Assembly (NCBI GenBank): GCA_045645625.1
Contig: JAZRJD010000049.1
Location: 13,890-77,889 of the forward strand
Reading direction: 5' to 3'
DNA from: Alistipes sp.
GTDB lineage: Bacteria > Bacteroidota > Bacteroidia > Bacteroidales > Rikenellaceae
Length of the DNA stretch: 64,000 nucleotides
The position numbers and the translations under genes were made by a program. How positions within the stretch are numbered: position 1 is the stretch's first letter; the number at the start of each line of letters is the position of its first letter. The notes under the pieces were generated by a model. It was given only the letters and a program-made list of their open reading frames with translations. It was not told where the DNA came from and ran no database searches. Shown piece by piece: positions 1 through 64,000 of the stretch.

Positions 1-2
1 CC

Positions 3-1256
3 TTTCCAAGCGGAAAAGGTAATCCAGACAAAGAGGAGGAGATAGTATTCAACTATGATGCCAACAATATACAATGGAGTCGAGCAGGCAGTATAGATAT
101 TTGTGACACATCGGGTTCAACAATGGCTTCTGTCATTGTTGAACAAGATGCCTTCAAAGTCTATTGGAAAGTTGTTCCAGAAGGGGAAGAGGAGTTATCT
201 ATTGAGTCTTACGACTCGGTTATCAACAAAATCAGCATATGTACAAATGTTTCATGGGAGGCTACTTGCAATGCCGATTGGATAACTCTGAAAAATCCAA
301 GCTACACCTATACCAGTAATCCGCACTACTCATTAAGCGCGACTTGGGTTGATCTCGAATTTACAGCAGAGTTTAGTTATATAGACCGTTGGACAACTAT
401 TGAAATTACAAATAGTTTCGGCGTCAAGAGTGTTGTCGTTGTGAGTCAATCCGGGGCTCCTATGCTCGATATTTGCGACAAGGATGTAGTAAAGAATGGT
501 TATCAGGCAAAATATCTGGCAGAAGAACACTCGGTAAAGATATTCTCTCAATTCGATTGGGTTGCAACAAGTAGCAACCCTGAATGGCTGACCATAACCA
601 CTCTCGAAGGTGGAATTGCATCGGAGCAGCAAGATTTTACATTTAAGGTTGCGGAGAATTTTACAGGTCTGGCGCGAGAGGCAACAATAACCATTGAGCC
701 AAAAGATAAGCCTAATTCGGACAATGATTATAGCGTTACAATGAAGGTGATTCAGGATCACCAATATACGCTTTATTACACGGGAGGTATTTTCTACGAA
801 GATGGAGGAACAATATTCGATTCAGCTATCATAGAGCATCTTGTAGTAGATGAGGAGACTAATAAGAAAAAACTTGTTTTCGAGGGGCCTGTAACAACTA
901 TTAGTGCAAATGATTATGGACAAAACAGTTGGAATAATGGAGCTATCGATATTATTCTTCCGGGTACAATAACTACCATTGGCAAAAAGGCGTTCTATGG
1001 TGCTTATATGCTTAAAACCGTAGATATTCCGACAACAATTACTGAAATTGGGGAATCTGCGTTCGGGCAATGTGTGCAACTCTATTCAGTAACCATAAGA
1101 GCTACTGAGCCCCCAAAGGGAGGCGCAAGCATGTTCACAATGTATGGTAGTCACATTCCTTCCGGCCTATCCATCTATGTTCCTATGGACTCTGTCGAGG
1201 CGTATAAGAACGCTCCGTATTGGAGTGATTACGCCGAAAGAATAGTTGGATTTTAA
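3..1256 (+). CDS. BACON-domain / BspA-type leucine-rich-repeat surface protein (5' truncated by window edge)
   Basis: Frame is open from base 3; BACON-like repeats (W..T...WIT/WLT, F...EN..G..REATITI) then LRR_5 motifs (TIGKKAF, TEIGESAFGQC) and the typical C-terminal IYVP..SVEAYK.A.YW tail. Confidence 0.75.
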   Translation, partial: FPSGKGNPDKEEEIVFNYDANNIQWSRAGSIDICDTSGSTMASVIVEQDAFKVYWKVVPEGEEELSIESYDSVINKISICTNVSWEATCNADWITLKNPSYTYTSNPHYSLSATWVDLEFTAEFSYIDRWTTIEITNSFGVKSVVVVSQSGAPMLDICDKDVVKNGYQAKYLAEEHSVKIFSQFDWVATSSNPEWLTITTLEGGIASEQQDFTFKVAENFTGLAREATITIEPKDKPNSDNDYSVTMKVIQDHQYTLYYTGGIFYEDGGTIFDSAIIEHLVVDEETNKKKLVFEGPVTTISANDYGQNSWNNGAIDIILPGTITTIGKKAFYGAYMLKTVDIPTTITEIGESAFGQCVQLYSVTIRATEPPKGGASMFTMYGSHIPSGLSIYVPMDSVEAYKNAPYWSDYAERIVGF

Positions 1257-1278
1257 CCATTAACACCCCAGAGCGAAG

Positions 1279-2367
1279 ATGTATCTTTCACGGCTATCGT
1301 TACTGAATTTCAAGAACCTCGCGCAGGAGGAGTTGCTGCTCGATAAGGGCTTCAACTGCTTTGTCGGCGATAACGGCACATGCAAGACCAACATTATCGA
1401 TGCGGTATATTATCTCTCGATGTGCAAGTCATCGCTTGCAATGACCGACACGCAGTGCGTGCGCCACGGCGAGAAGTTCTTTATGCTCGAAGGCGACTAC
1501 CGCACCGAGAGCGACCGCCACGAGAAGGTTGTATGCTCCTATCAGCGTGGGGCCTCGAAGGTCGTAAAACGCAACGACAAGCAGTACGAGCGATTGGCGG
1601 ACCATATCGGCTTGGTACCCGTTGTTATCGTGTCGCCTGCCGACTCCTCGCTTATCAGTGACTCGGCAGATGAACGCCGCCGTTACATAAATTCCTTTAT
1701 CTCGCAGTTGGACAAAGGCTACCTCGATGCGGCGATGCGCTACAATACCGCCCTCGCAAATCGCAATAGTTACCTGAAAATGGGCTCTGACGAGGAGATG
1801 TTGCGCATCTATGATGCGCAGATGGCGGGCGAGGCAAAGAAGATACATAAGGCTCGTTTGGAGATTACCGAGTTACTCTATCCGCTGGTGTGCGAGTACT
1901 ATCGTGCTCTGTCGGAGGACCACGAGCAGGTGGAGTTGGAGTATCGCTCGGAGTTGAACAATGCCACTTTGGAGGAGTTACTGCTTGCCTCGCGTGAGCG
2001 CGATAGGGTTATGGGCTTTACCACTTGTGGAGTTCATCGTGACGACTTGCGCTTCTCGATTGGTGGCTTTGCGCTCCGCAAATATGGCTCGCAAGGTCAG
2101 CAGAAGTCGTTCCTGATAGCGTTGAAACTTGCCCAATACCGCATTATTGCGCAGGCGTGTGGCGAGAAACCGATATTGTTGCTCGATGATTTGTTTGACA
2201 AGTTAGACGAGAGCCGAGTATCACGCCTTATCGAGTTGGTCAAGGGCGACGAGTTCGGTCAGGTGATTATCACCGACTGCAATGGCGAGCGCATGGGTAA
2301 CATTTTGCACAAGGCGGATTGCAGTTACAAGTTGTTTAATGTTACCTACGGCGAGGTAGTAAAATAG
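1279..2367 (+). CDS. recF: DNA replication/repair protein RecF
   Basis: NFKN start, Walker A GDNGTCKTN, GVHRDD, SQGQQK signature, LLLDD Walker B. Confidence 0.95.
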   Translation: MYLSRLSLLNFKNLAQEELLLDKGFNCFVGDNGTCKTNIIDAVYYLSMCKSSLAMTDTQCVRHGEKFFMLEGDYRTESDRHEKVVCSYQRGASKVVKRNDKQYERLADHIGLVPVVIVSPADSSLISDSADERRRYINSFISQLDKGYLDAAMRYNTALANRNSYLKMGSDEEMLRIYDAQMAGEAKKIHKARLEITELLYPLVCEYYRALSEDHEQVELEYRSELNNATLEELLLASRERDRVMGFTTCGVHRDDLRFSIGGFALRKYGSQGQQKSFLIALKLAQYRIIAQACGEKPILLLDDLFDKLDESRVSRLIELVKGDEFGQVIITDCNGERMGNILHKADCSYKLFNVTYGEVVK

Positions 2368-2377
2368 AGAATTGGCA

Positions 2378-2668
2378 ATGAAACGCACCAAAGCACAACC
2401 GATAGGCGAACTGCTCGATTCGTTGTTTAAGAGCCCCGATGTGGCACGCAAAATTGCCGAGGGCTCACTGCCGCACGTGTGGCGTGAGGTTACGGGCGAG
2501 GTCGTTGCTGCCAATACCCGTCAGGTGCGCTTTGTGCGAGGAACACTCTATGTCCATGTCGCATCGAGCATCTTGCGTAGCGAGTTGATGATGCAGCGCG
2601 AGGCGTTGGTGCGCTCCATAAACAAAAAACTCGGCACCGACCTCGTGCAGAGTGTTGTAGTGCAATAG
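2378..2668 (+). CDS. DUF721 / DciA-family protein
   Basis: About 97 aa directly after recF; W.EV.G...A.NT, GTLYVHV.SS.LR.EL motifs. Confidence 0.8.
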   Translation: MKRTKAQPIGELLDSLFKSPDVARKIAEGSLPHVWREVTGEVVAANTRQVRFVRGTLYVHVASSILRSELMMQREALVRSINKKLGTDLVQSVVVQ

Positions 2669-2673
2669 CGGAT

Positions 2674-3237
2674 ATGTCGTTTTTAGATATCATACTACTT
2701 GCAATCGGAGTATCGATGGACGCATTTGCGGTGTCGATAGCCAAAGGCTTGGCTACGCAACAACTGCGCCCGAAGCACTACGCTTCGGTGGCGTTGTGGT
2801 TTGGTGGTTTTCAGGCGTTGATGCCACTTGTGGGCTACTTCCTCGGCATTCACTTCGCCTCGATAGTTGAGTGTTGCGACCATTGGATAGCCTTTGTGTT
2901 GTTGGCAATTATCGGCGGCAAGATGATTTACGACACTCTGCGTGGTGGCGACGAGGAGGATACTACGGGTGCTGACTTCCGCCTGCGTACAATGTTTGTG
3001 CTGGCGGTGGCTACGAGCATCGATGCCCTCGCTATCGGTATCTCGTTGGCATTTCTGAAAGTCGATATCTGGCGTGCTGTGGCGATGATTGGCACGACTA
3101 CGGCTCTTTTTTCCGCCTTTGGTTTGTATCTCGGCAATATCTTCGGCAACCGCTACAAGCACGGCGCAGAACTCCTCGGCGGAATCGTCTTGGTCCTTAT
3201 CGGCGCAAAAATCCTGGTCGAACACCTCTTTTATTAG
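2674..3237 (+). CDS. mntP: Manganese efflux pump MntP
   Basis: SMDAFAVS and ATSIDALAIG motifs, about 6 TM helices. Confidence 0.9.
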   Translation: MSFLDIILLAIGVSMDAFAVSIAKGLATQQLRPKHYASVALWFGGFQALMPLVGYFLGIHFASIVECCDHWIAFVLLAIIGGKMIYDTLRGGDEEDTTGADFRLRTMFVLAVATSIDALAIGISLAFLKVDIWRAVAMIGTTTALFSAFGLYLGNIFGNRYKHGAELLGGIVLVLIGAKILVEHLFY

Positions 3238-3270
3238 TGAGGAGTGAGGAGATAGTAGTGAGTAGTTTTT

Positions 3271-3388
3271 TATAGGGGCGGACTTACGCCCTTTATGGGG
3301 GTAATAGGGATAATAGGGATAATAGGTTTTGCTATTATCTCTATTTGTTTTGCCCCATCGCCCCCATAACCCCTATTGTCCCTATAAT
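3271..3388. repeat. ATAGGG(G)-periodic intergenic repeat, G-rich half followed by an inverted C-rich half
   Basis: taggggcggacttacgccc...taatagggataatagggataatagg then ccccataacccctattgtccctataatc; related to copies at 5748, 12838, 56934 and 57907. Confidence 0.6.
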
Positions 3389-3447
3389 CACAAAAATGCC
3401 CTCGCAGAGTTCTATTTCTGCGGAGGGTAAAGCCAATGGCTAAAAGC

Positions 3448-3477
3448 AAAAAAGTCGGGACACTTCCCGACTTTTTT
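3448..3477. terminator. Bidirectional intrinsic terminator between mntP and the antiporter gene
   Basis: aaaaaagtcggga-cact-tcccgactttttt perfect hairpin. Confidence 0.85.
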
Positions 3478-3493
3478 ACATTTCCCGACTTTT

Positions 3494-4804
3494 TTAGAAG
3501 AATATCAGCGCCATCAGAATATATGTTGGCAGCAGAACTATCAGCGAGAATTTGAAGATATACCCGAAGAACGATGGCATTCGCACACCCTCATTCTCGG
3601 CTACCGCCTTTACCATAAAGTTCGGACCATTGCCGATATAGGTCATCGCACCAAACAACACCGAGCCGAGGGCGATGGCTGTAAGCATCTTTTCGGGCAC
3701 TCCCGCCACAAGTGTTGCACCCTCCGCCATCGGTAGACCTGACGCCACGGTGTGGAATGCCACCGCCGTAGGGGCATTGTCGAGGAACGAACTGAGTGCT
3801 CCCGATGCGAAGAAGAACTGCGAAGGCTCGCTAATGCCGAGCGATGCCGCATTCTCGTTCAAATAGAGCAGCGCAGGTGTCATCGTCACGAAAATTCCGA
3901 TAAAAAGTATCGCCACCTCGGTAATAGGCTCCCACGAGAAGTGGTTTTCGCGGCGAACACGCTTGCGAGTCGATACAATCGAGAGCAACAAAATTACCAC
4001 CAGCACTATCTCGCGCAAAAATCGCATATACCACGGTGCATCTTCGGCCGTCATAGCGGGAATTTTACCGGGGTTAATAAATGCCACCGCGAGGAGTATT
4101 GCCGAGAGGTAGAAGAGGTTTGCTGCACCCGCAAATTGAATCTTTATTGGCTCATCGGTCTCACTCTCGGAGCGTGGGCGTACGCCCATAAGTTCTCTCT
4201 TACGCCAAATATAGGTATCGAGCATAATATATATAGTCAGCAATACCGAGCCCACAAATGCCCACTGTGGGAAGAGCGTTTGAAACCACGAGAACTCTGC
4301 ACCACGCAGATAGAGCAGGAACAACGGCGGATCGCCCAGCGGAGTCAAGACTCCACCACAGTTTGCTACCATGGCGATAAAGAAGAGTACGGTATGCACC
4401 TTATACTCGCGGTCGCGGTTGATTTCGAGTAGAGGGCGTATAAGCAACATCGCAGCACCCGTAGTTCCGACTACCGAAGCCAAACCGTAGCCTATAAACA
4501 TAATCACCGCATTGACGATAGGTGTCGGGGTGGTGGAGTAGTTGATGCGAATACCTCCCGTAACCACATACAACGCTGCCAGCAGGGCGATAAACGGTAT
4601 GTAGTCGTAGAGCATCTGATGTTTCAAATTCTCGCCCAAGCCCGCACGCGACAACATAATGGCGGTAGGCACCGAAATAACCAATACGAAGATAAGTTTA
4701 TTGATATTTTTGCCCCAGAAACGAGGCGCAATAAGCGGCATAATTGCTATCGAGAGCAACATTACCACAAAGGGTATCAAAAGATATGGCTCTATATTAT
4801 ACAT
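3494..4804 (-). CDS. Na+/H+ antiporter-like transporter (ArsB/NhaD superfamily)
   Basis: Multi-TM; GGVLTPLGDPPL, LSSFLDNAPT and GAMTYIGNGPNFMVK motifs. Confidence 0.8.
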   Translation of the reverse strand: MYNIEPYLLIPFVVMLLSIAIMPLIAPRFWGKNINKLIFVLVISVPTAIMLSRAGLGENLKHQMLYDYIPFIALLAALYVVTGGIRINYSTTPTPIVNAVIMFIGYGLASVVGTTGAAMLLIRPLLEINRDREYKVHTVLFFIAMVANCGGVLTPLGDPPLFLLYLRGAEFSWFQTLFPQWAFVGSVLLTIYIMLDTYIWRKRELMGVRPRSESETDEPIKIQFAGAANLFYLSAILLAVAFINPGKIPAMTAEDAPWYMRFLREIVLVVILLLSIVSTRKRVRRENHFSWEPITEVAILFIGIFVTMTPALLYLNENAASLGISEPSQFFFASGALSSFLDNAPTAVAFHTVASGLPMAEGATLVAGVPEKMLTAIALGSVLFGAMTYIGNGPNFMVKAVAENEGVRMPSFFGYIFKFSLIVLLPTYILMALIFF

Positions 4805-4869
4805 TTCTCTAAAAAACTGAAATTAACACCGTTCAACATCGCTCGCGGTGTCGCCCAAATTTTCAGAGG

Positions 4870-5637
4870 TTATACCGCAGAGCACTCAATGCCGAGGGCT
4901 CGTACCCGTTCGGCTATCTTTTCCAACTCCTCGCGTTCGACTTTTTGCAGGGTTTTGCAAGGGGTGGCGCGATCTATCGAGTAGACCATAACGCCGCGCG
5001 GTCGTAGATGCTCCACAATCGCCAACCAAGCCAGCACTTCACTCTCGGTGGTGTTGTCTATCTGCTCTCCGTTGTACTCGCCACGCAGAAACATCGTCTG
5101 CAAAACAAACTCTTTGCCAAATTCGGCAAGATTGTTCACCACGCGCTCCACCGAGTAGTCGCCTTGTGGTTTATTGATAAGTTGTGCGGTCTTGTCGAAT
5201 GCCGAGTCGAGTTTTAAGATAGGGTTATCCACCTTGCGCAGTGCACGGCAAACACCTTCACGGTGCAGTTGTGTGGCGTTGCTCAATACTGAAACCTTCG
5301 CCTGCGGTGCAAATTCATTGCGCAGAGCGATAGTGTCATCGATAATGCCCTCAAACTCGGGGTGAATAGTCGGCTCGCCATTGCCCGCAAAGGTTATAAC
5401 ATCGGGCAGTGCGCCCTCGCCTTGCATCTTTTTGAGTGTTTCGCGCAACGCCTCGCGGACATCTTCGCGCGAGTTGAAGCGAGGTCGTTCGGTGCGATTA
5501 TCCTCGTTCCAGCCGCACTCGCAATATATACAGTCAAAGTTGCATAACTTCGAGTGAAGTGGCAACAGATTCACGCCGAGCGAGATGCCCAAACGGCGTG
5601 AACGCACAGGACCATATATAATATCGGTGAATAGCAC
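4870..5637 (-). CDS. Radical SAM protein (probable GTG start)
   Basis: CNFDCIYC CX3CX2C motif, GPV.SRRLG.SLGVN N-terminus, GNGEPT; no in-frame ATG near the start, GTG at 5637. Confidence 0.85.
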   Translation of the reverse strand: MLFTDIIYGPVRSRRLGISLGVNLLPLHSKLCNFDCIYCECGWNEDNRTERPRFNSREDVREALRETLKKMQGEGALPDVITFAGNGEPTIHPEFEGIIDDTIALRNEFAPQAKVSVLSNATQLHREGVCRALRKVDNPILKLDSAFDKTAQLINKPQGDYSVERVVNNLAEFGKEFVLQTMFLRGEYNGEQIDNTTESEVLAWLAIVEHLRPRGVMVYSIDRATPCKTLQKVEREELEKIAERVRALGIECSAV

Positions 5638-5747
5638 TGTTTTTGATTTTTTGCGTAGCAAAAATAATAAAAAAAATTAAGAATTAAGAATTGTTTTTTC
5701 AATTACTCACAATTACTCACTGCTCGCTACTCACTAATTAAACTTTT

Positions 5748-5817
5748 CGCGCACCCTATAACCCTTATGACCCCTATAACCTCTATTGAGATTGCGCCGT
5801 GATAAGGGTCGGAGTTC
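5748..5817 (-). repeat. Composite ATAGGGG intergenic repeat copy
   Basis: Reverse complement reads gaactccga...ggcgcaa...ataggggtcataagggttatagggtgcgcg, followed by heptamer repeats. Confidence 0.65.
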
Positions 5818-5851
5818 AAAGAAACTAAAAAGTTAATGCTAAAAGCCCAAT

Positions 5852-5887
5852 AAAAAACGCACAAAGCGTTGGCGCCTTGTGCGTTTT
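5852..5887 (-). terminator. Intrinsic terminator after the Omp28 gene
   Basis: aaaacgcacaa...ttgtgcgtttt hairpin with A/T tails. Confidence 0.7.
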
Positions 5888-5932
5888 GGGTTTGCAATAG
5901 CGTTTTAGACTATTGTTTAGTTATCTTATCTT

Positions 5933-7150
5933 TTACTCAGTATACTCGAAGTCCAGCACTCCGTTAATAGGAGCAGAGATAACATTGTTCACATACCAAC
6001 TACCTTTCTCCTCGGTCGAGATAAATACAACTACGCGGAGATTGTTGTGATTCCAAACGCTCTCGCCACCCTTCTCTCCATGTGGCAACAATGGCAAAGC
6101 AAACGATTTAGCCTTAGTTTCGCCCTTCTGTATATTACCGAGGTAGAGACCTGTGTAGTCATTGCTTGCACGGCGGCTGTTAGCAACGCGTACACAGTTG
6201 TTGTGAGTATTGAAATCAACACCCTCCGACTTGATGCCATTGTTGCTCTGTGTAGCCTCTATGCCGTCCTCTACCAACCAAGCACCGATGCGGAACTCGG
6301 CAGTGCTCTTTGCCTTGACATTGGCAGTTACCATAACATAACCATCTTCTGGCTTGTACTCGCAATTTACTGCGATACCACCCTTAACAGCCACGCGCTC
6401 GGTAGCGTGATTAACCAACTTCTGCACATAGGCATAGAATGGCTCCTGCTTTTTGAGGTCACCAGTATAAGATGTGGTACGCTTCATATCGGCAATAATA
6501 TGTGGATATGAGCGAACGCCCATTGCATCTGCAAGCGATGGAGCCTTGTACAAATATGCAGGGTCACCAGTGTTGTAGAGGTGTGCAGCAGTGAGAACAA
6601 CCTCATCGCGGAGAGGATTGCTCTCCTTCATCAACGAGTAGAGCGCATTCATCATATAAGGACAGTTTGGACAACCTGTACCCGTAAACTGTGTAAGGAG
6701 AACGCGGCGCTTGAAGTTGGTCTTCGACTCGTTGTTATCTGTCGGAATCGCTGGTGCTGGTGGTGGAGTCTTCAATACCGAGATACGAATCTCATTCGAT
6801 GCCATTGTTCCGTAACCTGCTCTAAACGAGAAGGTCTTGTTGGTCTCGGTCGAAGAGAATGTGATCTCGGTGCCGTTGATGTTCAATAGGCTCGAAACAT
6901 CCTTATTGTTCTGATTCATAAAGACAACCTTCTCCATATCGGTAACCACTGCACCATTGTATGTGAGTGTAAAGGTTGCGATACCATTCGGATCTACATT
7001 ACCCTCCTTGTCTACGCCGTTGTTGTCGTAGATGTCGTAGTTGTCAGCCGAGAGTACCAAGCCCGTCTCGACTCCTCCCTCCTTCGGCTCACAGCCTGTA
7101 AAGAGCAGTGCGCCAAGGCAGAAGATTGCTAATGTTTTGAGTGTTTTCAT
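5933..7150 (-). CDS. Omp28-related outer-membrane lipoprotein (thioredoxin-like CxxC)
   Basis: Lipobox LLFTGC; RRVLLTQFTGTGCPNCP; LVEDGI...Q...HNNCVR; C-terminal LRVVVFI...YVNNV. Confidence 0.85.
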   Translation of the reverse strand: MKTLKTLAIFCLGALLFTGCEPKEGGVETGLVLSADNYDIYDNNGVDKEGNVDPNGIATFTLTYNGAVVTDMEKVVFMNQNNKDVSSLLNINGTEITFSSTETNKTFSFRAGYGTMASNEIRISVLKTPPPAPAIPTDNNESKTNFKRRVLLTQFTGTGCPNCPYMMNALYSLMKESNPLRDEVVLTAAHLYNTGDPAYLYKAPSLADAMGVRSYPHIIADMKRTTSYTGDLKKQEPFYAYVQKLVNHATERVAVKGGIAVNCEYKPEDGYVMVTANVKAKSTAEFRIGAWLVEDGIEATQSNNGIKSEGVDFNTHNNCVRVANSRRASNDYTGLYLGNIQKGETKAKSFALPLLPHGEKGGESVWNHNNLRVVVFISTEEKGSWYVNNVISAPINGVLDFEYTE

Positions 7151-7184
7151 AATTTATCTGTTTTTTGTTTATTAGTAAATTCTC

Positions 7185-8822
7185 TTAGAACGAAGATGTC
7201 AGCATAAGGTTTACACCCGTGTATGCAGGCGAGTAGCGACAAACGCCTCCCGAGCAGATATATCCTGCGCGGTTGCGACCATAACTCAACTGCACGCGAG
7301 TACGGTTGTGCGTATAACTGAAACCTCCATTGTAGTAGTGAGTCTTGCTCTGCCCGATATTGTACATATCCTGCACATAGAAACTCCAACTTGGTGCAAG
7401 GTTGAATTCTACGAGTGCTGCCACCCAGTCTCCCTCGCTGTGTATGCCGTCCCATTCGCTCTTGTCGTCACCCGAGAGAAGATACTGCGCCTCGAAGCGC
7501 AACGACATCTTACGATTGAACTTGTGCTGTACATCGGCAACAAAGATATGCGCCTGATGGTCAAGGTTATCCTGATAGGAGTAGAGCACGAGTGTCTTCC
7601 ACTTCTTGTTCCACTGACGCTCGACATCGACATTTATATCGCGCCAATAGAGTGGACGGGTATTCTCTGCCATAGGGTCCTTGTCGAGTGAGTAGAAGGT
7701 CGAGAAGTTGGCATGGAAATTCCAGTAGCGGTAGCGATTGCTCTTGCTACGATAAGAGTAGCACAAATCGACCTGACCGCCCAACTCGCCATTGACACTC
7801 ACCTGATAAGGGTTTAAGTTTGCCAACATATAGGTATATTGACGAGTCAATGCAGGAAGATAGTTTATGGTATTTGCCGTACCTGTCGAGTAGATATCTA
7901 TCGGCGTAGCCATATTCTTCAATGCACGGAAGGTACCCATAAAACTGAATGTCTTGTAGTTGTAACCAACCTCGCCGAGCGCAGCCCAGCCCTTTGCAAC
8001 CTTTGTCTCACCGGGGTGGGTAAGGTCCTTACCCTTGTGCACATACTCTCCACGCACGGTCAAGCCGTTCCAACCGAAGTTCAAACGACCGGAGTACATG
8101 TTGAGGTTTGGCGAGATGCCTGTCGACTGCAAGAAGGTGTAGTACTCGCCCTCCAATCCCGGCTTTGGTGCCGAGTAGTCGGGCTCCTTCATATACTCGG
8201 GTGCCTGCGACAGACTCTGAAAACGATTGACATACGAGCCTTCGATATTGAAGGTTATAGCCGAAGCCTTCATCATATCTGCCAACGAGAGCGAGAGGTC
8301 GAGACCACGCACCCAAGTCTTCGAGTACTCGGTGTAGAGTCGCGGACGACCGTACATGCCCTTCAATGTTACATAGCGACCAAAGTTGTAGGCTGCACGC
8401 ACACCCTCCAACGAGTTGTTAAGTCCGAGTTGTCTATCCTCAAACGAACGGAAAATCAAGCCATTTCCGAACTGGTCGTAGATGTCGCCGACCAAAATCT
8501 CGAAGTTCTTGTCGCGCCACTGTATATACTTCGATGCGAGGTAGAACTTGTAGCCGTCAGCCAACTCCTCATATCCCACCAATGCAGGCAGATAGGCATT
8601 CATCTGCACACCTGCCGAGAATCGACCATTTGCATAATCGACCTTGATGTAGTTGTTCGAGCCGAAGGCATCTTCGGGACGCGAGGTCTTCTTGTCGGGG
8701 GTGTAGTAGATCGAAGAGGACTCCAAACTACCCGATACCTGACCATTGCCAAGCACCTTCTGTGCCGAAGCCGAGAGCGCAAGTGCAACAACACCTACAA
8801 ATAAGAGAGTTAATCGTTTCAT
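7185..8822 (-). CDS. DUF6029-family outer-membrane beta-barrel protein
   Basis: Signal peptide; YDQFGNGLIFRSFEDRQLG motif; amphipathic strands; C-terminal YICSGGVCRY and terminal Phe. Confidence 0.8.
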   Translation of the reverse strand: MKRLTLLFVGVVALALSASAQKVLGNGQVSGSLESSSIYYTPDKKTSRPEDAFGSNNYIKVDYANGRFSAGVQMNAYLPALVGYEELADGYKFYLASKYIQWRDKNFEILVGDIYDQFGNGLIFRSFEDRQLGLNNSLEGVRAAYNFGRYVTLKGMYGRPRLYTEYSKTWVRGLDLSLSLADMMKASAITFNIEGSYVNRFQSLSQAPEYMKEPDYSAPKPGLEGEYYTFLQSTGISPNLNMYSGRLNFGWNGLTVRGEYVHKGKDLTHPGETKVAKGWAALGEVGYNYKTFSFMGTFRALKNMATPIDIYSTGTANTINYLPALTRQYTYMLANLNPYQVSVNGELGGQVDLCYSYRSKSNRYRYWNFHANFSTFYSLDKDPMAENTRPLYWRDINVDVERQWNKKWKTLVLYSYQDNLDHQAHIFVADVQHKFNRKMSLRFEAQYLLSGDDKSEWDGIHSEGDWVAALVEFNLAPSWSFYVQDMYNIGQSKTHYYNGGFSYTHNRTRVQLSYGRNRAGYICSGGVCRYSPAYTGVNLMLTSSF

Positions 8823-8825
8823 CGG

Positions 8826-9326
8826 TTATTTCTTCTTTTTCTGTCCCTTTTTCAACTCGACAATTTTGTCGAACAGCAACTGCTCACTACCCGGAGTGTA
8901 ACCCGAGTGCGAGAAGATGATATTGCCCTCACCATCAACCACAAACGACTGCGGTGTGAGCGATACATTCATAGCGCGTTTGAGGTCCTGATTCTCGTCA
9001 TACACGCATATAAACTCCCAACCACGCGATGATGCAATAGCCTTTGCCGAAGCCTTCAAACGGGCATCGTCAACCGATACGGCAACCACTTCGAGGTCTG
9101 CCTCTTCGCGCCACTCTGCCAAGGCATCGTTTATGGCGTTCAACTCCTGAATGCATGGCTTGCAGGCAATAGACCAGTACGAAATAATCATAGGCTTGCC
9201 ATTCGAGAGTGAGCGCACCGATACGATTTTACCCTGTGCATTCTCGACATTTACATCGGGAAGTTGCTGCGCCGAAACTGCCGAAACCACCAAAATAGAG
9301 CATAAAAGGCTCAAAAGTTTTTTCAT
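8826..9326 (-). CDS. TlpA-family periplasmic thiol:disulfide oxidoreductase
   Basis: Signal peptide; WSIACKPC..EL; AVSVDD; TPQSFVVD.EG. Confidence 0.9.
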   Translation of the reverse strand: MKKLLSLLCSILVVSAVSAQQLPDVNVENAQGKIVSVRSLSNGKPMIISYWSIACKPCIQELNAINDALAEWREEADLEVVAVSVDDARLKASAKAIASSRGWEFICVYDENQDLKRAMNVSLTPQSFVVDGEGNIIFSHSGYTPGSEQLLFDKIVELKKGQKKKK

Positions 9327-9386
9327 AAATTTCTTGTTATTAGGGCGTTAGCCCCAAGTTTTGTAATTATTCCATAAAACCGCAAC

Positions 9387-9416
9387 CAAGGAGCCTCCTA
9401 CTCGGAAGGCTCCTTG
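9387..9416 (-). terminator. Hairpin after the large lipoprotein gene (terminator or mRNA stabiliser)
   Basis: caaggagcct-cctactcgga-aggctccttg stem with a weak U-tail. Confidence 0.55.
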
Positions 9417-9436
9417 TGTGCGAGAGTGAGATTATA

Positions 9437-12400
9437 CTACTTGCGCGACTTTGGAGAAAGCCAGTAGCCCTCAGTGTTGAACTTACGGACATTGTTCTTA
9501 ATCTCCTCGGTGCTGAGAATCTTGTAGGTCTGCTTCTCAACCTTGCCGCACTCCATCTTGCTTGTGAATGGAGTAATCGAGAGTTTGCCGATAGGAGCAG
9601 TGTAGTCTGCACTGTTGATGATGCTCTTACCCTTTGTGCTGTTGAGTTTGCGCAAAGCACTGGTCGAAACCTCAGGCTTCTCCGGTGCAGGCTCTGTCCA
9701 GCCCTTGGTCAAAACAACCTCCGATACTACATAAGTGTCGTGGAATGCAGGACCTGTCAGGTAGTCGTACATCACATTTGGCCAACCAGTACACTCAACC
9801 TCTGTCTTTTCACCGGTCTCCTCGTTTGTGGCGGTATACTTCATGGTTGTCGATTGGAGAGTGATAGTGATAGCACCATCTACGCTCTCAACCTTAACTG
9901 GGATACCAACCTCTTCGCAACTCAACTTATCGCTTCCGATGTAGTAAGCGTAGCCATGCTCGAAGTTACCCGATACGAGGTAGTGGTTTGCTGCCTGATA
10001 CCAGCGTGTGAGAGGTGGCACCTGTTCATAGTTTACAGGGATAAAGATATCGCCATTCTCGTTGGTCTGCAAGAACCACTTTGGACCGAAGTCGTTGAAG
10101 AGGTAACTTGTCTGTGCAGCACCATACTTGTCGTGAACGAAGAGATCCCAAGGGGTAGTAAGAACTAAGTTTTCACTGTCGTCTACAGCCCAACCCTGGC
10201 AGAGAACACGATTCTGCAACTTGTTGGTCTCGTTGAATGTCTTCTCAATCTCCTTGAACTCAGTCCACTGCTTGTCAGCGTCTTCTCTCGAAACCTTCAA
10301 ACTTTCGAGCAATGTGTAATCTTCTTCTGTAAGGTTAGCCTTCGATGTCAAGTCACCAATCGTAACCTTCCAACTGTGCTCCTTCTCGGTATAGAATGGC
10401 TGACCATTATCTTCTGTTGCATTCCAGTTCCAAGTACGAACTGTTGCCGAAGCAGTCCAGTCGCCTTTCAACGAATTCAAGAGAGTCATATCTGCCTCAG
10501 GAGCAGCAGGTGCAGGCAATGTTCTCGCGGTTGCAACGGCCTGTGAACCCTCTGCATCAGGATCGCTTGGACGATTCTCGATGTTCCAACCCATAACTGC
10601 CAATGTGAACTCTTGGTTGTCGCGGAGGTAGTCAATTTCGAGGTCGTAACCCTTCTTCGAGTTTACCTTGTCGAGGTTTGCGCCAATAATCTCGGCATAA
10701 CCCAAGTTCGCCTCTACGATATCGGCGTATGAGCTGGTGCTACCCATATAAGACTCGAACTCACGAGTGTAGTTCGCTGCGTATGCAAGACGCTCTACCT
10801 TGTTGCTCTTGTAGTTAGGGTTCTTGATGTTGAACTTAACGGTGTGTGGGTCATAACTATCGTAAGCAGTTACAATCAACTCAGGAGCATCTTTCGAGTA
10901 GTCAGGAATACGGAAAGCCTGACGCATAAAGTTCTGCTTGGTAAGGTCTGGGTAGGCGTTACCCTCGCTATCAATTGCACTTGGTACCGCAGTTACGACA
11001 ACTTGGTATCTCATACCTGCATAGAGGTAGTAGTTCTCTGCGAGGTCAATCTCCGATACAACAACCTTTCCATCGGCAGAGTCGTTGTAGAGATACTGGA
11101 ATCCGAACTGCATACCAATCTCCGATGTGGAGAACCACTGCCAGAGGTCGTAGTTGTTGTCAAGGAACAATCGGGTAATCGAAGAATATGTGCTACCTTC
11201 CTCACCCTGAATAGGGAATACTCCAACGCAGTAAGCATATACATTTTTGCTTGGGGTAAATCTCAAAGTACCCGAAGATGGCGAGAGATTCTTGGTAGTG
11301 ATCTTAACTGTTCCATCGAACTTCTCAGGCTGTTTTGCAGTAACTTGTACGGTTTTGTGCCAATAAGGTTTGCCATCTTTATCCTCCGTCATCCAGTATG
11401 CATTCTCGTCAACCTCTGTGCCACCGCCAAGAATAGGGAAACGAGGGGTTACAGATAACGGACCTGGATCAGATTCAGTGTCAATGATATACTGCATATA
11501 GTTGTACGGATACCAATACCAACCTGGACCCCACGAGAAATCAATTGTAGCGTGATTCTTATCACAAGTTGCAATTTTGTGACCTGCATTTGCGCCCGTC
11601 TCATTGTCTCCGAGGGTACAGTTTGCATAGCCACACTCGGTGAACATAAACAACATTGGCTCACCCGGCGCCATCAAGAAGTGATAGGTCGTAGCCTCTG
11701 CTGTGCCTGCCTCTACCATTGGATCGTTCTTGTGGCACTCCTTCATTATGGCAGTTCCATCCTCGTTATAGCCCTCGAAATAGGTGTACATAATTTCACC
11801 CGGATACTTCTCGCTCCAACGGTATGCGCTATTGTGGCATACATTGATAAGGGTGTCACCCGAAATCAGATAGCCTGGATAAACATTCTCGTTGGTGTGC
11901 ATGAAATCAATATCTATACCACCATAAGCCCACTTGCTATACTTGTGGAAGGCTGTATTGGTAACGCCCCACTTAACCTTGTGACCGCGCTCCTTGATGT
12001 ACTCAGGGAACATAAAGTCGATCTGCGCACCCTCGTATGTCGAGCCGAGCACCATCATGTCAAGTGGCTGCTCAGGAGTTGCGTTGTAGTACTCTGTCGG
12101 AGTCTCGAACTTATAACGGAAGATAGGATCGATATCCTCGTTGAGGTAGGACATATTCGACACAGCAACAACAAAGCAGAAGCGATACTTCTTGCCGAGA
12201 CGGAGACCATTGTCACCCGAGGTGAGTGTGATGTTGTCTGTATTGCCCGAAATTGCAGTACCATTCCAACGAATCTCTGTCAGTATAGGCTCTTCGTCTT
12301 CGTTCTCCGCGGTAATTTCCTCTACAATGTAGTAGATCTTCGGAATGTTCTCCGAAACTACCGGAAGGGTAGCCGAAATAGCAGGGGTAGTCAAACCATC

Positions 12401-12538
12401 TCCTGCACTTACAGTAAGTTCTCCCGCAATCTCAAACTTGGGAGGACCCATCGTTACATCGGGAGTACACGATGTTGTCATGCCGCTGATCCATGCAAAA
12501 AGACCGCAGATGACGAGTGTTTTGAATAATTGTTTCAT
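9437..12538 (-). CDS. Large (1033 aa) uncharacterised surface lipoprotein
   Basis: Lipobox-like TTSC at about residue 24; beta-rich, aromatic/acidic composition; no recognisable enzyme motif. Confidence 0.75.
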   Translation of the reverse strand: MKQLFKTLVICGLFAWISGMTTSCTPDVTMGPPKFEIAGELTVSAGDGLTTPAISATLPVVSENIPKIYYIVEEITAENEDEEPILTEIRWNGTAISGNTDNITLTSGDNGLRLGKKYRFCFVVAVSNMSYLNEDIDPIFRYKFETPTEYYNATPEQPLDMMVLGSTYEGAQIDFMFPEYIKERGHKVKWGVTNTAFHKYSKWAYGGIDIDFMHTNENVYPGYLISGDTLINVCHNSAYRWSEKYPGEIMYTYFEGYNEDGTAIMKECHKNDPMVEAGTAEATTYHFLMAPGEPMLFMFTECGYANCTLGDNETGANAGHKIATCDKNHATIDFSWGPGWYWYPYNYMQYIIDTESDPGPLSVTPRFPILGGGTEVDENAYWMTEDKDGKPYWHKTVQVTAKQPEKFDGTVKITTKNLSPSSGTLRFTPSKNVYAYCVGVFPIQGEEGSTYSSITRLFLDNNYDLWQWFSTSEIGMQFGFQYLYNDSADGKVVVSEIDLAENYYLYAGMRYQVVVTAVPSAIDSEGNAYPDLTKQNFMRQAFRIPDYSKDAPELIVTAYDSYDPHTVKFNIKNPNYKSNKVERLAYAANYTREFESYMGSTSSYADIVEANLGYAEIIGANLDKVNSKKGYDLEIDYLRDNQEFTLAVMGWNIENRPSDPDAEGSQAVATARTLPAPAAPEADMTLLNSLKGDWTASATVRTWNWNATEDNGQPFYTEKEHSWKVTIGDLTSKANLTEEDYTLLESLKVSREDADKQWTEFKEIEKTFNETNKLQNRVLCQGWAVDDSENLVLTTPWDLFVHDKYGAAQTSYLFNDFGPKWFLQTNENGDIFIPVNYEQVPPLTRWYQAANHYLVSGNFEHGYAYYIGSDKLSCEEVGIPVKVESVDGAITITLQSTTMKYTATNEETGEKTEVECTGWPNVMYDYLTGPAFHDTYVVSEVVLTKGWTEPAPEKPEVSTSALRKLNSTKGKSIINSADYTAPIGKLSITPFTSKMECGKVEKQTYKILSTEEIKNNVRKFNTEGYWLSPKSRK

Positions 12539-12713
12539 AAAAATTTTTATTTAGTGAATTGAAATAAAATTATCTATCGGGGCGCAAGATACGAATAATT
12601 TTTTAGAAATTTTATGAATTGCATAACTTTTTTTGATTTTGCCCTGTTAATACGCATACACGCGCGAATAATCACATATTGTTAAACGAATAAATATGCC
12701 TATTTTGCTACAT

Positions 12714-12752
12714 AAAAAACCTGCCGAGCAGCAATCTGTTCGGCAGTGTTTT
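12714..12752 (-). terminator. Probable terminator downstream of the dsbD operon
   Basis: aaaaaacctgccgagcag...ctgttcggcagtgtttt hairpin. Confidence 0.6.
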
Positions 12753-12837
12753 TATGGTTATCTATTAATTTCGAGCGTTGTTGCGGCGCAACCTTTCTGG
12801 GAGTTACCGGGGGTGGGCTACCTGCTTTTTCACTCCT

Positions 12838-12926
12838 TCCGAACCCCCACCGTGGTCAAGGCGCAACCCTGATAGGGGTTGTAGGGGCGGGCTTTCAGCC
12901 CTTAATAGGGGTTGTAGGGTGCGCGG
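12838..12926 (+). repeat. Composite ATAGGGG intergenic repeat copy
   Basis: 12882-12926 matches 56975-57019 at 43/45 nt; both preceded by cgtggtcRaggcgca. Confidence 0.8.
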
Positions 12927-12973
12927 GAGCAAATTAAGAATTAAGAATTATTTTTTAATTCATAGTTCTCCGC

Positions 12974-13164
12974 TCTCAGTTAATCCTGCTCCGCAGTCTT
13001 TTCTTCCTCGCGGCTCGGCATAGTGCAAACAAGTTTGCCCTCTGCTCTCGCTCCGCATCGTCAGTTCTCAGTTCTCAGTTAATCCTGCTTCGCAGTCTTT
13101 TCTTCCTCGCGGCTCGGCATAGTGTGCAAGCACCCTCTGCCCTCGCTCCGCAGCGTCAGTTCTC
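12974..13164. repeat. Tandem pair of ~92-96 bp structured repeat units embedded in agttctc heptamers
   Basis: 12974-13069 and 13073-13164 share tcagttaatcctgctYcgcagtcttttcttcctcgcggctcggcatagtg...ccctctgcYctcgctccgca.cgtcagttctc. Confidence 0.85.
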
Positions 13165-13174
13165 CGCTTTTTGT

Positions 13175-13217
13175 CCCCCCCCTGTTTTAGGGAGACGAGC
13201 GAAGCGGAGGGGGGTAA
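13175..13217 (-). repeat. REP-like GC-rich double-hairpin repeat
   Basis: ccccctgttttagggagacgagcgaagcggagggggta; similar to 39763-39799. Confidence 0.55.
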
Positions 13218-13233
13218 TTCTCTCGTCTCTCGT

Positions 13234-15180
13234 CTATTTTTTGTACTCCTCTACGCCTTTACGCAGGAACTCGACAAATCCCTCTACCGAGAGGTCATAG
13301 CCGCGTGGCTCGCCCAAAATCGCCCCATTCTTGCCCTGCAAAACATAGTATGGTTGTGCATTTACGCCAAAGCGAGTGAGGGCGTAGTTAGCATTTGCCT
13401 TGCCGAGAGTTTTCAGCACCTTGCCACTCTCGGTGGTTACCCAGTCGCTCTCCGGCAACGGCATCTTATCATCGGTGTAGAGTGCCACAACGACATATTC
13501 ATCGCGCAAAATCTGCTGTACGGTAGGGTCTGCCCAAACTCGTGCCTCCATCTCGCGACAGTTCACGCAACCGTGTCCCGTAAAATCGATAAATATCGGT
13601 TTTCCAACCTTTGCTGCATACGCCTCTGCCTCCTTCATATCGAAGAAGCCCTTTAAGCCGTGCGGAAGGTGGAGGAAATCGCTATATTTCGCACTGTTTA
13701 CATCGACCTCGCCCTTGGTTGCTGTGGCAGGTGCAGAGCCCTGTCCTACAACGAAATCCTGAGTTGAGAGTGGTGGCAGGTAGCCTGACAATGCCTTCAA
13801 AGGTGCACCCCACATGCCCGGAATCATATAGACTACGAATGTGAATACGCCGATAGCCAATGCCAAGCGACCTACGCCGATATGCTTAACCTCGCTGTCG
13901 TGCGCAAACTTTATCTTGCCCAAGAGGTACAAGCCGAGCAGCGAGAATGTCACAATCCAAATTGCAAGATATACCTCGCGGTCGAGCAGGTTCCAGTGAT
14001 ATACTTGGTCGGCAACGCTGAGGAACTTGAATCCGAGTGCCACCTCGACAAATCCGAGAACAACCTTTACCGAGTTGAGCCAACCGCCGCTCTTTGGTAA
14101 CTTCTGCAACAACGAAGGGAAGAATGCAAAGAGGGTAAACGGCAGTGCAAAGGCGGTCGAGAATGCCAACATCGTGATAATTGGCGACCACACCTCGCCC
14201 GAGGTCGATTTGATAAGCACCGAGCCTACGATAGGGCCTGTGCAGGAGAACGACACCAGCACGAGTGTCAATGCCATAAAGAAGATGCCTCCGATACCGC
14301 CCTTATCCGACTTGGCATCGCTCTTGTTTACGAGTGCGCTCGGCATTGTAATCTCGAATGCGCCGAAGAACGAGGCTGCAAATATCATAAATACAATGAA
14401 GAATAAGATATTTGGCAACCAGTGTGTCGCAAGCCAGTTGAAGATGTCGGCTGTTACGGCATCACCACCCACTACGCGCGTAATAATAATAAGTATAGCG
14501 ATAGGGAGTGTGTAGAGTGCAACGATAAACAAGCCATACAACGAGGCATTGATACGACCACGCGCTGCCGAGCCGCTATTCTTCATAAAGAACGATACTG
14601 TCATCGGTACCATAGGGAATACGCATGGGGTGAGCAGTGCTGCAAATCCCCACAATATAGCCTCGATAATGAGCGACCACAACGAGCCACTACCTGCGGC
14701 ATCTTTTACCTCCTTAACCTCTGCCTGCGGAGCCGTTGCGCCCTTGCCGAGCGTTACAACAACCTCCTCATCGGTCGGTGGGGTGCAGTTGGTGTCGTTG
14801 CACGCCATATACTCGATTGTGACCTTTACATCGCCCTCGCCCTCGAAATCCTGCTCGAAGAGAGCCTCTTTCTCGAAGTAGCCAATCTCAATGCCGAAGA
14901 TATCGTCCATCTGGCGCACCGCCTTCGATACTACGCGCATATCGCCAACAGCCTTAACGCCCTCGCTTGGCTCGAACTTCAACGAAGTGGCGGTGATAAA
15001 CTCGTAAGGTCCGAGGTCGTAGATATGCCAACCATCGGCCATCTGCGCCTTCATCTGCACGGTGTAACTGTCGTTGCCGTTGTCGGTTACTGAGTGTTTC
15101 CACTTTACCTCTCCTTGCGCCAATACCGTCATCGGTACTACGCACAAGAGTAGCAATAAAAAGTTTCGTAGAATTTTCAT
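13234..15180 (-). CDS. dsbD: Thiol:disulfide interchange protein DsbD
   Basis: N-domain YMACNDTNC; TM domain LTPCVFPMVP and FSCTGP; C-terminal thioredoxin GHGCVNCREME. Confidence 0.92.
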   Translation of the reverse strand: MKILRNFLLLLLCVVPMTVLAQGEVKWKHSVTDNGNDSYTVQMKAQMADGWHIYDLGPYEFITATSLKFEPSEGVKAVGDMRVVSKAVRQMDDIFGIEIGYFEKEALFEQDFEGEGDVKVTIEYMACNDTNCTPPTDEEVVVTLGKGATAPQAEVKEVKDAAGSGSLWSLIIEAILWGFAALLTPCVFPMVPMTVSFFMKNSGSAARGRINASLYGLFIVALYTLPIAILIIITRVVGGDAVTADIFNWLATHWLPNILFFIVFMIFAASFFGAFEITMPSALVNKSDAKSDKGGIGGIFFMALTLVLVSFSCTGPIVGSVLIKSTSGEVWSPIITMLAFSTAFALPFTLFAFFPSLLQKLPKSGGWLNSVKVVLGFVEVALGFKFLSVADQVYHWNLLDREVYLAIWIVTFSLLGLYLLGKIKFAHDSEVKHIGVGRLALAIGVFTFVVYMIPGMWGAPLKALSGYLPPLSTQDFVVGQGSAPATATKGEVDVNSAKYSDFLHLPHGLKGFFDMKEAEAYAAKVGKPIFIDFTGHGCVNCREMEARVWADPTVQQILRDEYVVVALYTDDKMPLPESDWVTTESGKVLKTLGKANANYALTRFGVNAQPYYVLQGKNGAILGEPRGYDLSVEGFVEFLRKGVEEYKK

Positions 15181-15182
15181 AA

Positions 15183-16031
15183 TTATTTAAGTTTACTATT
15201 TAATTTTTCAAATTTAAGCATCTGCCAAATATCGCATTTGCGGTTTTGCTGCAACTTGAAGCCGAGCGACTTCGCCTTTCTGGTCAGTGGGGCGATATCC
15301 TCCTCCAAAAAGCCGCTTATCACAAGCACTCCGCCTGCCGAGAGGGTTGCGGCGTAAGCCTTCATATCTGCCAGCAATACATTGCGATTGATGTTCGCAA
15401 GCACAATATCGAACTTCCTGCCCTCTATCGCTGCAACATCGCCATAAACCGACTTCACGCGGTCGCTGACTTCGTTGAGTGCGATATTTTCGCGGACACT
15501 CTCCTCTGCCATATCGTCAATCTCGACCGCTAACACGCCCTCTGCGCCGAGTTTTGCGGCTACAATTGCCAATACGCCTGTGCCGCTGCCCATATCCAGT
15601 ACCTGCCTGCCCTGCAAATTCAGGTCTAGTAGTGCTTCAATCATCAGTTGGGTGGTGCAGTGATGCCCCGTGCCAAACGACATCTTCGGCTGTATCACAA
15701 TCTCCAAACCCATGTAGTGAGGTCGAGCCTTGTGGAACGGAGCGCGAATAAGCACCTTGCCATCGACCTCCACCTCCTCGAAGTTGCTCTCCCATACGGC
15801 GTTCCAATTCTGCTGCTCGATATCCTCGAAGTAGAAGTCGAGAATGCCCTCGTTGTGCAACAACTCCTCGATACTCTCCTTGCATTCAAGGAGTTCGCTC
15901 TGCGGAATATAGGCGTTGAGCATCCCGCCCGCGTAGTCGAAACTATCAAACGGAAAATCGGCGAGATATGCGGTAAGAATATCCCCCTGCTCCTCCGTTG
16001 CGGAGATTGATAATTTCGTGTAGGTAGCCAT
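15183..16031 (-). CDS. prmA: Ribosomal protein L11 methyltransferase
   Basis: PKMSFGTGHH.TT, VLDMGSGTGVLAI, LANINRN. Confidence 0.93.
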   Translation of the reverse strand: MATYTKLSISATEEQGDILTAYLADFPFDSFDYAGGMLNAYIPQSELLECKESIEELLHNEGILDFYFEDIEQQNWNAVWESNFEEVEVDGKVLIRAPFHKARPHYMGLEIVIQPKMSFGTGHHCTTQLMIEALLDLNLQGRQVLDMGSGTGVLAIVAAKLGAEGVLAVEIDDMAEESVRENIALNEVSDRVKSVYGDVAAIEGRKFDIVLANINRNVLLADMKAYAATLSAGGVLVISGFLEEDIAPLTRKAKSLGFKLQQNRKCDIWQMLKFEKLNSKLK

Positions 16032-16099
16032 AAATTTTTTAGTTAGTAGTGAGTAGAGAGTAGTTGAAAAATAATTTTCTTTCGTCTTTCGTCTCTCGT

Positions 16100-17299
16100 C
16101 TATTCCACATATAGCACCAAGCCCTTCAAATACTCGCCCTCGGGGTGGTAGATGTTGATAGGGTGGTCGGTTGGTTGTGTCAGTTGGTGGAGAATACGCA
16201 CTTTGCGCCCCGCAATCGCCGCTGCGGTAAATACTGTGGTGCGGAACAACTCCTTCGATACAGCCTGCGAACAGGAGAATGTAAAGAGTATTCCTCCACT
16301 TTTAATCTGCGACAATGCACGAGCATTCAGTCGCTTGTAACCCTGCATCGCATTTCCCAAAACCTTGTGGTGCTTGGCAAATGCTGGCGGGTCGAGGATT
16401 ATCATATCGTACTTGTCGCCAATATCTTTCAAATACTCCACTGCATCGCACGCTAACGCGGTGTGCGGTGCATCTTCGCCAAAGTTCAACTTTATATTCT
16501 CATCGACAAGCCTTACCGCACGCTCCGAAGCATCTATCGAGCATACCTCCTTTGCTCCTCCTGCCAGAGCATAGACCGAAAAGCCTCCCGTATAGCAGAA
16601 TGTGTTTAAGACGGTGCGACCTTTGGCATACTGCTCTACGAGGTGACGGTTAAATCGTTGGTCGATGAAGAAACCGGTCTTCTGTCCCTCCTCCCAATTT
16701 ACGAGGAACTTGCGACCATTCTCCATCACTACATTATCCTTCTCGGAAGAGCCGTAGAGGTAACCATCAACGGCGTTAAGGTTAGCCTTGAACGGTACGG
16801 TCTGCGCACTCTTGTCGTAGATGGCGGTAATCTTCTCGCCATAGACCTCGCGAATGGCGGTTGCTATCTCGTTGCGCGAGAGGTACATTCCCACCGAGTG
16901 ACACTGCACCACGGCTGTCGTGCCATAGATATCTACCACCAAACCCGGCAACAGGTCGCCCTCTCCATGAATAAGGCGGTAGCAGTTGGTCTGCGGATTA
17001 TCGGTCAAATCGAGCGCACGGCGAACATTGTGCGCACTCTCAATGCGGTCGTGCCACCACGCTGCATCTATTGCCTCCTGCTCGAAGGTTAACACTCGCA
17101 CCGCAATCGAGCCAATCTGGTAGTGTCCGCGGGCGATGTAGTCGCCTCGTTGTGTCAGCACATCTACCACTGTGCCCTCGGGGATATTCTCTCCCTCGCA
17201 CTCCACGCGCTCAATGGCACCCGAGAATACCCAAGGGTGACGGCGTTGCAGCGACTCCTCTTTGCCGCGGCGAAGATATATTTTTGCTATGCTCTCCAT
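16100..17299 (-). CDS. rlmI: RlmI-like 23S rRNA m5C methyltransferase
   Basis: PUA domain RRHPWVFSGAI, GQKTGFFIDQR, LNTFCYTGGFS, DPPAFAK, TFSCS. Confidence 0.88.
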   Translation of the reverse strand: MESIAKIYLRRGKEESLQRRHPWVFSGAIERVECEGENIPEGTVVDVLTQRGDYIARGHYQIGSIAVRVLTFEQEAIDAAWWHDRIESAHNVRRALDLTDNPQTNCYRLIHGEGDLLPGLVVDIYGTTAVVQCHSVGMYLSRNEIATAIREVYGEKITAIYDKSAQTVPFKANLNAVDGYLYGSSEKDNVVMENGRKFLVNWEEGQKTGFFIDQRFNRHLVEQYAKGRTVLNTFCYTGGFSVYALAGGAKEVCSIDASERAVRLVDENIKLNFGEDAPHTALACDAVEYLKDIGDKYDMIILDPPAFAKHHKVLGNAMQGYKRLNARALSQIKSGGILFTFSCSQAVSKELFRTTVFTAAAIAGRKVRILHQLTQPTDHPINIYHPEGEYLKGLVLYVE

Positions 17300-17303
17300 A
17301 GTG

Positions 17304-18800
17304 CTATTCGTAAGGCTCTACATAAATCGTAAATACCAGCGGCGTATACGGCAAAATCTCCGTACTTATAGTTGTCGTTGTCGTGGAATCCTCTGCGCTG
17401 TAATCGTAGTTATAGTTGTAGTAATTGTAGTCGTAGTAGTTGTAGTACGGACTATAATAGTTGTAGTACGAATTGTAGTAGTTGTAGTAGTTCAGCGCGT
17501 TGTAGTAGTTTGCCGAACTTGAAGAGGTCTCGGTCGTGGTTGTTCCCGAAAGACCTGCTGCTCCGTAGGCATATCCCGATGTGGTGACAATTCTGCCGAA
17601 TGCTCCGTGGTGCATCTTCGGAATGCAGTAGTACCACGCTCCGATAGCCTGACGCTCACTATCCGCCTTGTCCTTGTCGTCCGAAGGGCTGTAACTGAAT
17701 ACCTCGCAAATAGGGTCGCTCTCGCCAAATACCAACTTGCGTATCTCGGCGATGTTGGTATCCACTACAAAGCCATCGAGGAAGCGTACTACATACCACA
17801 CATTGGCGCGCCCGTTGTCGCCGACCAAGGTGCCGTACTTGTCATCTTTGATATGCTCCTCGGTGATAGTCTCTCCCTCGCCAAAGCGTTCGAGCAGTAT
17901 TCGGTTAATCTCCATATTTATCTTCGACATATCGACATACTTCTTGGTGTCGGTATATGGGTTGCTCGTACCCTCGATATGTGGTTGCATGTACTTGTAG
18001 TCGTAGACATTGTCGCTCTGTGGGTTGTAGTCGAAGGTGTAGTACAGACCTTTGAGTTTCAAGTCGTCATCGGCATCCTCTTTCTCCTCTTCGGTCTTCT
18101 CTGCCTGTGTCCAGTTGCCGCCCTTTACATACTCCGACACCATCTCTAACTCCTTGTCCGAAGGGTTTTTGATGGCACCCAATACCTCGATATCTAATAC
18201 TAACGGTCGCGATGCATCGAGCGCGTACTGTCCCTCGTAACCACCCTCAGTCGATGAGCCACTCTCGCCGTATGCTATCCACGATGGGAGATATAGTCGC
18301 ACCTTCGAGCCACGGCGCATCTTGTGGGTTGTGTCGCCAATCTTCAAAGCATTGCGCATTGCGAGGTATGTGCCCTCCAAGAGCCCCATGTTCACATTAC
18401 CGCAGTAGTTGATGTACGGCACATAGTGGGTGAAGTAGGAGAATGTACCGCACATATCTGCCAACGAACCGCTTCGAGTCATGCATATCGAGCCGTTTAT
18501 GTCGCGACCTGTCATCTGGGTAAATACCCAGCAGGTATCCTGCTCCATCAGAGGCTCCGAGCCAAAGTCGTTTTCGGTGGCAGCAATGCCCTCATCGCCC
18601 TCGGCGAGAATCTCGACATAGTAGCCGCCCTCCTCTTGGTAGTTGTTTACGAGTTCGGGTTTGTGAAGTCGTATCCACGCATCGAGCGAGACCTTTTCGC
18701 GCTCTTTATTCGATACCGACTCCTCCGTTATACACGACACTAATGCGATAGCCGCAAAGAGTATCGCAATAGTGGTTTTTATATTTTTCCAAAAAATCAT
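17304..18800 (-). CDS. Lipoprotein with two FKBP-like domains and a Tyr/Asn low-complexity insert
   Basis: Lipobox LVSC; KVRLYLPSWIAYG...PLVLDIEV and AYG..G...ILPYTPLVFTIYVE FKBP C-terminal motifs. Confidence 0.7.
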   Translation of the reverse strand: MIFWKNIKTTIAILFAAIALVSCITEESVSNKEREKVSLDAWIRLHKPELVNNYQEEGGYYVEILAEGDEGIAATENDFGSEPLMEQDTCWVFTQMTGRDINGSICMTRSGSLADMCGTFSYFTHYVPYINYCGNVNMGLLEGTYLAMRNALKIGDTTHKMRRGSKVRLYLPSWIAYGESGSSTEGGYEGQYALDASRPLVLDIEVLGAIKNPSDKELEMVSEYVKGGNWTQAEKTEEEKEDADDDLKLKGLYYTFDYNPQSDNVYDYKYMQPHIEGTSNPYTDTKKYVDMSKINMEINRILLERFGEGETITEEHIKDDKYGTLVGDNGRANVWYVVRFLDGFVVDTNIAEIRKLVFGESDPICEVFSYSPSDDKDKADSERQAIGAWYYCIPKMHHGAFGRIVTTSGYAYGAAGLSGTTTTETSSSSANYYNALNYYNYYNSYYNYYSPYYNYYDYNYYNYNYDYSAEDSTTTTTISTEILPYTPLVFTIYVEPYE

Positions 18801-18805
18801 ATACT

Positions 18806-19393
18806 TTACTTTGTCACTTTTTCAATCTTCATATACCATGCAATCATCGACTCCTTCGGTATAACGCCCATAATCTCATCGCCGTATGCGAGGTTTGAGG
18901 TCAAATATACCTGCACCGAGTCGGTCTCGTGGCAACCGGGCAGGGAACTCTCTATACCCTTCAATATCTTTGTTGTGCCGAGTTTAATATCCAATGGCTC
19001 ACTCGACCATGCAAGTGTGTTGCCGCTTGTCTTGCCAAGTCTCTCGATAATCTCCGGAATGTTCGAGAGATATATCGCCGAGGTCGATGGCTCCGAGCCG
19101 GTGAAGATGTAGGCGTTGAATCGTATTTGCAGATTGTCACCCCACTCCACAAGAGGTTTATCCTCGCGACCATCATCGTAGTAGTTTACGATGTGACGAT
19201 AGGCGTAACGCCCTATGACGGAGAAGAATGCAGGTTCCTCCTCGATGGTGTTATTCAACTCCTCCTCTGCCACCATACGGCGCGATGAAGTGAGATATTT
19301 CTCGATTTTATCACGCTCGGTAAGCAGGGTATCCTCTTGCTTGCAACCCACCAACAAAGGGAGCAAAAATAGTATGGTTAAAAACTTCTTCAT
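18806..19393 (-). CDS. FKBP-type peptidyl-prolyl isomerase-like lipoprotein
   Basis: Lipobox LLVGC; LG...ILKGIE..L.G, SNLAYG...G.IP; alternative start at 19399. Confidence 0.75.
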   Translation of the reverse strand: MKKFLTILFLLPLLVGCKQEDTLLTERDKIEKYLTSSRRMVAEEELNNTIEEEPAFFSVIGRYAYRHIVNYYDDGREDKPLVEWGDNLQIRFNAYIFTGSEPSTSAIYLSNIPEIIERLGKTSGNTLAWSSEPLDIKLGTTKILKGIESSLPGCHETDSVQVYLTSNLAYGDEIMGVIPKESMIAWYMKIEKVTK

Positions 19394-19407
19394 GGTCATA
19401 AAACGGA

Positions 19408-19415
19408 CAAAGATA
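19408..19415 (-). promoter_or_regulatory. Bacteroidetes sigma-A -7 box for the FKBP-FKBP-rlmI-prmA-dsbD run
   Basis: TATCTTTG on the minus strand (TAnnTTTG consensus). Confidence 0.6.
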
Positions 19416-19460
19416 CGAATTATTACGCAAAAACTATGTTTTTGTTGCCGAAAATTTGTC

Positions 19461-20054
19461 TTACAACTGTTTTAATGCGCTGCGGATAGCATCTTCGACA
19501 CCGAGCGAGGCATCTGCCTTGAATACCTTTTGCAGTACCTTCTCCGATGCCGCCTTTGCAAATCCGAGCATCACCAACGCCGCCAAAGCCTCATCGTAAG
19601 CCTCTGGTTGCTGCGATGCCACAAGTGCATTTGCCGCAGCATCGTGCGATGGCAGGTCGAGCATTTTACCACTCAAATCGACAATGATTTTCTGTGCCGT
19701 TTTCAGTCCCAAGCCCTTGACATTTTTTAGTAATACGGCGTTGCCCGTAGCGATTATATTGCGTAACTCCGAAGATGAGTAGGTCGATTGAATCATTCGT
19801 GCCGTGTTTCCTCCTACGCCCGAAACACTGATAAGTAGGCGGAAGAGGTCGCGCTCCTCCTTCGAAGCAAAGCCATAGAGCATCTCCGCATCCTCGCGCA
19901 CAATGTGATGCACGAAGAGTTTTACCTGCTCCATCTTCTCGATCGTGGAGTAGGTGTTCAGCGAGATATTTATGAAGTAACCGACACCCCCTGCGTCAAC
20001 CACAGCGTATGCAGGTGCCACCTCGGCAAGAGTTCCGTTGATGTATTCGTACAT
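19461..20054 (-). CDS. ruvA: Holliday junction branch migration protein RuvA
   Basis: MYEYING, GVGY, LYGF...ER.LF..LISVSGVG, VKGLG.KTA.KII. Confidence 0.95.
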   Translation of the reverse strand: MYEYINGTLAEVAPAYAVVDAGGVGYFINISLNTYSTIEKMEQVKLFVHHIVREDAEMLYGFASKEERDLFRLLISVSGVGGNTARMIQSTYSSSELRNIIATGNAVLLKNVKGLGLKTAQKIIVDLSGKMLDLPSHDAAANALVASQQPEAYDEALAALVMLGFAKAASEKVLQKVFKADASLGVEDAIRSALKQL

Positions 20055-20175
20055 AGTCCTGTATATATTATTCGTGCGCAAAAATAGTAAAAAGTAGGAA
20101 AATATCGAAATTTCGCGGCATCAATGTTGCGAATTACACTAAAAAAGCCTAATTTTGTGGCGGAGAATGTAGATT

Positions 20176-20439
20176 ATGAGTACGATACTTACAGTGGTAA
20201 TTATTGCCGTTTGCGCAGTGGCGTTTTTTGTATTGGCGATGTCGCTGACACTGGTTTTCAAGGGGCATCATATTGACTCTGAAATATCGACAAACAAGAA
20301 TATGCAGAAACTCGGCATTAAGTGTGCCGTGCAGGAGACTCGTGAGGATATGGCTGCCGAGAGGTGCGAAACCGACTCGCTGTGTAGCGGTAACTGCGCA
20401 GGGTGTGATATTGAACATTCTAATCAAAATGAGAAATAA
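20176..20439 (+). CDS. Small membrane protein with a Cys-rich C-terminus
   Basis: N-terminal TM helix, then KC...RC....LCSGNCAGC; upstream TAATTTTG box at about 20150. Confidence 0.65.
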   Translation: MSTILTVVIIAVCAVAFFVLAMSLTLVFKGHHIDSEISTNKNMQKLGIKCAVQETREDMAAERCETDSLCSGNCAGCDIEHSNQNEK

Positions 20440-20440
20440 T

Positions 20441-21571
20441 ATGAAAAGAGTACTTTTGTTGTTAGTTGTGGCAGTTCTGACTGCCAATGCAGTTGTGGCG
20501 CAAGAGGTGCCAAATCTTCCGAAAGAGTTGCGCTCAGAGGGCTGGAAGGCTGGTCATGTACAGGGAATGGCGGTAGATACAAAGCAGGAATATATCTACC
20601 TCTCTTTTACGACAATGCTTGTAAAGATGAATATGAAAGGTGAAGTTGTAGGCACGGTTACGGGCATTTTAGGACATTTGGGCTGCCTCGATTTTAACGA
20701 TGAAGATGGTCGTGTTTATGGCTCATTGGAGTACAAAGATGACTCTATCGGTAAGAGCATATTGAAACAAGAGGGTTCGACAAAGCAACTCGAAATAGGT
20801 TTCTATGTCGCTATTTTCGATGTAGATAAAATCAATCGCGTAGGTATGAGTGCCGAGCACGATGGTGTTATGACTTCGGTGCTTCTCAAAAGCGTTGTTG
20901 AGGACTATAAGGCTGAGGTTAAGGGCTCGAATGGCGAGGTATTGAAGCATCGTCATGGTTGTAGCGGATTTGACGGCATTTCGTTCGGACCTGCATTTGA
21001 TGGTTCGGGTAAGAATATGCTTACTGTTGCCTATGGTATCTATCGCGATAAAAATCGCACCGATAACGACTATCAGGTGTTGTTGCAGTATGACACCAAG
21101 AAGTGGGCAAAGTATGAGGCTCCACTCTCGCAGGATAATATGCACCAGAGAGGTCCTTCAAAGCCTAATGGCAAGTACTTTGTCTATACGGGCAACACCT
21201 CGTGGGGTGTGCAGAATATGGAGTACGACAAACACAAAAATATATGGTTCCTTGCTTGCTATGCTGGTAGAAAACCTCACTTCCCTAACTACACGCTTTT
21301 CGCGGTAGATGGCTCGAAGAGTGCAGTAAAAGAGCCGTTGCGCGGTGTCGCATACCAGAAGAAGGGCGCAGTGCTGTCACTCGTAGGTCAGAAAGATACA
21401 TCAGATATACGAGGTTGGTACAACAAACTTGGTGAATATGGTACATGCTCGCTCGGCAATGGATATTTCTATTTAGTCGAGGCTATCAGAAATGGCAAGT
21501 TGCGTGGCGCGGTTGTACACCTTGCTCGATATACGGGTGGCGATGATGCAGCCTTCGAGTTGGTAAAATAA
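20441..21571 (+). CDS. Secreted hypothetical protein (probable beta-propeller)
   Basis: Signal peptide; [31 protein letters not shown] repeating blade-like motifs. Confidence 0.65.
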
Positions 21572-21668
21572 AAGAGCCAAAAGAGTCAGATGGGTGTGTT
21601 CAAATTTGTTGGACACACTCTTTTTTATTAACTTTGCGCGATTTTCTACGCAGATAATTTTATCGAAT

Positions 21669-22451
21669 ATGACAACTTTACAAGCAATTATTCTTGGAAT
21701 AGTGCAGGGATTGACGGAGTTCCTGCCCGTATCGAGTAGCGGTCACCTCCAACTCGCAAGAGAGGTTATGGGGGTAAATATCGCCGAGAGCCTTACTTTC
21801 GATATTGCGCTCCACGCCGCTACGGTATTAAGTACTATCGTGATTTTGTGGCACGAGGTGTGGCGACTCGTGAAGGGTTTGTTCTCGCGAACATTCAACG
21901 AGGAGCAGGCGTATATCCTGAAAATCGTAATCTCGATGATACCTATCGGCATTGTGGGCATCTTCTTTATGGACTATATCGAGGAGGCATTCTCCTCTAC
22001 ACTTGTTGTGGGGATAATGCTGCTTGTTACGGCTCTGCTGCTTACATTTGCCTACAAGGCAAAACCTCGACAGAAGGATGCAATCTCATATCGCGATGCC
22101 TTTATTATCGGCTTGGCACAGGCGGTGGCAACCATTCCCGGACTCTCGCGCTCGGGTACAACCATCGCTACGGGATTGTTGCTCGGCAACAAAAAGGAGT
22201 CGGTGGCGCAGTTCTCGTTTTTGATGGTGCTGCCTCCGATTCTCGGAAATGCTCTGCTCGATATTGTGAAGGGCGAGTTTGGCGGTGGAGTAGAGATGCT
22301 GCCGCTTATGGCGGGTTTCGTCACGGCATTTGTGGTTGGCTGCTTGGCTTGTAAGTTTATGATTGAGATTGTCAAACGAGGCAAATTGATTTGGTTTGCC
22401 CTCTACTGCGCTGTGGCAGGTGCTGTGGCGATAATAACACAATTTATTTAG
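21669..22451 (+). CDS. uppP: Undecaprenyl-diphosphate phosphatase
   Basis: [15 protein letters not shown] and [10 protein letters not shown] motifs. Confidence 0.95.
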
Positions 22452-22457
22452 AGTGTT

Positions 22458-23171
22458 ATGACAGATTTTAAGGATATTAACTTGAAGGAGGAGGGCTATA
22501 TCGCCGTTATCGATAAACCCCTCGAATGGACATCGTCAGATGTAGTGCGCAAGATAAAGTTCCGTCTGAATAAGATGGGCTATCGCAAGATAAAGGTGGG
22601 ACACGCCGGAACACTCGACCCTCTGGCTACGGGTATTCTGTTGGTGTGTATCGGCAAGGCGACCAAGCAGGTCGATGCCCTGCAAGCGGAGCGCAAGGAG
22701 TATGTTGCCGAGTTGATGCTCGGTGCTACAACCCCGAGTTACGATATGGAACACCCTGTGGATAAGACCTATCCTATCGACCATATCACACGCGAGAAGG
22801 TCGAGGCGGCTCTGCTCTCGCTTACGGGAGAGCGCCTGCAAGCACCTCCAATCTACTCGGCGAAGAAGGTCGAAGGACTGCGTGCCTACGAGTTGGCGCG
22901 TGCGGGCGAGCAGGTGGAGTTGCGCAAGGCGTTGATAAATATCTACTCCATAACACTCGAAGAGTACGATTTGCCAAAGATGCGTATCCGCGTGGAGTGC
23001 TCGAAGGGAACATATATCCGCTCGTTGGCGCAGGAGATTGGCGAAGCGTTGGATAGTGGGGCATACCTCACCTCGTTGCGCCGTACCCGAAATGGTCGTT
23101 TTTCGGAGCAAGATGCCGAATTATTGGAGGATTTCTTGAAAAAGTTGCCTCTTGACGAAACAAAAGAGTAA
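22458..23171 (+). CDS. truB: tRNA pseudouridine(55) synthase
   Basis: KVGHAGTLDPLATG, CSKGTYIRSL. Confidence 0.96.
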   Translation: MTDFKDINLKEEGYIAVIDKPLEWTSSDVVRKIKFRLNKMGYRKIKVGHAGTLDPLATGILLVCIGKATKQVDALQAERKEYVAELMLGATTPSYDMEHPVDKTYPIDHITREKVEAALLSLTGERLQAPPIYSAKKVEGLRAYELARAGEQVELRKALINIYSITLEEYDLPKMRIRVECSKGTYIRSLAQEIGEALDSGAYLTSLRRTRNGRFSEQDAELLEDFLKKLPLDETKE

Positions 23172-23248
23172 ATTTTTCGTAGTACTTATGATTTTTGTGT
23201 TTTTTGCACAAAACTGACACGGACGAAATAATACTATAAATATAAAGT

Positions 23249-24298
23249 ATGAAACTCTCAAATTACAATTTCGATTTCAATCCGGAGTTGATTGCCAAAT
23301 ACCCGGAGGTAAATCGTGATGATGCTCGATTGATGGTTGTACACCGCGACACAGGCGAGATTGAGCATAAACTATTCAAGGATATTATCGAATACTTCGA
23401 TGAGGGCGATGTCTTCGTATTGAACGATACGAAGGTATTTCCGGCTCGACTCTATGGCAACAAAGAGAAGACCGGTGCCGAAATCGAGGTTTTTTTGTTG
23501 CGCGAACTCAACCGCGAGTTGAAGTTGTGGGATGTATTGGTAGATCCTGCGCGTAAAATCCGTATCGGTAACAAGTTGTACTTCGGCGAGGACGATATCC
23601 TCGGTGCCGAGGTTATCGACAATACCACCTCGCGTGGTCGTACGCTCCGCTTCCTCTACGATGGTCCGCACGAGGAGTTCAAGGAGGTGCTATACCGCTT
23701 GGGCGAGACTCCGCTACCATCGTGGGTGCGCGAGAAGGTCGAGCCGGAAGATGCCGAGAACTACCAGACAATTTTTGCCGATAAGGAGGGTGCTGTGGTT
23801 GCACCTACCGCAGGTATGCACTTCTCGAAGCACCTCTTGAAGCGAATGGAGATTTTCGGTATCGAAAAGACCTTCGTTACGCTCCATGCGGGTTTGGGCA
23901 ACTTCCGCACCGTAGATGTTGAGGATTTGTCGAAGCACAAGGTAGATTCGGAGCAGTTCTTCGTAACTCCCGAGAGTGCCGAGGTTATCAACAAGGCGAA
24001 GCAGAATAACCACAAGGTGCTGGCTGTTGGAACAACCGTTATGCGAACTCTCGAAACCGTGGTCTCGACTCACGGAATGGTTACACCGCAGGAGGGTTGG
24101 ACTAACAAGTTTATCTTCGCTCCGTACGACTTTACCGTTGCCGATGCTATGGTCTCAAACCTTCACATGCCGGGCTCGACACAACTTATGATGGTGGCTG
24201 CATTTGGCGGTTACAACACCATTATGGACGCCTACAAGGTGGCTGTCGATGAGGGGTATCGTTTCGGAACATACGGCGATGCGATGTTGATTTTGTAG
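23249..24298 (+). CDS. queA: S-adenosylmethionine:tRNA ribosyltransferase-isomerase
   Basis: [16 protein letters not shown]...[24 protein letters not shown]. Confidence 0.95.
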
Positions 24299-24344
24299 AA
24301 AATAATTACTACCTTTGTAGATGAAAATATAAAAAACGAAAGCG

Positions 24345-25154
24345 ATGGCGAACAACAAAATACTGTATATCTGTCAGCAGATAATGCCTTATCTCCCCGA
24401 AAACGAGGAGTCTCGTCTATGCAGACAACTTTCGCAGGCTATGCAGGAGCATGGCAACGAAATTCGTACATTTATGCCTCGCTATGGCTGTGTGAACGAA
24501 AGGCGCAATCAACTACACGAAGTTATTCGACTCTCGGGTATGAACTTGATAATCAACGATAATGACCACCAACTCATTATCAAGGTTTCGTCAATCCCGT
24601 CAGCGCGTATTCAGATATATTTTATCGACAACGATGACTTCTTCGCGCGTAAGGCAGTGCTTACCAACGAGGAGGGCGAGGAGTTCGAGGATAACGATGT
24701 GCGAATGCTCTTCTTTGCGCGCGGCGTACTCGAAACCGTCAAGAAGTTGCAGTGGAAATCGAGCGTGGTACATTGCCACGGCTGGTTCTCGGCAATTGCT
24801 CCGTTGTATCTGCGAAATATGTTTAGTGACGACCCCGTACTTTGTGGATCGAAGATTGTAGTTTCGCTCTACGAGGATAAGTTTAAGAGACCTCTCGATG
24901 CAACACTTGTCGAGAAGTTGAAGAACGAGGGTGTATCGGACAAGAGTCTCGAAAATTTGAGCGATACATCATACGAAAATCTCATGCGCTTCGTTATAGA
25001 TAATGTCGATGGCGTGGTTGCCGGCTCGGAGAGTGCCGACAAAGAGTTACTCGAATATGCCCGTAAGCAGGGCAAGTCGGTGCTCGACTATCAGTCACCG
25101 GAAGACGCTGATTTTTACGATAATTACGATCGCTTTTATGAGGGGCTTTTCTAA
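24345..25154 (+). CDS. Glycogen/starch synthase N-terminal (GT5-like) domain-only protein
   Basis: IRTFMPRYG, DND.R..FFARG.LE, VHCHGW; only 269 aa, no KxGG motif. Confidence 0.8.
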   Translation: MANNKILYICQQIMPYLPENEESRLCRQLSQAMQEHGNEIRTFMPRYGCVNERRNQLHEVIRLSGMNLIINDNDHQLIIKVSSIPSARIQIYFIDNDDFFARKAVLTNEEGEEFEDNDVRMLFFARGVLETVKKLQWKSSVVHCHGWFSAIAPLYLRNMFSDDPVLCGSKIVVSLYEDKFKRPLDATLVEKLKNEGVSDKSLENLSDTSYENLMRFVIDNVDGVVAGSESADKELLEYARKQGKSVLDYQSPEDADFYDNYDRFYEGLF

Positions 25155-26868
25155 TAGATTTTGTATAACCAAATACCTCACTCTGCTCTTGTTGGCTCTC
25201 GTTATGGTGGGCTGCACGATGACTGCGGATACTACTCTCGGCTCGGATATCATGCCGGAGGAGCAGGTTATGGCTATGCGACATCTCAAAATAAGGGGTA
25301 ACCACATAATTCGTATTGACACCTCATCGGGCACAAACGGCGATGTCGATATGGGGGCGCAGGGCAAGAACTTCTTTGAAACCCGCCTCTATCGTACCGA
25401 CTCGTTGCTTGCTTCGAATACGGGTGTGGGCTACATCGGTGTGCGCCGTAGCGATACGCTCGGTGTGCGCACGGCAGGCTTTGCCTCTACGATGCTCTAT
25501 ATGAATGCCATAGACAAGGAGAATGGATTTGGCTACAAACCTATCTTCGACACTATGCACTTGGTGCTTACCATCGACAACTACGGAGGTGATACTCTTG
25601 TCCCTACTCGTTACAAGGTCTACGAATTGACAAAGCCGCTGGTTGGCAATGTGTTGAAGCACGATAAGCGCAGGGGAGAGGACTCGGTGTCGTATATAAA
25701 TTGCGATTTGAGCGGTGTCTACGATAGCGAGAAACCTATCTTCGAATTTACATTCCCAAATAGCGAACTTGGCGAGGGACCTTCGACTCTTATGCTTGCC
25801 TTGGAGACCGTGAAGGGTGCAGATGGTAAAATCTCGGCACAGACTTGGGACTTTGTTCGCCGCCTGATGCTTATCCCCGACAACTATGCAAGTGCCGACT
25901 GGGACGGCTGGGGCAATAGTGGCGTGGAGATATACACCGATGATGAGAAGTGGGTTAGCAACTTCCATGGTTTGTACATAACACCCGATACGGAGTACCC
26001 CGATACGGAGCGCGACTCGCAGGGTGCGATGTATGCACTCGACCTCTCGGCTTCGGGACTGATGTTGCAGGGCAGAAACCGCAATCCGAAAGACCCTTCG
26101 ATGATTAAGGATACGGTGGGTATGTACTACTACTTCTACGATAGCGACTCGAAGTACAACGCCTCTACGAACAAGGTGACACGCAATTATGCGGAGAGCC
26201 TCACGGGTGGAGCCTCGTTGCTGAACTCGGTGGTGATGGAGTGCACCGAGCCTATGGAGGGTCGCACCGAGGTGTCGACCTGCTATGTTGAGGGTATGGG
26301 TGGTCCTACGACTGAGATATTTATCACAGACGACCTTCTCGATGCTATGCTCGACCTCGAAACTTCGGAGAGCGCAACCTACTCGAAGATGGGTATCAAT
26401 CAGTGTGTACTTACGATGTATGTCGATGGAGCCTACTACGACTGGGAGCAGACACAGGGCAACGCATCAGATGCCAAATTTATCGAGATGCTGAACAGGT
26501 CGTTCTCGCGCTTGGGCTCGTACCTCGACTACAATACCTTCTCGCCAGTTGATGACTACGACTATATCTACGAGAACAACTACGACTCGGAGACTATCTA
26601 TGGAGGATACCTCGACCGTAGCCGAGGCTGTTATACGATGAATATAACTGCCTACATACAGCGACTCTTCAACTATGCCAAGCGTGTACGACAGGAGGAC
26701 GGAACATACGCCTTCAACGAGTCGGACGCCGACTATGTGAAGCGTACAATATACATTGGTGCGGAGGCGACATCGCCATACTCCTTTGCCACGAGTGTGT
26801 TGCAGGGTGCAGGAGAGGAAAATGTTGCACCAATACAAGTTGATTTGACATATACATTGATAAAATAG
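25138..26868 (+). CDS. DUF4270-family lipoprotein
   Basis: ATG overlaps the GT5-like stop; lipobox VMVGC; LG..I.P..Q N-terminus; Y.MNIT.YIQ near the C-terminus. Confidence 0.7.
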   Translation: MRGFSNRFCITKYLTLLLLALVMVGCTMTADTTLGSDIMPEEQVMAMRHLKIRGNHIIRIDTSSGTNGDVDMGAQGKNFFETRLYRTDSLLASNTGVGYIGVRRSDTLGVRTAGFASTMLYMNAIDKENGFGYKPIFDTMHLVLTIDNYGGDTLVPTRYKVYELTKPLVGNVLKHDKRRGEDSVSYINCDLSGVYDSEKPIFEFTFPNSELGEGPSTLMLALETVKGADGKISAQTWDFVRRLMLIPDNYASADWDGWGNSGVEIYTDDEKWVSNFHGLYITPDTEYPDTERDSQGAMYALDLSASGLMLQGRNRNPKDPSMIKDTVGMYYYFYDSDSKYNASTNKVTRNYAESLTGGASLLNSVVMECTEPMEGRTEVSTCYVEGMGGPTTEIFITDDLLDAMLDLETSESATYSKMGINQCVLTMYVDGAYYDWEQTQGNASDAKFIEMLNRSFSRLGSYLDYNTFSPVDDYDYIYENNYDSETIYGGYLDRSRGCYTMNITAYIQRLFNYAKRVRQEDGTYAFNESDADYVKRTIYIGAEATSPYSFATSVLQGAGEENVAPIQVDLTYTLIK

Positions 26869-26932
26869 ATGACATACAAGACCTGAGTAGCACTTGGGTT
26901 TTGTTGTGTTGGATTATATACGAAAGATAGAG

Positions 26933-29236
26933 ATGCAAGAGAATTTAGTAATTGTGGAGTCCCCTGCGAAGGCGAAGACCATCGAGAAGTTTTTGGGCAA
27001 GGAGTTTGTCGTTAAATCGAGTTTCGGTCATATCCGCGACCTTCCGAAGAAGGAACTCAGCATTGATATTGCAAATGGTTTTGTTCCGACCTACGAGATT
27101 CCGAAGGAGAAGAGCAAACTCGTTTCGGAGTTGTCGAAGGCTGCCGCTGCTGCAAAGACGGTATGGCTCGCGAGCGATGAGGACCGCGAGGGAGAGGCTA
27201 TTGCCTGGCACCTGACAGAGGTCTTGGGCTTGTCGGTTGCGAACACCAAACGAATTGTATTCCACGAGATTACCAAGAATGCGATTTTGAACGCGATAGA
27301 GAATCCGCGCACCGTGGATATGAATCTTGTAAATGCGCAGCAGGCACGCCGCGTGTTGGACCGTATCGTGGGCTTTGAACTCTCTCCAATCCTCTGGAAG
27401 AAGGTGCGTCCGGCACTCTCGGCTGGTCGTGTGCAGAGCGTTGCGGTACGCCTTATCGTGGAGCGTGAGCGCGAGATTATCAACTTCAAGGATACCTCTT
27501 CGTACCGTGTTGTGGCGCAGTTCTACCCTGTGGGCGATGCCAATAAGACACTCTTCAAAGCGGAGTACTCGGAGCGTTTTGCTACGAAGGAGGAGGCTTT
27601 GGCGATGTTGGAGCGTTGCAAGACAGCAACCTTCACGGTCGAGGGAAGCGAGATGAAACCATCGAAGCGTTATCCTGCACCTCCTTTTACCACCTCTACC
27701 TTGCAGCAGGAGGCTGGTCGTAAGTTCTCGATGTCGGTATCGCAGACAATGTCTATTGCTCAGAAGTTGTACGAGCGAGGTCTTATTACCTATATGCGTA
27801 CCGACTCGGTAAACCTCTCGGATTTGGCGCTGAACTCTTGCAAGAAGGAGATTTGCGAGATGTTTGGCGAGAACTACTCTTCGCGCCGCAACTATACCAC
27901 AAGCAGCAAGGGCGCGCAAGAGGCGCACGAGGCTATTCGCCCTACCTATATCAACAACCACACAATCGAGGGTACGGCAGCCGAGAAGCGACTTTACGAG
28001 TTGATTTGGAAACGCACCGTGGCATCGCAGATGGTGCCTGCCGATGTAAATCGCACCACCATTACAATTACGATGTCGGGTAGCAGCGAGAAGTTTGTGG
28101 CTACGGGCGAGGTTATCACCTTTGACGGCTTCCTGCACCTCTACTCCGAGTCGCACGATGAGGAGCCTGCCGAGCAGAGCGATGCTGCGACACTGCCGGC
28201 ATTGGCAGACGGTACGCTGCTCACTGCTCACACCATTACGGCTACCGAGCGCCATGCACTACCTCCGATGCGATTTAGCGAGCCACTGCTCGTAAAGCGT
28301 TTGGAGGAGTTGGGCATTGGTCGACCTTCGACCTATGCACCTACAATCTCGACAATCATCACTCGTGGATATGTCGAGAAGAACAACAAGCCTGCACAGA
28401 AACGCCCATATACACAACTTATGCTCAAAGGCTCGAATATCACCGAGAAGGTCGCTTCCGAGAACTACGGAGCCGAGAAGAATCGTCTTGCTCCGACCGA
28501 CATAGGTATGGTCGTAAACGACTACTTGGAGCAGAACTTCGGTATCGTTATGGACTACAACTTCACTGCCAAGGCAGAGAAGGAGTTTGACCGTATCGCC
28601 GATGGTGAGCAGGGTTGGAATACGATGATTGGCGAGTTCTACGACTCGTTCCACAACCTTGTTGATAAGGCTATTGCCACTCAGGTAGAGAAAAATTCAC
28701 AGGTGCGTGTTCTCGGCGTAGACCCAAATAGCGGACACGCCGTAAGGGCGCGTATCGGTCGCTTCGGTCCAATGGTCGAGATTGATGGCGGTGATGACGA
28801 GAAGCCACGCTATGCATCACTCAAAAAGGGACAACTTATCGAGGCTATCACCCTCGAAGAGGCTTTGGAGTTGTTTGCTCTGCCTCGCACACTCGGCAAG
28901 TATGGCGAGGAGGATGTCGTGGTCGGCATCGGTAAGTTCGGAGCCTATATCCGCTATGGCAGCAAGAGTTTCGCTTCGCTGACAAAGGGCGATGATCCAT
29001 ACACCATCACCTACGAGCGCGCAGTAGAACTTATCGAGTCGCAGAAGAAGACGGCTACGGCTGCTGCAACTCCGATAAAGATCTTCGCGGAGGATGCGGA
29101 TATGCTTGTGAAGAATGGTCGCTACGGCGCATATATCGCCTACAAGGGCAAGAACTATCGCATTCCGCGTAGCAAGAAGGCTGAATTGCTCTCCTACGAG
29201 GAGTGTATGAACATTGTAAATACGACTAAAAAATAG
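26933..29236 (+). CDS. topA: DNA topoisomerase I
   Basis: LVIVESPAKAKTI, DEDREGE, SAGRVQS, ITYMRTDS, C-terminal Topo_C repeats (G.FG.Y). Confidence 0.97.
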   Translation: MQENLVIVESPAKAKTIEKFLGKEFVVKSSFGHIRDLPKKELSIDIANGFVPTYEIPKEKSKLVSELSKAAAAAKTVWLASDEDREGEAIAWHLTEVLGLSVANTKRIVFHEITKNAILNAIENPRTVDMNLVNAQQARRVLDRIVGFELSPILWKKVRPALSAGRVQSVAVRLIVEREREIINFKDTSSYRVVAQFYPVGDANKTLFKAEYSERFATKEEALAMLERCKTATFTVEGSEMKPSKRYPAPPFTTSTLQQEAGRKFSMSVSQTMSIAQKLYERGLITYMRTDSVNLSDLALNSCKKEICEMFGENYSSRRNYTTSSKGAQEAHEAIRPTYINNHTIEGTAAEKRLYELIWKRTVASQMVPADVNRTTITITMSGSSEKFVATGEVITFDGFLHLYSESHDEEPAEQSDAATLPALADGTLLTAHTITATERHALPPMRFSEPLLVKRLEELGIGRPSTYAPTISTIITRGYVEKNNKPAQKRPYTQLMLKGSNITEKVASENYGAEKNRLAPTDIGMVVNDYLEQNFGIVMDYNFTAKAEKEFDRIADGEQGWNTMIGEFYDSFHNLVDKAIATQVEKNSQVRVLGVDPNSGHAVRARIGRFGPMVEIDGGDDEKPRYASLKKGQLIEAITLEEALELFALPRTLGKYGEEDVVVGIGKFGAYIRYGSKSFASLTKGDDPYTITYERAVELIESQKKTATAAATPIKIFAEDADMLVKNGRYGAYIAYKGKNYRIPRSKKAELLSYEECMNIVNTTKK

Positions 29237-29242
29237 AGAAAA

Positions 29243-30424
29243 ATGAAGAGATTTATCACTGTATTTGTCGTGTGCGCGACCCTCGTTGTGTCGGCTTCGG
29301 CACAGGATAAGAGGGGTTACCAGTTTACCGATGGCAAGTTGGTTAAGACCACCTCGGTAAAAAATCAGTTCCGCAGCGGAACTTGCTGGTGCTATGCCGG
29401 ATTGTCGTTTATCGAGAACGAGATTATGCGTGCTGGTGGCGAGGAGATAGATTTGTCGGAGATGTGGATTGTCCGCAATGTCTACTTCGAGAAGGCTGTC
29501 AAGTATGTGCGTCTGCACGGACACCTCAATATGGCTGTCGGTGGAGCGTTCCACGATGTTACAAAGGGCATCGAGAAGTATGGTATCGTTCCGCAGGAGG
29601 TCTACGAAGGTTTGAACTACGGCACGGATAAGCCAGTATTTGGCGAGATTGACGCAATCTTGAAGGCGTATGTCGAGGCTGTGGTGCAGAATAAGAACAA
29701 GAAACTCACAACTGCTTGGAAAGATGGCTTGAACGCAATTCTCGATACCTACTTCGGCAAGATGCCGGAGAAGTTTACCTACAAGGGTAAGGAGTATACT
29801 CCGCACTCGTTTGCCGAGTCGTTGCCAGTGAAGATGTCGGATATAGTATTCGTTACCTCTTATACCCACCACCCATTCTACGAGCAGTATATCGTTGAGG
29901 TGCCCGACAACTGGATGTGGGAGAAGGCTTACAATGTGCCACTCGATGAGTTGATGCAGATTGTGGATAATGCCCTCGAAAACAACTACTCGCTCGGTTG
30001 GGCAGCCGATGTTTCGGAGCGTGGCTTCCACCGCACAAAGGCTATCGGTATTATTCCAGAGGATAATATCGAGAGCATGAGTGGCACCGAGGCAGAGCGT
30101 TGGGGCAGACTCTCGGAACAGGAGCGACAGAAGGAGTTGTACTCTTTCGATAAACCAGTAAAGGAGAAGAAGATTACGCAGCAGATGCGTCAGGAGGCGT
30201 TCGACAACTACGAGAATACCGATGACCACGGCATGGTTATTATCGGTACAGCCACCGACCAAGAGGGTAATCCGTTCTTTAAGGTGAAGAACTCGTGGGA
30301 TATTCGCCCGCCATACGATGGTTACTACTACTTCTCTCGTCCGTATGTTGAGTACAAGACGATGGAGATTATGGTGAATAAGAATGCAGTGCCTAAATCA
30401 ATCAGGAAGAAATTAGCACTCTAA
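29243..30424 (+). CDS. pepC: Aminopeptidase C (peptidase C1B, bleomycin-hydrolase-like)
   Basis: Signal peptide; QFRSGTCW, DDHGM, KVKNSW catalytic motifs. Confidence 0.88.
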   Translation: MKRFITVFVVCATLVVSASAQDKRGYQFTDGKLVKTTSVKNQFRSGTCWCYAGLSFIENEIMRAGGEEIDLSEMWIVRNVYFEKAVKYVRLHGHLNMAVGGAFHDVTKGIEKYGIVPQEVYEGLNYGTDKPVFGEIDAILKAYVEAVVQNKNKKLTTAWKDGLNAILDTYFGKMPEKFTYKGKEYTPHSFAESLPVKMSDIVFVTSYTHHPFYEQYIVEVPDNWMWEKAYNVPLDELMQIVDNALENNYSLGWAADVSERGFHRTKAIGIIPEDNIESMSGTEAERWGRLSEQERQKELYSFDKPVKEKKITQQMRQEAFDNYENTDDHGMVIIGTATDQEGNPFFKVKNSWDIRPPYDGYYYFSRPYVEYKTMEIMVNKNAVPKSIRKKLAL

Positions 30425-30475
30425 AAGATATTTTTTGAGGTAAGATTGTAATCATTTACGATTTTGAAGTTAGGT

Positions 30476-30507
30476 GGAGGTTGCTGTAAAGTAACCTCCC
30501 GTTTTTT
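30476..30507 (+). terminator. Intrinsic terminator after topA-pepC
   Basis: ggaggttgc-tgtaaa-gtaacctcc followed by a T tract. Confidence 0.75.
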
Positions 30508-30574
30508 ATTAAATCGTGGTTATAGTTTTTTCTCTCGTCTTTCGTCTCTCGTCTAAAATTACTATCTTTGCACT

Positions 30575-30973
30575 ATGGATATTGTCGATTTGCGTGAATA
30601 TATCTTGTCGTTGCCGTTGGTTGAGGAGTGTCAGCCCTTTGGCGAGGACTCGGTGGTCTATAAGGTGGGTGGTCGCCTGTTTGTCTGCTGTGTGTTGGAG
30701 TTTGCCGAGCGCATTGCAGTAAAGTGTCAGCCCGACCGCGCTATTGTTCTGCGCGACCGATACCTCTCGGCGATAACCCCTGCGTGGCACTTCAACAAGA
30801 AACATTGGAACGATATCTACTTCGAACAACTGCCTCGCGAGGTTGTGGAGCGTGAGATACGCCACTCCTACCTCACCGTTATCCGCGAGAATGTAACGAC
30901 CAAGGCGCTGCGCGAAGAGATTTTAGCAGTGGTACAACAAGAGGGCATCGAAGATGTAGAGGAAATAGAATAA
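30575..30973 (+). CDS. MmcQ/YjbR-family DNA-binding protein
   Basis: PFG.D..VYKVGG, AVKC.P, P.WH.NKKHWN. Confidence 0.88.
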   Translation: MDIVDLREYILSLPLVEECQPFGEDSVVYKVGGRLFVCCVLEFAERIAVKCQPDRAIVLRDRYLSAITPAWHFNKKHWNDIYFEQLPREVVEREIRHSYLTVIRENVTTKALREEILAVVQQEGIEDVEEIE

Positions 30974-30977
30974 TAGA

Positions 30978-31002
30978 CGGCAGAGGTGCAAACCCCTGCC
31001 GT
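30978..31002. terminator. Hairpin between the convergent MmcQ-family and TPR genes
   Basis: acggcagRgg...cccctgccgt. Confidence 0.65.
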
Positions 31003-31028
31003 TTCTCTATTTGTATGTAACCCAGATT

Positions 31029-31997
31029 CTACTTCTCCAAGTCAGCTAACGCAGTCTTTGCAGCCTCAACGCTTGCACCAGCGGTAACCTTCTTCAAAGT
31101 AGCAACAGCCTTCTCGCGAAGAGCGGCGTCCTTGTTGCCACCTGCGTTGTACTGTGCGTTGTAAGCAGCACCTACAAGGAAATATACTGCGCTCTTGTCC
31201 TCCTCGTTAGCCTGAGCCGTAGCAGCAGCCTCGCCGAGAGCGATAACCTTTGCGTAGTCCTTCTTGCCGTTGTAAGCCTCGATGCGAATCTTCTCTGCAA
31301 GGGCAGGAGATGCAGCCTGCAACTTGTCAGCCATTGCGATTACGCCATCGAAATCGCCTGCCTGCTGCAACGAAGCCACCTTGTTGTTGGTGTAGAGAGT
31401 TTTGTTGGCAGTAGCCTTTGCAATAGCATCAGCATACTTGTCTGCTGGCATCTTGCAGATCTTGTCGTAGATAGCCATACCCTCATCGTACTTGCCCAAC
31501 TCGCAGTATGAAGTTGCGAGGTTGAGAGCCATCTCGGCGTTACGAGGGTTTGCCTTGTAACCCTTCTCGAACACGGCAGCAGCAGCCTCGTAGTTCTTGG
31601 CGTTGAAAGCCTCACCGCCCTGCACCTGATAAACCTTTGCAAGAATCATGTTAGCCTTATTCTTTGCCTGTGTGTTGCCATACAACTCGGCTGTGTCGGC
31701 AGCCTTTGTCAGGTACTCGATTGCCTTTGCGTAGTTCTTCTGCGATGCAGCCGAAAGACCTACACCCTGATAACATACAGGAAGATACTTCTTGGCGGTA
31801 GCCACGCAGTTGAGTACGGTGTTGTCCTCCGAGTCCATACCCTTGTCGATAACGCTCTCAAAGAGGGTGATAGCCGAAGCATAGTTCTTAGCCTGAACAG
31901 CCTTTGCGCCCTCGTTGAACTTTGCGATAACCTCGCTCTGTGCCGAAGCCATACCTACGGCGAGGAGTGCAAACATTGTTACAAATAACTTTTTCAT
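31029..31997 (-). CDS. Secreted tetratricopeptide-repeat protein
   Basis: Signal peptide; repeated (K)NY..A..F.K helical TPR motifs. Confidence 0.85.
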   Translation of the reverse strand: MKKLFVTMFALLAVGMASAQSEVIAKFNEGAKAVQAKNYASAITLFESVIDKGMDSEDNTVLNCVATAKKYLPVCYQGVGLSAASQKNYAKAIEYLTKAADTAELYGNTQAKNKANMILAKVYQVQGGEAFNAKNYEAAAAVFEKGYKANPRNAEMALNLATSYCELGKYDEGMAIYDKICKMPADKYADAIAKATANKTLYTNNKVASLQQAGDFDGVIAMADKLQAASPALAEKIRIEAYNGKKDYAKVIALGEAAATAQANEEDKSAVYFLVGAAYNAQYNAGGNKDAALREKAVATLKKVTAGASVEAAKTALADLEK

Positions 31998-32051
31998 AAT
32001 CTTTTCTATTTTTTGTGATTTTTGTCTTTCCAATCTGCAAAGTTACTGCAT

Positions 32052-32498
32052 CTATCTCAATTTTGCAAAAAAATCGGTCATAAGTCGCTCACACTCTTCG
32101 CGGAGAATGCCCGAAGTAACAACGGTGCGGGGGTGCAACATATTGTCCGAAATGGTCGAAAATCCGCGTTTAGTGTCCGATGCGCCATAAACGATACGCC
32201 CGATTTGGCTCCATGCCAAGGCTCCTGCGCACATTGGGCAAGGCTCGACCGTCACATAGAGCGTGCAGTCGTTGAGGTACTTTCCGCCGATTGTCGAGGC
32301 AGCAGCGGTAATTGCCTGCAACTCGGCATGGGCGGTGACATCGGTCAAAGTCTCTACCAGATTGTGACCTCGCCCAACGATGCGACCACCCGCAACAATG
32401 ATGGCTCCGATGGGTACTTCATCGGCTTCGAGGGCAAGTTTTGCCTCTTCTATTGCCAAACGCATATATTTTTCATCTTTTTCTCGCAATTCTTCCAT
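32052..32498 (-). CDS. tadA: tRNA adenosine deaminase TadA
   Basis: EVPIGA, TAHAE, TVEPCPMCAGA. Confidence 0.9.
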   Translation of the reverse strand: MEELREKDEKYMRLAIEEAKLALEADEVPIGAIIVAGGRIVGRGHNLVETLTDVTAHAELQAITAAASTIGGKYLNDCTLYVTVEPCPMCAGALAWSQIGRIVYGASDTKRGFSTISDNMLHPRTVVTSGILREECERLMTDFFAKLR

Positions 32499-32560
32499 AT
32501 TTTTTGTAACTTTGTCAGTTGTTTGATAGGGCAAAGATACAAAAAACATTATATAAAACT

Positions 32561-34315
32561 ATGTACAGAAGTAATACTTGTGGCGAATTGCGTGCCACAA
32601 ATGTCGGACAGACAGTGACATTGGCAGGTTGGGTGCAGAAGGTGCGTAACCTCGGAGCGATGACCTTTATCGATTTGCGCGACCGCTACGGCATCACACA
32701 GATTGTCGTTGAGGAGCACTCTGACGAGGCTACAAAGGCAGAGGCTGCAAAACTCGGTCGTGAGTGCGTTGTTCAGGTTACGGGTAAGGTTATCGAGCGT
32801 GAGTCGAAGAATGCGAAGATGGCTACGGGCGATATCGAGGTTGTTGCCGAGAAGATTAACATTCTCAATCAGGCTGTTATTCCTCCGTTCACTATCGAGG
32901 AGAACTCCGATGGTGGCGATGATCTTCGTATGAAGTACCGCTACCTCGACCTTCGCCGTCCACCATTGCAGCGAAATATGATTCTTCGTCACAAGATGGC
33001 GCAGGAAATTCGCAAGTTCCTCGACTCGGAGGGTTTCTTGGAGATTGAGACTCCTTACCTCATCAAATCTACTCCGGAGGGTGCTCGCGACTTTGTTGTG
33101 CCTTCGCGTATGAATCCTAACGAGTTCTACGCATTGCCACAGTCGCCGCAGACATTGAAGCAGTTGCTTATGGTGTCGGGCTACGACCGCTACTTCCAGA
33201 TTGTACGCTGCTTCCGCGATGAGGACTTGCGTGCAGACCGTCAGCCTGAGTTTACACAGATTGACTGCGAGATGTCGTTTGTGGAGCAGGAGGATATCCT
33301 CAATATCTTCGAGCGTTGGGCAAAGCACATGTTCAAGAGTGTCTTGGATATCGACTTTACAGAGCCATTCCGCCGTATGCCTTGGAGCGAGGCTATGGAG
33401 AAGTATGGCTCGGATAAGCCCGATTTGCGCTTCGGCATGGAGTTCTCGGATATTACCGACTTGGCACATGGTCACAACTTCTCGGTATTTGACGATGCGG
33501 AGTATGTAGTGGGCTTTGCAGCAACGGGTTGTGCAACATATACCCGCAAGCAGATTGACGCCTTGACCGACTATGTTAAGCGTCCGCAGGTGGGAGCCAA
33601 AGGTTTGATTTGGATTCGCGTTGAGGAGGGAGGCATTAAGTCCTCTATCGATAAGTTCTTCTCGGCAGAGGAGTTGCAGACTATCGCCGAGCGTTTGGGC
33701 GCAAAGGCGGGCGACTTGTGTTTGATTCTCTGCGGTAAGAAGTATAAGGCTCTGACTCAACTCTGCGCACTCCGCTTGGAAGTTGCCGAGCAGTTGGGCT
33801 TGCGCGACCCGAAGAAGTTTGCTCCGCTTTGGGTTGTCGATTTTCCGATGTTCGAGTGGGACGAGGAGACCGAGCGTTTCTACGCAAAGCACCACCCATT
33901 TACCTCGCCAAAGCCGGAGGATATCGACAAGTTGGAGAGCGACCCGGGCGCAGTGCGTGCTAACGCCTACGACTTTGTCTGCAACGGCACGGAGATTGGT
34001 GGCGGCTCAATCCGTATCCACGATCCGAAATTGCAGTCGCTCATTTTCAAGTGCTTGGGCTTCACGCCGGAGCAGGCGGAGGCACAGTTCGGCTTCCTTA
34101 TTAACGCCTTCCGCTATGGTGCACCGCCACACGGAGGTTTGGCATTCGGTTTTGACCGTCTTTGCTCGTTGTTCGGTGGCGTAGATTCGATTCGCGACTT
34201 TATCGCCTTCCCGAAGAACAATGCCGGTCGCGATGTGATGCTCGATGGTCCATCGCCAATCGACCCAGCACAGCTCGAAGAGTTGTACCTCTCGTTGGTT
34301 CCGGCAGAGAAGTAG
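32561..34315 (+). CDS. aspS: Aspartate--tRNA ligase
   Basis: [42 protein letters not shown]. Confidence 0.98.
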
Positions 34316-34406
34316 TATTAAAAATACTAAATATCGCAAATCGCCTCGATTTTTTTGTCGGGGCGATTGTTTTTTCCTATATTTGTGGAGAAATAGCAAA
34401 ATTGCG

Positions 34407-35381
34407 ATGAAAAGGAGCATTATAATATTAGTTTCACTATTTGTGGCGGTGTCGGCAATGGCGGCAGTGCGCCAAACACGAGAGGAGTATGTCGAGAAGT
34501 ATAAGGCAATAGCCATCGCTCACATGGAGCGATATGGTATCCCGGCAAGTATCACGATGGCGCAGGGAATCTTGGAGTCGGATAGCGGAAACAGCCGCCT
34601 TTCGACCTCCTCGAACAACCACTTCGGCATAAAGTGCAAGAAACATTGGACAGGCGACCGAGTCTATCACGATGACGATGCGAAGGGGGAGTGCTTCCGT
34701 GCTTATCCTTCGGTTGAGGCATCGTATCAGGACCATGCCGATTTTCTTGACCAATCGCCACGCTACGACTCCCTGTTTGCATATCCCTCTGACGACTACC
34801 GCAGTTGGGCGAGAGGTTTGAAGGCTGCGGGCTATGCTACGGCACCCGACTATGCCGAGCGTTTGGTGAAGATCATCGAGTCAATGAAGTTGTATCTGCT
34901 TGATAAAGAGAATGGAACGAAAATCTACTCGGCGGCGAAAAATGCAACGGCAAATACCGAGGCGTGGTTCGAGAGCAATATCGCCACTTCGGACGAGCAG
35001 ATCAATCCGAATGCCTTCCGCGTAACGGTGAATTCGCATAAGGGCTATGGTGTCTATCGCACAAACCACACCTTCTATGTTGTGGCAAAGGAGGGTGACA
35101 CCTTCGAGTCGGTGGGTGAGGTGTTTGATATCTCGCCGAAGATGCTACGCAAGTTCAACGATGTGGCGAAAGATGGCTCGTTGTCGAAGGGCGATATTAT
35201 CTATATCGAGCGCAAAAAGACGCAGTGGCTGGGCAATGTAATGCAACACAAGGTTGTGCGTGATGAAAATCTCTACTCCCTGTCGCAGTCGTACGGCATA
35301 CGCCTGCGCTCGTTGGCGAAACTCAACCACCTCCGCCCTGCCGATGATGTCTGCAAAGGGGAGATAATCAGATTGAAGTAA
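34407..35381 (+). CDS. Glucosaminidase (GH73) with LysM domains
   Basis: GIPASITMAQGILES, NNHFGIKC, GYAT.P.YA; two C-terminal LysM-like repeats. Confidence 0.9.
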   Translation: MKRSIIILVSLFVAVSAMAAVRQTREEYVEKYKAIAIAHMERYGIPASITMAQGILESDSGNSRLSTSSNNHFGIKCKKHWTGDRVYHDDDAKGECFRAYPSVEASYQDHADFLDQSPRYDSLFAYPSDDYRSWARGLKAAGYATAPDYAERLVKIIESMKLYLLDKENGTKIYSAAKNATANTEAWFESNIATSDEQINPNAFRVTVNSHKGYGVYRTNHTFYVVAKEGDTFESVGEVFDISPKMLRKFNDVAKDGSLSKGDIIYIERKKTQWLGNVMQHKVVRDENLYSLSQSYGIRLRSLAKLNHLRPADDVCKGEIIRLK

Positions 35382-35402
35382 GGAACAAAATAGATACAAG
35401 TT

Positions 35403-36404
35403 ATGAGAAGATTTACTACCGCTTTTGTTTTGGCGCTGGTGGCTGTAATGAGCGTGTCAGCACAAATTGTGAAGGTGTCGGAGTTGCCGACCAACAAACA
35501 ATTCCGTAAGGCTGTCAAAACGCTGATGTTTAAAACCAACGGTCACGACCTTACCCCAAAGCGATTGGAGTCTATGGAGGTTACACAAAGCGTAATCAAT
35601 CGTTTTGAAAATAGAGAGTGGGGTGCATACCGAAGAGAGAGCAATCCTGAGAAGATTGCCGAGTTGGAGCGTTCGGGCGTGCCTTACTTCTTGCGCAAAT
35701 CATTCGATAAGGTGCGCAAGGAGGTACGCACCACAAAGGTTAAGGAGGGAACCGTGGCGGTGTGGTTGCTCTACAATATGGGTTATATTGTCAAGACTCC
35801 GACAGCAACTTTTGGTATCGACCTCTACTCAAAATATACCGATAAATTGCTCGATATGGTAGATTTCGGCATGATTACCCATCCGCACGGCGACCATAAC
35901 ACTAAGGCGTTTACCGAGGGTATGGTAAAGCGAGGAAAACCTATTCTTGCCGCTTTCGATATAAAGGGTGTCGAGGAGATGCGTGTTGAGGATGGTGGAG
36001 TGTATAAGTTTGGAGATATTACGGTGCGAGTAACGGTAGGCGACCACAACAAGAAGCTGCGTAACTTTGTAGCCTCGTATGAGATTGATTGTGGCGCAAA
36101 TACCAACAATACAGTAATCTACCACACTGGCGATTCGTGCAACTACACACAACTTAACCCACAAAAGCAGGTCGATATCTTTATTCCTCATGTTCGTGTA
36201 AGGTTGAATATCCCGAAGGCTATCGAGAAATTCCAACCAAAACATATCTTTATATCGCACTTGCAGGAACTTGGACACCGTGCGCATAAGGGGCGTTGGA
36301 CATTCCACGATGCCCTTCGCTTAAAGGATAAGCTGAATCACGACCATATATGGATACCATGTTGGGGTGAGCGTGTAATCTATAATCGTAACGATTGGAA
36401 ATAA
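35403..36404 (+). CDS. Secreted MBL-fold metallo-hydrolase
   Basis: Signal peptide; THPHGDH, YHTGD. Confidence 0.8.
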   Translation: MRRFTTAFVLALVAVMSVSAQIVKVSELPTNKQFRKAVKTLMFKTNGHDLTPKRLESMEVTQSVINRFENREWGAYRRESNPEKIAELERSGVPYFLRKSFDKVRKEVRTTKVKEGTVAVWLLYNMGYIVKTPTATFGIDLYSKYTDKLLDMVDFGMITHPHGDHNTKAFTEGMVKRGKPILAAFDIKGVEEMRVEDGGVYKFGDITVRVTVGDHNKKLRNFVASYEIDCGANTNNTVIYHTGDSCNYTQLNPQKQVDIFIPHVRVRLNIPKAIEKFQPKHIFISHLQELGHRAHKGRWTFHDALRLKDKLNHDHIWIPCWGERVIYNRNDWK

Positions 36405-36424
36405 TAAATTAAAGCAAGATAACT

Positions 36425-37108
36425 ATGGCACAGCAACTTCGTGAAAAGATTTTGTCGGCGATTATCGACAAATCATCGCTCAAACAACGAGTATTCGATA
36501 ACACCTTCTCGGTATTCGGAGAGTTGAAGGATGCTCTCTTGGAGATGGCATCCGAGATTGATGATGCGCTCGATGGCAAGCTCGACCGCCGTGTGCGTAT
36601 CGAGTATCGCGATCGTGGCAAGTTCGAGGCGCAACTCCAAATCGCCTCCGACCTTCTTATCGTGCGTATGCACACCGATGTCTTCAACTTTGACTCAAAC
36701 CACCTAATCTGGCAAAATGAGTATGTGCAGAGCGATAAGGCGAACTCCTACTGCGGAATTATCGATATCTATGACTTCCTCTCCGACTCGTTCAAGTTCA
36801 ATCGTTCGGCAGACGAGGGTTATCTGATTGGTCGTATCTTCATCAACCGCGAGAAGATGTTTTTCGTGGAGGGCAAACGCCAGACACTTGTTCGCGCAAT
36901 GAGTTTCGGCAAGGAGACAATCTCGCGCGAAAATCTCGTTACTGTACTCGAAACGGCTATCAACTACGCCCTTAACTTCGACCTGCTCACACCGCCTTAC
37001 GAGGAGAACAAGCGTGTTACTGTCGAGCAGTTCAATACCAAGATGGATAACTCGAAGTTCGTGACCGGAAAACGCCTCGACTACGACTTTAATGTTGATG
37101 ATATTTAG
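36425..37108 (+). CDS. Hypothetical protein
   Basis: 227 aa ORF in an operon; FL.DSFK.NR..D.GYLIGRIFIN motif; function unknown. Confidence 0.7.
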   Translation: MAQQLREKILSAIIDKSSLKQRVFDNTFSVFGELKDALLEMASEIDDALDGKLDRRVRIEYRDRGKFEAQLQIASDLLIVRMHTDVFNFDSNHLIWQNEYVQSDKANSYCGIIDIYDFLSDSFKFNRSADEGYLIGRIFINREKMFFVEGKRQTLVRAMSFGKETISRENLVTVLETAINYALNFDLLTPPYEENKRVTVEQFNTKMDNSKFVTGKRLDYDFNVDDI

Positions 37109-37145
37109 TCAACCTGTGGTAGTGGTTATTAAGAATGTATTTATA

Positions 37146-39263
37146 ATGAAAAAAAATTTCCTTCTGGCAGTGGCGGTTATGTGCGCCACTGTCGTTGCAT
37201 ACGGCTCGACCGTACAATATAGGGATATTGTCAAGTGCCGTGCGGCGAACAAAGGCATTTACGGTGTGCGCTCAATGGCTGATGGCGAGCACTTTACCAT
37301 AATTAAGGGCAAGCAGATTGTGCGATGCTCGTATGCCGACCGTACCGACTCGTTACTACTTTTCAGCGGAGAGTTGAAGATTGGCAATTACCTCTTTTCG
37401 CACGATGAGAGGCAGATTTTGTTATCCGATGCTGGGAGCGTGAAGCCTATCTATCGCCATTCGGCAACCGCCGACTACTACCTCGCCGAGGTGGGAGGCA
37501 AGGCGCGCAAGGTGTTGGAGCAGGTGCGTGATGTGGAGTTTTCTCCCGATAACAAGAGCCTTGTCTATTCCAAAGAGAACAATCTCTACCTATACGATAT
37601 TGCAACCTCCACCTCAAAGGCTGTAACTACCGATGGCGAGTGGAACAAGATTATCAACGGCACGAGCGACTGGGTTTACGAGGAGGAGTATGGTTTTACG
37701 AAGGGCTATGCCGTATCGCCCGATGGGGCGAAGATTGCCTACCTGTGCTTCGATGAGAGCGAGGTGCCGACCTTCGAGATGATGCGCTACGATGACAAAC
37801 TCTACAATAAAGCCTACTCGTTCAAATACCCGAAGGCGGGCGACAAGAACTCGGTTGTAACGCTCCACCTCTACGATGTTGCATCGGGTGCAACCGAACA
37901 GATTGCGGTGGGCGATAATCCCGACCAATATATTCTCAATCTTGCCTATACGCCAAAGGGCGAACTATATTTCTATCGCGTTAATCGTCTGCAAAACCAC
38001 TTTGAGGTGCTGCTGCGTGAGGCGAGTGGGGTGGTGCGCACTATCTACGAGGAGAGAAGCACAACCTATGTCGAAAGACCTTCGGCTGCAACGATACGCT
38101 TTATTGACGGTGAGCGATTTATCGTCAGCGAGGAGACTACCGCAGGGTATAACCACCTCTACCTCCACAGCACCACCAAAGGTCGCCTGAATGCCATAAC
38201 ATCGGGCAAGTGGCAAGTCGCATCGGTGGTGGGTGTAGCAAAAAAGAGGGTATATTACCTCTCGACCGAGCAGTCGCCACTGCAACGCCACCTCTACTCC
38301 GTAGGATTGAATGGTAAGGGCAAAAAGTGCCTTACTCCCGATGGCGGCTTTAACACTATCACTCCGTCAAGCGGTATGCGCTACTATATTCGCACCTATA
38401 CGAATGTCGATACCCCGAATATCGTTACGGTGCATCGCGCTTCGGGCGAGGTGGTCGATACGCTGGTCGATAGCCGTGTGCAGGTTGCAGAGCGAGGCAG
38501 GTGGGCGAAGCGAGAATTTAAGCAGTTCGTAACCGAGCGTGGCGATACGCTCAACTACTATATCCAGTTGCCGTTTGGCTTCGATAAAGCGAAAAAATAC
38601 CCTGTTCTGCTGACGCAGTATTCGGGTCCCGGCTCACAGTCGGTGCGCGATATGTGGTCGCTCGATTGGGAAGATGCACTGCCGCACGATGGCTATATCG
38701 TGGCGTGTTGTGATGGTCGCGGTACTGGTTATAGGGGCGAGGCGTTTAAGAAATGTACCTACGCTGACCTCGGTCGCAGGGAGGTTGAGGATCAACTCTC
38801 CTTCGCGCGATTCTTGGCGAAGCAGGAGTTTGTCGATGCCGAGCGAATCGGTATTTACGGCTGGTCGTATGGCGGATTTATGGCTCTCAACTGCGCCCTG
38901 CATGGCGAGGGGTTGTTCCGTATGGCTATTGCCGTTGCACCCGTGACATCGTGGCGATACTACGACACAATCTATACCGAGATTTACAACGGCCTGCCAC
39001 AAGATAACCCGAAGGGTTACGATGATAACTCGCCACTCTCGCATGCAGCGAAGTTGTCCGACCGCACCAAGTTATTGATTATCCACGGCACGGCAGACGA
39101 TAATGTTCACTTTCAGAACTCGATGGAGATGTGTCGCCGTCTGAACGATGCGGGCAAGCAGTACGATATGATGGTTTATCCCGACCAAAACCACTCGATG
39201 CGCCCTGCGGCAACATCGCTTGTGCGACAGAAGATGATAGACTATACTTTGGAAAATCTATAA
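37146..39263 (+). CDS. Dipeptidyl-peptidase IV-like S9B peptidase
   Basis: DWVYEEE, YPKAG, GWSYGG, HGTADDNVH, QNHS catalytic motifs. Confidence 0.92.
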   Translation: MKKNFLLAVAVMCATVVAYGSTVQYRDIVKCRAANKGIYGVRSMADGEHFTIIKGKQIVRCSYADRTDSLLLFSGELKIGNYLFSHDERQILLSDAGSVKPIYRHSATADYYLAEVGGKARKVLEQVRDVEFSPDNKSLVYSKENNLYLYDIATSTSKAVTTDGEWNKIINGTSDWVYEEEYGFTKGYAVSPDGAKIAYLCFDESEVPTFEMMRYDDKLYNKAYSFKYPKAGDKNSVVTLHLYDVASGATEQIAVGDNPDQYILNLAYTPKGELYFYRVNRLQNHFEVLLREASGVVRTIYEERSTTYVERPSAATIRFIDGERFIVSEETTAGYNHLYLHSTTKGRLNAITSGKWQVASVVGVAKKRVYYLSTEQSPLQRHLYSVGLNGKGKKCLTPDGGFNTITPSSGMRYYIRTYTNVDTPNIVTVHRASGEVVDTLVDSRVQVAERGRWAKREFKQFVTERGDTLNYYIQLPFGFDKAKKYPVLLTQYSGPGSQSVRDMWSLDWEDALPHDGYIVACCDGRGTGYRGEAFKKCTYADLGRREVEDQLSFARFLAKQEFVDAERIGIYGWSYGGFMALNCALHGEGLFRMAIAVAPVTSWRYYDTIYTEIYNGLPQDNPKGYDDNSPLSHAAKLSDRTKLLIIHGTADDNVHFQNSMEMCRRLNDAGKQYDMMVYPDQNHSMRPAATSLVRQKMIDYTLENL

Positions 39264-39267
39264 TTAA

Positions 39268-39303
39268 GAGCCTGTCTAACAAGTTTTTTGTTAGACAGGC
39301 TTG
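39268..39303 (+). terminator. Intrinsic terminator after the DPP-IV-like gene
   Basis: agcctgtctaacaa-gttt-ttgttagacaggct. Confidence 0.8.
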
Positions 39304-39652
39304 TTTGTTGATGTTGATTTATGGAGGTAAATTTCAATAGACGGAAATCGTAAAAGTTTCGATAAAATAGCATTATGCGATGTATGTTTAACCAGAAATA
39401 TCAAAAAATGGCGTATGTTTAACCAAAAAGCACAAAAAACACCCACAAGTTTGAGGCTTGTGGGTAATAAAAAGACTAATTGTTTATATACATGATATTT
39501 CTCAGCCTATATAAATGACTGTCATTTATACAGAAGCATAACCTATACAATGGTTGAATTTAGTGCTTTGTTCTAAACTATGAGTTTAGGATAAAACAAC
39601 AAAAACAACCAATATCATCTGTGACACAACAGATGACTATGTGTCGTGTTTG

Positions 39653-39725
39653 AGGACAAATAACAGGACAAGCAGCAGGACAAGCAGCAGGACAAGTAAC
39701 AGGACAAGCCCCCCAAGTTACCCCC
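39653..39725 (+). repeat. 12-bp tandem repeat (RCAGGACAAGYA), probable gene remnant
   Basis: Four to five copies translating as TGQA-AGQA-AGQV-TGQA-PQVT; no intact ORF around it. Confidence 0.65.
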
Positions 39726-39858
39726 CCCTAAGCACTCTATTAAAAAAAGCCCATGGCTAATAGCCCCAAAACAGGGGGACGAGTGTAGCGGATGGGGTAA
39801 TGCTCTCGTCTAAACAATTACAGTCCCCAAGTATATAATTAACCTCTTTTGTGCACCG

Positions 39859-42750
39859 CTATCTGTTGCATATTGTGCGGTAGTCGCAGTATTTGCATAT
39901 CGAATTATCCTCACATTGCGAGAATGGTATGGTGCGGTCGAACATCTCGCATAGGGTGTTCCTTATCTCCGCCTCGAACTCCTCGGAGCACTCCGTGTAG
40001 GATTCGAGTCTCTGTTTGCTGGATATGGAGAATAGCGAGGAGTACTCCTTGCGTGCCATCGGTCCGACATAGTACAACTCGGGGCGTACCTCGCGACCTG
40101 TCGTATGCGAGAGCATCATCGAGTAGAGCAGTGTATTGATGATATTTGATTTGCGATGTTTCTCTATCGGCACACCATGGAATAGTGCTTCGGCACCATG
40201 AAAGTCCAAATGCGGCTTACCCGTCTTATAGTCGATAACGCGCATCATTCCATTGTTCAACGAGTCGATGCGGTCGGCACGACCTCCCAAGAGGATATCG
40301 AACTGCTCGTCTCCAACCTTTATCGGCATGGTCATCTTGATATACTCCTCGGTCTTGGTAACCACAAATTCGTGGTTGCGGATATCGTAATTCAGCAGGT
40401 TTTTGCCGAGATACTCGCGCACGATATTGCGAATAATCTGCAACTCACCTCCAAGTTCGGGCAACGCTCCCTCCTCGCGACCAAAATAGACCTTCGCGAT
40501 GGCTTTGTCCACGCATCGCTCGACCTCTCCTCTGTCGCGCAACTCGGCAAGGCGTACGGCAGGCTCGGCATCGTCCAAAATCTGCGAGTAGAGCAGGTCT
40601 GCCGCTTCGTGGAATATGTTTCCGAAGGTCAGATTGTCGACCGACTCCTCCAACTCATCTTCGGGGCGCATATACTCCACCACATTGAAGTAGAACTTCA
40701 ACGGGCAATTAACATAGGTGGAGAGAGCCGTTGGCGAGAGTCTGTTGCCGCGTGTGTATCGCAACAACTTGTCGAACACCTCCTCGCTCTTCTCGACATC
40801 AATTTGGTCACTATCCGAGAGCGATACCTCGACACCTACATTCGAGTAGTTAATCTTGAAGTCGGTCTCGTACTCCAACTGTCGAATATAGCGGCTTGGC
40901 TCACCCGTACTCTTGTCATCAGATGCCGAGGAGTAGAACATATATAGATTTTCGGCACGCTCCGCCAAGCGATAGAAGTAGTAGGCATATACACCCTCGT
41001 GGTGCTCGGCGGTAGGTATGTCGAAACCGTAGCGCAAGCCGTATGGAAGGAACGACTTGTCGGTGGCACGACTACCGGGGAAGTTGTTGTCGGTCATCGA
41101 GAGTAGGATTACATTCTTGAAGTCGAGATTTCGAGTTTCGAGAATACCCATAATCTGCAAACCCTCCAATGGCTCACCCGTAAACGAAACCCTCTCCGCT
41201 TGTAGATGTCGGCGCACCAACGAGCGATAGAGTTGCTCCGAGAGTTGTATGTCGCACTCCTCAATTACATTATGCAACTTGACAAGCGCATCGGAGATGG
41301 TTGCCAAGAACTCGGTGCGCATAGCACTCTCATCGCCCTCGTCCGTAACAGCAGAGAGTACATCGATAACACGCAAGAGATATTGCGACTCCTCGCGCCA
41401 ATCCTCCGCCTTGTGGAATATCTCTTCGAGCAGTGGACTCTTTGCCACCATTGCCTGCGGCACCTGAAAGATGCGATGTTTGACTATATCGGCGCGCAAC
41501 TCGGAGTATTGCGAGGTGGTATCGGCGAGATATGGGTGTGTCAGCAGACCATCGACATCGACATGATAGAAGGTCGTGTTGCCCTCCTTGTCCCTGCGGG
41601 CGTGCTTCTGCAACTCCAAGAGTCGCTCCACGAAGGAGTACGCCAGTGTATTGCGTAACGGATAACCCATTGTTACATTTATCGCAGGTGTTGCCCTCTC
41701 CTCGCCGTTGCGCTGCTTGTACTTCACCTTGAACTTCTCGGGCAGGGCATATAACAGTGGCATCAACAACCCCTCATCGGTGAGTACCACTGCAGTATCC
41801 TTGTCGAGCGTGCCGCCATTCTGTTCGGCGATACGCTCCAATATATCGACAACGCATTGACATTGAGCAACATTCGAAGATGACGAGAGTACATTTATCG
41901 ACTTTATGTTGCGGAAGTTGTCGTGCGACACCCCCTCCGTCTCGCCAAACTGTGCAAGGTTTTCGCGGATAAACATTCCCGCCTCCTGAAACTTATTCTC
42001 GGTGTAGTAGCGGTCGTAGTCCCAGTAGAACTCGGCGCAACCTGCACTTTGCATCTTGCGCAGCAGACTCTGTTCGCACTTCGACAGAGCATTGAAGCCG
42101 ACAAAGAGGAACTTTTCGCCGCTTGGCAACTCGGCATCTCCCGCTTCGAGGCGTTCTGCCGCCTCGCGGTATATCATACCCGTATATCCCACGCCCAGAG
42201 CGCGCAGGCGAGAGCGATATTCCTCGTATATCGCACCCAGCGAGTGCCATATCTTCAAGAAGTGTCTCTTTGTTGCCGAGCCCTCAACCGCCTCGTCACC
42301 CACAAGGGTGTGCCAAAAGCGATTAATAACCTCGATCTGTTCGGGCGTGAGGTAACTCATATCCGCCTCGATATCCTTCAAGTCGCTTATGTTCGAGAAT
42401 AGTTGCGAGGCATCGACCATATACTTATCGACCATGTCGAAGTCGGAGAGCAGTACCTCGCCCCAGTGGTAGAACTTATCGAAACTCTCCTCGTGATATT
42501 CGGAGTAGACCTTGTGTAACTCCGCCACAAGGCGCAATCTGTCGCCCTTGCGAAGCCCCGATATACGGCACATCAAATCATCTATCGAGGTGTAGTTTGG
42601 CTCCCACAAGGGTTGTACCGAGACCTTCGATAACGCCTCGGCAAGGAACAATCGGGCGCGCTTTGATGGCAAAACAAGATTGAGCGATGAGAGTTCATCG
42701 CCATACTTTTCGTATATTCGGAGTGCAACCTCCTCGATAAAGGTAGCCAT
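39859..42750 (-). CDS. AddB-like PD-(D/E)XK nuclease with Fe-S staple
   Basis: VLPSKRA, QIMGILETRNLDF, SPTAL..Y..CP, GRADRID, IDYKTG, C..C.Y...C. Confidence 0.88.
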   Translation of the reverse strand: MATFIEEVALRIYEKYGDELSSLNLVLPSKRARLFLAEALSKVSVQPLWEPNYTSIDDLMCRISGLRKGDRLRLVAELHKVYSEYHEESFDKFYHWGEVLLSDFDMVDKYMVDASQLFSNISDLKDIEADMSYLTPEQIEVINRFWHTLVGDEAVEGSATKRHFLKIWHSLGAIYEEYRSRLRALGVGYTGMIYREAAERLEAGDAELPSGEKFLFVGFNALSKCEQSLLRKMQSAGCAEFYWDYDRYYTENKFQEAGMFIRENLAQFGETEGVSHDNFRNIKSINVLSSSSNVAQCQCVVDILERIAEQNGGTLDKDTAVVLTDEGLLMPLLYALPEKFKVKYKQRNGEERATPAINVTMGYPLRNTLAYSFVERLLELQKHARRDKEGNTTFYHVDVDGLLTHPYLADTTSQYSELRADIVKHRIFQVPQAMVAKSPLLEEIFHKAEDWREESQYLLRVIDVLSAVTDEGDESAMRTEFLATISDALVKLHNVIEECDIQLSEQLYRSLVRRHLQAERVSFTGEPLEGLQIMGILETRNLDFKNVILLSMTDNNFPGSRATDKSFLPYGLRYGFDIPTAEHHEGVYAYYFYRLAERAENLYMFYSSASDDKSTGEPSRYIRQLEYETDFKINYSNVGVEVSLSDSDQIDVEKSEEVFDKLLRYTRGNRLSPTALSTYVNCPLKFYFNVVEYMRPEDELEESVDNLTFGNIFHEAADLLYSQILDDAEPAVRLAELRDRGEVERCVDKAIAKVYFGREEGALPELGGELQIIRNIVREYLGKNLLNYDIRNHEFVVTKTEEYIKMTMPIKVGDEQFDILLGGRADRIDSLNNGMMRVIDYKTGKPHLDFHGAEALFHGVPIEKHRKSNIINTLLYSMMLSHTTGREVRPELYYVGPMARKEYSSLFSISSKQRLESYTECSEEFEAEIRNTLCEMFDRTIPFSQCEDNSICKYCDYRTICNR

Positions 42751-42781
42751 AGTTCTCCCTCCCCTCCGAGATTAGAGCCTA

Positions 42782-43510
42782 TTAGTTGATGTTGATGATG
42801 TCGCCACCGAAGATCAGTGTGTGGTCGCGCAGAATTATAGGATATCCCTTGTAGAGCAACTTTGCACCTGTCGAGGTTGTAGCCTCCAATCGCTCCTCGA
42901 CAACAATGCGCACCTCTGCCGAGTGCGAAGCATCGACAATTGCCGCTACGGTCGAGAGTCTGCTGCAATCAACCTTGGCGGTAGATGCCCTCATTGTGAG
43001 GTACTTTGTTGAGCCCTCTATGGTCAGACGGCTGACACCCGTACACTCGATAGCCGAGTCGAGGGTCTTGACTTCGAGCGATACCATTGCTCCGCCCGAT
43101 ACTGTCAGGTCGAACATATTGCTCTCGATTCTGTTCTTGAACTCCGCCTTGGCGTGGGCAATTTTCGCCTCACGCAGGGTGTTGTAGTAGATGGTTATAT
43201 CGGTAACCGAGGTACGCTTCGGGTCAGACTTCTCGCTAACTACGAGTTCGCCTTTTTTGTTCACCTCGAACTTGAACTTCGAGGTTATATTGCCCTTTGT
43301 GTCGTAGGTGATACGGCACTCCTCCTGTGTAGAAACGCTCTTGAATACGACATTCATCGGACCATCGACCTTTACACGATTGAACGGCATTAGCCAGTCG
43401 GTCTTTGGGATTGATACTGCCTGTTCGTTGGTGGTGGTATTTATGGCTTGTGCCGACACAGCAGAGGCGAGTGTCAACAGCATAACAAGTGTTGCGATAA
43501 CTCTTTTCAT
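42782..43510 (-). CDS. DUF2807 / head-GIN-domain protein
   Basis: Signal peptide; F..V.V.G...V start and beta-helix-like S.GA repeats. Confidence 0.65.
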   Translation of the reverse strand: MKRVIATLVMLLTLASAVSAQAINTTTNEQAVSIPKTDWLMPFNRVKVDGPMNVVFKSVSTQEECRITYDTKGNITSKFKFEVNKKGELVVSEKSDPKRTSVTDITIYYNTLREAKIAHAKAEFKNRIESNMFDLTVSGGAMVSLEVKTLDSAIECTGVSRLTIEGSTKYLTMRASTAKVDCSRLSTVAAIVDASHSAEVRIVVEERLEATTSTGAKLLYKGYPIILRDHTLIFGGDIININ

Positions 43511-43609
43511 AGTACAAAAAATTATATTTAGGTATGCAAGTTACAACTTTTTTCGCGAATAGCCAATTTTTTCATCTTTAATTAGTAACTTTACGGAAAT
43601 TTTAAGAGA

Positions 43610-46600
43610 ATGAGCCTCTCGATAGCAAATAATAGAGCCGTGATAGTGCCGGCAAGTGCAGGGTCGGGCAAAACCTTCCGTATAGCACACGAATATATAT
43701 ATGATGTACTCCGCGACCGCTATGACGAGGAGGGAAAGCCCTATTTCGACCGCTCATTCTACAAGCGCATACTTGCCGTAACCTTTACCAACAAGGCTAC
43801 CGAGGAGATGAAGTCGCGCATCTTGAAGGAGATACATCTGCTTGCATCGGGCGCAAAGAGCGACCACCTCGACGACCTTATCAGCGAGACTTCGCTCGAT
43901 GAGGCGACACTGCGCAAGCGCGCCAAAATTGTCCGTTCGCTTATTCTGCACGACTATTCGCACTTTACGGTGCTGACCAACGACACCTTTTTCCAACGCA
44001 TACTTCGTGCCTTCGTGCGCGAGTTGGGTATCGATATGAACTTCTCGACCGAGTTGGATACCGCTCCCGTACTCGCCAAGAGTACCGATGCTCTTATCGA
44101 AAGTATCTCCGAGAACAAGGAGTTGCGCCGATGGCTGGAAGAACTGACCGAGGAGCGTATTCGCGATGGCGAGAGGTGGGATATCCGCGAGGCGATAACT
44201 CTGCTCAACGATGAGTTGTTCAACGAGTCCTCTCGCGATATTATAGCCAAGGGTAGCGACAAGGAGTCTCTCAAAAAGAGCATACAGAACTTCTCCGCCA
44301 TGGTGCGTAGCAGTCGCGAAGCATTTATAGCAAAAGGACAACTCTTCCTAAACACCATCTCGTCACGAGGATATACACACGATAACTTCGCGGGTAGATT
44401 TACAAAGATGGTAGAGCCGGTTGCAGATGGAACATTCAATGAGATTAAAAGTACCATATCCAAACACCTCGCAGACCCGCTCGAAAATTGGTTTAACAAG
44501 GGTAAGGCTACGCCCGATCTGCTCAACCTTGCCGGCGAATTGCAACCACTGCTCAACGAGATTTGCGATGACTTCGTCAATCTGCGTACCCTCGAAAATA
44601 CGCACCGTATTCTCTCGCGAAACTATCGAGGTTTTGCCCTTCTGCACGACTTGCAGAAGATGGTCGAGGAGGTGTGCCGCGATGATAACTCGATGCTCCT
44701 CTCCGAGACAAAGCACCTTATCAGCAACTTTATATCAGAGTCGGAGGCTCCATTCATCTACGAAAAGGTGGGTAACTACTTCGACAAGTTTATGATAGAT
44801 GAGTTCCAAGATACCTCGGCAAAGGAGTGGCGGAACTTCCTGCCGTTGTTGCGTAACGCCATGTCGCAATCGACCGACACCTCGGTACTCATCGTGGGCG
44901 ATGTCAAGCAGTCGATATATCGCTGGCGCGGTGGCGACTGGCGTATCTTGGGTGGCGAGGTTGCACGCGACCTTGCCGAGAGCCGGAGCATACCATTGAA
45001 GAACAACTGGCGCAGTCTGCCGAATATCGTGGAGTTCAATACTGCGCTCTTCGACTCGATTGTTAAGCAGCAGAACGAGGTGCTGAATGCCCAACTCGAC
45101 AATGCGATGAAGGCAAAACGCCTATCGAAGGAGTGCAGGGAGGAGTTGTATAACACCCTCGAAAGGGCGTATGCCGACCATGAACAGAAGGCTCGCCGCA
45201 AACATACGAACAACGGGTATATCTCGATGATTACCCCTGTCGAGGGGGAGAAGGCGATGGTAAACCGAGATGGCATGCCACTCTATATCGAGCGCATACG
45301 CGAGATTTTGGAGCGCGGCTATCTCCCTCGCGACATTACGATACTTGTGCGCAAGAATAGCCACGGTATGGATATCGCCAAGGAGTTGCTCTCGTATCGC
45401 GACTGCTTCCCAAAGGAGTTGTGGTTTGAGATAACCACCGAGGAGGCTTTGAGCCTTGCCGCCTCGCCTGCCGTAAAACTTATTATTGCGGTGATGCGCC
45501 TTGCAATAAATCGTAGAGATACTACCTCGCTCGTACAGTACAACCACCTGCATAAAGACGACCTCTTTGGTGCTGTACTCGATAAGGAGGAGCATGCCTT
45601 TCTTGACACGATACGCATGATGTCACCCGAGGAGGCATTCAACAATATAACCATTCGCTACGCCGATGATTTGAAGGGGCAGACCGCCTATGTGTTGGCT
45701 CTGCACGAACATATCTGTCGCTTCTCGGCAAACAGGGTTGCCGACCTTGCACTCTTCGACAAGTGGTGGCGCGAGAAGGGCAATGGGCTCTCGGTGCGCG
45801 TGGAACGCAGCGAACGCACCATCGAAATCCTCACCATACATAAATCGAAGGGTTTGGAGAACAAGGTTATCGTAATACCGAACTGCTCGTGGTCGATGAG
45901 TCCGACCGACTCGTCAGGATATACCACCAATATCGTCTGGGCAAAACCTAACGAGAGCGATTATCTCGACAATATCGGCGAGTTTCCCGTGTTGTTCAAT
46001 AGTTCGATGGCGGAGTCGTTCTTCGCCGATGACTACTTCCGCGAGGTGGTCTATGCCTGTGTCGATGCGCTGAATATGCTCTATGTCGCAACTACTCGCG
46101 CCAAGGAGCAACTTCATATCTTCTTGCCTAACAACGGTGTAAGGAACTCTATCAACCAGATGTTGGTGGCGACCTACTCGAATAGAATGCAACAGGTGGA
46201 GGGTACCAACTATCGCCAATACGAGATTGGTACATTCGATGTTCCCGAGCCGGAGGAGAGGGTAGCAGCAAGCGTTAGTAACCGTGTCATAAAGGAGCAT
46301 AGCGTATCTCCCGTAACGCTCAAATTCCGCACCTCGGCATCGCGCTACTTTGCTGACGAGAAGGGTGCGCTTACACCGCGCAGCATGGGTATTCGTCTGC
46401 ACCGCGTATTTGAGAGTGCCGTAACTCGCGAGGAGATATTTGCAACACTCGATGAGATGGCGATAAACGGCGAGTTGAGCCGCGAGGAGACCGCCTCGTT
46501 GAAGGCGCAGATCACCGATACGCTAGACAACTCCATTGCCGGCGAGTGGTTTGACGGCAGTTGGGAGAGGTTGCATCGCGAACGCAATATCATTCGTCCG

Positions 46601-46804
46601 AATGCCACATCGAAACGCCCCGACCGAGTGATGACTCGTGGCAAGGAAGCGGTGGTCGTGGACTACAAGTTCGGCGAGGAGAGCAATATCTACCATCGAC
46701 AAATTACCGAGTATATGGAGATACTGCGGGAGATGGGCTACACTACGGTAAAGGGCTATATCTGGTATGTTACGGCAGGAAAGATTGTCAATGTTGAGGG
46801 GTAA
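43610..46804 (+). CDS. AddA-like UvrD helicase-nuclease
   Basis: ASAGSGKT, TFTNKAT.EM, IDEFQDTS, GDVKQSIYRWRGG, TIHKSKGLE, YVATTRA, C-terminal RPDR...VDYKFG nuclease. Confidence 0.92.
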   Translation: MSLSIANNRAVIVPASAGSGKTFRIAHEYIYDVLRDRYDEEGKPYFDRSFYKRILAVTFTNKATEEMKSRILKEIHLLASGAKSDHLDDLISETSLDEATLRKRAKIVRSLILHDYSHFTVLTNDTFFQRILRAFVRELGIDMNFSTELDTAPVLAKSTDALIESISENKELRRWLEELTEERIRDGERWDIREAITLLNDELFNESSRDIIAKGSDKESLKKSIQNFSAMVRSSREAFIAKGQLFLNTISSRGYTHDNFAGRFTKMVEPVADGTFNEIKSTISKHLADPLENWFNKGKATPDLLNLAGELQPLLNEICDDFVNLRTLENTHRILSRNYRGFALLHDLQKMVEEVCRDDNSMLLSETKHLISNFISESEAPFIYEKVGNYFDKFMIDEFQDTSAKEWRNFLPLLRNAMSQSTDTSVLIVGDVKQSIYRWRGGDWRILGGEVARDLAESRSIPLKNNWRSLPNIVEFNTALFDSIVKQQNEVLNAQLDNAMKAKRLSKECREELYNTLERAYADHEQKARRKHTNNGYISMITPVEGEKAMVNRDGMPLYIERIREILERGYLPRDITILVRKNSHGMDIAKELLSYRDCFPKELWFEITTEEALSLAASPAVKLIIAVMRLAINRRDTTSLVQYNHLHKDDLFGAVLDKEEHAFLDTIRMMSPEEAFNNITIRYADDLKGQTAYVLALHEHICRFSANRVADLALFDKWWREKGNGLSVRVERSERTIEILTIHKSKGLENKVIVIPNCSWSMSPTDSSGYTTNIVWAKPNESDYLDNIGEFPVLFNSSMAESFFADDYFREVVYACVDALNMLYVATTRAKEQLHIFLPNNGVRNSINQMLVATYSNRMQQVEGTNYRQYEIGTFDVPEPEERVAASVSNRVIKEHSVSPVTLKFRTSASRYFADEKGALTPRSMGIRLHRVFESAVTREEIFATLDEMAINGELSREETASLKAQITDTLDNSIAGEWFDGSWERLHRERNIIRPNATSKRPDRVMTRGKEAVVVDYKFGEESNIYHRQITEYMEILREMGYTTVKGYIWYVTAGKIVNVEG

Positions 46805-46842
46805 AAGGTTGATTTTTGAGTTTTAAGTGTTATCTTTGTAAG

Positions 46843-48543
46843 ATGAAACTCCGATTTATCGACATAATACCGAAGAGTTTTCGGACGAAGGGGGTGGGCG
46901 TAGCCGCGACTATCTTCGTGCGCGCACTGCTGAACTTTGTAGGCTTGGCTGCCCTGTTGCCGTTGCTATATCTTATTCTCGACTCGGAGAGTATGCATTC
47001 CAACGCACTCCTGCACAGCATCTACAACTATCTCGGCTTCGACTCCGATTACCACTTTGTTGTTGCTGTGGCGGCTGTCGTGGTGGTGTTTATCGCAATA
47101 AAGAGCGTTGTCAATCTGCTGCTCTACCGCGTTGAGCGCGACTACATCTACAACCTCTACCGCCACCTCTCGCGACAACTATTCGTGGGCTACTTTGCGC
47201 AGGGGTTGCAGTTCGTCAAGACGGAGAACTCGGCGGTGCTGTCGCGTAATGTGAATGTGGTGTGCTACACCTTTGTTACGGGGGTGCTTCGCCCTATGGC
47301 GACCATTGTCAGCGAAGTACTGCTGTTGCTGATGATACTACTCTCGATAGCGATATACTCCCCTGTCGGGGCGACACTCGCCATTGCGATTTTTATCCCG
47401 GTTGCGTGGCTCTATTTCGCACTTATGCGCTACCGCCTCGATCGCTATGGCAATACCGAGAACGAGGCTCAACGCCGTAAATATCGCGATGTTATCGAGA
47501 CTTTCCGAGGCTATGCCGATATACAAATTAATAACGCCTTCTCGCACCAACTCTCTCTCTTTGACCGCGAGTTGGATACCATCGTTAATGTTGGTCGCAA
47601 GAATGCCACAATATCGATGTTGCCACAAAACCTTACCGAGACGGGATTAGCGGTAGGCATGGCGTTGTTGCTCTGCTTGGGTGCAGGTATGGGGTCGGCA
47701 GATATGAAACTCCTCTTTGGTGTCTTTGCCGTTGCAGGTCTGCGACTACTGCCTTCGGCACGAAGCATTATGAGTGCTTGGAGTGCACTGCGCTACAATC
47801 GCTACACCATAGATATCCTGACTGAGGCTGCCGAGGTTAAGGCACAGGATAGTAATGATACCTCGGAGCGAATACCGTTCAACGACAAAATTGAGGTGCG
47901 CAACCTCTCGTTCCGCTTCGACAATGGCACACAAGATACCCTGCACAATCTCTCTCTCACGATAGAGAAGGGCGAGAAGTTGGGCATAAACGGAGAGTCG
48001 GGAGCGGGAAAGACCACTTTGCTGAATGCTCTGCTCGGACTATACGCTCCGACCGAAGGCGATATCCTTGTTGATGGCGAGGTGCTGTGCGGTGAGCGCA
48101 TTCGCAAGTGGCAGAATAGCATAGGCTATGTCTCGCAGAACACCTTTCTTGCCGATAGTTCCATACTTGCCAATATAGCCCTCGGTTGCGAGGAGAGCGA
48201 TATCGATATGGCACAAATCGAGAGGTGCATTGAGGCGGCATCGCTCTCGGAGTTTGTGGCATCGTTGCCAAAGGGTATTCATACCCGTATAGGCGAGTGT
48301 GGCGCACTCCTCTCTGGCGGACAGCGACAGCGCATCGGCATCGCCCGCGCACTCTATAAGCAGGCGGATATACTCTTATTCGATGAGGCAACCTCCTCGC
48401 TCGACAATGCTACCGAGCAGAGTATAAATCGCGCTATCGAGCGACTCTCGGCATCGAACAAGGAATTGACAATCGTTGTGGTAGCCCACCGCGATAGTTC
48501 GCTCGGCTACTGCGACCGCATTATAACACTCGACAAAATATAA
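46843..48543 (+). CDS. ABC exporter, fused permease/ATPase (PglK/HetA-like architecture)
   Basis: TM domain plus GESGAGKTT, LSGGQRQR, LLFDEATS, AHR; no C39 peptidase domain. Confidence 0.85.
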   Translation: MKLRFIDIIPKSFRTKGVGVAATIFVRALLNFVGLAALLPLLYLILDSESMHSNALLHSIYNYLGFDSDYHFVVAVAAVVVVFIAIKSVVNLLLYRVERDYIYNLYRHLSRQLFVGYFAQGLQFVKTENSAVLSRNVNVVCYTFVTGVLRPMATIVSEVLLLLMILLSIAIYSPVGATLAIAIFIPVAWLYFALMRYRLDRYGNTENEAQRRKYRDVIETFRGYADIQINNAFSHQLSLFDRELDTIVNVGRKNATISMLPQNLTETGLAVGMALLLCLGAGMGSADMKLLFGVFAVAGLRLLPSARSIMSAWSALRYNRYTIDILTEAAEVKAQDSNDTSERIPFNDKIEVRNLSFRFDNGTQDTLHNLSLTIEKGEKLGINGESGAGKTTLLNALLGLYAPTEGDILVDGEVLCGERIRKWQNSIGYVSQNTFLADSSILANIALGCEESDIDMAQIERCIEAASLSEFVASLPKGIHTRIGECGALLSGGQRQRIGIARALYKQADILLFDEATSSLDNATEQSINRAIERLSASNKELTIVVVAHRDSSLGYCDRIITLDKI

Positions 48544-48550
48544 CACTTTT

Positions 48551-49429
48551 ATGGATTACCGCATAGCAGATTTTATACTTCGCACCGAAGGCAGACATAG
48601 CGATATCGCAGCGTGTGGCTTGCGAGGCTTCAAACCCTTCGAGGTGGAGAGCGACACTGCAACAGAGGCTACAATGTTGTTGAAGATGGATTGCGATATC
48701 GAGGAGAGCCGCTACGCAGTGACCGAGCACATACACTCCTTCGACTTCGAGCAGAACTATGCCCTTGGTGAGTTGTCGCGATATGCTACGGGCTATCGCT
48801 TTGTGATGATACGCGAGGGTAAGAACTTTATTCTCGTCAAGGAAGATGGCTCGAATATCGTGGAGAGTAACTTGGGGTGCTTCGAGGAGGCAGACCCCTC
48901 GCTCGTGCGATTTGGTATCTGGATTATGTTCGGCATTACCATAGCCCCACTCGGTGCCATAGCCATACACTCTTCGGTTATCGTGAAAGATGATAGTGCC
49001 GTGCTTTGCCTTGGCGAATCTGGAACGGGAAAGAGCACCCACACACGCCTGTGGCGCGAGAATATCGAGGGTGCGCGACTGCTGAATGATGATAGTCCGA
49101 TAATTCGTGTGATTGACGGTAGGAGTATCGTCTATGGCTCACCTTGGAGTGGCAAAACCGCATGCTTTGTCAATAAGTGTGTGCCCGTGCGCGCATTGTT
49201 GCGCCTTTCGCAGGCTCCGCACAACAAAATCTATCGCCTGCCTGCACTTATGGCGATAGGGGCAGTTCTCCCTTCGTGCCCACCAGCATTTGCCTACGAT
49301 AGCAGATTGCAAGATGCCATTTGCAGCACTGTGTCGGATATCCTCACCACAACACCTGTATATCACTTGGAGTGTCTGCCCGATGCTGCGGCGGCCGAGT
49401 TGTCATATACCACAATCTTCAAAAAGTAG
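48551..49429 (+). CDS. HPr-kinase/PEPCK-like P-loop protein
   Basis: IHSS, GESGTGKSTH..LW, LLNDD, YGSPWSGK. Confidence 0.75.
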   Translation: MDYRIADFILRTEGRHSDIAACGLRGFKPFEVESDTATEATMLLKMDCDIEESRYAVTEHIHSFDFEQNYALGELSRYATGYRFVMIREGKNFILVKEDGSNIVESNLGCFEEADPSLVRFGIWIMFGITIAPLGAIAIHSSVIVKDDSAVLCLGESGTGKSTHTRLWRENIEGARLLNDDSPIIRVIDGRSIVYGSPWSGKTACFVNKCVPVRALLRLSQAPHNKIYRLPALMAIGAVLPSCPPAFAYDSRLQDAICSTVSDILTTTPVYHLECLPDAAAAELSYTTIFKK

Positions 49430-49432
49430 GAG

Positions 49433-49846
49433 ATGAAAGAGGCTCGTACCATATCCAACCGCGAATTATTCTCGATAGTGCGCGACACCCTGCTTGAAGG
49501 CAAAACCGTGCGCGTTGCCGTCAAGGGCGAGAGTATGTTGCCCTTCTTTCGTAGTGGCTCAACCATAACACTGCGCCCCGTGTGCGAGGAGGATATCCGC
49601 AAGTATAATGTTGTGATGGCAGATGCGGGAGCGAACTTTGTGGTGCATCGTATTATCGAGGTGGGCGAGGATATCGTCACACTTCTCGGCGATGGCAACT
49701 ACATTGGCACAGAGCGTGTTTCGCGTGACAAAATTTATGGCGTGGTTGATTGCTCGGCTCTACATATATTCTTTGCCAAGATATGGCTGTGGCTTCGTCC
49801 CGTGCGCCGCTACCCCCTCGCCGTATTCCGCAGGGTACTTAAATAG
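49433..49846 (+). CDS. S24/S26-family peptidase-like protein
   Basis: VKGESMLPF (catalytic Ser), VVHRII (His), LGDGN. Confidence 0.8.
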   Translation: MKEARTISNRELFSIVRDTLLEGKTVRVAVKGESMLPFFRSGSTITLRPVCEEDIRKYNVVMADAGANFVVHRIIEVGEDIVTLLGDGNYIGTERVSRDKIYGVVDCSALHIFFAKIWLWLRPVRRYPLAVFRRVLK

Positions 49847-49896
49847 ACAAGAGACGAGAGTTTTACACCCTCGTCTCTCTCTCTCTCTTGTTTCTG

Positions 49897-50352
49897 CTAT
49901 TTCTTCTCTTTCAGCAAATCGCGAATCTCGGTCAAAAGGACTTCCTCCTTCGATGGTGCAGGAGGTGCAGGTGGAGTTGCCGGTGCTTCCTCCTCCTTCT
50001 TCTTCAAGTTCGAGAGTTTAGTCATAAACTTCACGAGCAAGAATACGCACAACGCCAAGATTGTGAAATCTACAACCTGCTGAATAAATGCGCCATAGTT
50101 CCAATATACAGGTTCCGATGGCACTGCACCCTCACTCACAACCGATACGGCTGCATCTTTTAAGGCTGCAAGATTAACCTTCAAGTCCTTGAAATTGACA
50201 TTGCCGAGCAACATTCCGATTGGCGGCATCAAGATATCGTTTACCAACGATGTTACAATCTTTCCGAAAGCACCGCCGATGATAACACCGACCGCCATAT
50301 CCATCACATTACCTTTGAGGGCAAATGCCTTAAATTCCTTCAAAAATCCCAT
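49897..50352 (-). CDS. mscL: Large-conductance mechanosensitive channel
   Basis: [42 protein letters not shown]. Confidence 0.97.
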
Positions 50353-50380
50353 AAGATTTCTTCATTTTATAGGTTAAACA

Positions 50381-52504
50381 TTATCCGATAACCATCAATA
50401 CTGCATCGGTAGCAACATTATCGCCCTCGGCAACGAGCACCTGCTGAACAGTTCCATCATAGTCCGAAGTAATGGAATTTTCCATCTTCATCGCCTCCAA
50501 TATGGCAACCTCATCGCCCGCCTTGACTACATCGCCCGCCTTGACCTTCAATGCGATAACACGACCCGGCAGCGGAGCAGTAACCTTATTGCCTGTAACA
50601 GCCTTTGGTGCAGCGGCCTCTGCCTTTGGTGCTACAACAGGGGCATCGCTCAACTCGATAAGCACGGCATCGGTAGCGACATTCTCGCCCGCAACAACCA
50701 AAATCTGCTTAACATATCCCGCAGCATCGGCAGTAATCGAGTTCTCCATTTTCATAGCCTCCAAAACGGCAACCTCCTGACCTACGGCTACCGCATCGCC
50801 GACCTTAACCTTAACCTCGATAACCTTGCCCGGCAGCGGAGCAACGATAGTGTGACCGGTAATTGGCTGTGCTTTTGGCTCGGCAGCAACTGTCACCTCC
50901 TCCTTTGCAGGGGCCTCGGCAGCAACCTTTGCCTGATAAGCCTTCACCTTAACACCAGTGAGGTATGGTTTAGCAACAAGCGGGAACAATTCGAGCAATA
51001 ACTCCTCCTTCTCGTTCTCTGCCAACTTTACGCCACCTGCCTCTGGGAGTTCAGGGTTTGGCTGGTGTTGATACTTCGAGATATCGTAGTTGCTCTCCTC
51101 GCGTACGCCGCAAATCTTGAAGCGGAACTCAGGGTCTACCGGTACAGGAGTAGTTCCGTACTCGCCCTTCACGAGGCTCACGAACTGGTTATTCTTGGTG
51201 GTGTACATTGCACGACCTGCCTTCAAATCGAGGGCGCAGTTCACAGCCTGTGCGCCGACAATCTGCGATGTAGGAGTTACGAGTGGTGGCAAACCTGCCG
51301 AGAGGCGCACCTCAGGAATCAACTCCATAGCCTTTGGCAAGATATCCTCAGCCTTCAATGCCTGCAACTGCGCAACCATATTCGAGTACATACCGCCCGG
51401 AATCTCAGCCTCCTGAACTAGTTTGTTCGGTGCAGGGAAGCCGAAATATGCCTCAATCTTCTGCGCTGCATCGAGCAGAGTTGCGAAATCCTCCTTCTCA
51501 ACAGCCTTCACTGCACGGTTGAGTTGCTCCTCAACCTCAGCAGGAGTAGCGTCAGTGAGTGGGTTGAATGGTTTTGGAGCAGGCTTATCCTTTCCGAATA
51601 CCGAAACATTCAACTCGGTGCGAATATCCTTCAACTGCTCGTTAATCTTCGCAACAGCCTCCATATTTACGCCCATATCAATACCGAGTTTCTGGCAGAA
51701 GAGATAGACAAGTTCCAATGCAGGAGCACCCGTACCACCACCAAACCACCAGCAGTTGGTATCAACCACATCTACACCCGCAGCGATAGCCGCATATACC
51801 GATGCAAGACCGTAGCCCGGAGTACAGTGTGTGTGGAAATCGACAGGAACGCCCGTAGCAGCCTTCAACTTCTTGACGAGTGCGCTAACGCGGTGTGGCG
51901 GAATCAAGCCCGACATATCCTTGATGGTAATCATATCGGCACCGAGTTCAGCCAAGACCTTCGCCTTCGATACGAAGTAGTCATCGGTAAACACCGGAGC
52001 AGGACTCTTCTTGCCCATCAACTTCTGCCAGAAGGAGAGGTGCGGATATCTAGGGTCTACGGTGTAGCAGACTGCGCAGTCGGCAATACCGCCATACTTC
52101 TTTACATATTTAATAGTAGATTTTACATTCTCGACATCGTTCAAGCAGTCAAAGATACGCATAATACCCAAACCGCTCTCGATGGAGTTGCGGCAGAAAC
52201 CCTCGATAATCTCATCGGTGTAAGGAGCATAACCGAAGAGGTTACGACCACGCGAAAGAGCGGTAAGTTTCGATACATCACCCACCTCCTTCTTGATGCT
52301 TTCGAGACGATACCAAGGATTCTCGCCGAGGTAACGCATCACCGAGTCAGGTACAGCACCGCCCCATACCTCCATAGCATAGAAGTGTGCATCTTTGTAA
52401 TACGGCAAGCATCTTTCAACTTGTGCCTGCGTCATACGCGTTGCAAAAGAGGACTGTTGTCCGTCTCGCAAAGTCAAATCTCTGATTTTAAGAGTCTTAG
52501 CCAT
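50381..52504 (-). CDS. Oxaloacetate decarboxylase alpha / pyruvate carboxylase B-type carboxyltransferase with two biotinyl domains
   Basis: RDGQQS, EVWGGA, IKDMSG, HTH, PPLVTPTSQIVG; EAMKMEN occurs twice. Confidence 0.9.
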   Translation of the reverse strand: MAKTLKIRDLTLRDGQQSSFATRMTQAQVERCLPYYKDAHFYAMEVWGGAVPDSVMRYLGENPWYRLESIKKEVGDVSKLTALSRGRNLFGYAPYTDEIIEGFCRNSIESGLGIMRIFDCLNDVENVKSTIKYVKKYGGIADCAVCYTVDPRYPHLSFWQKLMGKKSPAPVFTDDYFVSKAKVLAELGADMITIKDMSGLIPPHRVSALVKKLKAATGVPVDFHTHCTPGYGLASVYAAIAAGVDVVDTNCWWFGGGTGAPALELVYLFCQKLGIDMGVNMEAVAKINEQLKDIRTELNVSVFGKDKPAPKPFNPLTDATPAEVEEQLNRAVKAVEKEDFATLLDAAQKIEAYFGFPAPNKLVQEAEIPGGMYSNMVAQLQALKAEDILPKAMELIPEVRLSAGLPPLVTPTSQIVGAQAVNCALDLKAGRAMYTTKNNQFVSLVKGEYGTTPVPVDPEFRFKICGVREESNYDISKYQHQPNPELPEAGGVKLAENEKEELLLELFPLVAKPYLTGVKVKAYQAKVAAEAPAKEEVTVAAEPKAQPITGHTIVAPLPGKVIEVKVKVGDAVAVGQEVAVLEAMKMENSITADAAGYVKQILVVAGENVATDAVLIELSDAPVVAPKAEAAAPKAVTGNKVTAPLPGRVIALKVKAGDVVKAGDEVAILEAMKMENSITSDYDGTVQQVLVAEGDNVATDAVLMVIG

Positions 52505-52871
52505 AATTTGTGTTATTTTGAATTTATTTATTGTGATATATCTTCTCCAATAGTATTAACAAAGTTAATGATTTTTCGCAAGAAACAACAAAAAACAGAC
52601 AAAAAAGTTAAAAAGTTAAGAAAAGCATAATAGTTCAATCTTGTGTGCTATTTTTTCGAGGAGATAAGAGTGCTCGCATCTGTTGGATAAGGCGTATAGA
52701 CAGATATATTTATAAAAAATGGAATTATATACTTTCGTGTTGTAAAAATATAGTCATTTCAAGCGAACAAAGTTAGCGTGGGAATCTTCCTCTTGTTTAT
52801 ATCAACAACACTAAACTATATAATTCCGTAAAAAAATTAGAAAAAGATTTTGCAGAAACAGAAATTTCGCT

Positions 52872-52879
52872 TATCTTTG
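52872..52879 (+). promoter_or_regulatory. Sigma-A promoter -7 box of tRNA-Met
   Basis: TATCTTTG with TTTG 19 nt upstream (52849-52852). Confidence 0.8.
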
Positions 52880-52897
52880 CACTCGCTTAATCGCAAT

Positions 52898-52971
52898 GGC
52901 GGGATAGCTCAGCTGGTTAGAGCGCATGATTCATAATCATGAGGTCGAGAGTTCAAGTCTCTCTCCCGCTA
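52898..52971 (+). tRNA. tRNA-Met (CAT), probably elongator; Ile2 not excluded; CCA not encoded
   Basis: GGCGGGA/TCCCGCT acceptor stem, D-arm TAGCTCAGCTGGTTAGAGC, anticodon loop TTCATAA, T-loop GTTCAAGTC. Confidence 0.93.
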
Positions 52972-52982
52972 CAAAAAATGTT

Positions 52983-53012
52983 TAGGAGTGGTTTTTGCCA
53001 CTCCTATTTTTT
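52983..53012 (+). terminator. tRNA-Met terminator
   Basis: taggagtgg-tttttg-ccactccta followed by TTTTTT. Confidence 0.8.
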
Positions 53013-53159
53013 GTAGCGGGAGAGAGACGGTGTGTTACCCACCCCCTAAATCCCCCTCCTGTGAGGGGGACTTATATTTTCGATTGCTCAACCTTTTTGC
53101 GAACTCCATTACCCTTTCGTAATCCTCTATGAACGAGTTAGAAATTTCGATATTTTGAC

Positions 53160-53211
53160 CTACAAAAAATGTTTAGGAGTGGTTTTTGCCACTCCTATTT
53201 TTTGTAGCGGG
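53160..53211 (+). repeat. 52-bp exact direct repeat of 52969-53020
   Basis: ctacaaaaaatgtttaggagtggtttttgccactcctattttttgtagcggg present twice. Confidence 0.9.
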
Positions 53212-53235
53212 GAGAGGATAATTCTTTTGTCTAAT

Positions 53236-53264
53236 AAAAAAGCAACCTCCGAAGGTTGCTTTTT
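53236..53264 (-). terminator. Terminator after udk
   Basis: aaaaagcaacct-ccga-aggttgcttttt. Confidence 0.8.
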
Positions 53265-53265
53265 G

Positions 53266-53886
53266 TTATTTCTCTACGATTGAGCGGATATTTTGTATCA
53301 GCATAGAGACTGCGACCGAGTTGAAACCTCCCTCGGGAATAATTACATCGGCATATCGCTTCGAGGGCTCCACGAACTGCTCGTGCATGGGTTTTACCGT
53401 GGTGGTGTATTGCGAAATCACCGACTCCATCGAGCGACCTCGCTCACGAACATCGCGCAGAATACGGCGTGCCAAGCGCACATCGGCATCGGTATCTACA
53501 TATACCTTTATATCCATGGCGTTGCGCAACTCCTCGTTCTCGAAGATTAATATGCCATCTACAATTATAACCTTCGATGGCTTCACCGTCAGGGTCTGCT
53601 CCGTGCGGTTATGCTCCACAAAGGAATAGGTCGGACACTCCACTGTCTTGCCCTCCTTCAATGCCTTGATATGCTCTACCATCAGCCAAGTATCGAAGGC
53701 ATCGGGGTGGTCATAGTTGAGTTTGGTGCGCTCCTCGTATGTCAGTTCGGGGTGTGCCTTATAGTAGAAGTCGTGGCAGATAGTTGCCACATCGTCACCC
53801 CTGAATGCCTCTTGCAATCGCTTCACAAGAGTGCTCTTGCCCGAGCCTGTGCCACCTGCGACACCGATTACTACAACATCTTTCAT
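53266..53886 (-). CDS. udk: Uridine kinase
   Basis: GVAGGTGSGKST, NYDHPDAFD, RRILRD..ERGR, KPMHEQFVEPSK.YAD. Confidence 0.95.
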   Translation of the reverse strand: MKDVVVIGVAGGTGSGKSTLVKRLQEAFRGDDVATICHDFYYKAHPELTYEERTKLNYDHPDAFDTWLMVEHIKALKEGKTVECPTYSFVEHNRTEQTLTVKPSKVIIVDGILIFENEELRNAMDIKVYVDTDADVRLARRILRDVRERGRSMESVISQYTTTVKPMHEQFVEPSKRYADVIIPEGGFNSVAVSMLIQNIRSIVEK

Positions 53887-53944
53887 AACTTTATGGGCTT
53901 TTAGCCATTGGCTAATTATTGTACAATCAAAAAAGGCTAATAGC

Positions 53945-53973
53945 AAAAATAGCGGGCATAAACCCGCTATTTT
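53945..53973 (-). terminator. Terminator after gyrB
   Basis: aaaatagcggg-cataaa-cccgctatttt. Confidence 0.8.
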
Positions 53974-53974
53974 A

Positions 53975-55945
<1,971 letters not shown>

Positions 55946-56042
55946 TTAAACCTATTTTCTACTCCGTAATCGCCCACCTCTCTGTATGCCTCTCGCATAC
56001 TCCTTATATAGCGCGTAGCGCGCACGCGCGCGATTAATTGTG

Positions 56043-56050
56043 CAAATATA
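56043..56050 (-). promoter_or_regulatory. Probable gyrB promoter -7 box
   Basis: TATATTTG on the minus strand, about 107 nt upstream of the ATG. Confidence 0.55.
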
Positions 56051-56088
56051 CTCCTTTTTTTTGGAACTTGCAAGTCTAAATCGAAGAA

Positions 56089-56838
56089 TTAACTAATTTT
56101 TGGCGTAATCAACTCCTGAATATCTATCTCCTTTGTCGTTTTATGCGCAAAAAGAAGCGTTCTTGACGGGTAACTCTCGATAAGTGAGGTGTTATGTGTC
56201 GACATTACCACGGCAGTCCCTTTGGCTGCTATTTCGTGGAAAAGTCGCACGATACCCTCCGCCGTTACGGGGTCGAGATTTACCGTAGGCTCGTCTGCCA
56301 AGATGACCTCGGGGGAGTTTAGCAATGCGCGTGCAATGACAAGTCGCTGGCGTTCGCCACCCGACAACTCGAAAGGCATTCTGTCGGCTCTATCTTTCAG
56401 TCCTACGAGCGATAGTACCTCCTCGATGCGATGCTCGATAGCGCCTTTGCTTCTCCAACCTGTCGCTTGCAATGCGCAGAGCAGGTTGTCGTGGGCGTTG
56501 CGGTCGGAGAGAAGAATCAACTCCTGAAAGACCATCGCCACCTTACGGCGCAAGTATGGTATCTTGCTCTGTTTTAGGCGTGTAAGGTCGAATCCGGCAA
56601 TCTCGCCCATACCCTTGACCAGAGGCAGTTCGCCATAGAGGGTTTTCAGCAGCGAGGACTTGCCGCTACCCACGCGACCGATAAGGTAGACCACCTCGCC
56701 TGCGGCTATTTCGAGGTCGAGGTTTTCGAGTACCTTCTCGCCCGCCTTCTCGCGGGTACGGGGTGTCAGTGTAACATTCGGATTCTCTGCGTGATATATA
56801 GCAGCACCTTGCAGTTTTGCAACGATTTTTCTCTCCAT
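56089..56838 (-). CDS. ftsE: FtsE-like ABC ATPase
   Basis: GRVGSGKSSLLK.LY, IPYLRR, LSGGERQR, ADEPT.NLDP. Confidence 0.8.
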   Translation of the reverse strand: MERKIVAKLQGAAIYHAENPNVTLTPRTREKAGEKVLENLDLEIAAGEVVYLIGRVGSGKSSLLKTLYGELPLVKGMGEIAGFDLTRLKQSKIPYLRRKVAMVFQELILLSDRNAHDNLLCALQATGWRSKGAIEHRIEEVLSLVGLKDRADRMPFELSGGERQRLVIARALLNSPEVILADEPTVNLDPVTAEGIVRLFHEIAAKGTAVVMSTHNTSLIESYPSRTLLFAHKTTKEIDIQELITPKIS

Positions 56839-56933
56839 CTCCGTTTTCGTAAATTTATCGTGGTAAAGATACGAAATAAAACTCAAAACTTAAAGCGGAA
56901 AGCGGAAAACTTTTAGGTTTTGTGAGTGGTTGC

Positions 56934-57019
56934 GAACTCCGAGCGTGGTCGAGGCGCAGCGATTTATAGGGTAATAGGGGCGGGCTTTCAGTCCTTAATA
57001 GGGGTTATAGGGTGCGCGG
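56934..57019 (+). repeat. Composite ATAGGGG intergenic repeat copy
   Basis: 43/45 identity to 12882-12926. Confidence 0.8.
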
Positions 57020-57069
57020 AGACTAAATCTAAATAAAGATTAGACGATCGCTGCGATTAAGACTAGACC

Positions 57070-57117
57070 GACAGACCCCACCGCCCTTGTCGGGCACCTC
57101 CCCTAACTTAGGGGAGG
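57070..57117 (+). repeat. REP-like double-hairpin repeat
   Basis: gacagaccccaccgccc..cgggcacctcccctaActtaggggagg; near-identical copy at 60415-60461. Confidence 0.85.
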
Positions 57118-57390
57118 AATACCCACTCGTCTATAAAAACGCCATCAAGAGTCGAACGGCGGCAGCAGCCGAGAGGGTGCCAAGTATAGGCTGTTGCAAC
57201 CGTAGGTTGTTGTGATTGAGGCACGATGTATCAAAATTTATTTTGATTACAATCGAGTATCAAGCGCAATAATTGCGCAGCAATCAACAGCCGATATGCA
57301 GATAAGGAGTCCGAGGCGCCCCAAGCTGACCGACACTCGCCTACCTCCACAAACACAAAAAGCGGCAAAACGCCGCTTTCGTTGTATTTG

Positions 57391-57791
57391 TGGAGGTGGC
57401 GAGAGTCGAACTCGCGTCCAAACAAGGAGCCCGAAGGCTTTCTACACGCTTAGTCGTCACTTAATCCTTCTCTCACAGCCCGGCAGACGACCGCCAAACC
57501 ATAAGCCCAGCCTCTAAATCTCGCACGATAACCGAGGCGCATATCGCACTATCTTCAAATGATTGATACCCCGTATGAAGAGTCGTTATGAAGCGGAACG
57601 CCCCTTCGGGATACTCGTTGATGGACAAGCCTTGTGCCCTTCAATTAAGCCAATTTTCCTTGAAAATTAGGCAGCGAGTGCATAGCTATTATTGCCATTT
57701 GTAGTTTGAGTGTTACAGATTTACGAGCGCCCACACAATGCTCGGCGTGCTTACCAACAAACTCTACCTGCTGTCAAAACCGGTCACCCCC
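57391..57791 (-). ncRNA. ssrA: tmRNA
   Basis: 5' GGGGGTGACCGGTTTTGACAG, 3' GAGTTCGACTCTCGCCACCTCCA with G3:U70 pair; tag ORF GGC AAT AAT AGC TAT GCA CTC GCT GCC TAA = GNNSYALAA. Confidence 0.95.
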
Positions 57792-57834
57792 AATAGTTGC
57801 CGGTGCAGCGGATAGTTGTCCGTAGTCTGCGGTG

Positions 57835-57842
57835 CAAAGATA
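57835..57842 (-). promoter_or_regulatory. ssrA promoter -7 box
   Basis: TATCTTTG on the minus strand, about 44 nt upstream of the mature 5' end. Confidence 0.7.
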
Positions 57843-57906
57843 GTGCAAAAAAATTAAAAATTGAGAATTAAGAACTATTTTTCAACTACTCACTAATTGA
57901 ACTCTC

Positions 57907-57988
57907 CGCGCATTAAATTCTCTGCTCGCCCTATAACCCTTATTGCCCCCATAGCCCCTATAATCGCCACGCCTTGACTGCGCTCGGA
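57907..57988 (-). repeat. Composite ATAGGGG intergenic repeat copy (inverted relative to the 56934 copy)
   Basis: Reverse complement: tccgagcgcagtcaaggcgtggcgattataggggctatgggggcaataagggttatagggcg...tgcgcg. Confidence 0.65.
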
Positions 57989-58065
57989 ATTGTTGGTATG
58001 CACTTTTAATTGGAAATTAGTAGCAAAAACTTCTGTTACCTATTGTAAATTATATGTAAGAATTG

Positions 58066-58073
58066 TATCTTTG
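58066..58073 (+). promoter_or_regulatory. Pilus operon promoter -7 box
   Basis: TATCTTTG about 57 nt before the ATG at 58130. Confidence 0.6.
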
Positions 58074-58129
58074 CGCGAAATAGGGAAAATAGTGTGCAGT
58101 ATGGCGTGCAGATACGCCGTGTAAGGTTA

Positions 58130-59443
58130 ATGAAAAGATATGCAATTGTTCTAACCCTCTTTCTGCTGCTCCACTCGTTGGCATTGGCGCGGAGTTCCGA
58201 GGTTGAAAATCTCGGTTCTCTCTCTTCGCGTGTGCGCGAATCGAACGAACAGATAAGCCTGAATGTAATCACCAATCTGCAAAACATATCCATTCGCTAC
58301 GAGAATAATAAGGCGTGGCCACGCTGGGATTATGCTAATAATAGTAAAGCGCGTACGGCTCTTGTAGATGCAGTGAAAAAACTCTCCTCCGAGGAGAGTA
58401 ATGTCCGCACAATTGTTATCGAGGGTGCAGCATCGCCCATAGGTAGCGAGGAGTATAACTATCGCCTTGCTATGCGGCGTGCCGAGGAGCTTCGTGGTAT
58501 TATCTCCCGAATGGAGGGTGGCAACAAGTTGAAGATACATGTTATATCGGCAGGAGAGGACTGGCACACATTCCAATCCTATATCGATAGGAATTACCAC
58601 GAACCTAATCGCGAAAAAGTCCTTTCTATTCTCCGTACCGATGCCTCAAACGATAAGAAAGAGCGACAACTCCAAGCTCTCGACAATAGTAGAACTTGGC
58701 GTAAGTTAGTACGGGAGTTTATGGCATCGGCACGAAATGCTGCGGTTATCCATATCGTGGAGATTGCCGACTTGGCACCAAAAGAGCCTCCTCTCAAATT
58801 CCGCCCTATTGTCGCTCCGGTCATAGAATATGAAATTACTAAATCGGAGGAGCCAAAGGATACGGTACGGAAAGAGCAACTCCCAATTCGCAAACCTGTC
58901 GTTGCTCTGCGCTCGAATCTGCTTGTGCCGGCGTTGAATGTGGGTGTTGAGGTGCCTATTGGCACACACTGGTCGGTCGGGGCCGACTACTACTTCCCGT
59001 GGGTGTGGCCTAAGCGCGACAACAAAAACTGTTTCGAGCTGCTGTCGTGGGGCATTGAGGGGCGTTATTGGTTTGGTCGCAACCGCACGGTCTTCGACCG
59101 CCTGCAAGGTCATTCGGTAGGTCTTTATGGCTATATGGGATACTACGACTTCGAGCGCAACTTCCACGGTCATCAGGGCGAGTTTGTAAATGTAGGCTTG
59201 GACTACACCTACGCTATGGCGGTGGGTAAGCGCAAGCAGGTACACTTCGAGTTCTCGCTCGGCGTGGGTTACATCTACTCGCAGGCGAGAAAATATACCG
59301 TCATCGAGGCGGGAGCACCGCTCATTAGCGACAAGATAACCAAGAAGATAGGCTTCTTTGGTCCTACGAAGGCGAATATCTCGCTCGTAGTGCCGATTTT
59401 CCAAAAGGTTAAACCAAACGATAAAAAGCGTGGCGATGAGTAG
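58130..59443 (+). CDS. OmpA-like + DUF3575 outer-membrane protein (first gene of the pilus operon)
   Basis: IEGAASP.G....N.RLA.RRA..L, GEDW (OmpA_C-like); ALRSNLL, NVGVEVP, YDFE....GHQGE, FGPTKA.ISL (DUF3575-like). Confidence 0.85.
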   Translation: MKRYAIVLTLFLLLHSLALARSSEVENLGSLSSRVRESNEQISLNVITNLQNISIRYENNKAWPRWDYANNSKARTALVDAVKKLSSEESNVRTIVIEGAASPIGSEEYNYRLAMRRAEELRGIISRMEGGNKLKIHVISAGEDWHTFQSYIDRNYHEPNREKVLSILRTDASNDKKERQLQALDNSRTWRKLVREFMASARNAAVIHIVEIADLAPKEPPLKFRPIVAPVIEYEITKSEEPKDTVRKEQLPIRKPVVALRSNLLVPALNVGVEVPIGTHWSVGADYYFPWVWPKRDNKNCFELLSWGIEGRYWFGRNRTVFDRLQGHSVGLYGYMGYYDFERNFHGHQGEFVNVGLDYTYAMAVGKRKQVHFEFSLGVGYIYSQARKYTVIEAGAPLISDKITKKIGFFGPTKANISLVVPIFQKVKPNDKKRGDE

Positions 59444-60392
59444 AGTACGATACATACTGCTTGTCGCTGTGGCGGCTCTTCTTGCGGTGGCGTGCCAACG
59501 CCGACCAATAGAGGAGGAGTATCTGCGTATATATCTCGACCTCGATATCGAGCGCGAGGTGGTGAACTACGAGGTGGGCGAGAATGAACCGGGCTTGATG
59601 CGTGTGGCATTCTTCGATGCTGTGTCGGGAGAGTATCTCAGCCACGACTTCGTGTCGCAAGATGGTGGTTATATCTTCGCGCCGTATGGAGATGTCGATA
59701 TGGTGGTCTACAATATCGAGGCGGGCGAGACGCATGTACGCAACTACTATGTATGGGCAGATATCGAGGCGTATACCGATGAGATTAGCGAGCAACAGCG
59801 CAGCCGTTTTACGCGATACTTGCAGTCGCGTGTCGATACTCGCCCATCGTACGATGATATTCGCCTTACACCGGGACACCTCTTTGTTGCACGCGAGCGA
59901 AATCTGCATATCCCTCGCCATATCTCCCAAGATGTCTATATAATCCACGCCACTGCCAAGACGGTTGTCGAGAGTTGGACTGTCGAGGTGAATGGCATTA
60001 CAGGTATGGAGTGGGTAGGCTCCGTGTCAATGATGATTTCCGGACAAGCAGGAACCCATTTTGTTGCAGTAGATGAAGATTCGACCATACCTATTGCTCT
60101 CTACTTCGATGTCGTGAGCGCACAACGACGCAGTATGACGATGACCTCACGATTCGAAACCTTCGGACGCGAACGCACGAGTGGCGATAAGGCTCTGTTG
60201 AGCATTCTCTTTACCGATATTCAAGGACACTCTTACATGTATAACTTTGATGTATCAGCGCAGATGGAGAACAATCCTGCACAGCATATAGTGATAAATG
60301 GCGATATAAATATCCCAAAACCAGAGATTGGAGGAGGTTTCAAACCGGAGGTTGATGATTGGAAGGAGTATGAATACGATATAGAGATTTAG
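59436..60392 (+). CDS. DUF5119-family lipoprotein
   Basis: Lipobox AVAC-QRRP; MRVAFFD; FETFG; DVS.Q; C-terminal GGGFKPEVDDW. Confidence 0.8.
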   Translation: MSRVRYILLVAVAALLAVACQRRPIEEEYLRIYLDLDIEREVVNYEVGENEPGLMRVAFFDAVSGEYLSHDFVSQDGGYIFAPYGDVDMVVYNIEAGETHVRNYYVWADIEAYTDEISEQQRSRFTRYLQSRVDTRPSYDDIRLTPGHLFVARERNLHIPRHISQDVYIIHATAKTVVESWTVEVNGITGMEWVGSVSMMISGQAGTHFVAVDEDSTIPIALYFDVVSAQRRSMTMTSRFETFGRERTSGDKALLSILFTDIQGHSYMYNFDVSAQMENNPAQHIVINGDINIPKPEIGGGFKPEVDDWKEYEYDIEI

Positions 60393-60414
60393 ACGAGAGA
60401 CGAAAGACGAGAGT

Positions 60415-60461
60415 GACAGACCCCACCGCCCTAACGGGCACCTCCCCTAGCTTAGGGGAGG
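60415..60461 (+). repeat. REP-like double-hairpin repeat
   Basis: Near-identical to 57070-57117. Confidence 0.85.
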
Positions 60462-60630
60462 CAATAAAACGGAAAACTGAAAAACCAAAAAAAACTAACA
60501 TAAAACCTTAAAAAAACAGAGACAAAAAAAACAGAAACATTAACAAAAACCATTAAACAATTTTTACAAACAACAAATTTTTACTATTTTTAACCAAATT
60601 ATTTATCAAACTTTCAAAAACTTTAATGTT

Positions 60631-61590
60631 ATGAAAAAGATGTTTTTATTTGCTGCGGCAGCGATGGTATCGTTGAGCAGTTGTGTTCAGTCAGAGACTG
60701 TTTACACAGGACAGGTACAGGAGATGGGCTTTAAGTCGGCCGTAACTCGTGGTATTATTCAGAGCAATGACGACATGATTTATCCTATTGCCGTAACTGC
60801 ACAGTTGAAGGACAAGGCTGCAACTACTTATGAGAACTACTTTACAAACGCACAGTTTGTGTATGATGAAGGCTCTTCGTTGTGGAAGGGCGAGCCAGCT
60901 CGTTACTGGCCAACCAGTGGTGACATCGATTTTCTCGCGTTCTGTCCTTATCCAGCATTGGCTGTAATTACCAGCAATTACGACACAAATGGTGCATTCG
61001 AGACAATGGTTATCTCGGGCATCGACAACTCTATCAAAGATCAGCACGATATTCTTTTCAGCGATCTTCTCAGTGTTGAGGCTCCTCAGACTTCGGCTCA
61101 GCCATTGCTCTTCCACCACGCTACTGCACAACTTAACCTTACATTCAAGAAGACTGACTCAGCAGCTGCGGTAATTGTTAACTCGGTGAAAATCCACAAT
61201 GTAGGTGTTTCGGGTACTCTTACTGTTACACCTGTAAGAGGTGGTAGTAGCACAGCAGTTTGGACTCCTGACACACCAAAATTGCGCTACTTCTTGGATG
61301 CAGACGCAACAGGTATCGAGGACGGTACATTGGACGCAGAACTTACCAGCTCATCAACCTACTCGCCAGTTCCAATGTTAGTGCTCCCAGGTACACAGAC
61401 TCAGATTGAGATTGCTTACACCGTAGATGGACACGATCAGGTTTATATCCACGATCTCTCTACAACAGGTGAGACATGGAATATGGGTTACAAGTATACC
61501 TACAACTACACTATCAATGTGAACGAGATTATCTTCGACTGTACAGTTGACGAGTGGGATACTATTGATGGTGGTAACATCACTATCTAA
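60631..61590 (+). CDS. Fimbrillin-family (type V / Mfa-like) pilin, probable major subunit
   Basis: Lipobox LSSC; VTRG processing site; RYWP..G...F.A; L.FHHA; W..GYKYTY; C-terminal V.EW strand. Confidence 0.85.
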   Translation: MKKMFLFAAAAMVSLSSCVQSETVYTGQVQEMGFKSAVTRGIIQSNDDMIYPIAVTAQLKDKAATTYENYFTNAQFVYDEGSSLWKGEPARYWPTSGDIDFLAFCPYPALAVITSNYDTNGAFETMVISGIDNSIKDQHDILFSDLLSVEAPQTSAQPLLFHHATAQLNLTFKKTDSAAAVIVNSVKIHNVGVSGTLTVTPVRGGSSTAVWTPDTPKLRYFLDADATGIEDGTLDAELTSSSTYSPVPMLVLPGTQTQIEIAYTVDGHDQVYIHDLSTTGETWNMGYKYTYNYTINVNEIIFDCTVDEWDTIDGGNITI

Positions 61591-61604
61591 TCTTTTTTTC
61601 TAAT

Positions 61605-61631
61605 CCGTGGGGTGCTTGACCGCCCCCACGG
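61605..61631 (+). terminator. Hairpin after the major pilin gene
   Basis: ccgtgggg...ccccacgg, no U-tract. Confidence 0.55.
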
Positions 61632-61708
61632 GTACTACGATTTAATTGAGAATTGAGAATTGAGAATTAAATAGTTTTCCGTTTTCCGTTTTCCGTTTAG
61701 AAAAGTTT

Positions 61709-62683
61709 ATGCGTAAGGTCTTAACAATATTGCTGACAATGTTGGTTTTGAGTGGTTGTAACGACTCGAAACCGATAGGTGGAGGTGCGTACAAAATCGG
61801 TTTTGCATCGCAGATGAACAACCCTAAACCGAGCAACCGTGCAATTGTGGAGGGAGTTGAAGATTTGCGACAGAATGATATATGCCTCTATGGGGCATAT
61901 ACCTTAGAAGACCGCACTGCGCGAGTCTTTGATGCCGAAAGACTCTACTACGATACCTCGCTTCCGGGTTGGGACTATGCCGTTCCGCAGTATTGGATAA
62001 TGAAGGCAGCATATCGCTTCTGCGCAGTGTGCCCATACGATGTACCTTGCACATTTACCGATGATGGCTCAGTCGCAATTTACGGATATACGGGATATAC
62101 GGGTGGTGCAGATGTGCTCTACGCATCGGCAGAGCGCGACCTTAAAGAGAATGAGGACTATTCGGCAGTGTCGCTGCACTTCCGTCATGCCTGCTCGGCG
62201 GTGCAGTTCAACCTGATAAATGCTTCGAGTCAGGTGCTTACAGATGTACGCAATATTCGACTTGTAGGGTTGCAAAACAGGGGAGATTTTACCTTCGACT
62301 CTAAGGGCTCGGCAGGTTGGGAGTTAGATGGCACGACCATAGGCGACAGCGACTATGAGCAACCTTTTGGCGGTATATGTACCTTGCCAAGCGGTGGTCT
62401 GCCCGTAAATCTGAATGTCAAGCACCCACTCTATGATGAGCAGGTGCTGATGGTGTTGCCCCAAACCATATACAAGACCGATGTGGTGCTCCACTTGGAG
62501 TATATCAAGGAGGGCGATGCCGAGTATGCGGTGCGAAATATACAACTCGGCTGGCTCGGAGGTAAATCCCCTACCGAGTGGAAGGCGGGCGAGAAATATG
62601 AATATAACCTGACAATTACGGATAACACTATTACCGCAGAGGTTATAGTGGTGGATTGGGTTGATAATTTTGTTGATTTATAG
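61709..62683 (+). CDS. Fimbrillin-family pilin
   Basis: Lipobox LSGC; NRA; W.Y..PQYW; L.FRHA; W.AG.KY.YNL; V.DW. Confidence 0.85.
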   Translation: MRKVLTILLTMLVLSGCNDSKPIGGGAYKIGFASQMNNPKPSNRAIVEGVEDLRQNDICLYGAYTLEDRTARVFDAERLYYDTSLPGWDYAVPQYWIMKAAYRFCAVCPYDVPCTFTDDGSVAIYGYTGYTGGADVLYASAERDLKENEDYSAVSLHFRHACSAVQFNLINASSQVLTDVRNIRLVGLQNRGDFTFDSKGSAGWELDGTTIGDSDYEQPFGGICTLPSGGLPVNLNVKHPLYDEQVLMVLPQTIYKTDVVLHLEYIKEGDAEYAVRNIQLGWLGGKSPTEWKAGEKYEYNLTITDNTITAEVIVVDWVDNFVDL

Positions 62684-62697
62684 CAGAAGGATAGAAG

Positions 62698-63693
62698 ATG
62701 AAGAGGCTGTTATATATACTGTTTGCAGCAGCATTGCTGGCAAGTTGCAGCGATGGGAGTGACCTCACTATTGCCAACCCGAAGGAGATAACCTTCAATG
62801 CCGAGCATGTCTCGCGTGGCGCACTCAACCAGACCGATATAGATAACGGTGTGGGTAAGGTCTATGTCTGTGGCGTGCAGAACAACTCGACAAAGATATT
62901 CAACAATGTTGCCATCACGCGCGATGCCGCTACGGGAAAGTGGTTCTCTTCGACCAAGCGCAATTGGGTGGAGGGTAGTAACTATTCGTTCCACGCCTAC
63001 GCTTATAATACACTCAACGGTTTGACTTTGGATAGTAGCAAAGATGGTCTTGAAATCTCGGTGCAGCAACCAACATCGTACGATGAGTCGGCGATGATTG
63101 ACTACCTGCTGTCCTACTCCTTCAAGGTGGCCGATGGCGCGATGAAGCCTATCGTGCAGTTGTATCTCGAACATGCGATGTCATTGGTGGAGATATATGT
63201 CGTGCGAGGCAATATGTTCGATGCGCGATTGACAAAGATAACCTTCGAGAATATCTACACACAGGGCTCGATGAAGTGTACCTCGCAGGCGGTTGCCAAC
63301 TCGGGGAACAAGAATGTGTGGGAGGTGTCGCCATCGGGTAGCAACGATGTGACCTATACATTCGAGCCTTCTACGCCTGTTATTATTGGCGATGAGCGCG
63401 AGAATACCGAGGCGCGAATGGCGATAATGTGCCTGCCGCAGCAATTAACGGCAAATACCAAACTCACGATAGAGTACGAAGTGAATGAAAAGGTGAGCGC
63501 AGAGAGTCCCGACAACTTTGTGCTACACCGCGAGGAGTTCCAACTCTACAACTATCAGCCGATGAACTACCAATCGGGGCATCGTATTGTCTATACGGCG
63601 ACGGTAGATTCGGGAGTCAATCTCCAAGGCGTAGTTGCAGCGTGGAAAGATGTTGATTATATTGAAGGTACGGTATTGCCCGAGATAAAATAG
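62698..63693 (+). CDS. Fimbrillin-family pilin
   Basis: Lipobox LASC; SRG; Y.F.AYA; L.LEHAMS; G.R..Y; V..W. Confidence 0.8.
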   Translation: MKRLLYILFAAALLASCSDGSDLTIANPKEITFNAEHVSRGALNQTDIDNGVGKVYVCGVQNNSTKIFNNVAITRDAATGKWFSSTKRNWVEGSNYSFHAYAYNTLNGLTLDSSKDGLEISVQQPTSYDESAMIDYLLSYSFKVADGAMKPIVQLYLEHAMSLVEIYVVRGNMFDARLTKITFENIYTQGSMKCTSQAVANSGNKNVWEVSPSGSNDVTYTFEPSTPVIIGDERENTEARMAIMCLPQQLTANTKLTIEYEVNEKVSAESPDNFVLHREEFQLYNYQPMNYQSGHRIVYTATVDSGVNLQGVVAAWKDVDYIEGTVLPEIK

Positions 63694-63706
63694 AGGGATA
63701 GCAGAG

Positions 63707-64000
63707 ATGAGAGCAATATATCGAAATATAGTTATGCTGTTGGTGGCGGTGGCAGCGAGTGGTTGTATCAGCGACCACGACCTCGGCGTGTCGACACGCA
63801 ACCCAATGGAGGTGCGCCTGTGGGCAGATGTGGGCTACTCGCCAAATCTGACCTATTCGCCACACGCAACAACGCGCGGTAGTGCCAACTCAACAAGTGG
63901 TATCATCGACCCGGCAACAGACTCTATTATAATAATAGGTATGGCTCGTATTGACGAGATGCACACTCCGTCTTACCCCGACTTCCTCAATTGCGGGGAG
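63707..64000 (+). CDS. Fimbrillin-like lipoprotein (3' truncated by window edge)
   Basis: MRAIYRNIVMLLVAVAASGC lipobox; ATTRG; frame open to the end of the window. Confidence 0.7.
   Translation, partial: MRAIYRNIVMLLVAVAASGCISDHDLGVSTRNPMEVRLWADVGYSPNLTYSPHATTRGSANSTSGIIDPATDSIIIIGMARIDEMHTPSYPDFLNCGE

Follow-up and report, generated by a model that had tools for sequence, protein, structure and literature searches.

A candidate envelope module of a TlpA-type thioredoxin, a DUF6029 barrel and Omp28/HBP35-type lipoproteins in the Bacteroidota

Genes of the locus

The window, that is, the whole stretch of 64,000 nucleotides of an Alistipes sp. contig that was analysed, contains five co-oriented genes on the minus strand, at the positions given in the preliminary description. 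In the order of transcription, they encode a DsbD-type inner-membrane thiol-disulfide transporter (648 aa, 13234–15180), a lipoprotein of 1033 aa (9437–12538), a TlpA/ResA-type periplasmic thioredoxin (166 aa, 8826–9326), an outer-membrane beta-barrel of the DUF6029 family (545 aa, 7185–8822) and an Omp28/HBP35-type lipoprotein (405 aa, 5933–7150). According to the ORF coordinates, the TlpA stop and the barrel start are 3 nt apart, and the barrel and the Omp28-like gene 34 nt apart, in agreement with the spacings described earlier. All cysteine motifs reported for these proteins are also present in the translations: CKPC of TlpA (9153–9164, minus strand), CSGGVC of the barrel (C523-S-G-G-V-C528; 7239–7256, minus strand), CPNC of the Omp28-like lipoprotein (6662–6673, minus strand) and the three pairs of DsbD.

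The DsbD protein matches the Pfam domains DsbD_N (34.8 bits), DsbD_TM (71.4) and Thioredoxin_7 (43.4), each above the cut-off; with the NCBIfam DsbD model it scores 131.5 and does not reach the cut-off of 330. An N-terminal Ig-like domain, a DsbD_TM core and a C-terminal thioredoxin domain follow each other, and each carries a Cys pair, namely CNDTNC, the membrane cysteines of TPCVF and FSCTG, and CVNC. The gene is separated from the other four by a 695-nt spacer with repeats. Since a strong hairpin of terminator type, with a U-run after it in the sense direction, lies in this spacer (12721–12746, minus strand; −23 kcal/mol, z −5.39, none of 200 shuffled sequences being as stable), DsbD is probably a transcription unit of its own. 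One hairpin listing placed the same element on the plus strand.

The 1033-aa lipoprotein has no family match in Pfam or NCBIfam, and in a protein atlas it falls only into clusters of "hypothetical proteins", all from the Bacteroidota.

The TlpA protein starts with a cleavable signal peptide, ending in VSAQ as read from the sequence, and scores above the Pfam cut-offs for AhpC-TSA (64.9 bits) and Redoxin (56.8 bits). It stays below every NCBIfam cut-off in this group: 48.6 for TlpA (cut-off 230), 59.9 for ResA (170) and 40.7 for DsbE (123). By these scores it is a member of the family and not an orthologue of any of the named enzymes. Among 51 barrel-linked homologues the invariant residues are C55, C58, E61, D86, D87, W103, D110, N112, P125 and G146.

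The DUF6029 protein matches its Pfam family, PF19494, over the entire length (552.1 bits against a cut-off of 27; residues 1–545 aligned to positions 1–538 of the 538-position profile). The AlphaFold2 model (pLDDT 92.2) is a barrel of 24 long strands. A Foldseek search with this model yields only generic large barrels, the best TM-scores among the matches listed being those of the 24-stranded ushers FimD and PapC (0.47/0.54). The C-terminus of the protein reads ...GYICSGGVCRYSPAYTGVNLMLTSSF. In the model, the Cys pair forms the tip of the hairpin E520–524/E527–531 between the last two strands, so the earlier placement of a C-x4-C in the last loop before the terminal strand is borne out. By ordinary barrel topology, this hairpin is predicted to lie on the extracellular side.

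From its N-terminus onwards, the Omp28-like protein has a lipobox (Cys20), an Ig-like domain, a thioredoxin-like domain that carries CPNC, and an Omp28 beta-sandwich. Its score with Pfam Omp28 (PF11551; residues 205–396) is 73 bits against a cut-off of 34.9; the score with NCBIfam lipoprot_Omp28, 43.6, does not reach the cut-off of 150. The best PDB match of the AlphaFold2 model (pLDDT 88.8), as found by Foldseek, is HBP35 (5y1a; E 3.3e-10, TM 0.46/0.57, 281 columns), and the family profile aligns with 5y1a at E 6.4e-20. Hence, judged from profile and fold, the protein is a homologue of HBP35 of P. gingivalis, and the earlier remark that no characterised function is known for Omp28-like proteins must be amended, since they have a characterised relative. 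HBP35 is described as a surface-located protein with thioredoxin activity in vitro that reduces insulin in a CxxC-dependent manner and binds hemin via its C-terminal part, M135–P344, the cysteines being dispensable for this binding (PMC2907840). The invariant residues of the Omp28-like family, in 61 sequences, are C20, T156, C160, C163, H190, P216 and N389.

The members of this family are probably displayed on the cell surface, as had been proposed. Of 65 Omp28-like neighbours scanned, eight possess a T9SS sorting domain; the Omp28-like protein of the window gives no Pfam match to Por_Secre_tail and carries the lipobox Cys20 instead. Among 104 lipoprotein forms, 59 have at least two Asp or Glu residues within six residues after the lipidated Cys, and 45 have fewer than two. 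Such an acidic stretch resembles the lipoprotein export signal reported for Bacteroidetes (PMC6222051).

Conservation of the gene arrangement and of the cysteine pairs

The gene order was compared around 81 barrel genes at 80 genome loci from the Bacteroidales, Flavobacteriales, Chitinophagales and Sphingobacteriales. A TlpA gene is the immediate co-oriented upstream neighbour of 67 barrel genes, with gaps from −32 to 167 nt (median 26 nt). An Omp28-like gene lies at most two genes away in 73 cases, and both partners are present at 62 of the 81. The CxxC motif is kept in 71 of 72 TlpA ORFs and in 130 of 133 Omp28-like ORFs of these loci. With such counts, the arrangement is far beyond chance. 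The core thus appears to comprise three genes, encoding a TlpA-type thioredoxin, a DUF6029 barrel and one or several Omp28-type CxxC lipoproteins, and, as far as gene linkage and sequence can tell, it is a three-part envelope module conserved across the Bacteroidota. Nothing on such a module was found in print.

The set of five genes initially noted is thereby reduced: the linkage of TlpA, the barrel and the Omp28-like gene stands phylum-wide, but the two remaining genes do not belong to it. Relatives of the 1033-aa lipoprotein are present in only 11 of the 80 loci, and it seems to be a lineage-specific accessory of the module. A true DsbD adjoins the module in two of the 80 loci, L001 and L003, being directly upstream of TlpA in the latter; given also the terminator in the window, DsbD cannot be retained in the conserved set. 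The adjacency of the DsbD gene in the window, in L001 and in L003 was counted in favour of the relay proposed below.

The Cys pair of the barrel is a property of the whole family. In an alignment of 101 diverse DUF6029 sequences, C523, G526 and C528 never vary, whereas G525, R529 and P532 reach a conservation of at least 90%. We define here a family motif preceding the last strand, G-R-x-R-x-G-x-x-C-x-G-G-[VI]-C-R-x-x-P, and the window barrel fits it. The pair is present in 131 of 150 representatives selected at 50% identity, the other 19 being fragments or proteins with unrelated C-termini; in all 123 representatives with a recognisable C-terminus; and in 81 of 82 barrel ORFs of the loci. The conservation of C-x4-C, which the preliminary description proposed to check, is complete wherever the C-terminus can be recognised. 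Out of 130 representatives with C-x-G-G-x-C, 58 have no further cysteine. At that, a tight C-x-G-G-x-C hairpin looks equally like a fixed structural cross-strand disulfide, and the invariance fits a redox-active pair as well as a structural one.

Predicted TlpA–barrel complex and natural fusions

Structure prediction for TlpA together with the barrel gives a complex with a score of 0.81 (median of three runs), compared to 0.01 for the best of three controls. A mark of this level is reached by 116 of 157 solved complexes and by two of 215 mismatched pairs, a calibration that is only rough here, as the alignments were self-supplied. The complex has 151–172 contacts, with an agreement of at least 91% between runs, and the pLDDT of the partners is at least 83. 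TlpA is predicted to sit inside the lumen of the approximately 24-stranded barrel as a plug; the model does not display a transient docking from the periplasm, and its geometry departs from the relay as first pictured.

On the barrel side, the contacts are formed by alternating lumen-facing residues of most strands, by the periplasmic turns, by the conserved loops L3 (115–130) and L7 (321–330), and by the hairpin residues 524–525. The contacts of TlpA include residues 53–56, that is, the CxxC stretch, as well as 87–90 and 117–123, which together make up the active-site face. In the barrel, conservation is higher at the interface than elsewhere (entropy 2.04 versus 2.28, permutation p = 0.025); the interface residues of TlpA are not significantly more conserved than the remainder of that protein (p = 0.27).

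A further line of evidence is provided by natural fusions. Four distinct proteins of 670 aa, with mutual identity of 93–99.7%, were found on five contigs from two sources. Each is composed of a whole TlpA followed by the mature barrel, the barrel's own signal peptide being absent. An assembly artefact is unlikely, as the fusions are present on five contigs. Unfused barrels of 522 and 528 aa fall into the same 90% cluster. The fusions, taken as sequences, independently support a plug-in-barrel complex and so agree with the predicted binding. In a fused protein, TlpA is tethered to the outer membrane, away from the inner-membrane DsbD, which is a point against an electron relay.

Possible functions and comparison with known systems

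Based on the predicted plug, the natural fusions and the homology to HBP35, the best reading, which we hold tentatively and with somewhat less than even confidence, is that reducing equivalents are conducted through the outer membrane by the thioredoxin-plugged barrel, by way of dithiol/disulfide exchange. The module would consist of the TlpA-type thioredoxin, the DUF6029 barrel and one or more CxxC proteins of the Omp28/HBP35 family, the latter presumably displayed on the surface as lipoproteins or T9SS cargo. TlpA would be a separate plug in the barrel lumen, similar to LptE in LptD or to the plug of TonB-dependent transporters, with its CxxC face pointing up the lumen towards the conserved inner loops and the C-x-G-G-x-C hairpin at the outer rim. 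The exchange would proceed from the CxxC of TlpA to the hairpin pair of the barrel and then to the CxxC of the surface proteins, with electrons flowing outward to putative substrates; residues 524–525 of the hairpin and 53–56 of TlpA both fall within the confident predicted interface. One barrel might serve several surface thioredoxins, as DsbD serves several periplasmic clients. The reducing power would ultimately be cytoplasmic and come through DsbD, which is plausible as the electron donor, although its linkage to the module is not conserved. A point against the relay is that the active-site face of TlpA is buried in the predicted complex. If it exists, this relay would be the first of the thiol-disulfide type to cross an outer membrane, and it would power the whole Omp28/HBP35 family of surface thioredoxins in the Bacteroidota, including dominant gut and oral species.

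The same arrangement could be a plug-and-barrel uptake channel, in which an HBP35/Omp28-type protein captures a ligand at the surface, heme being the obvious candidate, the barrel is the conduit, and TlpA acts as a gate or a periplasmic acceptor. The barrel Cys pair would then be a fixed structural disulfide, which its hairpin geometry suits, and the CxxC motifs would be involved in ligand or metal handling or in gating rather than in an electron relay. We consider this rather unlikely, but it has several facts on its side. Uptake systems of the Bacteroidota usually combine a barrel and surface lipoproteins, and SusC/SusD genes flank some of the loci; in the Omp28-like family, a conserved His190 and a conserved HN motif accompany the CxxC. 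HBP35 itself binds hemin, and the hbp35 mutant grows poorly under hemin depletion, but the same paper also states that the binding may be unspecific and that hbp35 is not induced by hemin limitation (PMC2907840). Moreover, uptake leaves unexplained the retention of CxxC in the surface proteins (130/133) and TlpA (71/72) together with the invariant Cys pair of the barrel, and there is no recurring TonB box, plug domain or ABC importer among 70 scanned neighbours.

Another possibility is a dedicated secretion pore akin to ushers or to two-partner and autotransporter systems. It would bring domains of the thioredoxin fold to the surface in the folded state, namely TlpA and perhaps also the Omp28-like lipoproteins, and the TlpA predicted in the lumen would be in transit or at rest. 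Subunits of about 15 kDa pass through ushers in the folded state, and FimD and PapC lead the fold matches listed for the barrel, as given above; the fused form has the passenger-then-barrel order of autotransporters, and the close coupling of the TlpA and barrel genes is reminiscent of two-partner secretion operons. This is nevertheless unlikely: the confident contacts of TlpA run round the lumen and the periplasmic turns as for a stable plug, the conserved loops L3 and L7 fill the lumen above it, and Omp28-like paralogues with T9SS sorting domains have an export route of their own. In addition, according to a preprint, an expanded Lpt pathway is responsible for the general export of surface lipoproteins in Bacteroides (PMC13692018).

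It is also conceivable that the neighbourhood is an ordinary one, with TlpA being a general periplasmic reductase or a folding factor dedicated to the barrel, the barrel disulfide being structural, which would equally make the hairpin cysteines invariant, and the Omp28-like genes being only co-regulated. TlpA-family proteins are numerous and versatile, and the NCBIfam scores of the window TlpA assign it no specific role. Such an explanation is quite improbable in view of the immediate adjacency of TlpA to 67 of 81 barrel genes from different orders of the phylum, the specific complex prediction with null controls, the fusions that drop the barrel signal peptide, and the invariant residues that distinguish the barrel-linked subfamily of TlpA. 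Finally, a Wzi-related porin for the export of polysaccharides seems highly improbable: Wzi has 18 strands and the DUF6029 model about 24, no Wzi entry occurs among 50 fold matches listed, and none of 70 flanking proteins from 29 loci matches a family of polysaccharide export or synthesis. It was suggested in the only work found that names DUF6029, where HHpred tied homologues consisting of the Wzi barrel only, encoded near OPX genes, to this family, with a possible role in polysaccharide secretion (PMC9603273).

Returning to the proposed relay, it may be compared with several known systems. In LptD–LptE, a plug-and-barrel pair, and in TonB-dependent transporters, the lumen of a 22–26-stranded barrel holds a separate or N-terminal globular plug, as is predicted here, and the TlpA–barrel fusion has the plug-then-barrel order of the latter. 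The module proteins have no homology to LptD, LptE or these transporters by Pfam or Foldseek, and the Foldseek TM-scores of the barrel with LptD and the transporters are only 0.36–0.42. The predicted plug of the module differs from those of both systems in being a thioredoxin whose CxxC is intact, and TonB-related genes do not recur in the neighbourhood. The window TlpA shares with TlpA, ResA and CcmG the thioredoxin fold, the W-x-x-C-x-P-C active site, the cis-Pro (P125) and the periplasmic signal peptide; it differs in its minimal size, a soluble domain of some 146 aa, far under the equivalog cut-offs, with its own invariant residues and predicted enclosure by the barrel.

HBP35 (5y1a) and Omp28 (2r2c) have, like the window lipoprotein, a thioredoxin-like domain with CxxCP followed by the Omp28 beta-sandwich. 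HBP35 is T9SS cargo and is transcribed alone, whereas its counterpart in the window is a lipoprotein, has an additional Ig-like domain at the N-terminus and is encoded in an operon with the barrel. The HBP35 literature, in the part available, describes no electron source for this protein.

As an electron path across the outer membrane, the nearest counterpart in function is MtrCAB of Shewanella, in which a periplasmic redox protein is sheathed by a large outer-membrane barrel and passes electrons to a surface lipoprotein. There, the electrons hop between hemes; in the module, dithiol/disulfide exchange is proposed, and the CxxCH motif is absent from the translations of all three proteins. DsbD, CcdA and ScsB form thiol-disulfide relays across the inner membrane; DsbD is an alpha-helical protein of that membrane and is fed by cytoplasmic thioredoxin, whereas DUF6029 is an outer-membrane beta-barrel with its Cys pair on an outer hairpin, any alternating access to the pair being hypothetical. 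The likeness of the proposed relay is in the principle, a cascade of Cys pairs on thioredoxin-like or hairpin modules leading across a membrane to several thioredoxin-fold clients, and the C-x4-C in the N-terminal domain of the window DsbD, CNDTNC, is comparable to CSGGVC of the barrel.

Gene arrangement and the dsbD spacer

The preliminary description placed five co-oriented genes here, and five minus-strand open reading frames (ORFs) are indeed found between positions 5933 and 15180. The dsbD gene (13234–15180, minus strand) encodes a 648-aa protein with the Pfam domains DsbD_N, DsbD_TM and Thioredoxin_7. It is followed by the genes for a 1033-aa lipoprotein (9437–12538, minus strand), a 166-aa TlpA-like thioredoxin matching AhpC-TSA/Redoxin (8826–9326, minus strand), a 545-aa outer-membrane protein, below called the barrel, matched over its full length by Pfam DUF6029 with 552 bits (7185–8822, minus strand), and a 405-aa Omp28-like lipoprotein (Pfam Omp28, 73 bits; 5933–7150, minus strand). 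The reported cysteine motifs are exact, namely CKPC of TlpA (9153–9164), CSGGVC of the barrel (7239–7256) and CPNC of the Omp28-like lipoprotein (6662–6673), all on the minus strand, as are the gaps of 3 nt between the TlpA and barrel genes and of 34 nt between the latter and the Omp28-like gene. All five proteins score below the curated cut-offs of NCBIfam, which provides no family-level name. The 1033-aa lipoprotein has no match in Pfam or NCBIfam, and in the protein atlas it falls only into unnamed Bacteroidota clusters. Among the matches listed, the nearest relatives of the barrel carry the names Alistipes or Rikenellaceae.

DsbD is set apart from the other four genes by a 695-nt spacer (12539–13233) that follows dsbD. 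The spacer contains two families of direct repeats, with copies of 62 nt (12964–13025 and 13063–13124, 95% identical), 32 nt (13038–13069 and 13133–13164) and 20 nt (12867–12886 and 12900–12919), and, on the sense strand, a hairpin followed by a U-run (−23 kcal/mol, z = −5.4), whose stability was reached by none of 200 shuffled sequences. In Rfam, searched with E values as high as 0.1, nothing matches the spacer. The sigma-70 promoter scan was uninformative, 11 sites against 11.7 expected; the promoters of Bacteroidota are of another type.

The remaining part of the window is occupied by housekeeping genes and a fimbrial cluster, and no further thiol-disulfide genes were found elsewhere in the 64 kb. 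A 498-aa FKBP-like protein (17304–18800, minus strand) ends in a long Tyr/Asn-rich low-complexity region preceded by a Thr/Ser run, and a second FKBP-like gene, that of a lipoprotein, comes after it at 18806–19399. Negative GC skew gives way to positive at about 20100–20300, and the gene orientation changes from minus to plus between ruvA and the next gene; this switch may be a replication origin. The recF and dciA genes lie at 1.3–2.7 kb and gyrB at 54–56 kb. The plus-strand cluster at 58094–63690 resembles a type V pilus locus; it encodes three Mfa-like fimbrillins along with one OmpA/DUF3575 and one DUF5119 protein.

Conservation of the barrel and its neighbours

When 1.84 billion representatives were searched in full with HMMER, 980 relatives of the barrel were found at E ≤ 0.001. 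Among the best 150 of these, 130 have C-x-G-G-x-C within the last 45 residues, one has CANGIC instead, and the remaining 19 are fragments or have an unrelated C-terminal sequence; whenever the preceding Y-G-R-like motif is present, so is the Cys pair (123/123). The pair provides the sole cysteines of 58 of the 130 proteins. In a diverse alignment of 101 members, which share 27–58% identity with the query, no more than nine columns are invariant, C523, G526 and C528 among them. The C-x4-C pair, on which the initial relay proposal was built, is thus conserved across DUF6029. The same is seen in genomes: at the best 80 of at least 600 loci with a barrel gene, the pair is present in 81 of 82 DUF6029 ORFs, the remaining one running off the end of its contig. 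The most conserved parts of the barrel are loops L3 (Y115, Q117, G119, G121, R125) and L7 (N320, P323) and the C-terminal hairpin.

The AlphaFold2 model of the barrel, made with the 101-row alignment (pLDDT 92.2, pTM 0.88), has 24 long strands, between which short turns alternate with long loops. The two cysteines stand on either side of the G-G turn in a hairpin (520–524 and 527–531, extended) that prolongs the last two strands. From the modelled secondary structure, and with the customary barrel topology of periplasmic termini and short turns, the Cys hairpin is predicted to face outward. A Foldseek search of the PDB retrieved only generic large barrels, with the highest TM-scores (0.47/0.54) for the ushers FimD and PapC, which are 24-stranded, followed by TonB-dependent transporters and LptD.

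The gene neighbourhood was considered in one genome per species. The 80 loci retained come from the Bacteroidales, Flavobacteriales, Chitinophagales and Sphingobacteriales, and in one case from a bin labelled Chlorobiota; their ORFs were called by a script and labelled by phmmer and a single profile-search iteration that started from the proteins of the window. In these best 80 of at least 600 loci, 67 of 81 barrel genes read as plus-strand have TlpA directly upstream in the same orientation, with a median gap of 26 nt (range −32 to 167 nt), while two barrel genes lie at a contig edge. An Omp28-like gene is immediately downstream and co-oriented in 44 of the 81 cases and within two genes in 73, and both partners are present in 62. 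Per one TlpA and one barrel there are one to four putative surface paralogues. The part of the proposed synteny that involves TlpA and Omp28 is therefore upheld, but the part involving DsbD is not: a true DsbD adjoins the module at only two of the 80 loci, L001 and L003, being in the latter directly upstream of TlpA.

Relatives of the 1033-aa lipoprotein occur at 11 of the best 80 loci. In Flavobacteriia and their relatives, 18 ORFs beside the module (E ≤ 2.3e-20) encode T9SS-sorted proteins of about 240–265 aa with no other Pfam domain (loci L034, L036, L041–L044, L047, L050, L052, L056, L057, L062, L063, L066, L068, L070, L076 and L077). At six Bacteroidales loci (L016, L023, L024, L027, L033 and L017) the Omp28-like genes are followed by those of 580–1026-aa DUF4988/BACON lipoproteins, which may be clients or further accessories of the module. 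SusC/SusD genes flank the module at a few loci. Upstream of the module at L016, from Bacteroides xylanisolvens, an ORF for a group II intron reverse transcriptase/maturase (4119–5951) directly precedes a fragment of SusD.

The Omp28 label was checked on 65 of the 133 ORFs that carry it. PF11551 matches 60 of these 65 at E ≤ 0.001, and 58 of the 60 exceed the gathering score; of the other five, one is a Calx-beta protein, one is a double thioredoxin, one has Invasin_D3 as its sole domain and two have no match at all. The CxxC motif is kept in 130 of the 133 Omp28-like ORFs and in 71 of 72 TlpA ORFs of the best 80 loci. An alignment of 61 Omp28-like neighbours retains the lipidated Cys20, T156, C160, C163, H190, P216 and N389 as invariant, P216 occupying the position expected for the cis-proline of thioredoxins. 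The best fold match of the model (pLDDT 88.8) is HBP35, a surface protein of Porphyromonas gingivalis (5y1a, E 3.3e-10), ahead of a DUF1223 protein (2axo) and an Omp28 domain (2r2c), and the family profile matches 5y1a with E 6.4e-20 over both domains, including CxxCP. PMC2907840 locates HBP35 on the cell surface, reports insulin reduction requiring both cysteines and no role in protection from oxidative stress, and in its abstract and Discussion names no electron source.

T9SS sorting domains are found in 8 of 65 scanned Omp28-like neighbours, some of which also have adhesin-like N-terminal domains. A lipobox, by our own pattern, is present in 104 of 133 ORFs, and in 59 of these 104 at least two Asp/Glu residues occur within six residues after the Cys; the protein of the window reads C-E-P-K-E-G from its lipidated Cys. 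To judge by sequence, such acidic stretches resemble the lipoprotein export signals S(D/E)3 and K-(D/E)2 given in the available text of PMC6222051. We count them, together with the sorting domains, as evidence that the Omp28-like neighbours are probably on the surface.

Predicted barrel–TlpA complex and natural fusions

In each of the 66 listed barrel-linked TlpA ORFs, a cleavable signal peptide precedes a mature domain of about 140 aa, and ten residues are invariant among 51 such proteins. The complex of the mature barrel with mature TlpA was predicted using a separate alignment for each. It has a score of 0.81 (runs 0.83, 0.81 and 0.81), compared to 0.01 for the best control, with 151–172 contacts, run agreement of at least 91% and partner pLDDT of at least 83. 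The same mark is attained by 116 of 157 solved complexes and by 2 of 215 mismatched pairs, counts that are only a rough guide here, as our own alignments were used. The model supports binding of TlpA to the barrel.

In the barrel, most strands contribute alternate residues to the contacts (28/30/32/34, 58–66, 284–297, 352–358, 432–442 and 502–509), and further contacts lie on short turns, L3 (115–130), L7 (321–330), the hairpin (524–525) and the C-terminus (542–544). This is the pattern of TlpA enclosed in the barrel lumen, which in the model it would enter from the periplasmic side. On TlpA, the contacts include 53–56, 87–90 and 117–123, that is, the surroundings of the active site, whose first cysteine is C55; these meet L3. 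Conservation at the interface exceeds that of the other residues in the barrel (p = 0.025), and does not do so significantly in TlpA (p = 0.27). The predictor may have learned the plug-and-barrel arrangement from LptD–LptE, a solved complex of this kind, although neither TlpA nor the barrel is related to it.

The search for longer TlpA relatives returned two proteins, both with a DUF6029 domain. Fusions of the first type have 670 aa (P0271, P0273, P0275 and P0277; four distinct sequences, 93–99.7% identical to each other, on five contigs from two sources). In these, the complete TlpA, its signal peptide included, passes directly into the mature barrel, whose signal peptide is gone; the same 90% cluster contains unfused barrels of 522 and 528 aa. 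As far as sequence can tell, the 670-aa fusions independently support a physical pairing of TlpA and the barrel, at the periplasmic N-terminus of the latter. The second type, 543–551 aa (P0272, P0279, P0286, P0287 and P0291), is found on many contigs and joins TlpA residues ~1–135 to the barrel from Y115, lacking the TlpA C-terminus and the first five strands. Its junction is at similar short sequences of both genes, and it may be a deletion allele.

A possible relay and its alternatives

Conserved Cys pairs would be situated at three successive levels of the envelope, in the predicted lumen plug, the outer hairpin of the barrel and the putative surface proteins. Since, moreover, one TlpA and one barrel occur together with one to four such paralogues, we rank first, as a tentative reading, a relay across the outer membrane: a thiol-disulfide cascade in which TlpA and the barrel would be one conduit for many surface clients. 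On the other hand, the hairpin pair could be a fixed structural disulfide, and linkage to DsbD is rare. Further, the model buries the TlpA active site, and fused TlpA is tethered to the outer membrane, and hence recharging by the inner-membrane DsbD is left unexplained.

The structural disulfide, combined with an ordinary gene neighbourhood, would account for the locus without any relay; this is doubtful, and the recurrence of TlpA beside the barrel has to be set against it. Uptake of a ligand, for example heme, through a gated channel is unlikely, though less so. According to PMC2907840, HBP35 binds hemin via its C-terminal part and growth in low hemin depends on it. The lumen position predicted for TlpA might also be that of cargo in a secretion pore for folded thioredoxin domains, which we consider improbable, if slightly less so than the structural disulfide. 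PMC9603273, the only work found that names DUF6029, suggests in its available part a polysaccharide role from HHpred alone. We reject a polysaccharide porin, the least probable reading, on gene context and strand count; polysaccharide export families were found in none of the 70 flanking proteins scanned.

In the articles searched, we found no published work on the TlpA–DUF6029–Omp28 module. In P. gingivalis W83, the available sources list PG2173 as Omp28, PG2174 as an uncharacterised vesicle protein and PG2175 as a thioredoxin-domain protein, the array probe of the latter having been excluded (PMC3946380). The consecutive gene numbers suggest the same triad, with the founding Omp28 gene and PG2174 as a candidate DUF6029 protein. 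In F. psychrophilum, tlpB, described as thiol oxidoreductase-like, has a confirmed role in virulence, as stated in the accessible part of PMC8400371.

If the relay is real, it would give a function to DUF6029 and the Omp28 family, present in genomes of at least 600 species, and a new outer-membrane architecture with an enzyme as the barrel plug. It would also be relevant to the way in which anaerobic gut and oral Bacteroidota deal with oxidants and with disulfide-rich host or dietary molecules at their surface. We know of no route that supplies thiol-based reducing power to proteins outside the outer membrane of diderms. Surface thioredoxin-fold proteins such as HBP35 nevertheless exist and are active in vitro, and a TlpA-plugged barrel with an invariant Cys hairpin would account for the origin of their electrons.
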